DNA of 63,177 nucleotides, filler included, from Atractiella rhizophila (lineage: Eukaryota), in the NCBI GenBank assembly GCA_021432655.1. It is 3 parts of 3 records of this genome, joined end to end, with 100 filler letters (N's around TTAATTAATTAA, not from the genome) between each part and the next. Parts side by side here need not be neighbours in the genome. Positions count along the whole stretch, not along the records: positions 37,424 to 63,177 come from MU271520.1; 2 more parts are not named here. One strand, written 5' to 3'. The first letter of the stretch is position 1. The number at the start of each line of letters is the position of its first letter. The translations under genes were made by a program, and so were the position numbers. This document shows, piece by piece, positions 1 to 63,177 of the stretch. Below the pieces are notes generated by a model. The model ran no database searches. It had not been told where the DNA came from and was given only the letters and a program-made list of their open reading frames with translations.

Positions 1-788
1 GTTGAGAATTTCGCCCTTCCAGTCCTGTCCGACCTTCGGTGCCTCTGCATTCGACAGCCGCGTCGGCGACTTGACCTGGGAGTTTCTCTTGACCAAGTCA
101 TTCCAGAACTTGACAAATTCAAATCTCTCCAAACATTAACTATCTATTTTTTCGAGATCAATTCTCAACTTTCTCGGCCTAAGACTCCCTACGAATTTTC
201 ACTTTCCAAGTTGAACCTCACATTTTGTACACTGTCTGACTCTCTCGCTGTTGATATGCTCCTCAGGGCAACAACTCAACTTCGAATGGAAGATTGTTCC
301 ATCCGCGTCTCCCTGTCACCCCTTCCAAATATCCAAGTATTTGAATATACTGGTTCTACGCGCTGTTTCAACGTCATCAAGGATGCAGTTACGAAGCTAC
401 GAGCGCTTGAAGTGAGCACCTTTAGCCCGTTTGAAGAATACTGTGACATGTGTCTTTCGATACCTACTCTTGAAGTCTTGAAAATATGGGGAACTGCTCA
501 TGCGTCGTTGGGAAGAGCGAGAACATTGAGGAAGTGCCTTGCAGATGGCAAGTTGGGACGACTGGAACATGTCATACTTCATGCCCAGGTGCCGAAGGTA
601 AGTTAAACGCTCAAATGAATTATCATTCGATAGTTCTAAAAGGTCCTCAGAATGCTTTCGATGCTACCACAGAATGGTTGCAGGATTCTGGGGTTAAGGT
701 GAACGAGAGAACATGGGGGGTAGCGAAGAACATCGTGTTGTCAGAAACTTCACGGGTGAATAAAACGAAGACAATTCAACTGTTGTAG
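1..788 (+). CDS. 3' part of an LRR/RNI-like protein of the local F-box/LRR family (5' end outside window)
   Basis: Frame 1 is open from base 1 (IPELDKFKSLQTLTI...PYEFSLSKLNLTFC), resembling FPKLPKFRALQSLKL...PLEFSLNCLHLASC in 17528-19129. Probable intron gtaagt(598)...atag(~632), then an exon ending at TAG 788. Confidence 0.6.
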
Positions 789-1203
789 CTGTGGATGACA
801 TGATCCTCATTGGATTGGCATAAAAGCAGTTCAAAATCTGTCGGACATTTCCGCTTTCTCGTCCTTCCCCTTCTCTGTTGGACTGCTTTGTTTTTTTCGT
901 CTTTGTCAAATCAACGTACCTTCACCCCTACTCTGCCTATCATGACTTGACATTCCCTTTGAGCTTTGAGACTCTTCTCGAACCCGAACTTGAATTCACC
1001 TGTCCGTATTCGGACTCGGTGGACAATCTCTGCCGACGGTCGTCGTCGTCAATTATCGCCGGCAGCTCCACTCGCGCGCCAGTTTCGCTTTCGCTTTCTA
1101 AGGATCACCTAATAAATACGACGACTTCCCTTCCCTCCTAGCATAACACTCCATTTCCACCATTCAGCCCCTCCGCCACCTCCCTCGCCTCAGGCTCATC
1201 GGC

Positions 1204-2709
1204 ATGGCCGCCGCCTCCACCTTGCACTCCACAGGCCCCTCAGCTGCCTCCTCCAGCGAAATGGCTGGTACCCTCCCATTGCCACCTGCGAGAGCGATAC
1301 CCAATACATACTCTGAGAGCTTCTCTCATTGGTTCGTTTGTCATACTTGGAGAATGCAGGGACATGAAGCTGATGCATGGATCTGGAACAGGTTCAAAGC
1401 TGGCGATAAGGATTCTCAACTATCTGAAGAACGGCTCTTGCGTCGACTCAGCGTTTTCCGTTCTCCGAATGAGGAGGATTCGACGATGCCACGGAGCGCG
1501 AATGCGAGGATCTCTCAAATCCAACTCTCGCACAAGGATCACAAGATGAACACGCTCTCTATCATCCCCACTACTCCGTCCACCTCTGCCTCTCCCCCGC
1601 CTCCTATCGTCATCTTCCACGGATACGGTGCAGGCCTTGGGTTTTTCCTGTCGAATTTCGAGTCGATGGCTAAGTTCGCAGCTGAGAAGGGCGTGCCGGT
1701 GCATTTTGTGGATTGGTTGGGAATGGGAAGGAGCTCAAGACCGAGTTTTAAGATCAAGGCGAAGAAGGACGATGTGGATGGACGCGTGAAGGAGACGGAG
1801 GACTGGTTTTTAGGTCCCATGGAAGAGTGGAGGGAGAAGATGGGGATCGAGAAGATGACACTCGTCGGTCATTCGTACGTCTCTATCTTCTGTGTCCGTT
1901 TCGTCATTGATGGATTGTACCAGATTGGGAGGATATCTGTCCAGCGTTTACGCACTTCAAAACCCATCCCGAGTACAACGTCTCGTCCTCCTCTCTCCCG
2001 CCGGCATACCAGCAAAAGACGACTCTCTCCCACCAGCCGAAGACATCGATCCACCACCAAACAGCACCAACATCCCTCCCTCATCCTCCACCACCTCCCT
2101 CAACTCCACTTCGTCCAAAAACGCACCGTCACCATCTAAGAACGGGCCCCCAGCTGAGAAAGAGACATGGCAACGCCGCCTGTTTACCTACGCTTGGGAT
2201 GCAGGTCTCTCACCCTTCAGCGTCGCGCGATCGATCGGTGTGATCGCACCGCTTTGGATCGGCAAGTACACACAACGCCGGTTCCCAGCGCTGGATGAGG
2301 ATGCGACGAAGGATTTGCACGCTTATCTCGTCAATATCGTCCTACTCAAAGGATCGGGAGAGCACGCATTCTCGCACCTCCTCTCCGTCGGTGCACATGC
2401 TAGGAAGCCGATCGAGCATCGAATACATTCTCTCAAGGTACGTTTTTATTTTCCATCAGACATGATGCTGATTCGTCTCGGAAGGTGCCTGTCACTTTTG
2501 TTTATGGCGAACACGACTGGATGGACCCCATTGGCGGCTTGCGGTGTAGGGAGCGCCTGGAGAAGGTGAAGGGGTACAACCATGAAGTGAGCGTGGAGGT
2601 CGTGCCCAAGGCTGGACATCACGTTTACATCGATAATCCCACAGCTGTGAACAAGCTGTTGTGGAGGGAAGGCGAGAAGGCTTTGAGAGAGGCTAGGGAG
2701 CAGCGGTAG
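1204..2709 (+). CDS. alpha/beta hydrolase, ABHD4/ABHD5-Cld1/Ict1 family (lipase/lysophospholipid acyltransferase-like)
   Basis: HGYGAGLGFF, DWLGMGRSSRP, nucleophile motif GHSLGGY (split by intron 1875-1923), YGEHDWMD, and C-terminal HX4D motif AGHHVYIDNP. Confidence 0.9.
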
Positions 2710-3468
2710 TTCATAGTCAGTAGGGGTTCGTGGGGTTGCACGGAACATTGGATGCTTGACACTCGTGCCTTTCTCGCTCTCTATTCTTACTACCGCTGAG
2801 GCGATAGAGCGGTGCCCTTACAATTCCTAGATGTTGTAGATTCTCGTCTTTTCGTTTCTGTTTCATCATGAGATACCCGGTCCCTGTCCATAGACGTTCG
2901 CTGCATTTCTCTTATTTACAGTCACCACGCATCATTGCGAACGTTTTGGGCACCGCTGAGCGCTGTAACTTCGCGAGCGCGAGCGCGAGAGAGCGTTGGT
3001 AAGTCGGGAGGACTTGTAATAACAAACCGGTCTTCGCGGCATACCCTTTGATGGTGCTGTTCTTTGCCTACCCTCAAGCCTTTCTTCGGGAAAGATACGC
3101 AAGAATTACAGGTGCCCACCTCATCGAAGCCTCATCTTGGCTCATTGCCATCATTGCAGCTAAGCAAAATCAAAAAGTGCTGGCCGCAATGACGGAAGCA
3201 GAAAGTCCGATTGCCGGAAAGGGCGATCTGTAAATCCTGGCAAATCCGGAGCTAAACAGGGACCGACGTCATCCCTGTGACGCGCTAGGCATAAAAGGAC
3301 TCCCGCTCTCAATCTCAATCTTTTTCCACTAACCACCAACATAACACCAACAACTCGAATCCCATAAACTTACAAGGTGCGCCACTATCCTCACCAGTTT
3401 TAGGCGCGAAAAGCCGTGAACAATGGGCTTATTTTATTTGGGGACAGAAAGTAATAAGAACAATAAAC

Positions 3469-3983
3469 ATGCCTTTCACTGGTTCTGGTGCGTTTTTCGT
3501 TTCTCTGAGCTCAATGAGGTCCTGAGTCGTTGCTTTGTTGAAAGATATCTGCAAGATCTTTTTTGCGTACGCATTCCCCCTTTGTGGCCCACTTGGCTTC
3601 CCCTCCTCAACCCCACAGGAACGTGCTCTAACACCCCCAACAGGATCTTCGTCCCACCTATTGGTGTCTTCCTTGAGCGGGGTTGCGTAAGTCTTCACCT
3701 ATCCTTCTTCCTGCAAAGAGAGACAAAATGGCTCATGTTTACCTGTGGGGCAATTAGAACGGTCTGTCCCCTCCTTCCCGCCGAGCCCGTGTAGGCAAAC
3801 AAGGCTGATGGAATAACGTGATAATAGCCGATTTCTGGATCAACATCCTCCTCACCATCCTTGGTTACATTCCGGGAATCATTCACGGTTCGTCATCCTT
3901 AGCCTTATCCTCTTTCTTGTGCAATTGCGGCAGCTGACGCGTCGTGACGGGAAATAGCTCTCTACATTATCCTCAAGTATTAG
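3469..3983 (+). CDS. PMP3: plasma membrane proteolipid, Pmp3/RCI2 family
   Basis: Spliced product [57 protein letters not shown], with five GT-AG introns and a 4-nt exon at 3758-3761. Confidence 0.92.
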
Positions 3984-5436
3984 GCAAGCAAAATGCCAAT
4001 GATACCTTTTGAGTGAGCGTAGTGACCTGATGAGATGAAGAACACGTATATTACGATATCCTTTTCTAAATGGACTGACTTTTATATTCTTCGAGTTTGA
4101 TGTAATGAATGTTTGAGCCTCAACTTTCACAATGCAAAGTTAGCCCCTGAAGGTATTTCCAAAGGTGCTCAAGAGATCACATGATCTATGTAGCCAAAAA
4201 GGAAAGAAGAGAGAGGCGCAAAGGAAAGGGGAAAGCCTGTGCGTATCGTCCAACTCTCTCAATGACCCTCGTTGATTGGCCCCCTACTTTTGCGGGTTAT
4301 TTGACCTTATTTTGGTTCTCTAACTTTTTTCTTTTGCAAATGTTATTGTCTGTTCCACTTGATTTGGCTGCATGATCGCTGGGTTGATTAGCGAGCTGGC
4401 TTTTGTCCCATTCCGAGTCGGTGTTCTAAGCCTGAGAGTGTTCCGTTCTTCACGTTCTCCACGTTTTTGTTATAGTTTGCCATCCAAGACGCTGAAATTC
4501 AATTATAAGGAACCGTAACCATTATAAACTGATGCTTTGCCATATTTGCTGTATGGAGACTTACCAGAGAAATAAATGCCAATGCATGTTACTGCCCATA
4601 TAGAGCATTATGTTTTGAGTTTGAAGAAAGTAATGATCACGATCATAAAGTTGTGTGCAGCGCTGCTCTCAGCTTTTGGGTGATCGACACCACATTTGGG
4701 TTGACAGCCCTCCTTACTCCCGTTTTATTCAGGCGCAGTGCCAGGAATGAGGAAGCATCCGCGCTACTCAGACAAAATGTTTCAAGGGTCTGTCTCTACT
4801 AAGTCATTCTTCGAGTGTTCTTCGTAATTACTGTGAGTGACTACGAAGGATTGCCTATGGAATGGCGCTGTCTAGTATGACCATGTGATGAGTTTGGTGT
4901 TTTGTCTTCATCATTAGCCGTCCCATGTGGTATCCAGTAATTTTACCTCCATTTCCGAAAGTTTCGACACCATGTTTACTCACCGGAGAAAGAAATACTG
5001 ATGCACCAGTTACTCATTTGATCGTGTACTCATAGGAGCACGTGTTATTGCATTCTCTATGGCCTATCATGTCGAATCCAGACTTCCAAGTAGATCTGTA
5101 AGTGCACCGTTACTGACAGTCCCGGCTTTCTAGCGAGACGAATCATCTAACCTATTACCAGTGAAACCTCTACCCACTTCGTGCACAGGGTCCTCAACGG
5201 CATTTATCCGACTCCTATGGCCTGCATTGTCAGTTCATCCCTGCGGAACCTGCATATGTGTCACGTTGTTCCAAATAATGATGGGTATCCGGGAAATCTT
5301 GGATTGGTACAAAATTCTCCAACAGCGAAACGTGCTAATAGGACGTCCTAGCTTGAGATGATGCGACAGCAGAAGTTACGGATAGTGCACTACTCTAATA
5401 CTAGCCCTACCAATGATCGCGGCTTTCTTGTTCCAG

Positions 5437-6357
5437 AGAATATTTTTCCAGGCTAGTTTTTCGTCTTTGCCATCAGAGATGTCTAATGGCGATTGCCGCA
5501 GCAAACATAGATGTACGCGAGGCTTACGACAAGGCTTACTGGACATTTATGCCGGATATTGTAGACCTGCGACGTGTATTCGATTTCGAGCGTGAATGGT
5601 TGTCGTACCAGCTTCACAAACAGAACGTGCAGGGGAACGATCCAGGTCGTCCCGAATATTACTTTGTTAGTTATTAGCTATCCCTTTCCTTTTACAAAGA
5701 GTCCATCAAACTTAACTACAATGACAGAAGGAGGTGCAGAAGTATCAAGTCCTATGGAATCCTTCCGATCGCCCCGGTCCTCTCGTGGATGCTTGGCCTG
5801 TCTTCGTTAAACCTAATCACTTCCCTCCAGCGGTACATGCGGACGACCCTGTCGCTGAAAGGAGCCACGTCAATTTGGCGGTTTCCATTCCATTCTGCAT
5901 CTACGGAAATTATCCAAGGCTCGCATCCATCCGACCATTTGGACCTGGCGCAGATTTGATTTCAGAGTATCAGGAGCTTTGTTACCGTCTCATGAGATTT
6001 TGGGAATGGACACCGGATAATGACGGTCACCACAAGGTTCCACAATGTTTGCAACCTCTGCCCGCCTACATCTCCGATAAAGAACCAGAGAGACCTTTTG
6101 ACACCGCCTACCTGGAGCGCAGGAAGACGAAAGGGGGCTTATGGTCACCAGAAGCTTTAGATCGGGGCAAGAAGAGTGTGCTGAAGCCGAGGGAAATAAA
6201 AAATCATTTTTGGACTCCGCAGTCAGTGCTAGCAAGGAGGGATCGTACTGAAACTGCAGTGGAAGAGCAAGCTCAATGGGCAACTGCTAGTGAGAGCATG
6301 GACAAGGATGTTAGGGAGATTTCCACACCTGACTGTGCAACTTCTGAATGTATATGA
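5437..6357 (+). CDS. hypothetical multi-exon protein; probably further small exons upstream (~4500-5400)
   Basis: Exon-like ORFs 5437-5666 (EYFSRLVFRLCHQRCLMAIAAANIDVREAYD...) and 5728-6357, separated by a gttagt...cag intron. No recognisable motif. Confidence 0.4.
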
Positions 6358-6636
6358 TCCATGATTTGTTATTTATGTGGATTTAAAACAGCCATCCACA
6401 TTGTCCTCCAGATATTAGGTCATGCCACCGATGATGCCTCGAAGTTTTGAGCTTGCGTATATCACTCCTTTCTGTGAACCGACTTTGATATTTGCTTGCT
6501 TTGCCTCTTAGCTCTGACATTATGTTGCATCGGTTTGACTCAAGCCTGCCGCTTGGCGACATGGGCCGGCTGACTGGCTGAGATGATGGATTAATGTGTC
6601 CATTGTCCATTGCAACTGACGCTACACTGAACCCTA

Positions 6637-8979
6637 TCATCGCTGTTTTCTCAAACCCACCGTGGCCAACAAAGGTTCCTTCATAGCCAGCGTCAATCCG
6701 GGATAATACTTCGGTGCCTCATCCAAAACGTGTCCATCGACAACCGCCGTCTTCTCGACTCTTTCCCACCATCCGGATGGGAAGCTGAAGTCGTATTTCT
6801 CCACGAGAGCTGCGAGCGTCTTGACACCGTTGAAGAGCGCAAGACCATGGCCGAGGCTTTATTCGTGGCATCAGGAGCGAGTCAGAGCGAGGCAGGTGAG
6901 TAGGTAGGAAAGACCAACCAGAGGCGTGGACCGGCGTTGAAGCCTTTAAGTTGGTTAGGAAAGCAAGGAAAGGAAGGGAGCACGAACCGTGAGCCTTGTA
7001 AGGCGAGACGCGCTTCAAGTCGCCTTTCTCGTCAATCCATCGGTCGATTTTGAACTCGAGACAGTCGTCACCCCATATCTCAGGGTCTCGTGCCATTTGC
7101 CAGTCACCTTAACTGACTGTCAAAGAAAGGAAGGCGGTGCGATTGGGGGGAGCAGAGGGACGAACAGATTACTACGAGATCGCCTGGTTCAATTCGCGGA
7201 CCGTCCGGTATTTGGTCGTGCTTTACACATTGCCTGTTATAAAGAAAGATAAATGAAAGAACATTGGTGTATAGGACGAAATTTACTTGGCGCTCTGATG
7301 AGGTTTAGTTCGGTTGGCTTGCTTGGAACTCAAGTGGATGGAGAAGACGTACAGCAGGTACTCTATCAAGGTAGCTTCAGCATCTGGACCAAGAGATAAT
7401 GACAGAACAACCCACGAAGGATGAAGACGGAGCGTCTCGAAGAATACAGCGTGAAACTTTACTAAGATCTGTGCCAATTTTCATTTCCTCGGCGGAACAA
7501 AAGAGAATGAAGGAACAAACTTTGTGATTGTCGTAATCGACCTCCTGACCGAGATTCGACAACTCTTCTCGCAGTTCGTCCACGAGCTCAGGACGTCGAA
7601 TCAGGTGAAAGAAGGCCCATGCGAGAACTTGAGCCGTCGTATCCCTTCACGTAGCGAGATAAGGAACTCCAGACTCCATTGGCTAGAGCAATGACTAACC
7701 TTCCAGCAATGAGGAAGTTAAGAACTGCGTCGCGCAACTCCTTCTTTGTCAGCGCGCTTCCGTTCTCATGCCTATTTCCCTTCTCGTCATGAACTGTCCA
7801 CTGCGTCAACAAGGCACTGACCTCGCCTCAATGAAAAAAGCCAACAGATCCTTATGTTCGAAAGGGAGGACGTCTGGCTTTTCCATCCTCTTCTCAATTA
7901 TGCCTCCCACAAAATCGTCCATGATCTTCAGAGACCTCCTAAACTTCCTCCCTCTGCTCCCGAACCTTTCCGTGAGCTTCCAAAATGGGTTAACGATGCG
8001 ATGAATGAGCTGTGCTTGTACAAAGTTGAATGCATCCGCGATTTCTACAGGCGCCTTGGAAAGGGGGTCGTTTAGCGTCCCGAGGTCGTGTGAGAATGCC
8101 ATGAAGCTGAAAGAATCGAGCATCAGTCGGTAGAAGAGGTCGGTAAGGTCCACCACTGAATTGTTAGCTCCTTGCTTGTCCAGGAAGGATATCAAGCGGG
8201 AGAGCGATTGGTCGAGTGAGTAGCTGATGATCCCTTTGAACATCGAGATCGTGAAGATGTGGCTAGAGGGACAAGTCAGCGCATCACAAAAACAGGATGA
8301 AAGATCGGACAGACCTGGCGATTTTGCGTTGCGAGTACCATGATGCTGAATCACGGTTTAAGTGAAGGAGATACCATGCAAGGGGATCATACCCCCGTCA
8401 ACCGCAAAGATCCCTTCCCCAAACGCATCCCTAAAAATCTCTCCGATGAACTCTCCCTTCACGTAGTTCTCAAAATTTGCTGTACCACCTTCAATCTCAA
8501 GGAGAGGAGGAAGGGAAGACAAGCACTTTTCTGAACGTATTCGATCCAATCCGGTCGTGAAACATCGATGAATCTTTGACCTATTACGGTGTCACTGAAG
8601 CCAGGTCCTCCACACTTTTCGAACAACATTAACATTCGGTAGGGAGGGATAGCGATTGCGCAGCTCACCTCTCTCAAACATACCACAGCGAGTTCAAGCA
8701 TATCTTCGGAGAACAAGTACTCCAGCGTGTTCCCAATCCTGGCAATAAATGAGTGGATACTGTGGCGAGAGCTCGGGGTAGAGACTCACAAAGGATATGC
8801 ACCATGAGTTTTCAAATCAGGTCGCCTTCTTGTTCCCAGCGCATTATTCCAGCTATTTTATGTCCATCAGTTCGTAACCAAGGCATAATGACAAAAATTG
8901 GAGCAAAAACGCACTGTGTAAAGACCAAATAAACGACGAATAGAAGTGCCAAAACTAGAGTAAGACTGAGGTCGAGCAT
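6637..8979 (-). CDS. cytochrome P450 (resembles fatty-acid omega-hydroxylase-type CYP86/94/704-like enzymes)
   Basis: N-terminal anchor MLDLSLTLVLALLFVVYLVF, GEGIFAVDG, I-helix LNFLIAGRDTT, ETLRLHP (ExxR), MARDPEIWGDDCLEFKIDRW, heme motif FNAGPRLCLG with the Cys codon split by an intron. Many short exons. Confidence 0.93.
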
Positions 8980-9310
8980 CGTCTCGTCCAGGTATTAGAG
9001 TACTGAAAATGAGCAATACTGTTGATTCTCCGTAACAGCAGATGTGTCTGTAAAAGTGGATGAAGAAGGTTAGGAGTCGTGAAATGGACAACACTCGAAG
9101 TTTGTGGCGGTGCCAGCTCAGGCCGAGCAAGTGTTAATTGGCGGAGGTGTTTTGTCAGGCGGGCAAGAGAAAGCTGGCCGATAGACGGTTCATTTCACTC
9201 TGATGAAGACTGGCTTCACTGTCAACATTCGTTACCACAAACTTTTAACGTCGGAAAAATAATGTTCGGTTGCGCCGTGCATCTCCGAGACGACTTCGTA
9301 GACTGTAGAC

Positions 9311-10566
9311 ATGTCTCCTCCATACCTCATCCTTCTCGCCGCCTCTGCTGTTCTGTACCTGGCAAGGCGAATGCTTAAGAAGAGCCGGGTGGCAGTCATT
9401 GGTAAGGGGGACGAGAGGGTACTCATAATCGGTGCATCCTCGGGTAAGTCTGCTCTGCAACCTCTACTCTTTACCATTTTTCTTTCTTTCCTTTGTGCAT
9501 AGCTGTTTATGGAAACCTCCAGAGCATGACTGTGCCCATCCTAACCATGGAGCACAACCAACAAGCATGGTTATGACTTCTTTAGCTCCTCTGATTCCTG
9601 TCCCTTCACATTCTCTGCCATTTACGCGCATATCTAGTTAACGCACTTAACTGACCTCCATGTTAGGCGTAGGCAAGAATATAGCAGTTCGATATGCATC
9701 TCGTGGCGCCCGCGTTGTGCTCGTAGCAAGGCGAGAAAAACAGTTGCAGGAGGTAGTACAAGAATGTGGGGGGACAGATAGAGTGAAGGCTTTCGTTGGC
9801 GATTTCACAAATATCGATGACCTGGTCCGACTGAAAGGCTTTGTGGAGAGCGGTGAGTGTTTCCTCAATTTCGGACTGTTAGCAACTCACGGTCTCACGG
9901 ACAGAGCTGGGAGGACTCGATACTCTACACATTATCGCTGGCGTCTCCGCCCTTCGTCCTATCATGGACATTCGCTCTGCAACCTCGCCAGACTCCCTCT
10001 CAGCCAACCTTTCCAACCTCTCCTCCATCACGTCTTCCGCCGTCTCAGCCAATTTCCTCGCTCCGCTCCTTGCAGCTTACACCTTCATCCCCCTCCTGAT
10101 ATCCACCTCGAAACAACCAGCGATCCAGCACCTTTCCTCCGTTGCAGCACTCATCCCCGCTCCGACACGCGCCATATACGCATCCACGAAGAGCGGAGCG
10201 CTTGTCGGTCTCAGGGCGTTGGCAATTGAGCAACCGGCGATTAAATGGTCTTTTGTCATCCCCGCGACGATTGAGGGCGATTTTCGGCGCGGAGCTGTGG
10301 ATGCCGGGGAGGTGAAGGAGAAAGTACGTTTCCTCGAACTTCCCCACAGCCGTTGATTCTTTCTGATCGCAATTCTTTAGTTGGATGGCGCGCTGAAGAG
10401 TGACTATGTTGCGAAGGAGTGTGTTAGAGCGGTGGACGAGGGGAAGAAGATGATGATCCTCCCAAGACAGTACTGGCTCTTCTACCTCCTTTCTTACATC
10501 ATACCTAGTGTCGTAGAAAGAGGTGCGAGGAAGAAGTATGCGTACACTGCGCCGAAAGTTGAATAG
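9311..10566 (+). CDS. short-chain dehydrogenase/reductase with N-terminal membrane anchor
   Basis: VLIIGASSG|VGKNIA (GxxxGxG), VLVARR, catalytic Ser (HLSSVAA) and YASTK (YxxxK). Confidence 0.92.
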
Positions 10567-10759
10567 TCCCTATGCTGGCGTCCTGCCGGGGTGGGTTATT
10601 TGGAGTATTGTTATTCAAATCATACCCTGCTCTCTGAGCCAAAGCTTGGTAACAATTCTATATTGCAATGTCTTCCTATTTATTTTCTACAAAGCAACTG
10701 TCTGGTCGCAACAACATACATTTTGAGCTTCGGGGCTGTGTCATATATCCTGTCCTACT

Positions 10760-12001
10760 TCATACGTCAAAGTATTTAGGTGGGTCAGCCTTCACCTGTT
10801 CCCAAACCTTCTCCATCGCATCCATCACATCCTGTTCCAGCGGTCCCTTCGCGAACCAATCCAGGTTCTTCTTCGCTTGCTCCTCGCTACTCGCGCCAAT
10901 AATGATTCCATCGCCCTTCTCCGCGTCTAGGGCAGAGTGATAAGCCAACCAACGGAGTGCGACTTCAGGACCCGTGAGACCTGCTGGCAGGGTTGAGAGC
11001 AGGGTGTCTACGGCCGCATTGACCATGGAGGAGGAGTAGGTTTTCTGAAGGAAAGAAGAGAAGGGGCTCGTGCCTCCCATTCTAAATTGCGAGAGTAAAT
11101 GCGCTGAACTACGGAGGGGAGAACCGTACCGCCCAGATGATGCCTCCTCTGTGCCAAAGCCTTTGGTGTATTTGCCCGTGAAGTATCCTGCAGCCTGAGG
11201 TGCATAGGCGTAGAAGCGTATGTCATGCTTCCTAAGCAAGGGGAGAAGACGGACTTCCATCTGTCTGATCCTTCGGTTACAAATTATTTGGACAATGTAA
11301 ACGAACACCTCACCTCATGATTCCGTTGTAGGCTCCTTGATAGATGCTTGGTTTGACGTATCCATTTTTCTCGCATACCTTCATGCGAAAATTCAATGCT
11401 GTATCGGAGTGGAAAGGAAAGACAACAGACTGCCAAAAGCTCTCCCATTTCTTCCAGCGAGAAATTCGACACTCCAAACTAGCACGCCTGTCAGATGAGA
11501 AGGAAATGGATAACAGGGTGGAAGCGTGCGTACCATGCTGAACTTTCCCTCCCTGAACAGTTCATCAACCGTTTTCATCGTCACATCCAACGAGGTGTTC
11601 TTGTTGGGAGCATGAAGATAGAAACACCTGACTTTATGGGTCTTAAGTCGTTGCAAGCTGATCTCCAAATTCTTCCTCAACACAGAAGGATCATGGCCAT
11701 CTGGTAGAGGGCTGTTTGCTTTGGTATCAATGCGATACCCTTTCGCCGCTGCTTCAGCTTCTCCGATTAATGTTTCAGAACTTCCTGGCGTAACGGGATA
11801 GTAGCGGGCGCTAGTGTCGATAATGCTGTTTGATGAGAAGAGAGAGAGGTAAGAGGAGACTTCGGCAGCCGTGGAAAACCGTGGGACTTGAGGAGAGAAT
11901 TGGGCTGGTGGTTCTTCTGAGCAAAGGTAATTTTGACTGACTACTCGGGCTAGAGACTCACCTCCTCCGATAACGATCTCGGGATACTTGTACGTCGACA
12001 T
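10760..12001 (-). CDS. aldo-keto reductase, AKR7/aflatoxin B1 aldehyde reductase-like
   Basis: IDTKA, FYLHAP, SNFS, FYAYAPQAAGYFTGKY, ALRWLAYHSALDAEKGDGIIIGASS, KGPLEQDV. Confidence 0.9.
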
Positions 12002-12199
12002 TCTCAGCCACTTATACCAAACTGATGCCAATTAACTCGATGGGGAGAAGAGGGATTGGCCGTCCTTTTAAAGAACAGTGCGGCAGATTTGATAACTGCA
12101 GCCAGGACATTCGCGTCACAAAGCCGTGTATATTTCTGAGGCCGTGTATTTCTCTGTAGGCGCTAAGAATGGTGTGAAAGGTTTCCCGCTGATGTAAAC

Positions 12200-12620
12200 T
12201 GGAGGCCGGAGCTGATGAACTGATGAGCTGAAACCTTGCTTAATGCTTAGCGTTCGGATGTCTACACCGTAAACTTATTCCAATCCTCTGCGTCTATCAC
12301 TTAGGCGGAGGAGATGTAACGACGTCGAAGAGGACGCACGGCTTTCACCAGGAGATTGATGAGCTGGTAGGTGTCGTCAAATGCAGAGTGCGGTAGCCAT
12401 GTCATTAGATTGATCTAAGAGTCGAAGTAAATTTTGGATAGATGTGTGCCAGTATGTTTATGTTGGAGAATAAATGTGCGTAAGATGGGATAAAAGCTTT
12501 TGGACCGTGCGAGTTGGCGGGAGAAGCATGAAAGCTCTTCAACAACGACGACATACCGGAAATATGAACAAGTTCGGGAGGGAATGAGGGAAGGCCATTT
12601 GTCTTAGTTTCAAAATTTCA
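12200..12620 (-). pseudogene. decayed 5' fragment of an F-box/LRR paralog
   Basis: 12424-12505 (gaagtaaattttggatagatgtgtgc...tgtgcgtaagatgggataaaa) matches 18870-18953 of the intact gene, with indels and no ORF. Confidence 0.7.
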
Positions 12621-13916
12621 GAAGCGGATCACGGTATTGACTGAGATTGTGACGACCTCGAAAAGTGAATATGCTTTCAGCATCAGTGCAGGTGCAATGA
12701 CGTGAATGCTCTACAGTTGCCCATGGTATAAGTGAATACAAGAGCATCATGCATACTATATACGTCCCTCCCAACATCCATCGATACAATTTGAGTACTG
12801 TGCGAAAAGACAACGAGCCCGTGAAACTCAGCTCAGAACAGCCAGCTTCTCCCCATTCTTTTCAGAACCATCACCATCCATGACGCAGTCATCATTCTAG
12901 TAGGTAGCTTCGGAATTGGATGAGCACCTACTAGTATATACCACTTTCTAATCAATATCTATTCTGTTTCCGAGCAGTTCCTGATCTGCACGTGATCTAC
13001 TAAAGGTACATTCAAAGTTGTTCGACGACCTCCAAGGTTCTTTAATGGCCAAAATTGCCATTTTTAAGGTCATTCGAGTCTGTTCACTTCTTACTTCCTC
13101 TGCAGCGTATTTTGTCTTGTGGTGGTCCAAAATTTCTGCATTCCATTTGCATCTCCATTTAACTTTTAGTCTGTTTTAGTTGAGACAGTGAGCATGATAT
13201 TGATGGGAACTCCTGTACATGGTGCCTTGGTCAGCACCATCTATATTTTGTCGCTCTGTCATCGTGGGGCTCTGAGCTCAGTGGGGGCTTCATGAGTACA
13301 GTACAGCATTGTGGTTCGACTTCTTGATTACATTCTTATTTTCGACAGGAGTTGTAGCTACGTTGTAAGTGCGATGTACCTTTGTTCTTCATCTCAGAAT
13401 TGAGCACGATGCTGTGCTTACAGCAATTCATATCTCTTATTCCCACTTTCTCCGTGTTCCACGGCCGTTACCGCCTGTTGTGCGGTCGCCGGTCTCCAGA
13501 CGTTCGACTGTCCAAGCCGGCTCGGAACACGCTCGCGCTTCCTCTTCCCCATCTCTATTTCAAGTTTTTTTCTCTTTGAGATTGCCTGGATGCAAAAAAG
13601 GAGCAAACAGAAGCTCAACTGAGCTCCGTCATGACGGACTCCTTTCCACTCGGAGGCTTCTTGCCCTCTTGGCCAATGGCTCTAAACCCGCAATGCTGTT
13701 CCCGTATTCAATTCATCCAACGGTGGCTCCATGACCCTTTGTGCGATCTCCGTACACACAACGCGATCTTTTTGCTCGGAAAACGATCTGCCGGGGCGTT
13801 ACACTGTTCCTTCCAGTTGCCCATATAAAGCCCAAGAAACGAAAGGCCAAAGCACTTTCATTTTTCCGTACACTTTCTAACGTCTCCTCATCGTTTGTTT
13901 TACGAAACCTTCTGTC

Positions 13917-16672
13917 ATGACGCGTCCTTCAAAACGATTTAGACCATCCCTCACACTCTCCCATGCGCTCCTATCCCTCAACCTCCTCGCGCCAGCTCTC
14001 GCGTGGAACTTCGGTTCCATGTTCTCGAGCAAGTGGAATGAGTCTTATACAGATGACGATGTGAGCTGGTATGGAGACGAGATCCAGGTTGTAGTAGTTG
14101 GGGGCGAGGCTGGTCTGGTCTTTACGTGAGTGTCTGCCTTCCGCTGTCAAAGCCCTTTGTCACCCTTTTCGCCGCGGAACAGACCTCCAGTCATCCACGC
14201 ACCTGTGGGAGCGCGTATTCTCTTCGAGTTCCAAACAAAGAACCACACCGTCACCCAATCCTCCTTCGACGAGCCCTGCAAGCCATTAGACGGCGGCTTC
14301 AAATCCGGTTTCCTGCCTTCTCAACTTGGAAACTCGTCACAGACCGGCCCTGGATTCGTCGTCGAAGTGCAGGATACTAAGCCAATCTGGTTCTACTGCG
14401 GTCAACAGCTCCCACAACCGCACTGTCCTCAGGGAATGGTAGGCGCTATCAACCCACCATCGAAAGGAAACACGTTCGATGAATTCAAGAAGAAGGCTTT
14501 GGCGCTGGCAGGTCTGTTGTATACTTATTACTGCTCGAAGCAATAAACTAATGTTCGAAAATAGATAATGGGGGGTATAAATCATCATCTTCGACGTCCG
14601 AAGCTATCTCATCGAGTAATGGATGGACAACGAATGAAGGCGGTTCAGGGAAGAATTGGGGAGGAGATGGCAGTTCTGAGCCAGAGTTCCATGTCGTAGT
14701 CGTTGGCGGAGAGGCAGGTCTAGTCTACACGTGAGTCCTTCCCCATCCACCATCAATATTCTGTTCATCAAAGATTGACGTGAATTTTTTTGACAGTCCC
14801 GATCAAATCGACGCACCTATCGGTTCTCGCATCCTTTTCGAATTCCAAACGAAGAATCACACAGTGACGCAATCCTCGTTCGACGAACCGTGCAAGCCTC
14901 TCGAGGGAGGATTTAAGTCCGGTTTCCAGCCGTCTCAACTTGGAAATTCCTCACAAACTGGCCCTGGATTTGTTGTGGAGGTCAAAGACGATAAACCGAT
15001 CTGGTTCTATTGTGGACAACAACTTCCTAAGCCTCATTGCCCCCAGGGAATGGTCGGTGCCATCAACGCTCCGAAGACGGGGAACACGTTTGACGAGTTT
15101 AAGAAGAAAGCATTGGCGCTTGCAGGTTCGTTTAGCTTTATTGCGGCGCGAAATCTCATATTAAGGCTTGGCGATAGATAATGGTGGATATAGCTCGTCT
15201 TCCAATTCCCAACCTACCACTTCGAATAATACCTGGGCAACCAACAATGGCAGTTCCGAGAAGAATTGGGGAGGGGATGGAAGTTCCGAGCCCGAGTTTC
15301 ATGTTGTCGTTGTTGGCGGAGAGGCAGGTCTTGTCTACACGTCCGTCTTTTATTCATTTTATCACCCAACATTTAACAGTCCACTCTTGTTGCAGTCCCA
15401 ATCAAATTGATGCACCAATCGGTTCCCGCATCCTTTTCGAATTCCAGACCAAGAATCACACAGTGACGCAATCCTCGTTCGACGAACCGTGCAAACCTCT
15501 CGATGGAGGATTCAAATCTGGCTTCCAGCCGTCTCAGCTTGGGAATTCCTCACAAACAGGTCCTGGATTCGTCGTGGAGGTGAAGGACGATAAACCGATC
15601 TGGTTTTACTGTGGACAACAGCTCCCTCAACCCCACTGCCCTCAGGGAATGGTTGGCGCTATTAACGCCCCGAAGCAAGGAAATACCTTCGAGAAGTTCC
15701 TGGAAAAGGCAAAGGCGTCTGGTGGATCTGGAGGATCAGGGGGATCAGGTAGGTATTTTGTTCTCATAGACTGAACCTATGAACTAGACTTCGTTATTAT
15801 AGGACCCGTAACCGGCGGAAACCCTCCTCCTCAAGGACAGAAGACTAGGTGTGATGTCAGCGATGTTGCCCTCACCTTCCAACAAGGCTCAAACCTTACG
15901 TTCCCCTCAAATGAGAAGTTGAATTTTGTCACTGTTGGACGAGGAACACAGGTTGGTCAAAGCCCTCTTTCTAGCATTCCAAATTGATGGCAACTCCAGA
16001 ACTACACTTGCACAAACGGCAAATTCACTTCCATTGGTGCAGGTGAGTCTTAATCCATCATTTGTCTCCCGCGAAACTGACCATTGATAGTCGCAACTCT
16101 CCTCGATATCTCCTGCTACGTCGATGAGCCTTATTTCCTTGACATCCCCGCCATATCCCTCGGCCTAGACCGCCCAACCGACATCGCACCAGCTGGTGTC
16201 TCGACTGGGAACCCAGACATTCTCTCGAAATTCTCCTGGGACGCGATCGAGGCCGTGAAGGAGATCCAACTGTACGATCTTTGGACTTTCAAGCTCGGCG
16301 ATCACTTCTTCGTTCCTTTCCCGAAGCCAGATTCGAAACCTCTACCAAAGTTCACATTCGAGCAGGTACTAGGAGAGGGACAGTTCATTACAGGAAACCT
16401 CACAGCGTCAGATCGTGATCCTGTTGATCCGGTGCATAATGTCGCTTGGCTGCAACTTGCTGGCGTGGATGGACATTTGTCTACGGAGCTGTATAGGATC
16501 GTCACCGCGGGTGGACAGCCAATTCCTTCAGAGGTGAGCCTTTTTCCATGTACTATCATGCGAGAAGTCAGACATTCATCTCTTCTGTTGCGTTTTATAG
16601 TGCCACACAGAAGGACAGGTCGCGACATTCGAATATGCCGCTTTTTACGTCTTTTCCAAGGTACAGTACTGA
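13917..16672 (+). CDS. secreted protein: three tandem cupredoxin-like domains fused to a C-terminal DUF3455-like domain
   Basis: Signal peptide (ALLSLNLLAPALA). Three repeats VVVGGEAGLV[FY]T|P..I.AP.G.RILFEFQTKNHTVTQSSFDEPC...WFYCGQQLP.PHCPQGMVGAIN. GGSGGSGGSG linker, then intron 15749-15802 leads in frame to VGRGTQNYTC...GAVATLLDISC...LGDHFF...NVAWLQL...YRIVTAGGQP...EYAAFYVF. Confidence 0.85.
14085..15715 (+). repeat. three ~600-bp intragenic direct repeats (cupredoxin exon modules at about 14085-14511, 14686-15125, 15295-15715)
   Basis: Near-identical exon sequence (e.g. aagaatcacacagtgacgcaatcctcgttcgacgaaccgtgcaa in repeats 2 and 3), with diverged introns at equivalent positions. Confidence 0.9.
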
Positions 16673-16989
16673 GAGCATTCAACTTGTGGCTTTGAGGTAT
16701 CGTGTATAGTAGGACGCATTTGTAATTCACTACACCACGGACAATTAAATAGCATTCACAGTCGTTACTCCTTCACGTAAAACAGAACGCATCACTTTTT
16801 GCAGATCCACAATCGTAACTAAGATCGTTTCTCCCGCTCGAAACTCTGTCAACGAGATAAATTCTTTGAGATGTCCTTAATTGACCGTCTTAACAGATGG
16901 ATCATTGGCCCAAAAGAGAAACGAAGGCATCACTAGCATGAAAGTGGTTAACAGGCATCATTGAAGCCTTCCATCAGCTCGATTTAAAT

Positions 16990-17436
16990 CTAAGGCGATT
17001 TAATCAGTAAAACAGGATGAACCAAGGTCACAGACACACCTTCTGTGGATGCCAGCTGTAAAGCTTGTGCCGTCCCTCCTTCCTTCTCCCACGGTTTCCG
17101 TCTCACCTCCGCTGTGCTCTTTGAAGGCTTCTCGTCGCTCAGTCGATCCGGAATCTCCTTGATGCCAGGTATCGGCTCTCCGCGTTCGATCATCTGCACC
17201 AATCGTGCAAAAGAGAGTTTCTCAGGCTCTTCTGTCTCTGGAGCATCCGTTATCGTGCCTTCCACACTTTCTGTAGGTTGCGTTTGTAGTTGCTGGAGAT
17301 AAAACGCTTTGGCTCGTGCGATTAGCTCGTCCTTTTCGGAAGGAGATAGAGAGGTGGTAGCGGTGAGGATCGAGGAGATGCCTGATTGGAAAACAGGATC
17401 GGTTTCAAAGTTATGCGTTGAGGGAGTGGTTTGCAT
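16990..17436 (-). CDS. PEX39: KPWE-motif peroxisomal protein (PEX39/C6orf226-like)
   Basis: N-terminal FETDPVFQSGISSIL...RAKAFY and C-terminal LSFARLVQMIERGEPIPGIKEIPD...RRKPWE. Confidence 0.75.
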   Translation of the reverse strand: MQTTPSTHNFETDPVFQSGISSILTATTSLSPSEKDELIARAKAFYLQQLQTQPTESVEGTITDAPETEEPEKLSFARLVQMIERGEPIPGIKEIPDRLSDEKPSKSTAEVRRKPWEKEGGTAQALQLASTEGVSVTLVHPVLLIKSP

Positions 17437-17527
17437 TGTAAATAATGTTGGTTGATGAATCTTCGAAGGTGCTCAAGTGGTGGACGTACTTGCATTCGTT
17501 GTACGTGTGAGGTGCATTCATGTTGCG

Positions 17528-19129
17528 CTACTTAATTCGAAGTACATCTGCTTTCCAGGAATTCCACTTGCCAGAAGCACTATCCTTAACGAAATCCAGA
17601 CAATTCACGCTCAAACCTGGTCTTGCCTTTTCCAGTCTTTGAATCAAATCGTTTCGATTTGTTGATTCGAGGTTTAACTCATCCTGACAGCTTTTAAGCC
17701 TTTCGTTGACGCAAGAGAGAAAACATACATCAGTAAACCACAGCTCGATGTTCTCAAGTTTGGGAAATTTTCCCTTTTCGACGTCCCTCACCAGAGCCTG
17801 GAGCAAGTCAAATCTGTCCTTTGACAACGTCGCCCGTAGTGACAGTTTCCTCAATGCAGGAAAATTAATGCATAATTCTTCATCAAAATACCTCGTGGTT
17901 GGGAATGTATGAACGGATGAAAGCGCTTGAAGGTTGGTCGCTGCTGCCTCGAAAGGTTTCAAATCCTCAAACGCACCGCGATGTTCAAGTGCAACAAGTT
18001 TAGGGAAGGGATGGTTGAAAGGAACCCAGGGCAAAAAGTTGGATGGACAAATGTAAAGATCCCGCGTCGTCGCGAACAGCAGGTCTGTCGAGACGTCGAG
18101 GTAGCAGGAAGCTAGGTGGAGGCAATTTAATGAAAACTCGAGCGGAGCGGTATCAGGGCTCATGTACATAATCAATCTCTCTAGCTTAAGAGATTGGAGT
18201 GCTCGAAACTTTGGCAGTTTTGGGAAGATGTTCCACAACCAGGTTGTTCTGAGAGCCCAAATCTCCTGCGAAGTTTGGCCTTCAAGATGCAGCACAGTCA
18301 GATTGGGCAACTGAACGTCAACTGGCCTCGAAATATCGAGAAGCGTAAGCTCTCTTAAAGAAGAGAGGGAGGACAGGATCGACCCCAAATCTACGTTATC
18401 TGAGATCGTTGACTGCCGCAGAGAAAGACATCGAAGCGATTGTTGTAACGGTGGCAATGAATACAATCTCGCTTCTTCACCTCCACGGGTGTCAAGCACA
18501 AGTTTCGTCAATTCTGGAGCCTCTGTTTCGTGAAAAGATATCCACAAAGGACCCTTGTTAGAACTTTGTATGATCAGAGTTTTCAAGGCGGGAAACCCAG
18601 ACCAAAACGAAGGGACCAGATCGAGGATATTGCCTTGTGCCAGTCCAGAAATGGCCAGAAATTGAAGCTTTGGGAAGACAGGAATTGACCAATCGGTGAT
18701 TCGCTGTGAACTCTGCACTGCGGGCCACACAAGAGTTCGTAGCACATTCCTGGTCAAAAGAGGAAGCTCGTCTAAATCTCTGACGTCCCTGGCAAGCATG
18801 TTGCCTTTTACGAGGCGAACAGTCAGATGCTGAAGTGCGGTAGCCAGATCGTCATTTGATCGAAGAACCGAAGTAAATTTTGGATAGATGTGTGCGAGAA
18901 GGTTCATGTTGGAAAATGAAATTGTGCGTAAGATGGGATAAAACGTTTTGGACAGTGTGAGTAGGTGCGAGAAGGACGAGGGTTCCTCGACGGCAAAGAC
19001 ATGCTGGAAAATAAGACTAACAATCTCGGGTGGCATTGAAAGAAGGTCATTGGTTTTTGGCGAGTTGGTGAGTTGCAAGCCTTGGGTCGGCTTCATGTTT
19101 CGATCGAGGAGCCGATTGTGCGAGATCAA
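17528..19129 (-). CDS. intronless F-box/LRR (RNI-like) protein
   Basis: 533-aa ORF with F-box-like LLSMPPEIVSLIFQHV...LLTLSKTFY followed by many LxxLxL repeats (FPKLQFLAI, FPALKTLII, SLRELTL, LPNLTVLHL). True start may be a downstream ATG. Confidence 0.8.
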   Translation of the reverse strand: MISHNRLLDRNMKPTQGLQLTNSPKTNDLLSMPPEIVSLIFQHVFAVEEPSSFSHLLTLSKTFYPILRTISFSNMNLLAHIYPKFTSVLRSNDDLATALQHLTVRLVKGNMLARDVRDLDELPLLTRNVLRTLVWPAVQSSQRITDWSIPVFPKLQFLAISGLAQGNILDLVPSFWSGFPALKTLIIQSSNKGPLWISFHETEAPELTKLVLDTRGGEEARLYSLPPLQQSLRCLSLRQSTISDNVDLGSILSSLSSLRELTLLDISRPVDVQLPNLTVLHLEGQTSQEIWALRTTWLWNIFPKLPKFRALQSLKLERLIMYMSPDTAPLEFSLNCLHLASCYLDVSTDLLFATTRDLYICPSNFLPWVPFNHPFPKLVALEHRGAFEDLKPFEAAATNLQALSSVHTFPTTRYFDEELCINFPALRKLSLRATLSKDRFDLLQALVRDVEKGKFPKLENIELWFTDVCFLSCVNERLKSCQDELNLESTNRNDLIQRLEKARPGLSVNCLDFVKDSASGKWNSWKADVLRIK

Positions 19130-19609
19130 GTTGTGTAAATCGTTGCCTCCGTGCTAAGACCTACAATCCATGTCAGTTTAACGATTTGGATACGCTCTGA
19201 ACGCGATACAGGAACAGGCTGATGCAACAGTAGATAAATGTCCCCTGAGGGTAAAACTGGTAATCGCAGCCACCTCCGTTATTCTACATCTTTGTCAACG
19301 CGTCCAAAATTTGGTTTATAATAAAGAATCACAATGACCATAGCATACTCTCTTATAAAGGTGAGAAGTTGCATGGTGACGGATACATGGATGTGGGAGC
19401 TGACAAACACCATTACATGCGACATTGAATGTCACGGTAACAGTTTTTCCAGTTAAGAGTGAGAGAATCCAGAACTTCGTAGGAATCGACAGTACGCGCA
19501 CTCCTTGTCGTATGCATCGGCAATAGGTGCATGACCTAGCTCAAAATAATGAATTCTAGTTCAAAATGTCCTTTTTCTTGCCTCCTACGCTACACTCATT
19601 AGTCACCTG

Positions 19610-20400
19610 GTGTAAGCGATGTTTCTGTTCGAATAACATCTGCTTTCCATGCATTCCACCGTCCATCACCATCCTGGTGCATATCAATGTTGTAAGAAGT
19701 CACGTTCACCCCTAATAGCGCTTTCTCGAGTCTTTTAATCAAAGCCTTGCATCTTCTCAATTCTAGTTCGAGTTCATCAGTGAGATATGGGCAAGGAGTT
19801 CAATGAGAAACTCTAACGGAGGAAGGTGAGAACTTGATTGCAGCACAATGAGTTTGTGCAGTGTGAGAGATTGGAGTGTGCGCGACGACCAAAGAGAGCT
19901 TCCACTGAAGAAGACCTCGCCTGGGCCTTCGAGATGCAACACAGTCACATTGGGCAGAAGAGCCAAAACTGACCTAGAAATATCAAGAGGTGTAAGCTCT
20001 CTTAAGCAAGAGAGGACTGCTGGTAAGTCAACGCTCTCAGGGATCGTCGATTCTCGGAGGGAGAGACATCTAAGCGAGCGCTGTAAATGTGGGATAGAAT
20101 AAAATGGCCGTTCGTAACCGCTTCGCATCTCAAACACCAGTTTTGTCAATTTATTTTGGAGGTTCGGCCTTGTCGAAAGATATCCACATGTGAGCACCTT
20201 TTATGATCAGAGTATTCAAGACTGGAAAGCAAGACCAAAATAAAGTGACGAGATCGAGAATATTTCCTTCTTCTACTCCAGATAAAGCTAGCAATCGAAG
20301 TTTCGGAAAGACGGGAATAGACCAATCTGTGATAGACTGAATTGCCCATGAGAGTTCGTAGCCCTGTGTACTTGTCTTTTTGCGAGGAATGTCCCATTGA
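19610..20400 (-). pseudogene. frameshifted, internally deleted tandem paralog of the F-box/LRR gene
   Basis: ITDWSIPVFPKLRLLALSG..GNILDLV and LQRSLRCLSLRESTI...LDISRSV..LPNVTVLHLEG match 17528-19129 but lie in different frames. Confidence 0.8.
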
Positions 20401-20689
20401 CTACGGTGACAGACCTCGTACGAGCGTAAGCGTTGGGAAGATAACAGAGAAGGTACATGCGCATTTGATGCGTGGTTCAACGATTGGGGCCTCACTCCTC
20501 AGAACGTAAGAGTCAACCTGTCGCAAACAGGCGCACCAAACAACCTAGTTCAGCCAGTCTATGTCTGTGGACTCACTGTGCCGTACATGATGATGGACAA
20601 TTCAAGAAGTTAACCGCTCTAGGTATCATCGAAGGGACTAACGTCGACTAACCCTCATATGGTAATAACGTCCATGTACACTCTACAGC

Positions 20690-21163
20690 TTCAATTTAGG
20701 AGTAGGTCAGCTTTCCAGGAGTTCCACCGGCTTGACCCATCGTGCAAATGCAAATCTTTGTTGTGAAAGCTCACGCTCAGTCCTGCTCTTGTGAGCTTCT
20801 TTATGAGGGCATCGCGTTTCCTCGACAATACGTTGAACTCGTACTAGAAGGATCTTAACATGTTATTTTAGTTGGAAAGGAGACTCACATCGCTAAACCA
20901 GAGCTCGACGTTTTCCAGCTTATCCATCTTCCGTTTTTCCACATGGGTCACCAGCGCAGTGAGCATGTCGAATCGCTTCCTTGACGCCGTTGCGTGAAGT
21001 GACAGTTTCTTCAGAATAGGAAAATTGAAGTTCAGCTCTTCGTCAGGTAATCGCATGGATGGCAACTCATTATGTAAGAATGAAAGCGCCAACAGGTTCA
21101 CCGCTGCTGATTCGAAAGGTTTTAAGTCTTCGAATGAACCATGGAGTTCGATCGCAATGAGTT
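20690..21163 (-). pseudogene. 3' fragment of another F-box/LRR paralog, cut by the contig end
   Basis: DLKPFESAAVNLLALS...DEELNFNFPILKKLSLHAT..KRFDMLTALV..VEKRKMDKLENVELWFSDV parallels the C-terminus of the intact copy, with a premature stop at 20868. Confidence 0.65.
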
Positions 21164-21263
21164 NNNNNNNNNNNNNNNNNNNNNNNNNNNNNNNNNNNNN
21201 NNNNNNNTTAATTAATTAANNNNNNNNNNNNNNNNNNNNNNNNNNNNNNNNNNNNNNNNNNNN
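21164..21263. other. artificial contig-joining spacer (N44-TTAATTAATTAA-N44)
   Basis: Exactly 100 bp. The palindromic 12-mer gives stops in all six frames. Identical to 37324-37423. Confidence 0.97.
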
Positions 21264-21344
21264 TTAAGTGGACTATCATGTCAACTGAGAAAACAGCAAC
21301 AGCCAATAAGATAACTGCAAATATAAGAAAGACGGTGGCAACAA

Positions 21345-22498
21345 TCATGACCAAAGAAGCTTGAACGTATTGTTAGGAGAAGATTTCTTTTCCCTCCTCG
21401 CCCCATCATGCATCTCCGTCGCGGCCTGTGCCTCTCCTTTAGATTCGTAGAGTCGTTGAGCATACTCCAGCTCTTCAAGGGCAGCGCTACTCTTCACTGG
21501 GCTGATCACAGCTCGATACCCTCCTGAGCACGATGCTTTCTTCTCTTTCCGCGGCGAAGCAATTTCGAGGGCTATTCACTCATCTTGAGCATCACGTTTT
21601 TAGCAAGAGCGCTAGAGCTCACAAATCGCCGTTTCTCCTCTAGGATTGGTATATCTTCGAGTCCAACCGGTCTGCCTACACATTGATCTTTTGTCAGCAT
21701 GCAACGGTTGAATAGTGCAGACAAGAGGCACCTCTCCAGAACACAGCGTTCGTCTTATCCAATATCTTCCTAACCCATCTTTGAGCCGCCGGTCTCATTC
21801 TAGGATCTCGGATGCCCTGACGCCTCTTTGCTTCCCAAACATTATGCTACCGCTCAACACCTTCTCCTCCAACTTAGGGCTTGCTCCCGTGTCCTTCTCC
21901 ACCGCAGCCTTGATCCCATCCCGGATGGACGCGATCCCGAGCGATTCGTCGCTGGCTTTAACCGATTCGATGAAGACCTCGACGAGAGGATTGTCATCCA
22001 CAGGTTGGACAAGATTGGTGAATGTGATGGTAATGGAGGCTGGGATTGCGGCATGTTCCGTGGAATCGAAAGTAGGCGCTGCTTTGAATGTGGGAGCGGC
22101 CATTCCTAGAGGCAGAATGGAAGGAAGTGCATCTAAAAAGCTTGGGTTGAGCCTTAGAAGGGACAAATCTGAGCTCGTCATCGTCGTCTTCGTCTTCGCC
22201 TTTTCTGTCGTCCTCTTGTCCGGGAAAGCGGTTGTAGAATCCTCCAAGGAGATCTCGATTTCTCTGACGGATGTAAGATGCGAAAGGACACACTGATTTC
22301 GTTCACTCCCAAACCGTGCTCTTCCAAATAATCGTGGAGGCTCTCTTCTGACATTCTGGCCTCGTTTGCTTTCGCCCGTTCAAATTCATTGAGTACACTG
22401 GGGAGGAGTGGGAAGGGGATAGTCTGAGGAGCCTGGCTATCAGCATTTCATTCTCTGTCAGATTGAAAGCATACGGATACTGCCAAGAGGTTGGACAT
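21345..22498 (-). CDS. hypothetical multi-exon protein
   Basis: Exon-like segments (APQTIPFPLLPSVLNEFERAK...; ORF 21795-22247; RPAAQRWVRKILDKTNAVFW; AALEELEYAQRLYESKGE) bounded by plausible GT-AG introns. No family recognised. Confidence 0.5.
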
Positions 22499-22822
22499 GG
22501 CACTTATATTATTATCGTAAGCAATATAGCTAAACACGTAAATCGTTACTGGAGCGGGTCGTAAAAGTAGCAGCAGAGATCCAGATGTTGGCTGTTTACT
22601 CAACTTCAATGCGTAAAGAAGGTTCGGAGAATATGGGAGTGTAGTCACGTGCTTCTCATCAGCTTTTGGGCTACACGTCTACACGTATTTATTGAAGGGA
22701 CGAGTTCTTGGGAAGGTCTGGGTCTTGGACCAGATATATGCCTTGAGGGAGCGAAAATGAGGATTCCATGGGTTCAGTGAAAATACAACGACAACCATCC
22801 ATTTCATTGCGGTCACTCCCAC

Positions 22823-24127
22823 TCAACCGGTGAGAGAAGTTGTCTTCCCAGCTGCGAAACTGATCTTAGCCTACACATCAACGCACCACCGAGTGTCATC
22901 AGTATTTAATTCAGCTTGAAGGGAAGGGAGGAGGAAGGCGAACGATTGCATCCTTATCCGTCTCGCACGAGAGGTAGGTTCCAGGTCGGAACTCGAGAGG
23001 GAGGGCTTCACATTTGGTGGAGGCGGGACAGGCCGATGTGACCCATTGCTTGTTAATGCACTGTTCGCACATTCCAACCGGGTCAGTTCTTCAGCTTTTA
23101 CGGGTACGGGAGAGAAAGAAAGCGAGTAAAGGAAGGGTTAACGAACCTGGGCGAAGCCTCCATCCAAGCACGCCACGCTTCCGCTCCTACACTTCTCGTT
23201 CGAGTTGATTGCCGCAAACGACTTATTCAGCCTCTGGGCCTTCCTCACGTTCGACGTTCGCATCTGGGCGAGCAGCTTTCTGAAGAAGTTGGCGATCGCG
23301 CTATTCCCGTTCCCATTGCCACCTTTTCCGCCTCCCGATCCACCGTTATTGTTTCCTTTCCCAGTGGAGGTAGCAGCAGCGGAAGAAGTCGTCTTCGTCG
23401 CGTTGCCTCCACTGGCTTTCGTGGTCGTGGTCGCGGTGCCGGCTTTGGAGGTGCTCGTTCCCGCCGCAGCTTTGGAAGTGGTTGTGACCGCCGCAGCTTT
23501 GGAGGTGTTGGTGGGAGGAGTGGCGATCTTGGTTGGTTGGCCGGCAGAGGGGGTGGAGGTGCCGATAAGAGTGCGTGGGTTTCCAATGTCTCCTCCGTCG
23601 TCTTCACAGTCGGGTAGGTTATCGTCTCCAAATAGTCCTCCAGTTGCACCGGTGGCTGCAATCCTTCGCTCTGTAACGGCAATGTAGTATATTAGATGTC
23701 ATCGATGGTGCCGAGGGAAGGGGGTGAGGACACACCAGCATCCTCTTGCGTGTCACATGTAATGCTAGTCCCTGCCTTATTAACCAAGGGAAGAACTTGA
23801 CAGCTCAATCCACTAGGGCATTGAGTAAGGAGCCATTTTCCATTGCCGCATTGAGCGAATTTGCCTGTCATCAACCGATGTATTGGCATCATTCGAAAAT
23901 CAAGGGAAAAGCAGAGAAACCAGCGCACCATCGATACACGCCAAGTCTCCGGTGTTGCACGCATCGGAGGCAGAGAGCTCGGCGAAATCCCTGTTCAGTT
24001 TCTGGGCTTCTTGTCCATTTGCGAGTGTGAATTCGGCACGTCTGAAGTGGCGATGAGAATTGGAAGAGGGGAGGGGGAAGGCGAGGGAGAGGGAGAAGAG
24101 AGGAAGAAGGGCGAAGATGGCGATCAT
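22823..24127 (-). CDS. secreted protein with two Cys-rich CBM19-like domains separated by a Thr/Ala/Pro/Gly-rich linker
   Basis: Signal peptide MIAIFALLPLFSLSLA. Domain 1: NGQEAQKLN..F..L...CNTGDLACIDG.FAQC.NGKW....C...LSCQVLPLVNKAGTSITCDT. Domain 2: NVRKAQRLN..F...CRSGSVACLDGGFAQCINKQW...C....CEALPL...GTYLSCET. Confidence 0.8.
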
Positions 24128-25133
24128 GTCGTTTGTTGGTGTCCTGGTAGTAGGAAAGAATGAAGTGCAGCTGGTGCAGAAAGAATGACAAGCGCTAGGC
24201 TTTGGATGGATGGACGGTAGGCGAAGAAAGAAGGTAGAGTCCACCGGACTGTTAAAGATCGAAATGTCACGAAGGACGATAAAGAAAGACGAAGTTCGCT
24301 TTGCGAAGGACGACGACCACCTAAACTTCAAGTGAAGGGACAACTGAACTCGAGTTTCGAATCAAAAGGGAAAATCATGAAGCGGACTCTGCCTTTATAT
24401 TCCAACAAGATAGGTTGTTCAGGCACAGCGTGAAGTGAACCCGCCCGAACAGATGGAATGTGGGCTCTCCGAGTCTGCCTCCTCATCACAAGATAGCATG
24501 CCGAAAGGAGTTTCATGAATTGTCACCTGGAGACGGCCTTTCTCCGAGAGCGAACATGAGATGTGCTTTGTCCCCTTCAGGCACTTCACGTTGAATGAAA
24601 TAGACACTAAATTTGACTAATAAGTTGGCCGTCCTGAGTTTCACGGTGAAGGCTGTGAATAAAAAAGATTGGAGAATGTGCAAGCAAGAACAGTCCATCC
24701 TGAATTCTTCAGGACACCCACTGCCAAACACGCGTCTCGGAATCAAAACTAGGAACATGATGGTTCCTGAATGTCTCCTCTCTCCCCCTCTATTCTGATA
24801 TACGAGAACATATTATCCTTCCCTATCGTGTATGATACCGCTGAGACAGAAAGACTCTACAAGAAGAAAGGAAATTTAGAGAATCAGGATGAAGTATCAC
24901 GTGAGGAACGTAGCATCTCGGGCCTTCTGCTCACATTGCCGGGAGGAACCTGAAACGACGACGTGAAGCATTCTTCTCCTCCTCAGCAGACAACCCCTCC
25001 TTCATTTGTTACATATTTCGTGCGCATAATCTCTACTAGTTTACTCACGAGTGTCAGTATACTGACTTCCGGTGGCGAGTAAAGGTCACGTCACGAATTC
25101 ACGCATTCAACTAATTTAGAGGAAGCTGCAAGA

Positions 25134-28100
25134 ATGTCTACTGGCAGCATTGTCAACGGCAATGGCTCTTACTCTAGTTCCAATGGGGAAGGAACAGAAC
25201 ACACATTACGTCAGTCTTTCCCTTTTTCTGTCCTCCTGTCGTTCAAGTTGTGCTCTGGGCAGAAATCATCGACGAGTCTCAACAATTCAGGTCTTTCCCT
25301 CTCCTCCCTTCCTTCCATATCTGAACCTTCTCCGTGATGGAACAGCACATCCGTCCCAGACTCTATTAAGCGCTGGGGACTCTATGACGCCGGTTTCGGC
25401 TACGACGTCGTTGCTGTGTTTGGGAGTCAGAGCACGGGGAAGAGTACGTTGTTGAATAGGTTGTTTGGGAGCAAGTTTGCAGTTATGAGCGAGACGGAGA
25501 GGAGGCAGACTACTAAAGGTGCGTTTTTATGGCATTTGTATTTGGGATGTTGGCGCCGCCAAGTTGGAGTGGAAGGACGAGAAATATTGACGGTTGTGCA
25601 GGTATTTGGATGACCCGTGCGAAGGGGATGAACGTCCTTGTCATGGACGTAGAAGGAACAGATGGAAGAGAGCGCGGCGAAGACCAAGTCTGTAGCCTTC
25701 TATCAATATCCATTCCTTTCAGCCTGACAAGAAGAGCAGGATTTCGAGCGCAAATCCGCCCTTTTCTCACTCGCCACTTCCGAAGTCCTCATTGTCAACC
25801 TTTGGGAGCATCAAGTTGGCTTATACCAAGGTGCAAATATGGGACTTTTGAAGACTGTCTTCGAGGTCAATTTGGGCCTCTTTCAAGCTAGTTCGAAAGG
25901 ATCTTCGTAAGCGTCTCCTCTCCACATTCGTTGGTTCCTGTTTGTTTAATGGAAAAATGGATAGGCAAGGACGTACTTTACTCCTCTTCGTCATCCGGGA
26001 CCACGTCGGCTCCACCCCTCTCGCAAACCTGCAGAACACGCTGACGTCGGACATGGCCAAGATTTGGGAAGGGCTCTCCAAGCCTTCAGGGTTGGAAAGT
26101 GCCAGGTTAGAGGATTACTTCGACCTCGCTTTTTTCCCCCTTCCACATAAAATCCTCCAGCCGGAGGAATTCGAGAAACAAGTCTTAGTCCTTAGGAAGA
26201 GGTTTGAGGATTCGAAGGACCCGGATTTTGTTTTTAAGCCGGTTTATCATAAACGCATTCCGGCTGACGGAGTCGGAGCATACATGAATGGGATCTGGGT
26301 TCGTGTCCTACTATGCTTTCATTTTTTGAATTGACGTGATGGGGATGATAGGACCAAGTCGTCTCCAATAAAGATCTAGACCTCCCCACTCAACAAGAAC
26401 TCCTCGCCCAATTCCGATGCGATGAAATTGCTGCTGGTGTGTTCGAAGTCTTCGAGGGAGCCGTCAAATCCTTCCGTCGCCCCGTGGAACAAGGCGTGGT
26501 GGTTCCAGAGCTAGGAGAGGGTATGGGAAGTGCCAGGAAGACGGCACTGGATAAATTTGACACCGCCGCATCTAGATATCACCAAGGGGTGTATCACAGG
26601 AAGCGTGCAGATCTATTGAGCAAGATCAACGCTTCGCTCTCGCCCCTGTTCTTGGGTCAGGTCAAGAATTCGCATAAGGCTATAGTCCTCTCTTTCAAGA
26701 CGAGAATCCTTGAACGCCTCAGAGGAGAGGGGTACGATTTCGGAGCGGTTGTGAGAGAGGAGAGGGAGAGGGCGGAAAGTACGTTTGATGAGGAAGGTGG
26801 GAAGGTGCTTTTGACAGAGACGGAGTGGAGTTTGGAGGAGAGCAAGAGTCAACTCTTGGACGAGTTGGAGACGATCGCGGCGGAGTGTAGGGTGGAAGAG
26901 ACGAAGAAGATGGTCGCGCTCATCGACAGGAACCTTAAGAAGGACTATGGGGAAAAGGTCGAACTGGCTTTGAACAACCCGGAGAAGGAGATGTGGGATA
27001 AGGTCGTTGGAGCTTTCGTTGGTGCTTTGGAGAAGGCGGAAAATACATATTTGAGGAAAGCGAAGGGTTTGTCTGCCTCTCTCTACTCTAATTTTCCTCT
27101 TCCGAATTGTCAATGAGCCTTGCTGAGGAGTTACGTTGGGGATGGGACGACAGGATTCAACTCAACGGACGAGGAGAATGAAAGTGCCCTGAAAAACTTG
27201 AGGAAGAAAGCGTGGCTGAGTCTGACAGCAAAGATTGACGAACAGACGGCTGATACCGTCATGCTTGTTAAATTGAAGATGGCTTTCGAAGAGAGGTTCA
27301 GATACGATGATGACGGTGTACCAAGGATTTGGAGACCAGAAGATGACATTGATGGACTCTTTAGGAAGGCGAGGGAAGCAGTAAGTCACCTTTGCCTCCG
27401 GAAGTCGTGCATTTGCACGTGAAATGCTAATGGAAGCTGACTACGTTGTTTGATCTAGACCCTCTCGTTAATACCTCTTTACTCGAAAATTTCACCCACC
27501 AATCCCGAACTCTCCTCGTTCTCCCTTCCGTCCGAAGCATCCGAAGAGACTGACCTTACGGAACCCGAATTCGACTTCCCGTCCACATTGATCATCTTCA
27601 CCGAATCTAAACAAGCCGATCTTGCATCGCGCTTCCGTCGCGAAGCGGACGCTTACTACGTCGAGGCGAAACGAAGTATGGTCTCGAGCATAAGTCAGAT
27701 TCCTTATTGGATGTATGGCGTCGTTGCTCTGTTGGGATGGAACGAATTCATCGCCGTCATTCGCTCTCCAGTCTACTTTACTATGCTACTAGTTCTCGGA
27801 GCGGCCGCATATGTTACTGTCGCGTTGGGCATGGTTCGTTCTTACCCCCCTTTTATTCCTTAATTCAGTGATACTGACGCGGGTGGGATCTGGCTTAGGC
27901 TGGTCCGGTCCTCGCTCTGGGACGTGGAATCTCGAGGGAGGTGTTCAGAGTTGGGAATGAGCAGTTGCGCAATTATTATGCTGGGGAATCTGCACCTAGT
28001 GCACGGGTTCACGTACGCCTTTCCTTCTGCCTTCTAACTTCTACTTTTCCATTTCACCTTGAATCCATGAAGATGCTGATGAGTCATGGAATAGCCACCA

Positions 28101-28163
28101 TCAAGGCGAACAGAGCAGGAGGATATTCCGATGCGGGACCTGAAGGAGAAGAAAGATGCCTAA
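25134..28163 (+). CDS. SEY1: Sey1/RHD3 atlastin-type ER-fusion GTPase
   Basis: [97 protein letters not shown], and TM hairpin [17 protein letters not shown]. Confidence 0.97.
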
Positions 28164-28605
28164 GTGAAAGGCAGATGGAGTTGCATTGTAGGATGTAGAG
28201 CAGTGGATCTGTTGATCTGGTTCTTTTACAGTAATTATTCTTTTCATTTCGTGCCCTTACAGTATTTGTTTCGTAGCATTGTTTCACAAGCCACTGTTGC
28301 ATCGCTTCGTCGCTCAACATGCAATCGTGATATCCTCCCTCCAAATGATGTCAGGCCCAATAACTTGCAGCCTTGTCGTTATGAACTTTTGCTGTGGGAG
28401 CTCACAATGACAGTTGATGAAAGGCTGTCGAGTAGTAACTTACTGGACAAATAAAAGCCAGTCATCCAAAGGATACATGTTCCCTTCGGCAATCATGAAG
28501 CTCGTAGACTTGGAGTATCGTCATGTATGTGAGATAACATTGTATTGATATCATTGATACCGAAGCCATAGAAATCTCTGAAACCACTGAACCGGCTCTT
28601 CTCGT

Positions 28606-30525
28606 TCATTTCTTCCTTTGCAATTCATATCCTCCTTCCTGAAAAGTGAAACGGAAGTCGTGTGCCACAACCAAAAAATCATCATTCATCGGCTCTTTCC
28701 CTGCCCCTGCTTCAATCGTTGCTTGCAAATCTGAAAACTGATCTTGAATAGCCGAGAAGCTCGCACTCTGAGCCGTTTCATCATTGTAAAATGTTCGTAT
28801 AGTCATATCAAGGACAGATTTACTCGCAAGTCCTGCTGCGCGTCGTCGCCGCAAATATGCAGAAACTTGGAATATCGGGATGTAGCAGTGATGGATCGCT
28901 AGCTCAGTGATAAGGGGGCAGTGAAAGGATTGGAGAAATTCAGGTGTGATGATGCCTGACCGTTCGTGCAGGCCGTCGAGATGCAACGTGCGAAGGGGAC
29001 AGAGGTTGAAAAATGTGTCTAGCGGAAGTTTGAAGACGATGTAACGCGATCGTCGCCGAGGGCGCAAGGAGAACTTGAAGTAATGTAGCCACCACCCATG
29101 AAATAGTACTACCTGCAGGATGTCTTGATATTGTAGCCCTTCCAGCCAATTCGATGACAATTCGAAGATTTGCCGTGGCTGTGGCTTGGTGGGAAACTTT
29201 ACATCATGACGATGGGGCCTCCCGATATAAAAAGAATCTTTGATGAAGCCACTTGAACAAACTATCATGCTCGACATGCAATGGATTATCTGATGGATGA
29301 CCTCCCTCGATATAAATGAGTTCGTGATCGCCAGGAAGTGGATTTTTCTTTGAGGTACAGGTTGAAGGCAGGACTGCGGCAGCGGGACGAGATCCCAATA
29401 CGAGAGACCCAGACCCATCAAACTCGTTAGTCTCTGTTCCAAGAGGAGGAAAAGGTCCTCTGCGTTCCATTTGTTGGGTGCACTCTCTTCTTTGTCCCAA
29501 GATCCGATCAAAAGAAATTCAAGACGCTTCAGAGCTCCTAACTGCAAAAAGAATCTGTTTCTAGATAATTCACTCGAAGGTTTTGGAAGTTGAAGAGTAA
29601 CATCTTGCAAGTTAACTGCTTCATGGAGGATAGAATCTATAGTGCTCCAAGTGCCATGTTGAAAATCCTTTGTTTTGAAGCCATTCCTGGTCAAGACCAA
29701 GCATTTGATCCAAGGCACAATACGTTCCCGAAAGGTTGCATACATGGGAATAATGAGAAAGTCATATGCCATCTTCCCTGCATATTGACAAATTTTGTGA
29801 AAGGCAATTTCGTCGAACCGTTTGCAGACTAACCGGAAACGCTGTATTATTTCCAAATTGACGCCTTCCTCCAATATTTTTGTCAAACAACAGTCAACAA
29901 GCTCGGTTGGCAATTGTGAAAACGGATCGAGCCGCCACGGTTGAACGAACTCAAACTGAAGATTGAAGCCTGTCATATAGCGTTCTCCTTTGGAAATCAA
30001 ATTTCGAGACATTAATTCGACGAAGGTGCCACCCAAATTGATGTTGTTCGAAAATGACATTTCCTCCAAATCCGATTGAGAATCGCGGCTAAATTCTATC
30101 TCTCGCATGCCAATAGAGACCCGCGGCTTCTTCCTTTTCACATAGAAAGACACGAAGGTCTCGAAGACGCAAATTTCTTTGTCCGAGATATCGAAAACAG
30201 ATTTGGGTTGTTCATCTACTACTACCACAGCCATCTTTTTGGAAATGTAGACCTTCTTGCCTTCGGCGAAAATCTGGTTTTGGACTGCGGTGCTCGCCAC
30301 TGCACGAGCTGTAAAACCAAGGCGCTCTCCTTTCTTGGTATGCGTGACGAGGGAGAGTAGCATGACAATGCTGAATCTAGCCAAAGTCAGCGAGTGAAGA
30401 TGAAATAAGCATGGCAATGGGATCCTCTGCGGCGTTGCTGCGCACCAGATGCCAGTGGAGAGCAGGAAGCAACAAAGCAACGGTCCAAACTTCAAAGCTG
30501 AGAGACTCACACTTGCTTGTTTCAC
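28606..30525 (-). CDS. F-box-containing hypothetical protein (start uncertain)
   Basis: Long uninterrupted ORF with internal F-box-like DPFSQLPTELVDCCL...RFRLVCKRFDEIA, followed by LRR-like segments. Confidence 0.6.
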   Translation of the reverse strand: MKQASVSLSALKFGPLLCCFLLSTGIWCAATPQRIPLPCLFHLHSLTLARFSIVMLLSLVTHTKKGERLGFTARAVASTAVQNQIFAEGKKVYISKKMAVVVVDEQPKSVFDISDKEICVFETFVSFYVKRKKPRVSIGMREIEFSRDSQSDLEEMSFSNNINLGGTFVELMSRNLISKGERYMTGFNLQFEFVQPWRLDPFSQLPTELVDCCLTKILEEGVNLEIIQRFRLVCKRFDEIAFHKICQYAGKMAYDFLIIPMYATFRERIVPWIKCLVLTRNGFKTKDFQHGTWSTIDSILHEAVNLQDVTLQLPKPSSELSRNRFFLQLGALKRLEFLLIGSWDKEESAPNKWNAEDLFLLLEQRLTSLMGLGLSYWDLVPLPQSCLQPVPQRKIHFLAITNSFISREVIHQIIHCMSSMIVCSSGFIKDSFYIGRPHRHDVKFPTKPQPRQIFELSSNWLEGLQYQDILQVVLFHGWWLHYFKFSLRPRRRSRYIVFKLPLDTFFNLCPLRTLHLDGLHERSGIITPEFLQSFHCPLITELAIHHCYIPIFQVSAYLRRRRAAGLASKSVLDMTIRTFYNDETAQSASFSAIQDQFSDLQATIEAGAGKEPMNDDFLVVAHDFRFTFQEGGYELQRKK

Positions 30526-30725
30526 TCAGCCAAGAATGAGACTCTGAGCAGTTCTCGAGGAGGTTGAGGAGGTGTAGCCGCAGCCAGAGGCTGTGCTGTT
30601 CCTCTTGTCCCCTTGTCATCTGTTTGAGTTTGGCAATTTGAAATGCGGCATCTTTGCCGAAAAAGGAGGTCGACGAAGACTATTATAGTTCAGCTGGTCG
30701 CACAACGGGAAGAAAGAAAGAGGGG

Positions 30726-32242
30726 ATGAATCTCTCAGGGACACTCAATTTTTTCCGTGTGTTTCTCAAACCAAATCTCGTCGTTCCAGACTTTCGCGTC
30801 CGTGGTCAGTCTTCCATTCTCTTCTCTTCCCAACCCAACCACAAAGTCGATTGCTGCGTCTCCTGATGCTGATGCTCTTCGGTGACTGGGCCAGATATAC
30901 GCTCGCTCAATTTTCCTGAACTGAAAAGGAGAGGCGTCATTGGTGTGGTATTTGATAAGGACAACTGCTTGGTTCGTTACCTTCTGCATCCATATCTGTT
31001 CATCTGTTCGGATGTTGAAAGTAGCGAAAATCTTATGAATTGCGCTTTATAGACGTTGCCGCATAAAGACCAGCTCGTACCTGCCCTCAACGTGCGTTGA
31101 CCTCCCTTATAACCGGCATACAACAGCGCTCACTCTCTTTCCGTGGAAGTAGGAATCCTATGCTTCCTGCTTAGATACCTTCGGAAGACAAAATGTGCTC
31201 CTCGTGTCTAACTCGGCAGGGACAGTAGACGATTCTACATTGGTGCAGGTGCATCACCGCTACTCTTTCTTCGTGCCAAAGTGTAGTCCTGATGCAGGGA
31301 CTGAAACAGGCTGAACTTGTCTCTCGCTCCCTGTATGGTGTCCCCGTGCTCGTCCACAAGACGAAGAAACCGGGATGTTGGAAACAAGTGGACGATTATT
31401 TTCGGTCACTCCACCCACCGCCCACCGTCGAAAGTCCATCTCCCCCTCCTTTGCGATTGACGAAGAGGAGGAGAATTCCGGAGGTGGTGCAGAATGTGCC
31501 ACTAGAGCACCTACCGTGCGCCTGCAGTCCTCTATCCTCCCCCTCCTCTTCCTCCAGATTACACGCCTCAACCCTCACCCCCTCCAAGAGCACGCCAACT
31601 CGCTCCGCGTCCAACGGTACCAGTTACGATGCTTCTCCTCCTTCTTTACCCTTACCGTCCAAGCCCATAATCTTAATAGTTGGTGATCGCGTCCTTACCG
31701 ATGTCGTCCTCTCTTCCTTCCTCCTCCGCTCCTCCTCCTTCCTTCCACTATCCGTTCTGACCACTTCTCTCTGGGCTCGCGAAGGGGTACTAAACACCTT
31801 CGTGCGGTGGTTAGAGGATTCGGTCTTATTAGGAGGAGTGATGAGAATGAAGAGGAGCGGTTGGGTTGGTCCTAAACATGAGGCAGAGATTGAGAAGATT
31901 GTGGAGAGTCTGAGAGAGGACAGGTCGGTGGAGGATGCGCCAGTCGTTATGAAGAAGTGGACGAGCGTGCAGGCGTGGCGGGAGAAGGGGAGAGCGGTCT
32001 ATTATGTCGCCACCCATCCCGTGCTAGCCGCTAAAGGCTTTGCAGAGGGCTTGATTGTGCAGCTGAGGATTGGAGGGAAGTGGGTGGCACGCGAAATGTG
32101 GAGGTTGACTAGGGTAGGAGGGGAGTGGTTGTGGATTGTTGGCAGGCGGAAGGGCAAGGAGTGGAGTGTTTTCGTGTGGATTGCGGTGAAAGAGAGAGGG
32201 CTGAGGATGTGGAGGGAGAGGAGGGCGGTGCATGCGAAATGA
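30726..32242 (+). CDS. GEP4: mitochondrial phosphatidylglycerophosphate phosphatase (HAD IIIA) with C-terminal extension
   Basis: MNLSGTLNFFRVFLKPNLVVP, VVFDKDNCL|TLP, LLVSNSAG, VLVHKTKKPGC, IVGDRVLTDV. Confidence 0.88.
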
Positions 32243-32719
32243 ATGTGCGTCTTTCTGAATCTGATTCCTGCCAGCGTAGCCGTAGTACCTCGTTCACGCT
32301 CTACTTGCATCGTCCAATGTCGGAAAAGCACATTGCCTGTTTTCATGGTGACATAAGGATAAAAATTGGACCTATCCGGTCATCAAGTCATGAGAAAATT
32401 AGACTTTTGCTCGCATCTTGTTCCATGTGTCCCAAGCAGCGGCGACGAGAGAGCAATGCTGTGAAAACTGCTCCCCAGTGGACAGTGGATAGTGGTCTCG
32501 ATCACCAAGATTGAATGCTATTGTATTCCTAAGACTGAGCAGTGTTCGCGCGCACGTTTTTACTAGGTTTGAATATAATGGTATCATTGCACAGAGAATG
32601 TGGATCTGGTCCACTCCATGTCCTTTCCATTTGCCTGATTCGATTAGTCTGATTCATATCACACCTTCATCTCTCCCGGATATTCATGGATGACCCTTCT
32701 GAAGGACTAGAATCTGCCT

Positions 32720-33400
32720 TTACAACTTCTCAATGATAACAGCCGTGCCTTCATCATGATTTTAACCGTTAGTTGTAGTCATTGAGTGGACATACACGCA
32801 CCATAGGCACAAACCTGGCTGATATCAGGTCCAAGATTACCCTGGTCAAATCTCATGGTAATGATTGCGTTTCCTTTTTTTGCTTCAAAACCAAGTTGGA
32901 CATTGGACGTTCATCAAGCTCCGAAGAATTGAGGAGATGAAGAGATGACAAACCAATACACTCTCCTATCAGACGCTCGACGGCCTTATTCCGGCTGGAG
33001 TACATCATCTTTGTGTATGCCCCTATCTCACCTCCAACAAGTGATTTCAAACCCGCGCCGACGCTAGCAAAGACATTGCGAGAGCGGACAGCCTACCAGC
33101 GCGAATGACAGTCAATGTTTACGTGATAAAACTAGCAGTTGAAAAAGCAGACAATGCCATAGATGGTTCCTAGGACTTGGACAACTTTGTACCCAGGTAT
33201 GTCATTCATTGTAGAGATGAGTACGCCATGTGTTTCTTGGAGATGGAAGGTGATCTAATGTCCTTGTTAAAGACAGCAGACTGCAGCAAGATGAGGAAGT
33301 GAAAATGTGAACATACCGGAGCCACCTTCAAGGATTTGAAGTTTTCGTCCTCCTTCTTATCCTCTGCAGTAGGTTTAAAATTACTAGCGTTGGTCGCCAT
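32720..33400 (-). CDS. YbjQ/UPF0145 (putative heavy-metal-binding) family protein
   Basis: STMNDIPGYKVVQVLGTIYG, VRSRNVFASVGAGLKSLVGGEIGAYTKMMYSSRNKAVERL, GNAII.MRFD, QVCAYG|TAVIIEKL*. Confidence 0.88.
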
Positions 33401-34019
33401 CTTGACTTCCCTTGGACGTGAAAACTGGACTGTGGCCTGGACGTGCGATGGGAATGGGGTTGGGGAGCAGCGTCCTCTCCTTGCCTTAAATAGTTGTGAA
33501 TATTGCTGATTGAGGAGGGGATTTCGTGCTTGGGTGGAACTCCGCGTGCGGGTGCGGGTGCCAACGTTCTGCCTTTCGACTTTCAAATGATCCTTACATC
33601 CTGACCCTCATAACCCACCTCCTAGTCCCTCCCCTCTGTTCTAAATTCTTCGCACGAACCGAATCACAAACCATGGAGATCCATCCGCAATGAGCGACGT
33701 CCCAGTGCTTCCCTGGGTCCAAATCCCTTCCAAGAATGACTCAAGCTGTCGAACTATCTCGTGAACTCTACTGGGACTGGACCGGAAGAGATTGAATGTA
33801 GCGGAAGTTGCAATTGCTCAGGGCGTGTCAGAGAGGAAGCGAGGTGAGCTATTTTCCAACTTCTCAACCTTTGAAACCACCAACTTGAAGCCGAGGTTCT
33901 TACTTGCCGTCCATCGCAAACTGTGTTTGACGTTTGACGTTTATAGCACACAATTAGACAGCTTTATTGTTGCAGCTGAGGTAGATAACACTCTGTTACC
34001 CAGAAAATCAAAATGGTAA

Positions 34020-34470
34020 TCTAGAAACCGCGAGGAAACACAACCTCCGTCTCTACGCTTTCAGTCCCACAGCAGGAGGAATCTTCGCAGGAAAATGGAA
34101 GAGTAAGAACGATATTCCACCTGGACGGTAAGGGGAATCTCTGCCTGCTTCCAACGCATTTGAATCCAGCTTCGAAGGCGATCATCGGATCGCGAAGTTG
34201 TACAGACAACTCTTTCTCCACGACAATGTTTTCGACGCGCTTCAATCGCTCCAAACCACGCTCGCGAAATACGAAATCAACGGCATTGATGCAGCATTAC
34301 GGTGGCTGGTATTTCATTCGAAGTTGGATTGGGATCAGGGCGATGGAGTGATATCGGAACCTCGAAATTGGAGCATATTGGTGCGAATGCGAGTTCTTTG
34401 AGGAGTGGACCGCTGCCCAAGGAGGTGGTGGAGAGAATGGACGCGATGTGGTTAAAGATGAAATTCCTCA
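34020..34470 (+). pseudogene. 5'-truncated, frameshifted AKR7-like aldo-keto reductase fragment
   Basis: RKHNLRLYAFSPTAGGIFAGKW, AALRWLVFHSKLD..QGDGVI, then a 1-nt deletion (~34352) before GTSKLEH...SGPLPKEVVERMDAMW. No catalytic N-terminal half found. Confidence 0.75.
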
Positions 34471-35962
34471 AGATGAGGTCTTGTAATTATAATCGAATTT
34501 CTCTTCAAATTTGGAATCTCCAGTCTCACACCATAGTCTCAGAGTGCGTAGAATGTGGTCGTGCTCGTGGAACCGTAGCCTGGGAAGGACATGCCATATT
34601 TTGATGGAGGACAACAACCTTGGGAACCCAGTCCCAACTCGTCCCAACACACGGAAACTCGCACCTAAAGTGAAGCGTAAGGCACTTATAATAATACTGA
34701 ATGATTTGAAATACCTATCCAGCTCATGGAAACTCGTTGCAAAAACCAAGAGCAGATTCAACGGAATGCAGAACCCTTGGTGAAATGATGGTCATCGAAA
34801 AAAAAACAAAGACCTCCAACTCAAGCGCTTCGCAATAAACTCATTCTGCCTTAGAATTGGACTCAAATAGGCTAGATTCTACACACTCCCAAGGGGAAAC
34901 TCTCAAATCGACAGCTAGTCCCAGTATCCAAGTTGTGCGAGGTTCCTCATGTTGATGGCTGCTTCATTGATAGGCTTGTGTTGAATCGAGAGGAAAGAGG
35001 GCATCAAAGTTTCATTGATCTGATTACTGCAAAGGTTGTCATCTTTGGTATGTCTCTTTTGAGATGCTGGATTAGGTTGTTTCTAGAGGTCATGGGCACC
35101 ACTTTTCTGTCAACAAACCCAAACCTGCAAGTTTCTCAGGCTCCATGGGTTCGACTTGAGGAACTTGCCCACTGTGGTGGAGTTCTCAAAAGAAGCAAAA
35201 TAACCGTCAGAATGAGATCTAAGGTTTACGGATTGCATTTCAAGGGAGGAACGTCACATGTGTCTTGATAGAAGGTGATGAATTTCGTCCTTCGCCCACG
35301 CGTAGCTCGAGAGGATTCTTCCTCTTTTCCTCGCTTTGAGCTTTGGCAAAAGTGCCTTGGAATGAAAATGGGATATCCTCTCTCAGAGAAGCCACCCGAT
35401 GTCTCCCAGGCTGCATTTGCGCCATAAAAGAAGTGGGAAGAGCCAGAAACGATTTTGCCATCCAGTTTCGCAGGGAGGATGAGATTGGAACTTGTGAAAA
35501 TCGATCCAAGAAACCCAAATCCGTCAAACTTGAGCTTGAACTTGTCGAAAAGTTTGGAACTACCAAGAGCGGCATTCACACTGCATGGTAATTAGAAAAT
35601 CGATAACCCAAACCTGACTTATGGTCAAGTTGGACCTGTTTGGCAAGTTTGTACTTGACCGAGGTGACCTAAGGCGGGCCTCTATCGCTTTGTAGATTCC
35701 AGATGGAGGAAGCCCAGGAGGAAGCGCGTTTGTCTGCGGTTCAATTTTATGTGTTGGTTCCTAGATTGGAGCTCCTTTATTTGTGTGATGGCCAGCAGAT
35801 CATCCCTGTCGCAGCATAGATTTTGTTCCCCCCTTCAAAGTTTGCGATGCTGCATTTGAGACTGTGATGGAGTGGGATATAAAACTGAAGCGCAGGAGGA
35901 GGAACATCAGCACGAAAGAAGCAACTCTTTCTTGACTTTGAGTCTTTCGAAACACCTTTAAC

Positions 35963-36857
35963 ATGGCACCAGTGAGTTGTCTTTCTTGTCAACTCTTTTC
36001 ATTGTCTGATTGATTTCTTGCATAGTTTTTGATGCACTTGAGCCCTGGAGAAGCTTTGTACACGGAAGGTATGTCGTTTGATCCACCATGATTCCAACCG
36101 TTGAGTATGTTTTTTTAGTTGCCAATCGCTTTTCGAGGAGCTGGAAAGATAGCACGAAGACTTTCCACATCACCGACATTTTCTACATCAACCACAACGG
36201 TTCTGAAGCGCAACAACATCTCTACAACCACTCCAACTACACGTATGTTCTCTCTCTCATTCAACCCAATTGTTATTCATGTCGTGGTGTAGTTCACGTG
36301 TTGCGTCGAAGAGGGGTCTTGACACACAGTCTGCTATCAGCTATCACTTCCATGGCACCCAACGCGCATGCTACATTGGCGAGAACTCCAGAGCTATCAA
36401 CACCTGCTCCAACCGCGACTGTCACCTCTGCTCCTTGATCAAATGCTCCTTCCAGCTCAAATATGTCGGGCAAGACAACGCACTTGGTCCTGGCTTCTAC
36501 ACCAGCGCAACCTCCAACAGTTCGTTCCTTCCCCCTTCCTCCCCCTCTTATACTTCTCTGACATTTCTGCGTACAGAGGCGGATGGATACGCGAAGAATG
36601 CAGATATCAGGTCAAAGAAACATGCAGTGTTGTTGGGAGATGTGACGACGGGAAGGAAGGAGGTGGTGTATGATTGGGATTCCGATAAGGATGGCCCGAG
36701 GTCTGGATACGACTCTGTGTCTCTTGTACCTGGACATTCTCAGAGCAAGAAGAAGAGAAAGCCAAAGTGGCCAGAGACGGTGGTGTATAGAGAGGAGGCG
36801 ATTTTGCCTAGTGTGGTGATCATGTACACCCGCACCGGATGGAAGGAGAATAGCTAG
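35963..36857 (+). CDS. stand-alone PARP-catalytic-like ADP-ribosyltransferase
   Basis: TATA-like gatataaaa at ~35877. Exons MAP|FLMHLSPGEALYTE|VANRFSRSWK...; FHGTQR, LGPGFYTSATSNKADGYA, VLLGDVTTG, GYDSV, PETVVY...AILP. Confidence 0.8.
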
Positions 36858-37323
36858 AGGAGGCGCGCTGGATCTTAATTTTTGAATTTGATTGTGTTCT
36901 GTGTATGCAAATACCAGCCTACTTCTAACCAAAGATCTTCCTCAGACCCTGCCCCAAACTTCAGTAAGGACACCACAGCTCTCGACCCGTTAACGGCTGG
37001 CACCAAAGCTTTCGCTTTCAACCAGCCAAAAAGCTTTGAGCATGATTCGAGCATCCGTGATTGCCATGCTGGTCAAAGTGACTTGCAATCGAAGCTATAG
37101 AGGTTTATATATTAAATCAAAAGAGGTTTTCTCAACTATTCATTTCATGGTCATATTGGGTACGAAGTTGGGGCACTTACAGCTGGCGTGCTGATGGAGG
37201 AAGCTGGAAGCAAGGGATAGCACATTCTGGTTAGTATTTCGATTAAAGTAGTATAGGGTAGGCTTCTCACCCCACAGAGCAAGTTGGTCAAGTCAAAAGC
37301 CGGACCTTCAAGTAGAATTTCAA

Positions 37324-37423
37324 NNNNNNNNNNNNNNNNNNNNNNNNNNNNNNNNNNNNNNNNNNNNTTAATTAATTAANNNNNNNNNNNNNNNNNNNNN
37401 NNNNNNNNNNNNNNNNNNNNNNN
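37324..37423. other. artificial contig-joining spacer (N44-TTAATTAATTAA-N44)
   Basis: Same 100-bp construct as 21164-21263. Confidence 0.97.
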
Positions 37424-37433
37424 AAGAACCAAC

Positions 37434-38866
37434 CTGACGACATTGGAGGCATGAAGCCGTGCTCCCAGGAGGAGGATAGACACATTCCTTTCCACGATCG
37501 GCACAAGCCTTACAAGGCAATCCATTCTCCGATATACATTTTCGTTTTTGCTATCCCAAACCAAAAAAAATTGAATTGTCAGCACTGTGAGCCTGTAAGT
37601 ATGGGACGAGGATGAGACTGACAGCTCTACAAGCGACACAGGAAGTGCCTCTCCTCTTCCTACGTTTATCCTTCCCTTCCTCCGCATTCGGATCCAAAAG
37701 CGCATTCGACGACCTATCCAAAGGGTCCATCCCAAACCCATCCAATCCAGAAGCGGCCGACCTCGAGAGCGCCAACAGGTCCGTGAACTTCCTCCCACCC
37801 TCCCCTGACCCTGCCTGTCCATGTCCGCCTCCGTACTGTGCTGCTGCCTCCCCATTTCCGCTCCCACTCGCACCAGCACCCGCCCCCGAGCTCAGATTGA
37901 TATTGATATCGTGCCTCCTCGATAGCGTGTCGCCTGTTCCTCCTCGCATGTCGACGTCCCCTGATTGGTCCCCAGCTAGCTGGTCCTCTTCGTAAGACTC
38001 CTCCCTCAATCCTCCAACTGGCGGAGCTCTCGTGGACGCTGGTGCTGATGCTGATGCTGATGGGGGGTAAGGGCTTGCAAGTTGGAATTGCGCAAGGTGA
38101 GGAGGATAACTGTTATTCGGGACGGGAGATCCTTGCTGGTGCTGAACGGAATTCGAGGACGAGGACATGTAGAGGTTGTTATGGTCAGGGGAACCGGTTT
38201 CGATGGTCGTCGAGAGAGAAGGATTAGGATTAGGGAGGGGATCTGATATAGCAATACAAGGTCGAACCCGACGGGTTTTGGTTGTCAGGACGGGGATGGG
38301 CTAAGGGTGGAAGGGGGGAGGGAGGAAGGACTGACCGCGTTTGTGATTATGGCGTTTATATAGAGAGGCGGGAACGCATTCCTTCCCATGCGCCTGACAC
38401 ATCATGCAGGAGCTTTCATTTTCCGCCTTTTCGCACTTGGTCTTTTGCTAAATAAATACAATCCAATCCGGAACCCAACCCAAAACCGAAGCAAAAAGTT
38501 CAAAGTCAGCGAAACCGAGCTCTTGACTACCGCCCTTACCCGCGCACATACTAACCATACCACGGTAGAGTGGGGTAGTATTAGCCGGGAGGAGGTTATT
38601 TTGGGCTGGAGACAGAAAGGGGGCGGGAAACCATGTTCTCGTACTCACCATTTTACAGAATTGACAACTCGAAGGCTTTGAAGCCGGGACGATACATTCC
38701 TTTCCTCCGTCGAGGCAGGATTTGCAGGGGATACCGTTATCGAGGATGCATTTCTTTTTTTGCTGTATGTCGTCGTTATCCGTCACCGATCAGATCCTGA
38801 GTCCGGGGAGGAGAGAAAGGAGACGCTCACGCTTCGACAAGCCAGACAGGCGCTCGGTGCGGGCAT
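37434..38866 (-). CDS. multi-Zn(II)2Cys6 transcription factor, 5' part (three complete clusters plus start of a fourth; truncated by contig end)
   Basis: Exons 38866-38831, 38762-38649, 38447-38336, 38242-37623 and 37550-37434 have GT-AG boundaries and join in one frame, giving three CX2CX6CX7-8CX2CX6C motifs and a final CLQCRQ. Confidence 0.85.
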
Positions 38867-41601
38867 GGTTGCTTGACTTGCTCAACTCGACGATGGAGGA
38901 ATTGGTAGGATTGACGGATGGATGGATCTGTGGTGCCTTCTTGGTAACCAACCGTTTAATCCTACGAGACGACAGGATCAGGCTACTGAGACTATTAAGC
39001 TACTGGTGTGATTGAAGGTGGGATAGGAAATGTGCGCTACGGAAGGAGCGGAAGCGGTGTAACGTACGCAAAGGGAAATCATAAACCAAGCCAAGATGGG
39101 GCAGCTCCTAAAGCAAACCAAGGAAGAGGAAGCGGAGAGAAAAGGAAAGACGGAGAGGAGGACACCTTGCTCTTAAAGGGTGGCTAAGTTTGGTCTCGAG
39201 TTCCGCGCGATCACAGTAAGCTCATGATCAGTGGATCACTGGAATTCTGCGGCAGAAGCACCACGAAGGAATATGTCAAGTGTCAAGAATCTGCAAAGTG
39301 GACGGGGGCGGGGGCAACGCCAAAGTTAGAGTGCATATCGGCACTCCAATTGTTCGCCCGAGTTTACGTGCCAAAGCCAATGCCAAAACTGGGAAACCTT
39401 CTCTTCCATCCGGTTGAAGCGTCACCGCCTCACCTGCTCATGATCGTCATCCTCACTCGCATCGGATCGGAGGAGACCAATCAATCGGAAGGACCACAGA
39501 GGGACGTCTTCCACGCTCACAAATGAGCCATAAAACCAATTTGTGGCTCACGACAAGACCGCCACCGACTTTGACCAACCGACTTGACAGGCTGAAAGCA
39601 GCAATACTCCGCTTTCAGCTCATCCATCTCATTTCATCGTGGGGACGGTCACACCCTTGTCCAGACTTGTCCTTGTCTGTCTCTAAGCAGTTGTCCTCCA
39701 CTTCAACCTTCTGCTGCTCGGCATCTCATTTTCAAACTCCTCTTTCTCTTTTCGCCTATCAAAATCAAAAGAGCAGAGAGATTGAGGCCTCGGGAAGTGC
39801 GAATTACCCGTTGGATTTCCATTCGGAAGAGACGGTTTTACGCCGGCGTTGGAAACTAATTGGACCTCCGCTCCTTCCCAAGGCCAAATTCTGGGGTAAT
39901 GGGGTAAAGCGAACAACGCGGCCGTAAAAAAATCAATCCATCCATCCGTCCAAACACCAATTGCTTTCCTCCTCGGGAACATTTCAAGTCTAGGCAGTAT
40001 TCTAAGTGTGCTGTGGGGGAACAAGAACACACAGCTGGAAAGTCCTGTGAAGAGAGAGAACGCGTGACGGAGGTAACGAAAAGGGACCTCGATCGAATAA
40101 AGTGTAATCTCGAAATAGAACTAAGAACTGTGGCGGGAGGGAGGGAAAGAGAACGTGAAAGGTGAAAGGAAAAGGTGAAAGGGAAAGCGGGCCGTCCTCT
40201 CCTCCTTCTTTCTCGGTCGGTACACGGCAGACGATCGGTCTGGATGAGATGGATGAAGAGATGAGGGGATGACGAGATGGAGCACAGCCGGAAACATTCC
40301 GTTCTCCCAGAACGCATTCGCAGCAGATTCGGTGACGGAGTGAATGAAGAGTGGGTCAAATGGAGATCCCTTTCCGAATCAATCTCTCCCTTCTCGTGAC
40401 TCAATCCGCTCCCGACGTGACAGCAGCTCGAGACCCAAATTCCAAGTCTAAGGTGAAGCTATGAAGTCTCGAATGAGAAACTCGAATTGAACGAGAATCC
40501 TTGAGTGCTTGAATGAAGGCGAAGAGAATACATAGACTGAATTAAAAATGCAAGGAATGGAGAAATCAATTGGAATTGAAGGAGAATCCGAATCCGGGAC
40601 TGAAATTTACTGAAACCTGAGAAGAATGAGAAAAACTTCTCCTTGGAGGTAGCAACATTTGCTCTTTCCATTCCGAACGGGTTCCTCCGCCTTCTCCTCC
40701 CGCCGATCGAGAGCATCGAGAAGAGCATCTGCTTCAATGCATCGCGGACAAGATTGAAACCTGAAATTACCCCTGAATACTGAATGACGATCGGAAGGAG
40801 TAACACTAGTAACACTGAAGCGATGTCTTACGGCCACCACTCCGAGAGGCGGAGGCGAGCTTCCCGGCACAGGTGCTTCATCTGTTCGAGTAGGCTCTCT
40901 GAACTCGAACTCGACGTGGAAGGAAGAAAGAAAGTTAAGGAACGATATTTCGGCACGGAATAGACAATCCAAGGCGAAGAAGCACTGAGAGAACGAATGA
41001 GAAAGAATGAGCTCACCTTGGATTAGGATTGATGAAGTCAAGGTAGAGGGGAAGGTAGAAGTGGGAGAGACAGGTGGCGTAAGGTGTTCCGAGAGTGACA
41101 AGGAAAGAGGAGGCAACTTGAACGTCGGTCGCTCCTTTTTACGAGCGACGGAACTCAATCCCGTCCTCTCGATCGCCTCGTATCGTACATCCACTCCGGA
41201 CGTTCCCGGTCATCTTGTCCTCTCCGCCGCCGCTGTTTTAGCTTATGCCGATGAATACCAGATTAGGTTCATATCCGGTCGTCTGCCGTGTGCCTGTGCT
41301 CTACCAGGGTAAATAGCGTGAACACAGGCTTAGTCCAGGTGTTGAAGACAAAGACATATGCCAAGCCTGTGCCAAGACCTGTGTGGTCATCGACAAGACA
41401 ACTGTTTCAGATTCAGCAACGACCTCAGGATCGTCCATCATAGCATCCATTTTCGTACTTCTTATTATACACACCACCCCAATTCCACTCCCTCTTTCCA
41501 CCAGTCAGCTTGACAGTATATTCTACTCGAATCCCAATTCGACCATCACTCTCCTTCAGTACAACCAAACACACCATTCCCCATTTTGATCAGGCATCAA
41601 A

Positions 41602-44600
41602 ATGCTGCCCTCCAATCCCCGTCGTCCCCAAAACCCACCTCAGCCATATGCCCAACAGGCAGAGAACTACTCCAACGTCTCCGTTGGTTCTTACGCCAAC
41701 CGTCCTCCCGCCGGAATGCCATCTCAGTCCCAGGAAGCCCTAAACTCCAACTGGTACCCTCCACCGGACCCATATTCGTTGGAGGAGAACGTTCCACTTT
41801 CTCCTAGTAGACGAGGAGGAGGAGGAGGAGGTGCTGGATATCCTCCTACTCCGAATGGGAACTATTTGCCCCCTGGTATGTATTTTGGTTCTAGTTATTA
41901 TATATTTGGGCACATGCAAGACGGAAAGCATAACGGGAAACGTTTTTTCTGATGCGTTGTATTGAATGATGGTGGGTGACAGGGAGGTCGCCGTACCATC
42001 CCCAGATGAACAGACAAGGCTCCAACTCCTCCGAAAACGAAGCCTGGAACCGACGAGCGCGCGCTCCCCAGCGTGGTCTCACCCGTAAAGTGAAGCTGCA
42101 GGTCAGTCTCTTCTCTCCTCTGAGCCGTCCATTCTCATTTGATGAGCTGGCGTGGGACAGAATGGAAACTTCATATCGGACTACAAGGTCCCGAGTGCGA
42201 TCGTCAATGCGACGGAGCAGAAGTGGAAGGCGGGCGTGGGACTTGGGGAGAAGATGAGGGGGGAGGAGAAGGAGTTCACTCATATGAGGTTCGTGTTGCT
42301 TTCATCTTCTTCTACGTGTTCTGTGTAGTGGTGCAGTCAGAGCATGTCAATATGTCACGCCTCTCTGAAGAGGAGAGGTGCGAGAGTAGAGCCACACTGC
42401 ACCAGAGTGAGCGAACAGTACTGTGGATGGATGGATGGAGATTCGCTCTGCAAATGATCAGTTTGCATTGAGGGAATCCGGTGCATTGCGTGACATCCTA
42501 ACCCATGATTGTTGAATTCTCGGACCTTGGATCACTCTATTCTGGGGATGTGGAAGAGCAGCAGCTGACCGAATCGACCGGATAGGTACACGGCGGCGAC
42601 GTGCGATCCCGACGATTTCGTCCCCTCAGCAGGCTGGAATATCCGTCAGAGGATGTGGGGACGAGAGACGGAGCTGTTGATCGCTATCACGTACTACAAC
42701 GAAGATAAGCTCTTGCTCGCTAGGACCCTCCATCACGTCATGCTCAACATCAGAGACATCGTTAAATCCAACAGCAAGTATTGGAAGGGAGACGCTGAAC
42801 GCGCCGGAAGACCCAGCTGGCAGAAGATTGTCGTTTCCCTCATTTTCGATGGCATCGAACCCTGTGATAAGAATTGTTTGGATGTCCTTGCTACCCTTGG
42901 TGTCTTTCAGGATAACGTCATGAAGAAGGACGTGGATGGAAAGGAAACCGTCGCTCACATCTTTGAGGTAAGAAGATTTCCCCCCTTCTTCGCATTCTGT
43001 GGCTCATGATGTGGAATGTAGTATACGACCCAGCTGTCCATCGACACCAGTCTCGCCCTCGTCACTCCTCAACCTAACGATCCTCACAACCTCGTCCCCG
43101 TCCAAATGATCTTCTGTCTGAAGCAAAAGAACTCAAAGAAGATCAACAGCCACAGGTGGCTCTTCCAAGCTCTCGGTCGCTTCCTCGAAGTCAGTCTTCC
43201 CCTTCTCCATAACCCGTCACCCAAACGATCCTGAGACGCATCTAACGGAATGTTGGTTGGTTGGGTGGAATAGCCGAACGTCTGTATCCTCATCGACGCA
43301 GGAACGAAACCGTCCCCAATGTCGCTCTATTATCTCTGGAATGCCTTCCACAACGATAAAAACCTAGGTGGCGCTTGTGGAGAGATCCACGCGATGTTGA
43401 AGGGAGGAAAGAAGCTCCTGAACCCTCTCGTTGCGGCTCAGAACTTTGAATACAAGATGTCGAGTGCGTCTCCTGCCTTCTTCCCCCTATAAAACTCTTC
43501 AAAGTCTCGCCCCGATGCAAAACCCTTGCTGATGAGGCGATAGACATCCTGGACAAACCCCTCGAGTCTTCGTTCGGCTACGTTTCCGTCTTGCCCGGCG
43601 CTTTCTCTGCGTATCGTTACAAGGCTCTCTTGGGAAGGCCCCTCCAACAATACTTCCACGGTGATCACGTCCGTTCTTCCATCCCTTCTATTCTCCTGTT
43701 TTTAACTGACGATTCACGATTTGATGTTGATTGAATAGACTATGGCGGCCCGACTTGGAAAGAAGGGAATCGATGGAATGGGCATCTTTAAGAAGAACAT
43801 GTTCTTGGCTGAAGATCGTATCCTCTGCTTCGAACTCGTGGCTAAGGTTTGTACCCTGTTCCCTTTCTCGTTCCTTGAAAACGTGATGCTCACGTAATTT
43901 CAGGCAGGAGATAAATGGAAGTTGGGATATGTCAAGCCTGCCAAAGGAGAAACGGATGTGCGTCTTTTTTGATGGCTTCTCGGACCTTGGATTTACGTGT
44001 GCTGCTCGGTAAAGGTCCCGGAAGGCGCGGCTGAGTTGATCTCGCAGAGAAGGAGGTGGCTCAATGGCTCTTTTGCCGCTTCCGTATACGCTCTCGTTCA
44101 CTTCACAAGGATGTTCCGCTCCGGGTACGCTTCTAATCCCCCAAACCCCCAAGGTTGGCCGAAAAAAGGGTTAGACATAATGTCATCCGACTCTTCTTCT
44201 TCATCATTCAGGTTAGTACTCTCAGTCCAACAAAGCAGGTACTGAGTGTGTCCTCCATAGGCACTCTACAATCTCTTCCAACTCATCTTTACTTGGTTCG
44301 CTCCTGCCAATCTTTGGTTAACTTGTGCGTGTCTCCTCCTACAAAAAGACTGGAACCTGAAGTGATGTTAAAGTCACCATCATCGTCGATCTCCTTCCCA
44401 AGAACGGTACCTTCCTCTTCGGTACTGAAGAAATCACTCATTGGGTATGACATTTCTCTTCATTGTGGTCATTTACTGATATATCTTAGGTCAACCTTGG
44501 TGCTAAATGGCTCTACCTGGTGGGTAACATATCCACGCCAATGTAATGGTCTAATCCCGGAACTGTTCAGGCTGCTCTCGCTCTGTCCTTCGTTTTGGCT

Positions 44601-45700
44601 CTCGGTTCGTCTCTGTCAATATTCATCAGGTTCTTACTCATCGAATTGGTCAGGAAATCGACCAAAGGGTGAAGCGCCAACTTATATCGCTTGCTTCATC
44701 ATTTTCGCTGTCCTTGCATACTATCTCTTGTGCGTCGCTTGAACTCCACCTGAGATTTTCTAACGAGATCCTAGGGTGTGCGCTGTCATCCTGACTGTCA
44801 AGGCATTCTCGGTTAGCAGTCGTCATAGATGTCCCAAATTATAGCTCACATAGTTGCACAGGCAATCAACTTTACCTCAGCGCCGACGATTCAAGACAAG
44901 GTTCGCGTGCTCCTCACTGGCACAAACGGAGTCCTTTTGGCTGCCTTGGTATCGACTTACGGAATCTACTTCATCTCCAGTTTCCTGTATGCCGACCCCT
45001 GGCACATGTTCACTTCCTTCCCTCAGTACATCGGCCTTGCCCCTTCTTTCACTAACATTCTCAACGTCTATGCTTTCTGCAACTTGCACGACGTATCGTG
45101 GGGTACTAAGGGTGCCGATAAAGGTATGTCCAGTTGCCTTCCAGGAATCCTTTCTCGCCAGGCTAAGAAGGTGCTTAGCGGACGCACTTCCCTCTGTTTC
45201 TTCCACCAAGGAGAAGGATGGAGATGCTGTCGTAGTCGATGAGATCGAGAAGACTCACGAGGATCTGGACAGCCAGTTCAAGGAGACGGTGCAAAGAGCT
45301 GTTGCTCCTATTCCAAAGGTCACGACCGTCGAGAAGCCGAATGTCGACGATCAGAACAGGACGTTCAGGACACGACTTGTGGCTTTATGGATCCTTTGTC
45401 TGTTTCCTGTCCTTTGTTCGTCGAAAATACGCTGATGCTGTTGCTTAGCAAATGCGGCACTCGTCATCGCCATCGAAAACGTCAATGGCTTTGACACGAC
45501 TGCGATTGAACAAGCAGACAAACAGTGCGTCTTTCTTGCCTCAAATGAAGCGGCCCTTATGCTTACATTGTGCATCCGGCAGATCTGCTTACTTTAATGC
45601 CATTCTGTGGGCGACCGCTGGACTGAGCTTCGTTCGATTCTGCGGTTTCTTCCTTTTCTGGCTCAAGAGAAACTTGACCCGATGCTGCCGAAAGACTTAA
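41602..45700 (+). CDS. chitin synthase, division 1 (class III-like), GT2
   Basis: [111 protein letters not shown]. Confidence 0.97.
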
Positions 45701-45947
45701 ACATTTGCTTCTGAGAACAACATCCGATCATCTTGGTTACTCACACTCTTTATACCCTTCATTCTTTTGTCACAAAGTCTGAAGCGATGGACTAGCACAG
45801 TCAGTTTCGCGGTTCAAATAGCTAGAACGGACTCTTTACCGGCCAAGTTTGAACGTATATACAGAATTCTTTGTATATATGACTTTCCAGTACGTATTGT
45901 ACGGTCGCAAGACTTCCGTCCTCCAAATAAGTCTCCTTTTGCCTTGG

Positions 45948-47470
45948 GTCAATGTGGAATGCATCGTTCTTTGCCTCTGCTTCTATAATTCCTTTCGTCG
46001 AAGACCTTCAGTTCAGCAAATGTTCCTTCCCTTCTCGAGCAGGCAAACTTGGAATCAGTGAACCGGTAATGTCATCAGCTAGCTCGTTTATTTCAACCAG
46101 GCAATGGGGCTCCAATATTTCGTACAGAACAGATTACATGACCTCCCACTTGGCCCTCTCCATACCTTCCATCCCATGGTCCATGTTCGAACTATCCCAC
46201 TCCTCAGCCTTCATCTCACAAACACACCCTACATTCCATCTACGACCACATTCACTAGCAGGCAGGATGTTGTCGTAAGCAGGTAAGCTAACATCTTCTT
46301 CCCTCAACCTGCAGGAAGCGATGAAGACTTCCTTTCGATTCACAAGACGGCGTGTCTTCCATTCTCCACGAGATTCTGGACAAGGGGCGAGGGAATAAGT
46401 GAGCGTTAGTTCGAGAGAGTGAGAGTGGCGAATTGGTGTGCTTGAAGTTTGATGTGTTGATGGAGATAAGGAGTGGTGATCTGGAAGCCTACGTTACAAA
46501 GAAAGATGAGCAACAATTGCGTTGAGAAGAGCATGAAAATTAGGATATGTACCTAAAGACCGAAGAATGGTTCCAATGCTCCCCCTCTTCGATCTGCGCA
46601 ATGTAAGCTTCGCTTCCACCTCCTTCATCCGCCGTCCGAAACTTGAACATCCTTTCATTTCCAAAACCAGGCGCGGTGGAAGGAGCCGAAGACCGGTTCA
46701 TCTGCAACAGTACGAGCCTTTCCTCCTTCATCTTCGATTCTTTGCCTTCTTTCGTACACAGCGTCGTCTGTTGCACGACTCCAAATTCCAGGCGTTGAAT
46801 GCGCACGGTGCGGGAAGACGGAAGGTAGGGAAGTGAGAACGTGACGAGGAGAGGAGAGCCGACTGTGAGAAGCCGACAAGAATAGTTTACATCAAACACC
46901 TATCCTCCAAGGGTAAGCTCTTTCGAAAGAAGAGCAGGAACAATTGCGCACTCCGAGGTCTGTTGTGTGGTCGTGAACTCCCAACGAGGTGCTACGAGGA
47001 TCTTCGTTGCCATATGGATTGAGCACCACGAAGATGGGCTGGGTGCTTTCGACGCGAGTGACTCCGAGAGGTGTCTGATAGGACACCAAGCCTGTGATCT
47101 TTTCCCATCAAAGAATTGTCTTCAGCTATAGCCTTGACAAGAAAGAAGAAGCAACACACTTCAAGTCGTACCCGTCCCCATTTCCCCTCCTCAGAAGTCG
47201 CTACTGTACTGGGTAGAGCAATAAGGAACTCCCAAATCTTTTCTCCTCCTCCAACACTTCCTTCTCTCGTTATTGTCATGACCGTTCGGTCGTAGAGTAC
47301 TCTCTTCTCCCACGCTCTGTCTGCCCACAAAACCTCAGCCACATTCTGTATCTTCACCTCCGAAGCATCTACTATCACGCTCCTACCGCTTCGAGGTATT
47401 TGCAGGGTCAAAGTTCCCCTTAGAAGGCACTCTTCACCTGCGGATGATGGAGAAGCTTGGATGATACATT
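45948..47470 (-). CDS. arrestin-fold (alpha-arrestin-like) protein; boundaries approximate
   Basis: LLRGTLTLQIP, WEFLIALPSTVATSEEGKWGRV, PIFVVLNP, IRHSHSLELTLTY, SCRL..EDVSLPAY (PY-like motif). Confidence 0.65.
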
Positions 47471-47897
47471 ATTGGTCCTGTCTCTGCTTTTGTCCCAACA
47501 AAGACAGAAACAGCCTTGGAGATGACCAGAGGCAAAGCATTGTGCGAAACTTTTGCTGAACGCTGAACAGTGTGAAGAAAGGGCTGCCTTTTATAAAGAA
47601 GTTGTTGGGGGAGTCATGGCGTGTCGAGTTCGGTCAATTCACGGCGTGCTGCCCTAGAAGACGAGAAGACGCGATGGTTGGCACATGTAGGTACAAGAGT
47701 TTCCAGATTGAATCTAGCATCTTTCCCGGCGCATCGTCTGCCTTTCAAAGTACAAAACATGGAAGCGTGATGGGACTTGACGTCGATGTAACAGGTTATT
47801 TTGACGAAAGGTCGAAATATGACTGATTCTTCAGCAAATTCAATCAATATGCACAAATTCAGCTTATTCACAGTCCATGTTCGTTTTCTGACCAAAT

Positions 47898-48656
47898 TCA
47901 CTGCTCCTTCCTCGCATGCGCCACCTACAAACACATGAACCCTCATTACAGTCGAACGAGAGAGAAACGGCATACCTTATTCTTGAAAGGAAAGCTGCTA
48001 AGTTTATCGTCCTTCCCACCCTCGACCCTCCTCTTCCTCTTCTCATTCGAGAAAAGGACGACCCAGAAGGCCCAAAAGGCGAAAGCTCCATTGATGCCGC
48101 CAAAGACCTTCATATCCTCTCTCCAGCTCAGCCAGCTGATGGCACCCAGGAACACGGTGAGAACAGTGACGGTTGGAGTGCGGAGGTGCTTCGCGTGCTC
48201 GGAGTCTGAGGGACGGGACATGGATGATGTCACGGGCACCGCGCCGGTTTGGAGGACGAGGAGGAGGGAGAGTGAGAGGAAGGCAAAGCCTGTCAGGGCC
48301 GCGAAGAACTTTTCTAGGTCTTCAAAGTGGAACATATTAGTTATTGGTCTTTAGGACAAGTTGTTGAACGTACCGTTTAGTTCGCGAATGAAGCTTGCGG
48401 TTTTGCCTGCCTCCTTCCCTTCCTTATCCCCTCCAACGTTGATTTCGCTCGTTAAAAGGTTGCTTCCTCCGAGTGCGAGTGCGAGGAACCTGGGAAAGAG
48501 TAGCATAGGAAGAGAGAGTATGGCGAGCCATGCGGAAAGGGAGAAAGTGAACAAGTTGGCAGAAGTGTGATCGGGAGGGAGGTTGGCGTTTTCGACTGCT
48601 TTGGCGAGGGAAGAGTCGGACGAGGTAGGTACGCCGTATAGCTTAGTAGATGACAT
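47898..48656 (-). CDS. small fungal multi-pass membrane protein (C-terminal SSFPFKN motif)
   Basis: Hydrophobic exons 48656-48373 and ~48320-47975, then a last exon ending ARKEQ*. Partial copies at 50259-51420. Confidence 0.7.
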
Positions 48657-48882
48657 TTTGGCGAAATAGTTGCTTTGATAGTAATAGCTGTTGGTGTGGG
48701 AGAGCTGCTGAAATGGACACTCTTATATGGATGGTATGACGTAAGTTTGGGGAACCGCGTGGGATGGCGCAGGACGACGCAGTGCGTCATTGTCCACTTT
48801 TGGCTCGGTTCCAATCTTCGCCACACGGATCCCGCCATCGAAGATCTTCCAGCCCAGCGGACAAGAAAAGACGACCAAGTCC

Positions 48883-49232
48883 ATGTCCAAATCTGACTCT
48901 AACAATCCCAAGATGTCGATGCGTCGTCCAGCCGTCGAAGACTCCTTCGATTCTCGCTCTGGCCCTCCCCCCCCCGCTTATACCATGCAGCACAATACCC
49001 CCTATCCTCAGTCTCCAACGAGCGCAGGAGGCGCATATCCGCCAGCTGGTAGTCAGCAGTATCCGCCTCAGGGATCACAGGCTTATCCTCCCCCCAGTGC
49101 TGCCGGAGGACCGCCTCCACAAGGTGCGAGTGTGCAGAGGGGAGCGAGTAGATTGGGAGAGGATCAGTTGGCTACGCGTGCGTTTTTGCTCTTGGAACTG
49201 CATGTGGGTGTGGAGCGTTAGTCTGATGCATT
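48883..49232 (+). pseudogene. truncated 5' copy of the vWA-domain gene
   Basis: Almost identical to 51646-51995 and breaks off inside intron 1 at the duplication junction. Confidence 0.75.
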
Positions 49233-49850
49233 AGAGCCGACTGTGAGAAGCCGACAAGAATAGTTTACATCAAACACCTATCCTCCAATGGTAAGCTCTT
49301 TCGTAAAGAGAAGCAGGAACAATTGCGCACTCCGAGGTCTGGGGTGTGGTCGTGAACTGCCAACGAGGTGCTACGAGGATCTTCGTTCCCGTATGGATTG
49401 AGCACCACGAAGATGGGCAGGGTGCTTTCGATGCGAGTGACTCCAAGAGGTGTCTGATAGGATACCGAGCCTGTGATCTTTCCCATCAAAGAATTGACAT
49501 CAGCTATAGCTTTGACAAGAAAGAAGCAACACACTTCAAGTCGTACCCGTCCCCATTTCCCCTCCTCAGAAGTCGCTATCGTGCTGGGTAGAGCAACAAG
49601 GAACTCCCAAATCTTTTCTCCTCCTCCAACACTTCCTTCTCTCGTTATTGTCGTGACCGTTCGGTCGTAGAGCACTCTCTTCTCCCACGCTCTGTCCGGC
49701 CACAACACCTCAGCCACATTCTCTATCTTCACCTCCGAAGCATCTACTATCACGCTCCTACTGCTTCGAGGTATTTGCAGGGTCAAAGTTCCCCTTAGAA
49801 GGCACTCTTCGCCTGCGGATGATGGAGAAGCTTGGATGATACATTATTGG
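49233..49850 (-). pseudogene. 5' half of a second copy/allele of the arrestin-like gene, cut at the duplication junction
   Basis: ORF 49265-49786 is nearly identical to 46892-47411. Confidence 0.75.
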
Positions 49851-51645
49851 TCCTGTCTCTGCTGTTGTCCCAACAAAGACAGAGACAGCCTTGGAGATGA
49901 CCAAAGGGAAAGCATTGTGTGAAACTTCTGCTGAACGCTGAACAGTGTGAAGAAAGGGCTGCCTTTTATAAAGAAGTTGTTGGGGGAGTCATGGCGTGTC
50001 GAGTTCGGTCAATTCACGGCATGCTGCCCGAGAAGACGCGATGGTTAGCACATGTAGGTACAAGAGTTTCCAGATTGAATCTAGCTCCAGCATCTTTCTC
50101 GGCGCATCGTCTGCCTTTCAAAGTAAAAGTACAAAACTTGACGTCGATCTAACAGGTTATTTTGACGAAAGGTCGAAATATGACTGATTCTTCAGCAAAT
50201 TCAATCAATATACACAAATTCAGCTTATTCACAGTCCATGTTCGTTTTCTGACCAAATTCACTGCTCCTTCCTCGCATGCGCCACCTACAAACACATGAA
50301 CCCTCATTACGGTCGAACGAGAGAGAAACGGCATACCTTATTCTTGAAAGGAAAGCTGCTGAGTTTATCATCCTTTCCACCCTCGACCCTCCTCTTCCTC
50401 TTCTCATTCGAGAAAAGGACGACCCAGAAGGCCCAAAAGGCGAAAGCTCCATTGATGCCGCCAAAGACCTTCATATCCTCTCTCCAGCTCAGCCAGCTGA
50501 TGGCACCCAGGAACACGGTGAGAACAGTGACGGTTGGAGTGCGGAGGTGCTTCGCGTGCTCGGAGTCTGAGGGACGGGACATGGATGATGTCACGGGCAC
50601 GGCGCCGGTTTGGAGGACGAGGAGGAGGGAGAGTGAGAGGAAGGCAAAGCCTGTCAGGGCCGCGAAGAACTTTTCTAGGTCTTCAAAGTGGAACATATTA
50701 GTTATTGGTCTTTAGGACAAGTTGTTGAACATACCGTTTAGTTCGCGAATGAAGCTTGCGGTTTTGCCTGCCTCCTTCCCTTCCTTATCCCCTCCAACGT
50801 TGATTTCGCTCGTGAGAAGGTTGCTTCCTCCGAGTGCGAGTGCGAGGAACCTGGGAAAGAGTAGCATAGGAAGAGAAAGTATGGCGAGCCATGCGGAAAG
50901 GGCGAAAGTGAACAAGTTGGCAGAGGTGTGATCGAGTTGGAGTGCGGAGGTGCTTCGCGTGCTCGGAGTCTGAGGGACGGGACATGGATGATGTCACGGG
51001 CACCGCGCCGGTTTGGAGGACGAGGAGGAGGGAGAGTGAGAGGAAGGCAAAGCCTGTCAGGGCCGCGAAGAACTTTTCTAGGTCTTCAAAGTGGAACATA
51101 TTAGTTATTGGTCTTTAGGACAAGTTGTTGAACGTACCGTTTAGTTCGCGAATGAAGCTTGCGGTTTTGCCTGCCTCCTTCCCTTCCTTATCCCCTCCAA
51201 CGTTGATTTCGCTCGTTAAAAGGTTGCTTCCTCCGAGTGCGAGTGCGAGGAACCTGGGAAAGAGTAGCATAGGAAGAGAGAGTATGGCGAGCCATGCGGA
51301 AAGGGAGAAAGTGAACAAGTTGGCAGAAGTGTGATCGGGAGGGAGGTTGGCGTTTTCGACTGCTTTGGCGAGGGAAGAGTCGGACGAGGTAGGTACGCCG
51401 TATAGCTTAGTAGATGACATTTTGGCGAAATAGTTGCTTTGATAGTAATAGCTGTTGGTGTGGGAGAGCTGCTGAAATGGACACTCTTATATGGATGGTA
51501 TGACGTAAATTTGGGGAACTGCGCGGGAAGGCGCCGGACGACGCAGTGCGTCATTGTCCACTTTTGGCTCGGTTCCAACCTTCGCCACACGGATCCCGCA
51601 TCGAAGATCTTCCAGCCCAGCGGACAAGAAAAGACGACCAAGTCC

Positions 51646-53142
51646 ATGTCCAAATCTGACTCTAACAATCCCAAGATGTCGATGCGTCGTCCAGCCGTCG
51701 AAGACTCCTTCGATTCTCGCTCTGGCCCTCCGCCCCCCGCTTATACCATGCAGCACAATACCCCCTATCCTCAGTCTCCGACGAGCGCAGGAGGCGCATA
51801 TCCGCCAGCTGGTAGTCAGCAGTATCCGCCTCAGGGATCACAGGCTTATCCTCCCCCCGGTGCTGCTGGAGGACCGCCTCCACAGGGTGCGAGTGTGCAG
51901 AGGGGAGCGAGTAGATTGGGAGAGGATCAGTTGGCTACGCGTGCGTTTTTGCTCTTGGAACTGCATGTGGGTGTGGAGCGTTAGTCTGATGCATTATTTT
52001 GTGCGGATGTTGGTTGGGATAGTGAAGCGATATGACACCGTTATCCTTGTCGATGATTCTGCCAGCATGGATCCTTATTGGGACGTGCGTTTATCTCCAG
52101 TTCTAATTTGGGGATGGAGTCAGAGGTCTGACTGAGAGAGAAGCAGGAAGTTAGACAGGCGATAGATGGTGTAGTAGCTAAAGTCATTCAATATGGTAAG
52201 TCTCTTCCAGCCATCTCCAAAACTACCTGCTTATTATTCCACTCATGGCGCGCAGATGTTCGTCATCTCTCTTCTTTCAGTGCATTAACAATTTCACTTT
52301 CGATTATTTATGCATGTCTTTCGTAGGACGATGGGATCGACCTCTACTTTTTAAATTCACCCATGAACCTCCAATCCGTTCGCTCACACCAAGCCGTCTC
52401 TCAACTCTTCTCTCAAGTCCGTCCCATCGGTGCATCAACGCGTTAGTGGCTACCCTCTTTTAGTCGAATCCACTTCTTTTGGCTCATTATCAACATTGCT
52501 TCTGCTCGGTTGGGGAAACAGCGACAGAGGTGAAAGTCGAGGAGATCCTCGGACCTTACGTAGATGCGGTGGAGTACGCCAAGAAGACAGGAGGACATCC
52601 CGTCAAGAACCTCAATCTGATAATCATCACCGGTTCGTGTTTCCCACCTCTTACCCTCCTACTTTTTGTGATGTACGTTGATTTGGGAATGAAGATGGAG
52701 CAGCAGACGACCCTGATACTCTCAACTACGCACTGGCTGGCTTTGCAGAGCGACTCGACCTCATCCACGCCCCACTCACACAGCTTGGCATTCAAGTATG
52801 TCACCCTACGTCTCTCACCTTCACCTTGCCTCGCTCCCTTCTCACACCTCATCCTGACGCATTTTCTTTCTATTGTTGACATATGATTTGAACAGTTTGT
52901 GCAAATCGGCAACGATCCAGAAGCGACTGAGTTCTTGAGAAGCCTCGATGATGAGTTGAAACAGACTCATGGACTCAAGAGGGACATGGTTGATTGTACT
53001 ATGTATCCTGGACATATTACTGGAGACTTTATTATCAAGGTCTGTCTTCAATCGTCCAAAACAATTTCGAGTTTTGATGTGATATTATTGGGAATAGACG
53101 CTCATTGGAGGTATCAATCGGAGGGTGGATAGAGGCGCTTAG
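51646..53142 (+). CDS. von Willebrand factor A (vWA) domain protein with Pro/Gln/Tyr-rich N-terminus
   Basis: YDTVILVDDSASM (MIDAS DxSxS), DDGIDLYF, NLIIIT|DGAADD, QLGIQ|FVQIGNDPEATEFLRSLDDEL, RDMVD, LIGGINRRVD. Confidence 0.87.
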
Positions 53143-54014
53143 GTCGTTTTGTTCTATCATGGAAGACTTGCAAGAAAAAGATTGTGGATGAGAACGTGGA
53201 CTTGGGCGAATGTGATATTCTCTATAGTACTAAGCAAGTATTGGTTGTGAAATGTATTATCCAACAAATGTACACAAACGGTCCACTGCTCCAGCACCTA
53301 TCAGCTGGTCAGAACCTATCCTCCTGTCGCTCTCCCGACTCTGACGTTTCTCGCTTTCCCGACATGGGTTCCTTAATCTTGCAGGCCCGGGCATCGATTC
53401 ATCTCAATCTTATTTATCTTTCTATCAACTGATAGATTCGAAGCGACGTTTCCTCATCTTCGCGTCAATCCCAAGAAGGGGGTCTCAGAAACAGAAACAG
53501 CGATAAGTTTCCAAAAGACGTCCCGGGGACAGAGTTCGAAGCAGACGTTGACATGATCGACGAGTGAATTGCTTATCTGTGACAGTTTGAGGTATTCGAG
53601 TGCCCAATTGCACTCCATCCTTGCCCAAGCTCAGCCAAAATGAGAAGAAATGAAAGAATTCAGAAGTTCTTTGGAATTCAGATTCCAATTGCCTGGCGGA
53701 GATGAAAAGATTGTGGATGAATGGACGATAACCGAGATAAGGTCGAATGTACGTACATGCTCAGATCCGGGGGTCCTGCCCGCTTTTTTGCGCCTCTTCC
53801 GCCTCGAACTTTGCAACGAAAACGACGACGCCTCCATCGATATCTCTCCCAAACCATCTCATCTCCCATCTATACTTCGACGCTCCTCTCCCCCTCATAA
53901 ACCCTTTCTTCCCCTACTCTTCCTTTTCCAAGCTCCTCAGACGACCTCATAACAACCGCACCGCACGATTTGAAACGTCGATTTTTGAGCTTTTGCGAGT
54001 GAAGATTGTTCAAT

Positions 54015-54836
54015 ATGCCTGGAGTCGAAGAAAAACCGAGACTTACGCCGTCTGGAAAGCCTATTGGACCTAGAACGAGGAGAATCGCTATTATGGGCTC
54101 GAGAGCAGTCGGTGAGTCGGCTCATGACTTGTTCCTCCTCTCTCGGGATTGTGGTTGTGGCGGCATGCTGATGCGTGATTTGTTTTGTTTGTCCTCTGCG
54201 TCGGCAGGTAAATCCTCCATTTCTGGAAGATTCGTAGAAGGTCTCTTCGTCGATAATTATTACCCAACAATCGAACAAACTTTGAATAAGACCATCAAGT
54301 ATAAGGGTCAGGATTACGCGTTGGAGATTTACGACACGGCTGGACATGTATGTATTCAGCTCGTCAAATAAGCAGAGATACTGAACCGAGTGATGCAGGA
54401 TGAGTATACGATTCTTCAGAATCGACAGGCGGTCGGTTTCCATGGTTGGATAATGTGCTATGCAGTGGACAACCCGAATTCTTTCAAAGTCGCCCAACTC
54501 ATCAAACAGAAGATTTCAGACTTCACCGGGCGCGATTCTTTCCCCATGATCCTCGTCGGAAACAAGTGCGACCTCAATCAGGCTCGGTGAGCACTTTTTC
54601 GCCACCTCATCTGGTGTAAGTGAAACGGCACTGACATTACCGGCATTCGGTTGAACAGACAAGTATCGCCCGAGCAAGGACAGGAACTGGCTAAAAAGTT
54701 GCATTGTCCTTTTATCGAAACGTCGGCCAAAACGAGCGAGAACGTGAACAGAATCTTTGAGTTCATAGTTCAAGAAATGGAGAAAGAGCTCAATCCGGAC
54801 CAACAACCGCAGGAGTCCAAATGCACCATTTCATAA
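54015..54836 (+). CDS. RHB1: Rheb family small GTPase
   Basis: IAIMGSRAVGKSS (Rheb-specific Arg in G1), YYPTIE, DTAGHDEY, VGNKCDL, ETSAK, CAAX box CTIS. Three introns. Confidence 0.9.
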
Positions 54837-56203
54837 ATGACCCACTTCATCGACCACCATCTCATTCACTCGATCCACACGAAGCATTCCGTGCCTCATC
54901 TTATCATTCATCCTCTCCAATCTCAATCCCATTCACCCACCACCTACCGAACAACGAACGATTCGGATTTCTCTTCTAGCCTCTCTTGCCTCCATTATCC
55001 GTAGCTCTGTACTTTGTCTGATTTTCAAATCGACCCAAATCAAATGGGTGCCTTGGAGTGCTTGATTGGAGGGTGTTTTGCCGGTTTCTTCTCTTCTCCA
55101 TCGAATTTAGTGTCCCATCCTCCTCAAGCCTGCATGATGCATCTCCGACCCATTCTCCTCCTTATTTCCACTCACATCCAATTTAACAGTTCGATTTTCG
55201 TTGTATGAATAGACTGCTTTCAGATAGAAGTTCAGATAGTCGTTGGTGAAGGACGATACGCGCATTTATTCCCTCCACCTCCACCTCTCCTCCCAAACCA
55301 ACTTTGTTCCTTTTTATTCTTTCTCCTTCCCACTTTGGATTTTTCCTTCGTCTCTGCCTTTCAGATTTGTGCGACTTTCAAATCTAACCCTCTACCTCTA
55401 ATAGACTCAGCGTTGTCTCGGGATTCTCTTCTTTTGGGCCTGTCTGGGTCGAATCGTCTGATTCTGCCGTTTGAAAAACCTCTCTCCTCTCTACTCAGCG
55501 TAACTTAGGGCTGGTGATTGCATTGAAATCTATTCTGAATTTAAACATATTTGACCATCGCCGCCACTGAAGCTACTTGAACTGAAATAGTTGCAATGAA
55601 AGACCAGAAACATGAAGGAGGGTGTAAACCCGCACCTGCACTATTGAGGAGAGTTCTTTTCTTAGGACACATCCTCGTTGAGTGGCTCCTTCATGAAGAG
55701 AACTCGGAGAGGAGAAAGTCTAGGACTGAATATGATAACTTCTCGCGCGTGAAGAGATGTTAACGTGGGCCAGCTCAGAGAAGTAGGCATGATCATACAC
55801 TTCCGACTAAGGAACCTCCTGGCCCTGTGCAGAAAAGCCAAGTCTTTCATGCCTCGAAACTACGGGCACAGGAAGTAGTGATTGTGAACTTGTGTAAATC
55901 GATGCAAAGGCGTTCTTTGGCTGCCACGCCATAACTTAGCTCGATATCCGTGTCGAAGGAGTTGTGAGCTGACCTTTAAAGTTCTTGGCTGTGCATAGTC
56001 AGGAATCCGCTGGCGCACAGTACGTTTGGAAAATACGACCACGGAGCTTTCGCAGTTCGGAAGTAATTACTTAGGACGCGGCTGTAACTCTCAACATAAA
56101 AGGACCAAGAGGACATCCATACCTCCTCCATCCATTTCTCTCACGAACCAGCACCCTCTAACCCCCCTTACGACTCCATTTCTCCTCCGAATACATTACG
56201 AAA

Positions 56204-57227
56204 ATGAGTAGACACTTTCTGTTTTGGTGCGCCTCTCCTTCCTTTGTTGGTATCAATGGAAACTGTGTTGAGAGGAAATGTGGGATGGAACAGTCTCCCC
56301 GTCCGATTTGGAGTGTTTATCCTATCCCTGTTCGGATTCTTGGGTAATGCCCTGACGGCCTTTGGAATCTTTTTCCAGCTTCGACGTGCGTTGCTTCCCT
56401 GCCCGCCAAGAGAAGGTCTCATTTTGCTTCGGTGACAGGTCTGGATAGCCCACCGAAAAGCATCCTCATACCAGCGATTGTGTATGGATCAATTGCTGCC
56501 ATCTGTTCATTGCTCTCCTTGCTCGGATTCTTCGGCTCCATCTTCAGGAACAGGCGCCTCGTGAAGGCGTTTGCTTGGGCTCAAACTGTAAGCATTTCTT
56601 CATCCCTTGGCATATGGCCGTGGCTGACATTTTGTGGTTGAAAAGTACCAATTGGGAGTTTACATCGCTACTGGCGTCTTTTACATCGTTTTCCTGTTCA
56701 CTAACCGTGACAAGATCGAACGCGACTGGTAAGTCTTGTCCTTGTCACCGTCTCAGCAATCTGTACAGAGCTGACTGTGGTGCAGCTTGAAGGCGCTCGA
56801 CAAGGTCGACAATGCCGACGACATTTGCCACGACCTGTCCTCCACGAACCGCTACATCTTCCTCGCCGTCTTCATCCTCCAAATCTTCATCCAATTCTAC
56901 CTCATCCACATCACCCGTTCCTACGTCCGACAACTCGAAGAGACCTCCTACAAGGCGCTTCAAACCTCCCGCGGCTTCCCGACCAGCACCTTGTTCGGCA
57001 ATCAACCCCGTTCCTCCGTCTCTGGTGATCGCGTCCCTGCTACACCGTCAGGTCCGATGCCTAGCTATCACCCCATTATGAACCCTGGCGCTAATAGCTC
57101 CAGGACCGGATTGGTCACTGGGGAGAGGAAGGAGCATTATGGCGATGAGAAGGACGATTTGGAGAGGGCTGATGACGATGGACCGTACTCGTCCCCTTAC
57201 CAGGTCCCGTACACCGATAAGCATTGA
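56204..57227 (+). CDS. fungal four-TM (tetraspanin-like) membrane protein
   Basis: MSRHFLFC|LPVRFGVFILSLFG, SLLGFFGSIFRNRRLVKAF, lumenal Cys pair, IFLAVFILQIFIQFYLIHITRSYVRQL. Confidence 0.75.
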
Positions 57228-57640
57228 AGAAGAGCTGGCAGGTAAGGAAGCAGAGTAGGATGGACGGAAGGGAATGGACTTTTACTGTGCGCTCGTGTCA
57301 GACGCTTTTTGTAGCTATACAACTAGGATGCAAGACTGTCATGCTCATTTTTCGTACACAGCGAACGAGTGAAACAGACACCCACATAATTTCCTTGCAT
57401 TAAGCTGCAGCATTTGTCTTGACTAACCCATTACGTTCAGTATCTCGCGCTCATCATAGACTGTGTTCGGGACCGCTTTCCATAGACAATCAACGCTACA
57501 TTTTGCAGTTTAGCAATCAAGTCATCGAGTACTCATCCCTGACGTCCTGACCACTCTCCAATGCTTTCTACGGCACTGTAACTGTGGGCTTTCGAAAACG
57601 CTGGACACGTCTCGCGTAATCGACGACTTTGGAGGCAGAA

Positions 57641-59177
57641 ATGGATTTGCCGCTCGTCTCTTCGTCCCTCCTCCACTTCACAACCAATACAGCCAGCGTA
57701 GGCTCCCTACTCTGGCTCTTATCTTCTTATGCTCGCCCTTCAACCGTTTCTTCGGCACAGGATGGAGGAGGAAGCGAGGGCGGAGTGCCAATTGCTCTGT
57801 TATTTGGGGTAATTACTTTGACTGCATGGGCTTTTAGCAGGCAAAAGGACGTGTACATGGCTGTGGAACAGAAGGTGGAGGGTGTATTGGGTCTCATTGT
57901 TGGCTTCCTTGCTGGGATTGGCGCTGTTCTGTCGTTGTGGAGCTTGGGAGCAAGTTCGGAGGGAAATGCTGCTATTTTGGCTGTTGAGGTGGGTTTTGCT
58001 CTTTGTCTTGCAATTGGGTCTTCGCTTGCTAGCAAAACATCTGTGAATATATATAAGACCATATCATGATGGATAATAGTTTGAGGCCGAACGAAGCTGA
58101 TGTTTGGTGGTGCAGCCTCCTCTCCTGCTGCTTCTCTCCCTCGTCCACTCCCTCCCACTCCTCACCTCCCTTTCCCGCCTCTCCCTCCTCGCAGTCGCCC
58201 TCCTGATCCTCCAAATTCCAACTTCACTCTCTCAAGAAGCATTCAAGGTCTTCTTTTCCAACTTCGGAATGCGCGTCGTTGGATTTGGGCTAGTATGGTG
58301 GAGCAAAGCAAATGGACTCAGAGGAAGAAGCGCGGTTGTATGTGAGATTGCTCCTCTCATCTTGTTTCCCTATCGCGCGGATACAAAGCTAATTGAGGCG
58401 AACGAAGACGGCAGCATGTACAGCCTTTCTTCTCTCTCTGTCATTCGAGCGGCCATCCCTCCACGGCTTCATTTTTCGCCTTTCCCTCCATGACGGCGTT
58501 TTGATGGGAACCTACGTTCTTTCCAGCTTGGCTTCAAGAGTGACCTATATATCTCTCTCTGACTTAGGATACAGTCAGCTACTACCTCCCCTCTCTTCAC
58601 TCTCGACGCTCGTTATTCTCACCTACCTGCGACTTTCTTCCTCCTTCTTGGCTTCGGTCGCAGGGTTCGCCATGGGCAGCTTCACCATCTACGCCCTAAC
58701 GGTTCTGTCTTTCACTCGCAGTTCCCATCCTTTCACACAATCCCAAATATCGAGTAGGCTCAGAAGTGTCGGAATGGGTGGGAGAGGGCATCAAGGAACG
58801 AGTTCACAAAGCAGCAGTGTAGAATTATTTGCACCGATCCCTGTCCAAAGTCATGGACAAGGACACATGAGGAATAGGAGCAAAGACAGCATGAGTTACA
58901 CCGTGGATGCGAGTGGATGGAACGAAGAGAGCGACGGAAACACACCCGTATCAGCCTTCGCCTTCTCCACCAACACCTCGCCCGCTTCCCAAGGGATGGC
59001 GATAATGACCCGCTCCCGCTCCGCAGGTTCCATCGCCTCCTCTCACTCCCCCGATCCGGTCTCGAAGCAACGAATCATCTTCCAGGCGCTTTGGAGCTTG
59101 GTGTATCTCTTCCTCCTCGTCCTCCCACATGCACCCCACCTCCGTGACCGTCTTCCCATCGCTTCCGTCCTCGATCC
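57641..59177 (+). CDS. 5' part of a multi-pass membrane protein whose frame continues into the mirrored segment (GT77-like domain)
   Basis: Hydrophobic exons ~57641-58042, 58116-58337 and ~58408-59177. A Ser-rich linker precedes TM IIFQALWSLVYLFLLVLP. The apparent stop at 59179 coincides with the mirror junction. Confidence 0.7.
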
Positions 59178-60240
59178 GTAGTAGTTTGAATCGCGGGTTG
59201 CTGTTCGACGAGAAGGAGAAGTTAGGGTGGAAGGAGGGGAGCGGGAGAGATTAGTTTCTGAGGTTTAGGGAGTGGGAGCGGCGTGACTGGCGTAAGAGGG
59301 AGAGGTTTGGGCGGTTGGACGGGGAGTTGACGCGGTTTTCGCTAGGGTTGCGGCGTAGGAGGAGAAGGAGGGTGGGTGGAAGGTGAGGGCAGGGCGGGGG
59401 GCAGGGTGAGGGTACAGGCGAAGGCGAAGGTGACACTCTCCTTTCGACCGCTACTGCTCCGCCTCCGCCTGCGTACCCGCTGCGCTCGGGTAGGCAGTTA
59501 GGACAGTGCAGGCCTTGGGCGTCTGCCGGAAAGGGCTCTACGCGCACGCTCTCCCTCCCGAGCACACAACAGCGCGCCCTCAACATCCCACGCTCTTCCC
59601 CGCCCCGCCTAAACCTCTAACTCCTCTACCACCTCAGCTGCAGCTCCTGCTGAGCGGCCGGACTGCTCCAACCAAAAACCTGCCACCTAACGTAGCCACC
59701 TCTCCCCTCCGAACCAACCCAACAAAAAGAAACTTACAACTCAAACCACGCTTCTACGGCCCACCACATACCCTACCAACCTGCATCCTCGGCTAAACTC
59801 GCGCCTCGGGTACTACCGAAGCTTGAGGGAGGACTCGAGAAAGCGAGCTAACAGGTAGAGGTAAGAGGTAGGGGTGGAGGAGGGGTGGAGGAGGGAAGAA
59901 GAAAGGTTGGTTTTGGAGTGGAGAGAATCGGCCACCCGGCGCCGCATCTTCGGTTCGAGAGACCTTTCAGGCAGTTCAAGGGTTAGGGGGGGAGGGGAGG
60001 GTTGGAAGTTGACATAGAGTAGGAGTCTGAGACTGTTGCCACGGACCCGTCAGACGAAGCCGGGTCTTCTTCTTCTTGCGAGCTACTCCGGTGGTCTTCT
60101 CTCAACCTCACGTACTACGGCTCCTACCTCGCCGGCCCCCCTGCTTCGCTCCACCCACCGCCTAACTCCCACCCTACCGGACCTACCTGCCTCCGCCTCC
60201 CTGCGTCGCAACCGCAGTAACCCTTGCCGCTGTACAAAAG
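59178..60240. CDS. hidden (mirror-read) partial gene, coiled-coil protein resembling fungal Cep57/Ppc89 spindle-pole-body proteins
   Basis: Mirror frame open from at least 59700 to 59178: RLRVPDVTGLTDGLASP...LLAQLRGRLAGLERENAVSAARVRDLESLI. Upstream part appears frameshifted. Confidence 0.5.
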
Positions 60241-60486
60241 CGACACCAGACCCACCAAGTGAGCAGGAGTTTAGGACGGAGTTTAGCAACCAGCAAGACT
60301 ACGCTTTAACAACAACAATAATGACACTCAGTGATTGCGCACTAGAACAGTGTACTAAATTGAAGTGGGTTCGTTACCTGTTTTTACCTCACTATCCCTT
60401 TCTTAATAATCCTAAGGAGATGCCAAATTATGTGTGTACGTTGAGGAGTTTTTTCGCTGTAACATGTTCTTTTCGCTTATGAGGTA

Positions 60487-62062
60487 GATGTCGAGGAGGA
60501 AGGAGGAGGCTGTGTCGAGGAATGTGGGGCTGTGGAAAAGGTGGAGGACCGTGTAGAGGTGGAGGCAGGAGGTGAGGTCGCCATAGAGGGTGACGGGTAT
60601 TGCCGAGGTGGCAGGGCGGCCCGGAAGTAGGCAGTGCTAGGAGTGCACAGAGGAAAGGGACTTGCAAAGGAGGAGGTTGGCTAAGAGTTCCATGCTGGTG
60701 TCGGTCTCACCGGCATCCAGGTATAGACGCCCAGCGTCCAGTCTCTCCAACCGTCACCATACAACCTCTATTAATCCGAGCTCCTCCCACTCCCATCCCG
60801 CCCTCTCCCTCTCCGCAAGCTCCAGCTACTGCCTGGTCTACTTCGCAGCCACCTCGGACTGGGGAACGGGGAGAAAGGGTAGCGGTGACTACTGTCAGTC
60901 TCGCGAGTCAAGCCCCAAACGCAGCAGACACGGCAGGAGCCCTCTCTACCCTCGCTCGTGCAGCCGCTTCTCCCCGTCCTCCTCTCGCGCCAGCGAAACC
61001 TCTCGCCGTCGCTGCTCGTCAACTTGACACCTAACCTAGAGCCGTCCACAAGGTCTCTCTCTCCGCTACCTCTCATACGCACCTCCCTCCTCATCATCCT
61101 AGGTTGCAGAACGGTCATCGGTATACGCCGCCGCTACTTCTTGAAGTTCTTGATTGAGTGTTTAGTCAGTGAAGGTCGTTTTCTAACGTTTCTCTTCCTC
61201 GCGTGTCATCAGAGCGTTGTTCAGTATACGTTAGGGTGCGGAAGAAGGGTGTGCTTGGTTGGGTATACAGGTGGGGTTTTTATGGATCCGAGTTCGTGGG
61301 AGTGAGAGTAGGGTAAGGAGGGGTACTTGAGGTAGCGGACGAGGCGGAGCAAAGGCGGAAGGTGAAGAGCAGGTCGAAGGCTGAAGTTGTGCAGTAAGTG
61401 TACCAGAACTAGGGTGGGCGGCAGGCGCAGCTCCGCCGCCTCCTGAAGCTGGGTCTCGCTAAACCTCTCCCCGCTTCCCCCCACCGACTTCTTAGGCTAC
61501 AACTGGGTGGCAGACACCGGAAGCAAGACCTAGACGTTTAGGGTAAAAGGAAGCAGCAGAAGGTACTATAGGGTACCCAGAGACATACTACATAGTTAGA
61601 AAAAGAAGAAGTACTTGTTCCCTCCTTTCTTGTTTGGAGAAGTCCTTCTTCAGAGGTAGTCGTTTCTGGTGGGAGGTTAGGAGGCGGTGGAGGTGGTTGG
61701 GCGAATAGAATCGGGATTGGCGAGCGGAGTAGACGAGGAGAAATAGGAAGCGGTGGAGGAGTATTAGGACGTTCTTTCGGGTTTGAGGGTAGAAAGGTGT
61801 GACAAGGTCTGTTGGAAGCAGATTTGTGTCTTGTTCGTCAAGGAGAGAGGGAGAGGGGCTTCGCACAAGCGACAAGTTCAACCTGTCTTTGTAGCTATCC
61901 ACCCTGCAGCGTACCCTTCGTATGTTACATAGCCGATGACAATCGGTGTTTCGTACCCAGGGGTGACAGCCCTACAATTGGTTGTCGAGTCAGTTTAAGC
62001 AGGGAGAGTAGACATAGCCGAACTGCGACAGTAACCCTCTGTTGCGCTCCCTTCGCAAGGTT
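60487..62062. CDS. hidden (mirror-read 62062->60487) nucleotide-diphospho-sugar transferase, GT77/Nucleotid_trans-like
   Basis: WNASLALSP...LWLTVADTLYA...LLVLCLDEGCLEQC...AKISGLVEVAEDWRVVFADGDFFLKRDPW...DLQIQNE...VNIGFF...WDQDHVNDVL...RVRVLEPRYF...LHMTCC...AYGYWQDVGSYY, then a 1-nt frameshift near 61085, then AALQSDRALLLP...CKELCRRRKEEL*. Confidence 0.82.
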
Positions 62063-62087
62063 NNNNNNNNNNNNNNNNNNNNNNNNN
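62063..62087. other. 25-N assembly gap
   Basis: Run of exactly 25 N between the mirrored segment and a duplicated segment. Confidence 0.97.
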
Positions 62088-63177
62088 CGTTCCTACGTCC
62101 GCCAACTCGAAGAGACCTCCTACAAGGCGCTTCAGACCTCCCGCGGCTTCCCGACCAGCACCTTGTTCGGCAATCAACCCCGCTCCTCCGTCTCTGGTGA
62201 TCGCGTGCCTGCTACACCATCAGGTCCTATGCCTAGCTATCACCCCATTATGAACCCAGCTGCTAATAGCTCCAGGACCGGATTGGTCACTGGGGAGAGG
62301 AAGGAGCATTATGGGGATGAGAAGGACGATTTGGAGAGGGCGGATGACGATGGACCGTACTCGTCCCCTTACCAGGTCCCGTACACCGATAAGCATTGAA
62401 GAAGAGCCGGTAGGAAAGGAAGCAGAGTAGGATGGAGGGAAGGGAATGGACATTTACTGTGCGCTTGTGTCAGACGCTTTTTGTAGCTATACAACCAGGA
62501 TGCAAGACTGTCATGCTCATTTTTCGTACACAGCGAACGAGTGAAACAGACCCCCGCATAATTTTACCTGCATTAAGCTGCAGCATTTGTCTTGAGTAAC
62601 CCATTACGTTCAGTATCTCGCGCTCATCATAGATTTTGTTCGGGACCGCTTTCCACAGACAATCAACGCTACATTTTGCAGTTTAGCAATCAAGTCATCG
62701 AGTACTCATCCCTGACGTCCTGACCACTCTCCGATGCTTTCTACGGCACTGTAACCGTGGGCTTTCGAAAACACTGGACACGTCTCGCCGTGATCGACGA
62801 CTTTGGAGGCAGAAATGGACTTACCACTCGTCTCTTCGTCCCTCCTCCACTTCACAACCAATACAGCCAGCGTAGGCTCCCTACTCTGGCTCTTATCTTC
62901 TTATGCTCGCCCTTCAACCGTCTCTTCGGCACAGGATGGAGGAGGAGGAGTGCCAGTTGCTCTGTTATTTGGGATAATTACTTTGACTGCATGGGCTTTT
63001 AGCAGGCAAAAGGACGTGTACATGGCTGTGGAACAGAAGGCGGAGGGTGTATCAAGTCTCTTTGTTGGTTTCCTTGCTGGCGTTGGCGCTGTTCTGTCGT
63101 TGTGGAGCTTGGGAGCAAGTTCGGAGGGAAATGCTGCTATTTTGGCTGTTGAGGTGGGTTTTGCTCTTTGTCTTGCA
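62088..63177 (+). repeat. diverged duplicate (likely second haplotype) of 56916-58012: 3' end of the 4-TM gene and 5' end of the TM-GT77 gene
   Basis: Collinear match from cgttcctacgtcc to ctttgtcttgca, with mostly substitutions and an in-frame 9-nt deletion (DGGGSEGGVP to DGGGGVP). Confidence 0.93.

Follow-up and report, generated by a model that had tools for sequence, protein, structure and literature searches.

Our analysis of a 63,177-nt stretch of Atractiella rhizophila DNA, filler included (hereafter, the window), reveals one gene whose product very likely carries at least three genuine Zn(II)2Cys6 clusters, with the beginning of a fourth visible at the end of the contig and its continuation visible in transcripts. 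We regard the product, with moderate confidence, as a nuclear DNA-binding regulator whose one polypeptide bears four Gal4-type Zn(II)2Cys6 clusters, arranged as two pairs, each of which may read DNA as a monomer. What is new is a four-cluster, two-pair array that lacks the usual partner domains and is hidden from the public proteome.

Structure of the gene and its transcripts

The window consists of three concatenated contigs (1–21163, 21264–37323 and 37424–63177). The four-cluster gene, which runs from 38866 to 37434 on the minus strand, sits close to where the third contig begins in window numbering, and all of the peptides that an earlier note on this DNA had quoted were found there, on that strand and at the places it gave. 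The note had also taken the gene to run into a contig end, which is correct, as positions 37324–37423 are occupied by filler of the form N44 + TTAATTAATTAA + N44, one of two such joins in the window. The contig end at 37424 truncates the gene, so that what remains of cluster 4 and of the 3′ part lies beyond the contig. A chitin synthase lies nearby, as do two arrestin-like ORFs, and nothing in the neighbourhood suggests a co-regulated gene cluster.

The spliced reading frame begins at the first ATG after an in-frame stop just upstream (start codon 38866–38864) and stays open for 333 codons over five exons, with GT..AG borders at all introns. Specifically, exon 1 (38831–38866; this and all features below are on the minus strand) comprises 12 codons and supplies the first two cysteines (CxxCxx) of cluster 1, which is interrupted by intron 1 (38763–38830, 68 nt, phase 0). 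Exon 2 (38649–38762) supplies the last four cysteines of cluster 1, a 9-residue spacer and the first two cysteines of cluster 2, while exon 3 (38336–38447), beyond intron 2 (38448–38648, 201 nt, phase 0), completes cluster 2 with its last four cysteines and adds a basic tail. Intron 3 (38243–38335, 93 nt), which connects the first pair to the long linker, is in phase 1. Exon 4 (37623–38242, 206 codons) encodes a linker rich in Ser, Gly, Ala and Pro, a basic KRRKRR patch preceding cluster 3, and the first two cysteines of that cluster. Intron 4 (37551–37622, 72 nt, phase 0) again lies inside the cluster, and exon 5 (37434–37550) provides the last four cysteines of cluster 3, a 10-residue spacer and the first two cysteines of cluster 4. 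Only the first 10 bases of intron 5 (37424–37433), including the GT donor, precede the contig end. The proposal that every cluster is split by a phase-0 intron immediately after CxxCxx is confirmed inside clusters 1–3, and exon 5 likewise closes in phase 0 after CxxCxx, at its GT donor ten bases from the contig end.

The 333-residue product contains three complete CX2CX6CX7-8CX2CX6C clusters and the beginning of a fourth. Cluster 1 (38694–38848, residues 7–35, spanning intron 1) and cluster 3 (37482–37640, residues 289–317, spanning intron 4) read CX2CX6CX7CX2CX6C, cluster 2 (38376–38666, residues 45–74, spanning intron 2) reads CX2CX6CX8CX2CX6C, and the start of cluster 4 (37434–37451, residues 328–333) reads CxxCxx, with its remainder off the contig. 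The spacers inside the pairs measure 9 and 10 residues, as previously reported, and the linker between the pairs measures 214 residues rather than the roughly 220 first estimated.

To follow splicing, we compared four of the 24 listed public runs that contain the stretch (X1, X3, X4 and X6). X6 alone is an RNA library by its record, X4 is guessed to be RNA, the type of X3 is not on record, and X1 is DNA-type. X1 covers the region continuously and shows no joints. The splice junctions, which the earlier note had proposed to check against transcripts, are present as joints for all four introns: 37550/37623 (intron 4) and 38447/38649 (intron 2) were seen in X3, X4 and X6, 38242/38336 (intron 3) in X3 and X4, and 38762/38831 (intron 1) in X3, the latter appearing in X4 as 38762/38832, where a single different letter intervenes. 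Whether there is one gene or two had been set in advance to turn on the 38242/38336 joint, and its presence in two of the three transcript-type runs, together with a 661-letter contig (X4 record 13) in which exons 1, 2, 3 and 4 are joined, speaks for one gene. The same contig extends to 38933, giving a 5′ UTR of at least 67 nt. In addition, a 941-letter contig (X3 record 6) joins exon 4 to exon 5 and then continues for 578 letters past 37434. Some unspliced sequence is also present: X6 record 17 reads into intron 3 as far as 38274, and X3 contains unspliced intron 2 contigs of low depth (17.6 and 23.5, where the joint has about 209).

Contigs of X3, X4 and X6 depart from the window exactly at 37434 and do so with the same 30 letters, with one synonymous difference in X6. 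This continuation is in frame and places a Cys six residues beyond the second Cys of cluster 4, supplying the third Cys at CX2CX6C spacing; Cys 4–6 would lie beyond the recovered sequence. An identical in-frame continuation in three runs indicates that the donor at 37434 is used and that cluster 4 continues. With three complete clusters and a next exon that places the third Cys of another, the earlier estimate of at least three and very probably four clusters holds, and we consider it likely that cluster 4 is complete. Allowing up to 3 mismatches, neither of the window's other two contigs contains the 30-letter continuation.

Along the coding sequence, the runs differ from the window unevenly. 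Among the listed differences, 32 fall in coding sequence, 23 synonymous and 9 non-synonymous, and exon 4 carries 29 of them (20 synonymous, 9 non-synonymous). All nine non-synonymous differences affect linker residues 118–207 and none affects a cluster. The cluster-coding parts have a single synonymous change, and another synonymous one lies four residues past cluster 2. In the linker, one run lacks 3 nt at 38099 without loss of frame. This pattern fits a translated gene in which the clusters are under purifying selection and the linker is free to drift.

Family assignment and origin of the pairs

We scored the separate exon pieces against PF00172 (cut-off 21 bits), profile positions 1–8 falling in the preceding exons. 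Taken alone, the exon 2 piece matches positions 9–36 of 39 at 15.5 bits, the exon 3 piece positions 9–33 at 18.2 bits, and the exon 5 piece positions 9–35 at 21.1 bits, so that two of the three stay under the cut-off. All three matches begin at position 9, as expected if positions 1–8 sit in the previous exon. After splicing, clusters 1–3 show the PF00172 spacing CX2CX6CX5-12CX2CX6-8C, and cluster 4 is seen as CX2CX6C.

The spliced clusters align across their splice junctions with P0005, a single-cluster protein that came from a profile search and is itself Pfam-positive at 26.9 bits. Cluster 1 is 61% identical to it over 33 residues, and the corresponding value for cluster 3 is 55% over 38 residues. 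P0005 itself can be aligned with PDB chains of Gal4 (1d66), Lac9 (1cld), Ppr1 (1pyi), Put3 (1zme/1ajy) and Leu3 (2er8), and through it the clusters are linked to factors with the same six-Cys binuclear motif and basic stretch between Cys2 and Cys3. Such a basic stretch is present in the clusters. Furthermore, a Lys four residues past Cys2 is kept in all four clusters and is aligned, via P0005, to a Lys of Gal4 in 1d66. We take this to be the position that contacts the CGG bases in Gal4. A search of the ESM Atlas with exon 5 gave a best score of 0.82 to Zn_clus clusters, a weak lead in the same direction.

The back half of the motif ([KRQ][KR]x[KR]C..C..C..C) was found at three places when all six frames of the window were scanned, every one of them in the four-cluster gene. 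In 200 mononucleotide shuffles it was absent from 199 and occurred once in the remaining one, so its three occurrences are more than chance.

The two pairs resemble each other in sequence and in intron positions. Over 46 residues, short spacer included, the first pair (pair A) shares 52% identity with the second (pair B), and their introns are at matching positions. The identity between exons 2 and 5 along their full length, again with the spacer, is 53%. These similarities bear out the suggestion of exon-module duplication and identify the duplicated module as one of two clusters. Clusters 2 and 3 are 48% identical over 33 residues, and clusters 1 and 3 are closer to each other and to P0005 than to cluster 2. 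Judging from the similarity of the pairs and their matching introns, the simplest history would be one of two steps, in which one cluster with its intron was duplicated to give a pair and the pair was then duplicated.

A public relative and known multi-cluster proteins

A search with exon 4 against longer proteins found a sole relative, P0001 (hypothetical protein BT69DRAFT_1332918, Atractiella rhizophila, 676 residues). Residues 1–182 of P0001 correspond without gaps to residues 113–294 of our model, with 175 of 182 positions identical (96%), and P0001 presumably represents this gene as found in a close relative. The public model begins at an internal Met of exon 4, departs at the exon-4 donor and joins sequence downstream of exon 5. 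In transcripts, this donor joins exon 5 instead, and the P0001 model is demonstrably wrong at the junction after exon 4. PF00172 has no match in P0001, so that the public model carries no cluster and the public proteome hides all four. The idea that the introns conceal the motif is thus borne out by the model of a 96%-identical relative, and the available text of one report describes zinc-cluster exons as often overlooked by gene prediction (PMC10141177).

The remainder of P0001 comprises about 490 residues, is rich in Ser and Pro, and ends in an HSP20-like domain. Residues 558–587 score 19.3–20.5 bits against HSP20 profiles (PF00011 considered), under the cut-offs, and an Atlas model of residues 538–676 aligns to HSP20 clusters with a TM of 0.58–0.65. 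Since the P0001 model is faulty, the HSP20-like part is only a candidate component of the four-cluster transcript. A combination of Zn2Cys6 with an alpha-crystallin domain was not found in the literature searched.

No relative with the same cluster layout was found in protein, profile or metagenome searches. Exon 4 gave no match among 1530 candidates in a word-indexed search of proteins of similar length, and a two-exon alignment (A2) run against longer proteins at E up to 10 returned 4 candidates, none of which scored. An exhaustive search with a 39-position inter-cluster profile gave 4 matches at E up to 0.001, including P0005; a profile of this length is too short for much power, and the result has no bearing on whether tandem pairs are absent elsewhere. 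The other three matches are unrelated repeat proteins, one with thrombospondin repeats and two with low-complexity repeats. In a metagenome collection, a scan for the P0001 protein pattern gave 219 pattern matches, none confirmed, and an exact scan for 28 nt of exon 5 gave none.

Zn2Cys6 factors are the largest family of fungal regulators, and domain databases list further multi-cluster architectures. In a Gal4-type factor each chain has a single cluster with a linker and a coiled-coil behind it; a pair of chains reads two triplets, and the way in which they dimerise sets the architecture of the site. Whereas such factors act as coiled-coil homodimers with a single cluster in each subunit, the protein described here has four clusters per chain and no helix-compatible hydrophobic stretch after either pair. 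Specifically, the longest Pro/Gly-free stretch in the 214-residue linker after pair A is 18 residues and polar, and beyond the P0001 junction the longest such stretch has 20 residues that are acidic or polar; by this crude test, no coiled-coil dimerisation element follows a cluster, and the second cluster of a pair comes after 9–10 Pro-rich residues. One class of Zn2Cys6 regulators carries PF04082 (Fungal_trans, the middle homology domain or MHD) downstream of PF00172. PF04082 is absent from the 333 residues, with no match in exon 4, and from the 676-residue P0001 at E up to 1. The exon 4 linker matched no Pfam family.

Multiplicity of clusters in one chain is itself known. The available text of PMC13532241 describes Bhr1 of Dichomitus squalens as a genetically proven transcriptional activator with two C-terminal PF00172 clusters and septin-like NTPase parts, and reports 41 proteins of this type, from Agaricomycetes only. 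Its counterpart in Pleurotus ostreatus, PoZCP55, is the sole two-domain protein described in the part available of a survey of 66 zinc-cluster proteins (PMC7295025). As far as these descriptions go, Bhr1 and PoZCP55 share with the four-cluster protein a basidiomycete origin and repeated PF00172 domains within one chain, and the four-cluster protein is set apart from them by N-terminal and internal clusters, the lack of a septin part and its origin in a Pucciniomycotina-type fungus. An Alternaria factor with two Zn2Cys6 domains is mentioned in an introduction (PMC10305253, in part), and the parts available of PMC3998117 and PMC5415576 contain nothing on repeated clusters. Our search for literature on three, four, tandem or multiple Zn2Cys6 clusters found only two-cluster proteins, and it is the number and arrangement of the four clusters that go beyond the literature.

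A natural four-cluster chain without a dimerisation element offers a direct test of whether zinc clusters, like C2H2 fingers, can be combined in series. The array could reveal which triplet spacings and orientations a tether of 9–10 residues allows, which would be useful for the design of synthetic DNA binders. In addition, introns placed after CxxCxx make zinc-cluster domains vanish from public proteomes. As the closest public model has no PF00172 match, counts of zinc-cluster regulators and of multi-cluster proteins in intron-rich basidiomycetes are probably too low.

Proposed DNA recognition and its alternatives

In the mechanism that we favour, each cluster would bind two zinc ions, and the basic stretch between its Cys2 and Cys3 would contact a CGG-like triplet, both as in the rest of the family. 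No coiled-coil follows either pair, no MHD was found, and a second cluster comes after only 9–10 residues; we therefore propose the pair as an intramolecular stand-in for the dimer. The second cluster of a pair would replace the partner subunit of a Gal4-type homodimer, and each pair could read two closely spaced triplets as a monomer, with the stiff 9–10-residue spacer spanning roughly one turn of DNA. The 214-residue linker, predicted to be disordered, may allow both pairs to sit on the same promoter, each at its own bipartite site. This monomeric, multi-site mode of reading is put forward tentatively, at slightly less than even likelihood.

Binding without dimerisation has been described for Pho7 of Schizosaccharomyces pombe, whose Zn2Cys6 domain binds DNA in this way according to the text available (PMC6265462). 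Unlike our protein, Pho7 has a single cluster and, in the same text, derives its specificity from extended contacts over 14 bp and not from extra clusters (PMC6265462). Pho7 is thus a precedent for the proposed monomeric binding by a Zn2Cys6 domain. Polydactyl C2H2 arrays offer a further comparison: they are tandem small zinc modules in one chain that arose by module duplication, each reading a few base pairs. The C2H2 arrays are an analogy only, their fold and metal site being unrelated to those of the four-cluster protein.

The chief alternative is a different division of labour. This arrangement, in which only clusters 1 and 3 bind DNA and clusters 2 and 4 have diverged to serve in protein contacts, folding or zinc sensing, is less likely, at perhaps one chance in four. 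In that case the protein would bind at two sites, or it would still associate with a partner. The loop of cluster 2 is acidic, and the Pro that precedes the fourth Cys in clusters 1 and 3 and in P0005 is missing from it; for these reasons cluster 2 may not contact DNA. The greater resemblance of clusters 1 and 3 to each other and to P0005, noted above, points the same way, as does the start of cluster 4, whose Cys2–Cys3 segment is unlike that of the other three. However, cluster 2 retains six canonically spaced cysteines as well as the Lys at the fourth position past Cys2, its exon piece outscores that of cluster 1 on PF00172, and it has no non-synonymous difference between runs.

A bolder version of the four-cluster reading extends it in the opposite direction. 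Here the protein would be a single-chain, four-module 'polydactyl' factor that has neither a dimerisation element nor an MHD and reads four CGG-type triplets as two bipartite sites, and its alpha-crystallin end would couple binding to stress-dependent oligomerisation. No paper among those searched describes such an architecture, which would escape databases because gene callers miss the cluster exons. We consider this combination rather unlikely.

The assignment of all four clusters to one chain depends on exon 4. Positions 37869–37871 in this exon are bridged by no single transcript contig among those listed, X4 and X6 have zero depth at 37760–37871, and P0001 starts at an internal Met of the same exon. 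Such observations would fit two transcription units, with an internal promoter in exon 4 giving a separate product with clusters 3 and 4 and a four-cluster chain that is rare or absent. This arrangement is improbable. Exon 4 is one open frame with synonymous-biased differences along its full length, X3 shows coverage in all bins of the exon and the contig break coincides with a patch of variants, the 38242/38336 joint connects the first pair to the linker, and the public model that starts at the internal Met is wrong at its very next junction. The depth gap of X4 and X6 at 37760–37871 is low coverage. The case for a single transcript spanning clusters 1 to 4 is built on the uninterrupted ORF, the continuous depth of X3 and one DNA contig.

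The preferred reading, of independent binuclear clusters, was also weighed against another zinc fold. Exon 5 alone gave a weak match to zf-C3HC4_3 (17 bits, under the cut-off of 27), and a PDB search with it gave only sub-threshold matches, to RING-like chains (XIAP RING, E about 0.02) and others. These RING-like matches may be read as an effect of the CxxC spacing. A RING-like cross-brace over the short spacer is highly improbable, as the matches are sub-threshold and rest on a CxxC-spacer-CxxC arrangement, whereas the spliced units have six cysteines at Zn2Cys6 spacing with a basic stretch and align end to end with a Pfam-positive Zn_clus protein.

Linker variation and intron sequence in the regulator

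The regulator combines a fast-evolving linker with unchanged zinc clusters. Variants between sequencing runs are dense at positions 37857–38208 of the Ser/Gly/Ala/Pro-rich exon 4 linker, and one run carries a 3-nt in-frame deletion in the linker at 38099. Intron sequence is present in some of the transcript-type contigs from two public sequencing runs, X6 (an RNA library by its record) and X3. In particular, record 17 of X6 extends into intron 3 and keeps positions 38243–38274, while X3 contigs contain intron 2 (38448–38648) at a low depth of about 18–24, compared with about 209 for the spliced form. These intron-containing contigs represent pre-mRNA, retained introns or DNA carry-over.

HSP20-like end of the closest relative

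P0001 (BT69DRAFT_1332918), the closest relative of the regulator, ends in the public model with an HSP20/alpha-crystallin-like domain (residues 538–676, outside the window). Pfam scores for this part are slightly under the cut-offs, and the predicted Atlas structure of the domain gives TM values of 0.58–0.65. If the domain truly belongs to the regulator gene, zinc clusters joined to a small heat-shock domain would constitute an undescribed architecture; a literature search on that pair returned 0 papers.

Window composition and neighbouring genes

The window comprises three contigs rather than a single molecule, joined at 21164–21263 and 37324–37423, each by an N44-TTAATTAATTAA-N44 linker, and features should not be interpreted across these joins. 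An additional N25 run lies at 62063–62087. A chitin synthase gene (42569–43009, plus strand; PF01644, 100.5 bits; PF08407, 41.8 bits), which probably extends to about 45400, is located ~3.7 kb upstream of the regulator start on the opposite strand. Further along, two minus-strand ORFs (46995–47468 and 49268–49843) each match Arrestin_N weakly, with scores under the threshold, over the same part of the profile; they may represent two arrestin-like genes in tandem.

Follow-up and report, generated by a model that had tools for sequence, protein, structure and literature searches.

The gap filler PBJelly gives every gap that it fails to close a length of exactly 25 N. A gap is defined for this tool by at least 25 N (PMC3504050), which agrees with a default minimum gap of 25 (PMC6240028). 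Flanks are extended by it into the gaps, and the gaps called overfilled often arise from negative gaps, which in one genome accounted for 44% of them (PMC3504050). The locus described here resembles the extended and overfilled gaps of PBJelly in that sequence appears to have been added at a contig end facing a gap, the 25 N of which equal the gap threshold (English et al. 2012, PMC3504050), and it resembles a negative gap in that the next contig duplicates earlier sequence (PMC3504050). It differs in being reversed without being complemented, an output that is not described for PBJelly in the excerpted parts of its publication (PMC3504050). Another familiar error is the misoriented contig or inversion misassembly, in which, as here, a block adjoining a gap stands in an order contrary to the true genome and a gene is broken; such a block, however, still translates and finds its homologues on the other strand, whereas the block studied here does so on neither. 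A further likeness, to the nucleotide-diphospho-sugar transferases of family PF03407, concerns the gene inside the artefact and not the artefact, and comes from a protein, P0001, that carries the domain and is 93-99% identical to the mirrored exons. A literature search for published reports of reversed-not-complemented blocks in assemblies found none, only unrelated uses of the phrases.

The window, that is, the whole stretch of 63,177 nucleotides of Atractiella rhizophila DNA (filler included; assembly GCA_021432655.1) that was analysed, looks like fungal DNA: its introns are short and of the GT..AG type, and its G+C content is about 50%. Within it, the block from 59178 to 62062 is a sequence-handling artefact and not biology: true genomic sequence stands there in its correct place but in the wrong direction. 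Its letters are those of the same strand in reversed order, or, put otherwise, those of the opposite strand complemented without reversal, so that the genuine continuation of position 59177 is position 62062, from which the sequence runs leftwards to 59178. A mirror segment with exactly these limits had been predicted, and every coordinate given for it holds. The features of the locus are as follows.

56916..58012, plus strand: copy A of a duplicated flank, with the 3' end of gene X (stop 57225-57227) and the first exon of gene 1
57641..59177, plus strand: native 5' part of gene 1, exons 57641-57988, 58116-58337 and 58408-59177, about 451 codons, ending in mid-codon
59178..62062, no strand assigned: mirrored block, 2885 bases in 3'->5' order on the same strand, uncomplemented
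61637..62062, read right to left: remainder of gene 1 exon 3, P0001 residues 452-593
61582..61636, read right to left: intron of 55 nt, GT..AG, from the sequence and the alignment with P0001
61206..61581, read right to left: gene 1 exon 4, with most of the PF03407 domain
61152..61205, read right to left: intron of 54 nt, GT..AG, from the sequence and the alignment with P0001
60487..61151, read right to left: last exon of gene 1, P0001 residues 741-939, with the stop codon TAG at 60489->60487
59178..60234, read right to left: start of a putative second gene, mirrored ATG at 60234->60232, truncated at the end of the patch
62063..62087, no strand assigned: assembly gap of 25 N, directly after the block
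62088..63177, plus strand: copy B at the start of the next contig, 1090 bases, 95% identical (1044/1099) to 56916-58012

The reversal shows in a broken reading frame. A plus-strand frame open from 58393 ends with gat cc at 59177, and in the sequence as written a stop follows at 59179-59181. When the block is instead read leftwards from 62062 on the same strand, the interrupted frame stays open for 417 codons in total, about 155 of which lie past the join. The continuity of the gene is thus regained at the exact border by reading the same strand backwards, and the border falls at residues 451/452 of P0001, corresponding to 59177/59178.

P0001, deposited as 'hypothetical protein BT69DRAFT_1349379 [Atractiella rhizophila]', is a protein of 939 aa carrying PF03407. 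It was found with the native exon only as the query (58672-59177, 168 aa) among proteins of 295-2000 aa, where it was the single match, at 94% identity; among proteins of 92-294 aa the same 168-aa query had no match, and over the whole range of 92-2000 aa it brought up no erroneous gene model of the locus in the protein databases. P0001 residues 1-136, 142-199 and 187-451 align within the native part at 57641..59177, and from residue 452 to its last residue and the stop codon the protein is colinear with the reversed block. Against the latter it gives three HSPs, with tblastn E values of 3.7e-171 and 6.9e-127 and 93-99% identity per exon, which bears out the protein homology anticipated for the reversed version. 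The alignments across and beyond the join are these.

58396-59178, plus strand, native: P0001 residues 187-451, 94% identity
62061->61636, mirrored: P0001 residues 452-593, 141/142 identical
61583->61173, mirrored: P0001 residues 593-729, 127/137 identical
61086->60490, mirrored: P0001 residues 741-939, 193/199 identical

Judged by the alignment with P0001, the introns predicted at 61636->61582 and 61205->61152 and the TAG at 60489-60487 all lie at those very positions, and a homopolymer frameshift, likewise foreseen, corresponds to the sole frame change against P0001 within 488 codons, at the C-run 61085-61087. Gene 1 encodes a membrane protein that crosses the membrane several times and has a glycosyltransferase domain of family PF03407. 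In P0001 this domain spans residues 524-717 (Pfam, 47.4 bits against a cut-off of 22, E 3.1e-12); the score is that of P0001, and over the domain P0001 and the mirrored exons are 93-99% identical. Since the domain occupies residues 524-717, the whole catalytic domain sits in the hidden part. The organism thus carries an unremarkable glycosyltransferase gene of 935-939 codons that looks intact, and the last 488 of these codons, with the whole of PF03407, lie in the block. An origin of the patch from a different source, suggested by the rise of P0001 identity from 94% to 99% at the join, was considered and rejected: the other mirrored exons are at 93% and 97%, and the N-terminal part is of low complexity.

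An ordinary inversion, that is, a reverse complement or a misoriented contig that has been misdescribed, is a rival reading, misoriented contigs being the usual scaffold error beside gaps. It is ruled out by tblastn on both strands, in which residues 452-939 of P0001 had no match in 57001-63177 as written. The open frames are in line with this: as written, the block has stop-free stretches of at most 154, 138 and 128 codons in its three best frames out of six, and reversal without complementing raises these to 355, 246 and 231 codons. The composition of the DNA, assessed independently of any homology, also speaks against an inversion. Hexamer log-odds were computed for the written versus the mirrored direction, with both strands pooled, and were trained by leave-one-out on the rest of the window; such a pooled statistic is insensitive to reverse-complementing but sensitive to plain reversal, and it still flips its sign in the block. 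An inversion in the usual sense is therefore given next to no probability.

With a model trained on the remainder of the window, the written direction is preferred by all 1-kb windows but those that overlap the block. By the leave-one-out statistic, all native 1-kb windows (59/59) score above 0, with a mean of 164, a standard deviation of 57 and a minimum of 9.8, whereas the two 1-kb windows wholly inside the block are both negative, at -166 and -216. With 400-nt windows, 5 of 148 native ones are weakly negative (minimum -27.8) versus 7 of 7 inside the block. The turning points of the cumulative score, about 59174 and about 62122, coincide with the predicted borders. The mirror signal of the block is far beyond chance, and a hexamer scan of the whole window revealed no further mirrored block of similar size. 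The only native 400-nt windows that are clearly negative are 55601-56000 (-26.7) and 10401-10800 (-27.8); their signal is far below that of the block and is probably due to the base composition there.

Evidence from outside the assembly came from public sequencing runs, in the form of contigs and not of raw reads. From 24 public runs sharing words with 56000-62062, the best four were compared (X1-X4), of which X1 is DNA-like, X3 is spliced and hence RNA-like, and X4 comes from a more distant relative. In X3, spliced joints of gene 1 were seen at 57986/58114 (cut +2) and 58337/58408, both GT..AG, and these joints define the native coding exons of gene 1 listed above, which the three mirrored pieces follow. 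Depth is present in all 16 bins up to 59247 in 4/4 runs, and contigs of three of them (X1, X3 and X4) stop matching at exactly 59177 and then continue with unlike letters. Past 59177, the 30-letter consensus shared by X1 and X3 agrees at 30/30 letters with 62062->62033 read as a mirror, and the continuation in X4 differs from that mirror at 4 letters; the written sequence at 59178-59207 agrees with the consensus of X1 and X3 at just 8/30, and no copy of their 30-mer occurs on either strand of the written window when up to 3 mismatches are allowed. The original prediction had held that reads should not support the written order at 59177/59178, and it is borne out in that three of the four runs leave at 59177, two of them with the exact mirror. 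On the native side, the contigs that span the junction show about 4% divergence (21/517 and 18/503 letters), so that their source may be a copy other than copy A, or another strain. In the 14 bins of 59248-62062 depth is zero in 4/4 runs, which is not counted as evidence by itself, since the runs consist of contigs and some records are removed by a filter.

The written order is thus contradicted by read-derived contigs at the very limit where the frame and the protein alignment place the reversal. A segment joined into DNA in reversed and uncomplemented form needs 3'-3' and 5'-5' joins of the strands, and no process of recombination or replication is known to yield such joins. That the block is nevertheless real DNA of the strain, either a 'mirror' arisen de novo or an unrelated insertion that reads well backwards by chance, has nothing in its favour besides the written sequence. 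Three runs depart at 59177 and go on with mirrored letters, a protein identity of 93-99% over 488 residues in the mirrored reading only excludes chance, and the polarity of DNA strands forbids a join of this kind; real strain DNA is accordingly of negligible probability and in effect refuted. The software artefact claimed at the outset, in a region that as written is not annotatable, is supported by the homology of the reversed version together with the contigs from reads.

How the artefact arose can be proposed from its surroundings. Very probably, a strand-handling error was made when the end of a contig was extended into a scaffold gap, leaving 59178-62062 mirrored. The contig would truly have ended at 59177 and been extended into the gap by about 2.9 kb of genuine genomic sequence, and the pasting program or script would have either reversed the extension uncomplemented or complemented a minus-strand sequence unreversed, the resulting letters being identical. 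The extension would then have found no overlap with the next contig, leaving a minimal gap of 25 N. The reason for the missing overlap would be that the next contig opens with a second copy, 95% identical and either paralogous or allelic, of a segment situated 2.3 kb ahead of the first contig's end. In the genome itself, the gene 1 part of the block would be followed by an intergenic stretch and then probably by the start of another gene.

Both neighbours of the block were indeed as predicted, the 25-N gap being located at 62063-62087 and the duplicated flank at 62088-63177, which matches 56916-58012 at 1044/1099. The traits of a patch are a contig end and the abutting 25 N. A single change of frame over 488 codons, at the C-run 61085-61087, is weak evidence of the errors of raw long reads and may be a genuine divergence of the copies. 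A long-read gap extension would fit the contig end, the 25-N gap, the 95% duplicate and the homopolymer frame change. The causal step and the tool, the long-read origin of the patch, and the presence of the error in the public record are inferences.

A different origin of the error would be a reversal added after deposition, by reformatting, concatenation or preparation of the window, and not by a gap filler. The window is itself concatenated, with two joiners of 100 bases, so sequences were handled by a downstream script, and no protein from this locus besides P0001 is found in the databases with the native exon query, both of which points agree with a late reversal. The joiners, at 21164-21263 and 37324-37423, are identical, each consisting of the 12-mer TTAATTAATTAA with 44 N on either side; this 12-mer reads the same on both strands and gives a stop in each of the six frames. 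They look like artificial linkers, by which at least three sequences would be concatenated in the window, and flanking genes need not be neighbours. The block, however, lies inside one piece, with a contig end and a 25-N gap as its borders and not joiners, and a concatenation script acts on entire pieces and would not single out the final 2885 bases in front of an internal gap. A reversal after deposition is hence considered unlikely, and an error during gap extension is preferred.

Behind the stop codon of gene 1, the block read leftwards continues with an A+T-rich spacer, which separates this stop from the mirrored ATG at 60234->60232, and then from 60234 to 59178 with several open frames (355, 246 and 231 codons) that switch. 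The segment 59178..60234 is also strongly mirrored by the hexamer signal, and a codon-usage profile for it (trained on 5 long ORFs, 2101 codons) was too weak for frame calling. A putative second gene in mirrored 60234->59178 is plausible from the open frames. Two hidden genes had been claimed; one is proven, namely gene 1 by P0001, while what the other offers is open frames. Mirrored 60486->59178 had no tblastx match in the whole window and is therefore not a paralogue of gene X. A scan of metagenomes with P0001 for correctly oriented DNA returned 23 pattern matches and no relative. The idea that the second gene runs on into the ORF after the gap was ruled out, since that ORF begins in the middle of a gene X exon and belongs to the gene X copy; from this it also follows that the patch ends at 59178 without reaching the next contig.

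The block is not biologically new, and its value is that of a warning for databases and quality control. A mirrored error escapes the standard tools, for neither strand translates and BLAST matches nothing; a gene finder would stop gene 1 falsely at 59179-59181, after about 451 codons and without its catalytic domain. The hexamer statistic for the written versus the mirrored direction placed the block within a few bases without homology and is usable assembly-wide. Tentatively, and with the odds rather against it, the error may be a systematic bug in the gap-extension or patching step, in which case further contig ends beside 25-N gaps would carry mirrored patches, in this assembly and perhaps also in public ones that the same pipeline produced. 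If true, such a bug silently deletes genes from annotations and survives quality control by six-frame translation and BLAST. Notification of the submitter and the database is advised, leading to correction of the record.

The duplication at the gap was characterised further. Copy B opens partway through the final exon of gene X, the upstream membrane-protein gene, continues through intergenic DNA, and ends in the first exon of a second copy of gene 1, with its ATG at 62815. In copy A, the gene X exon is unbroken from the 56727/56785 joint through 56916. Both variants of the copies were seen in the runs, with copy-B letters at a depth of 117 of 292 in X2 at 57011-57089, and P0001 represents a third variant, agreeing over its first exon with copy A at 106/116 and with copy B at 100/116. 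The locus is repeated or heterozygous, a setting in which short-read contigs break and gap fillers struggle, and the copies may belong to a small gene family, tandem or segmental, or else be haplotypes that the assembly did not separate.

Some minor observations were made in the same contigs. At 58151-58197, up to three variants of similar depth were seen in X1 and X2. In X3, the second intron of gene 1 showed alternative donors, 58337/58408 (depth 102.6) and 58341/58408 (depth 33), the latter of which adds 4 bases and would change the reading frame. The summed contig depth of X3 over the 3' end of gene X at 56812-57420 amounts to 22,800-45,300 versus about 60-230 over the glycosyltransferase gene, and this depth, though a poor measure when taken from contigs, hints at a very high expression of gene X.
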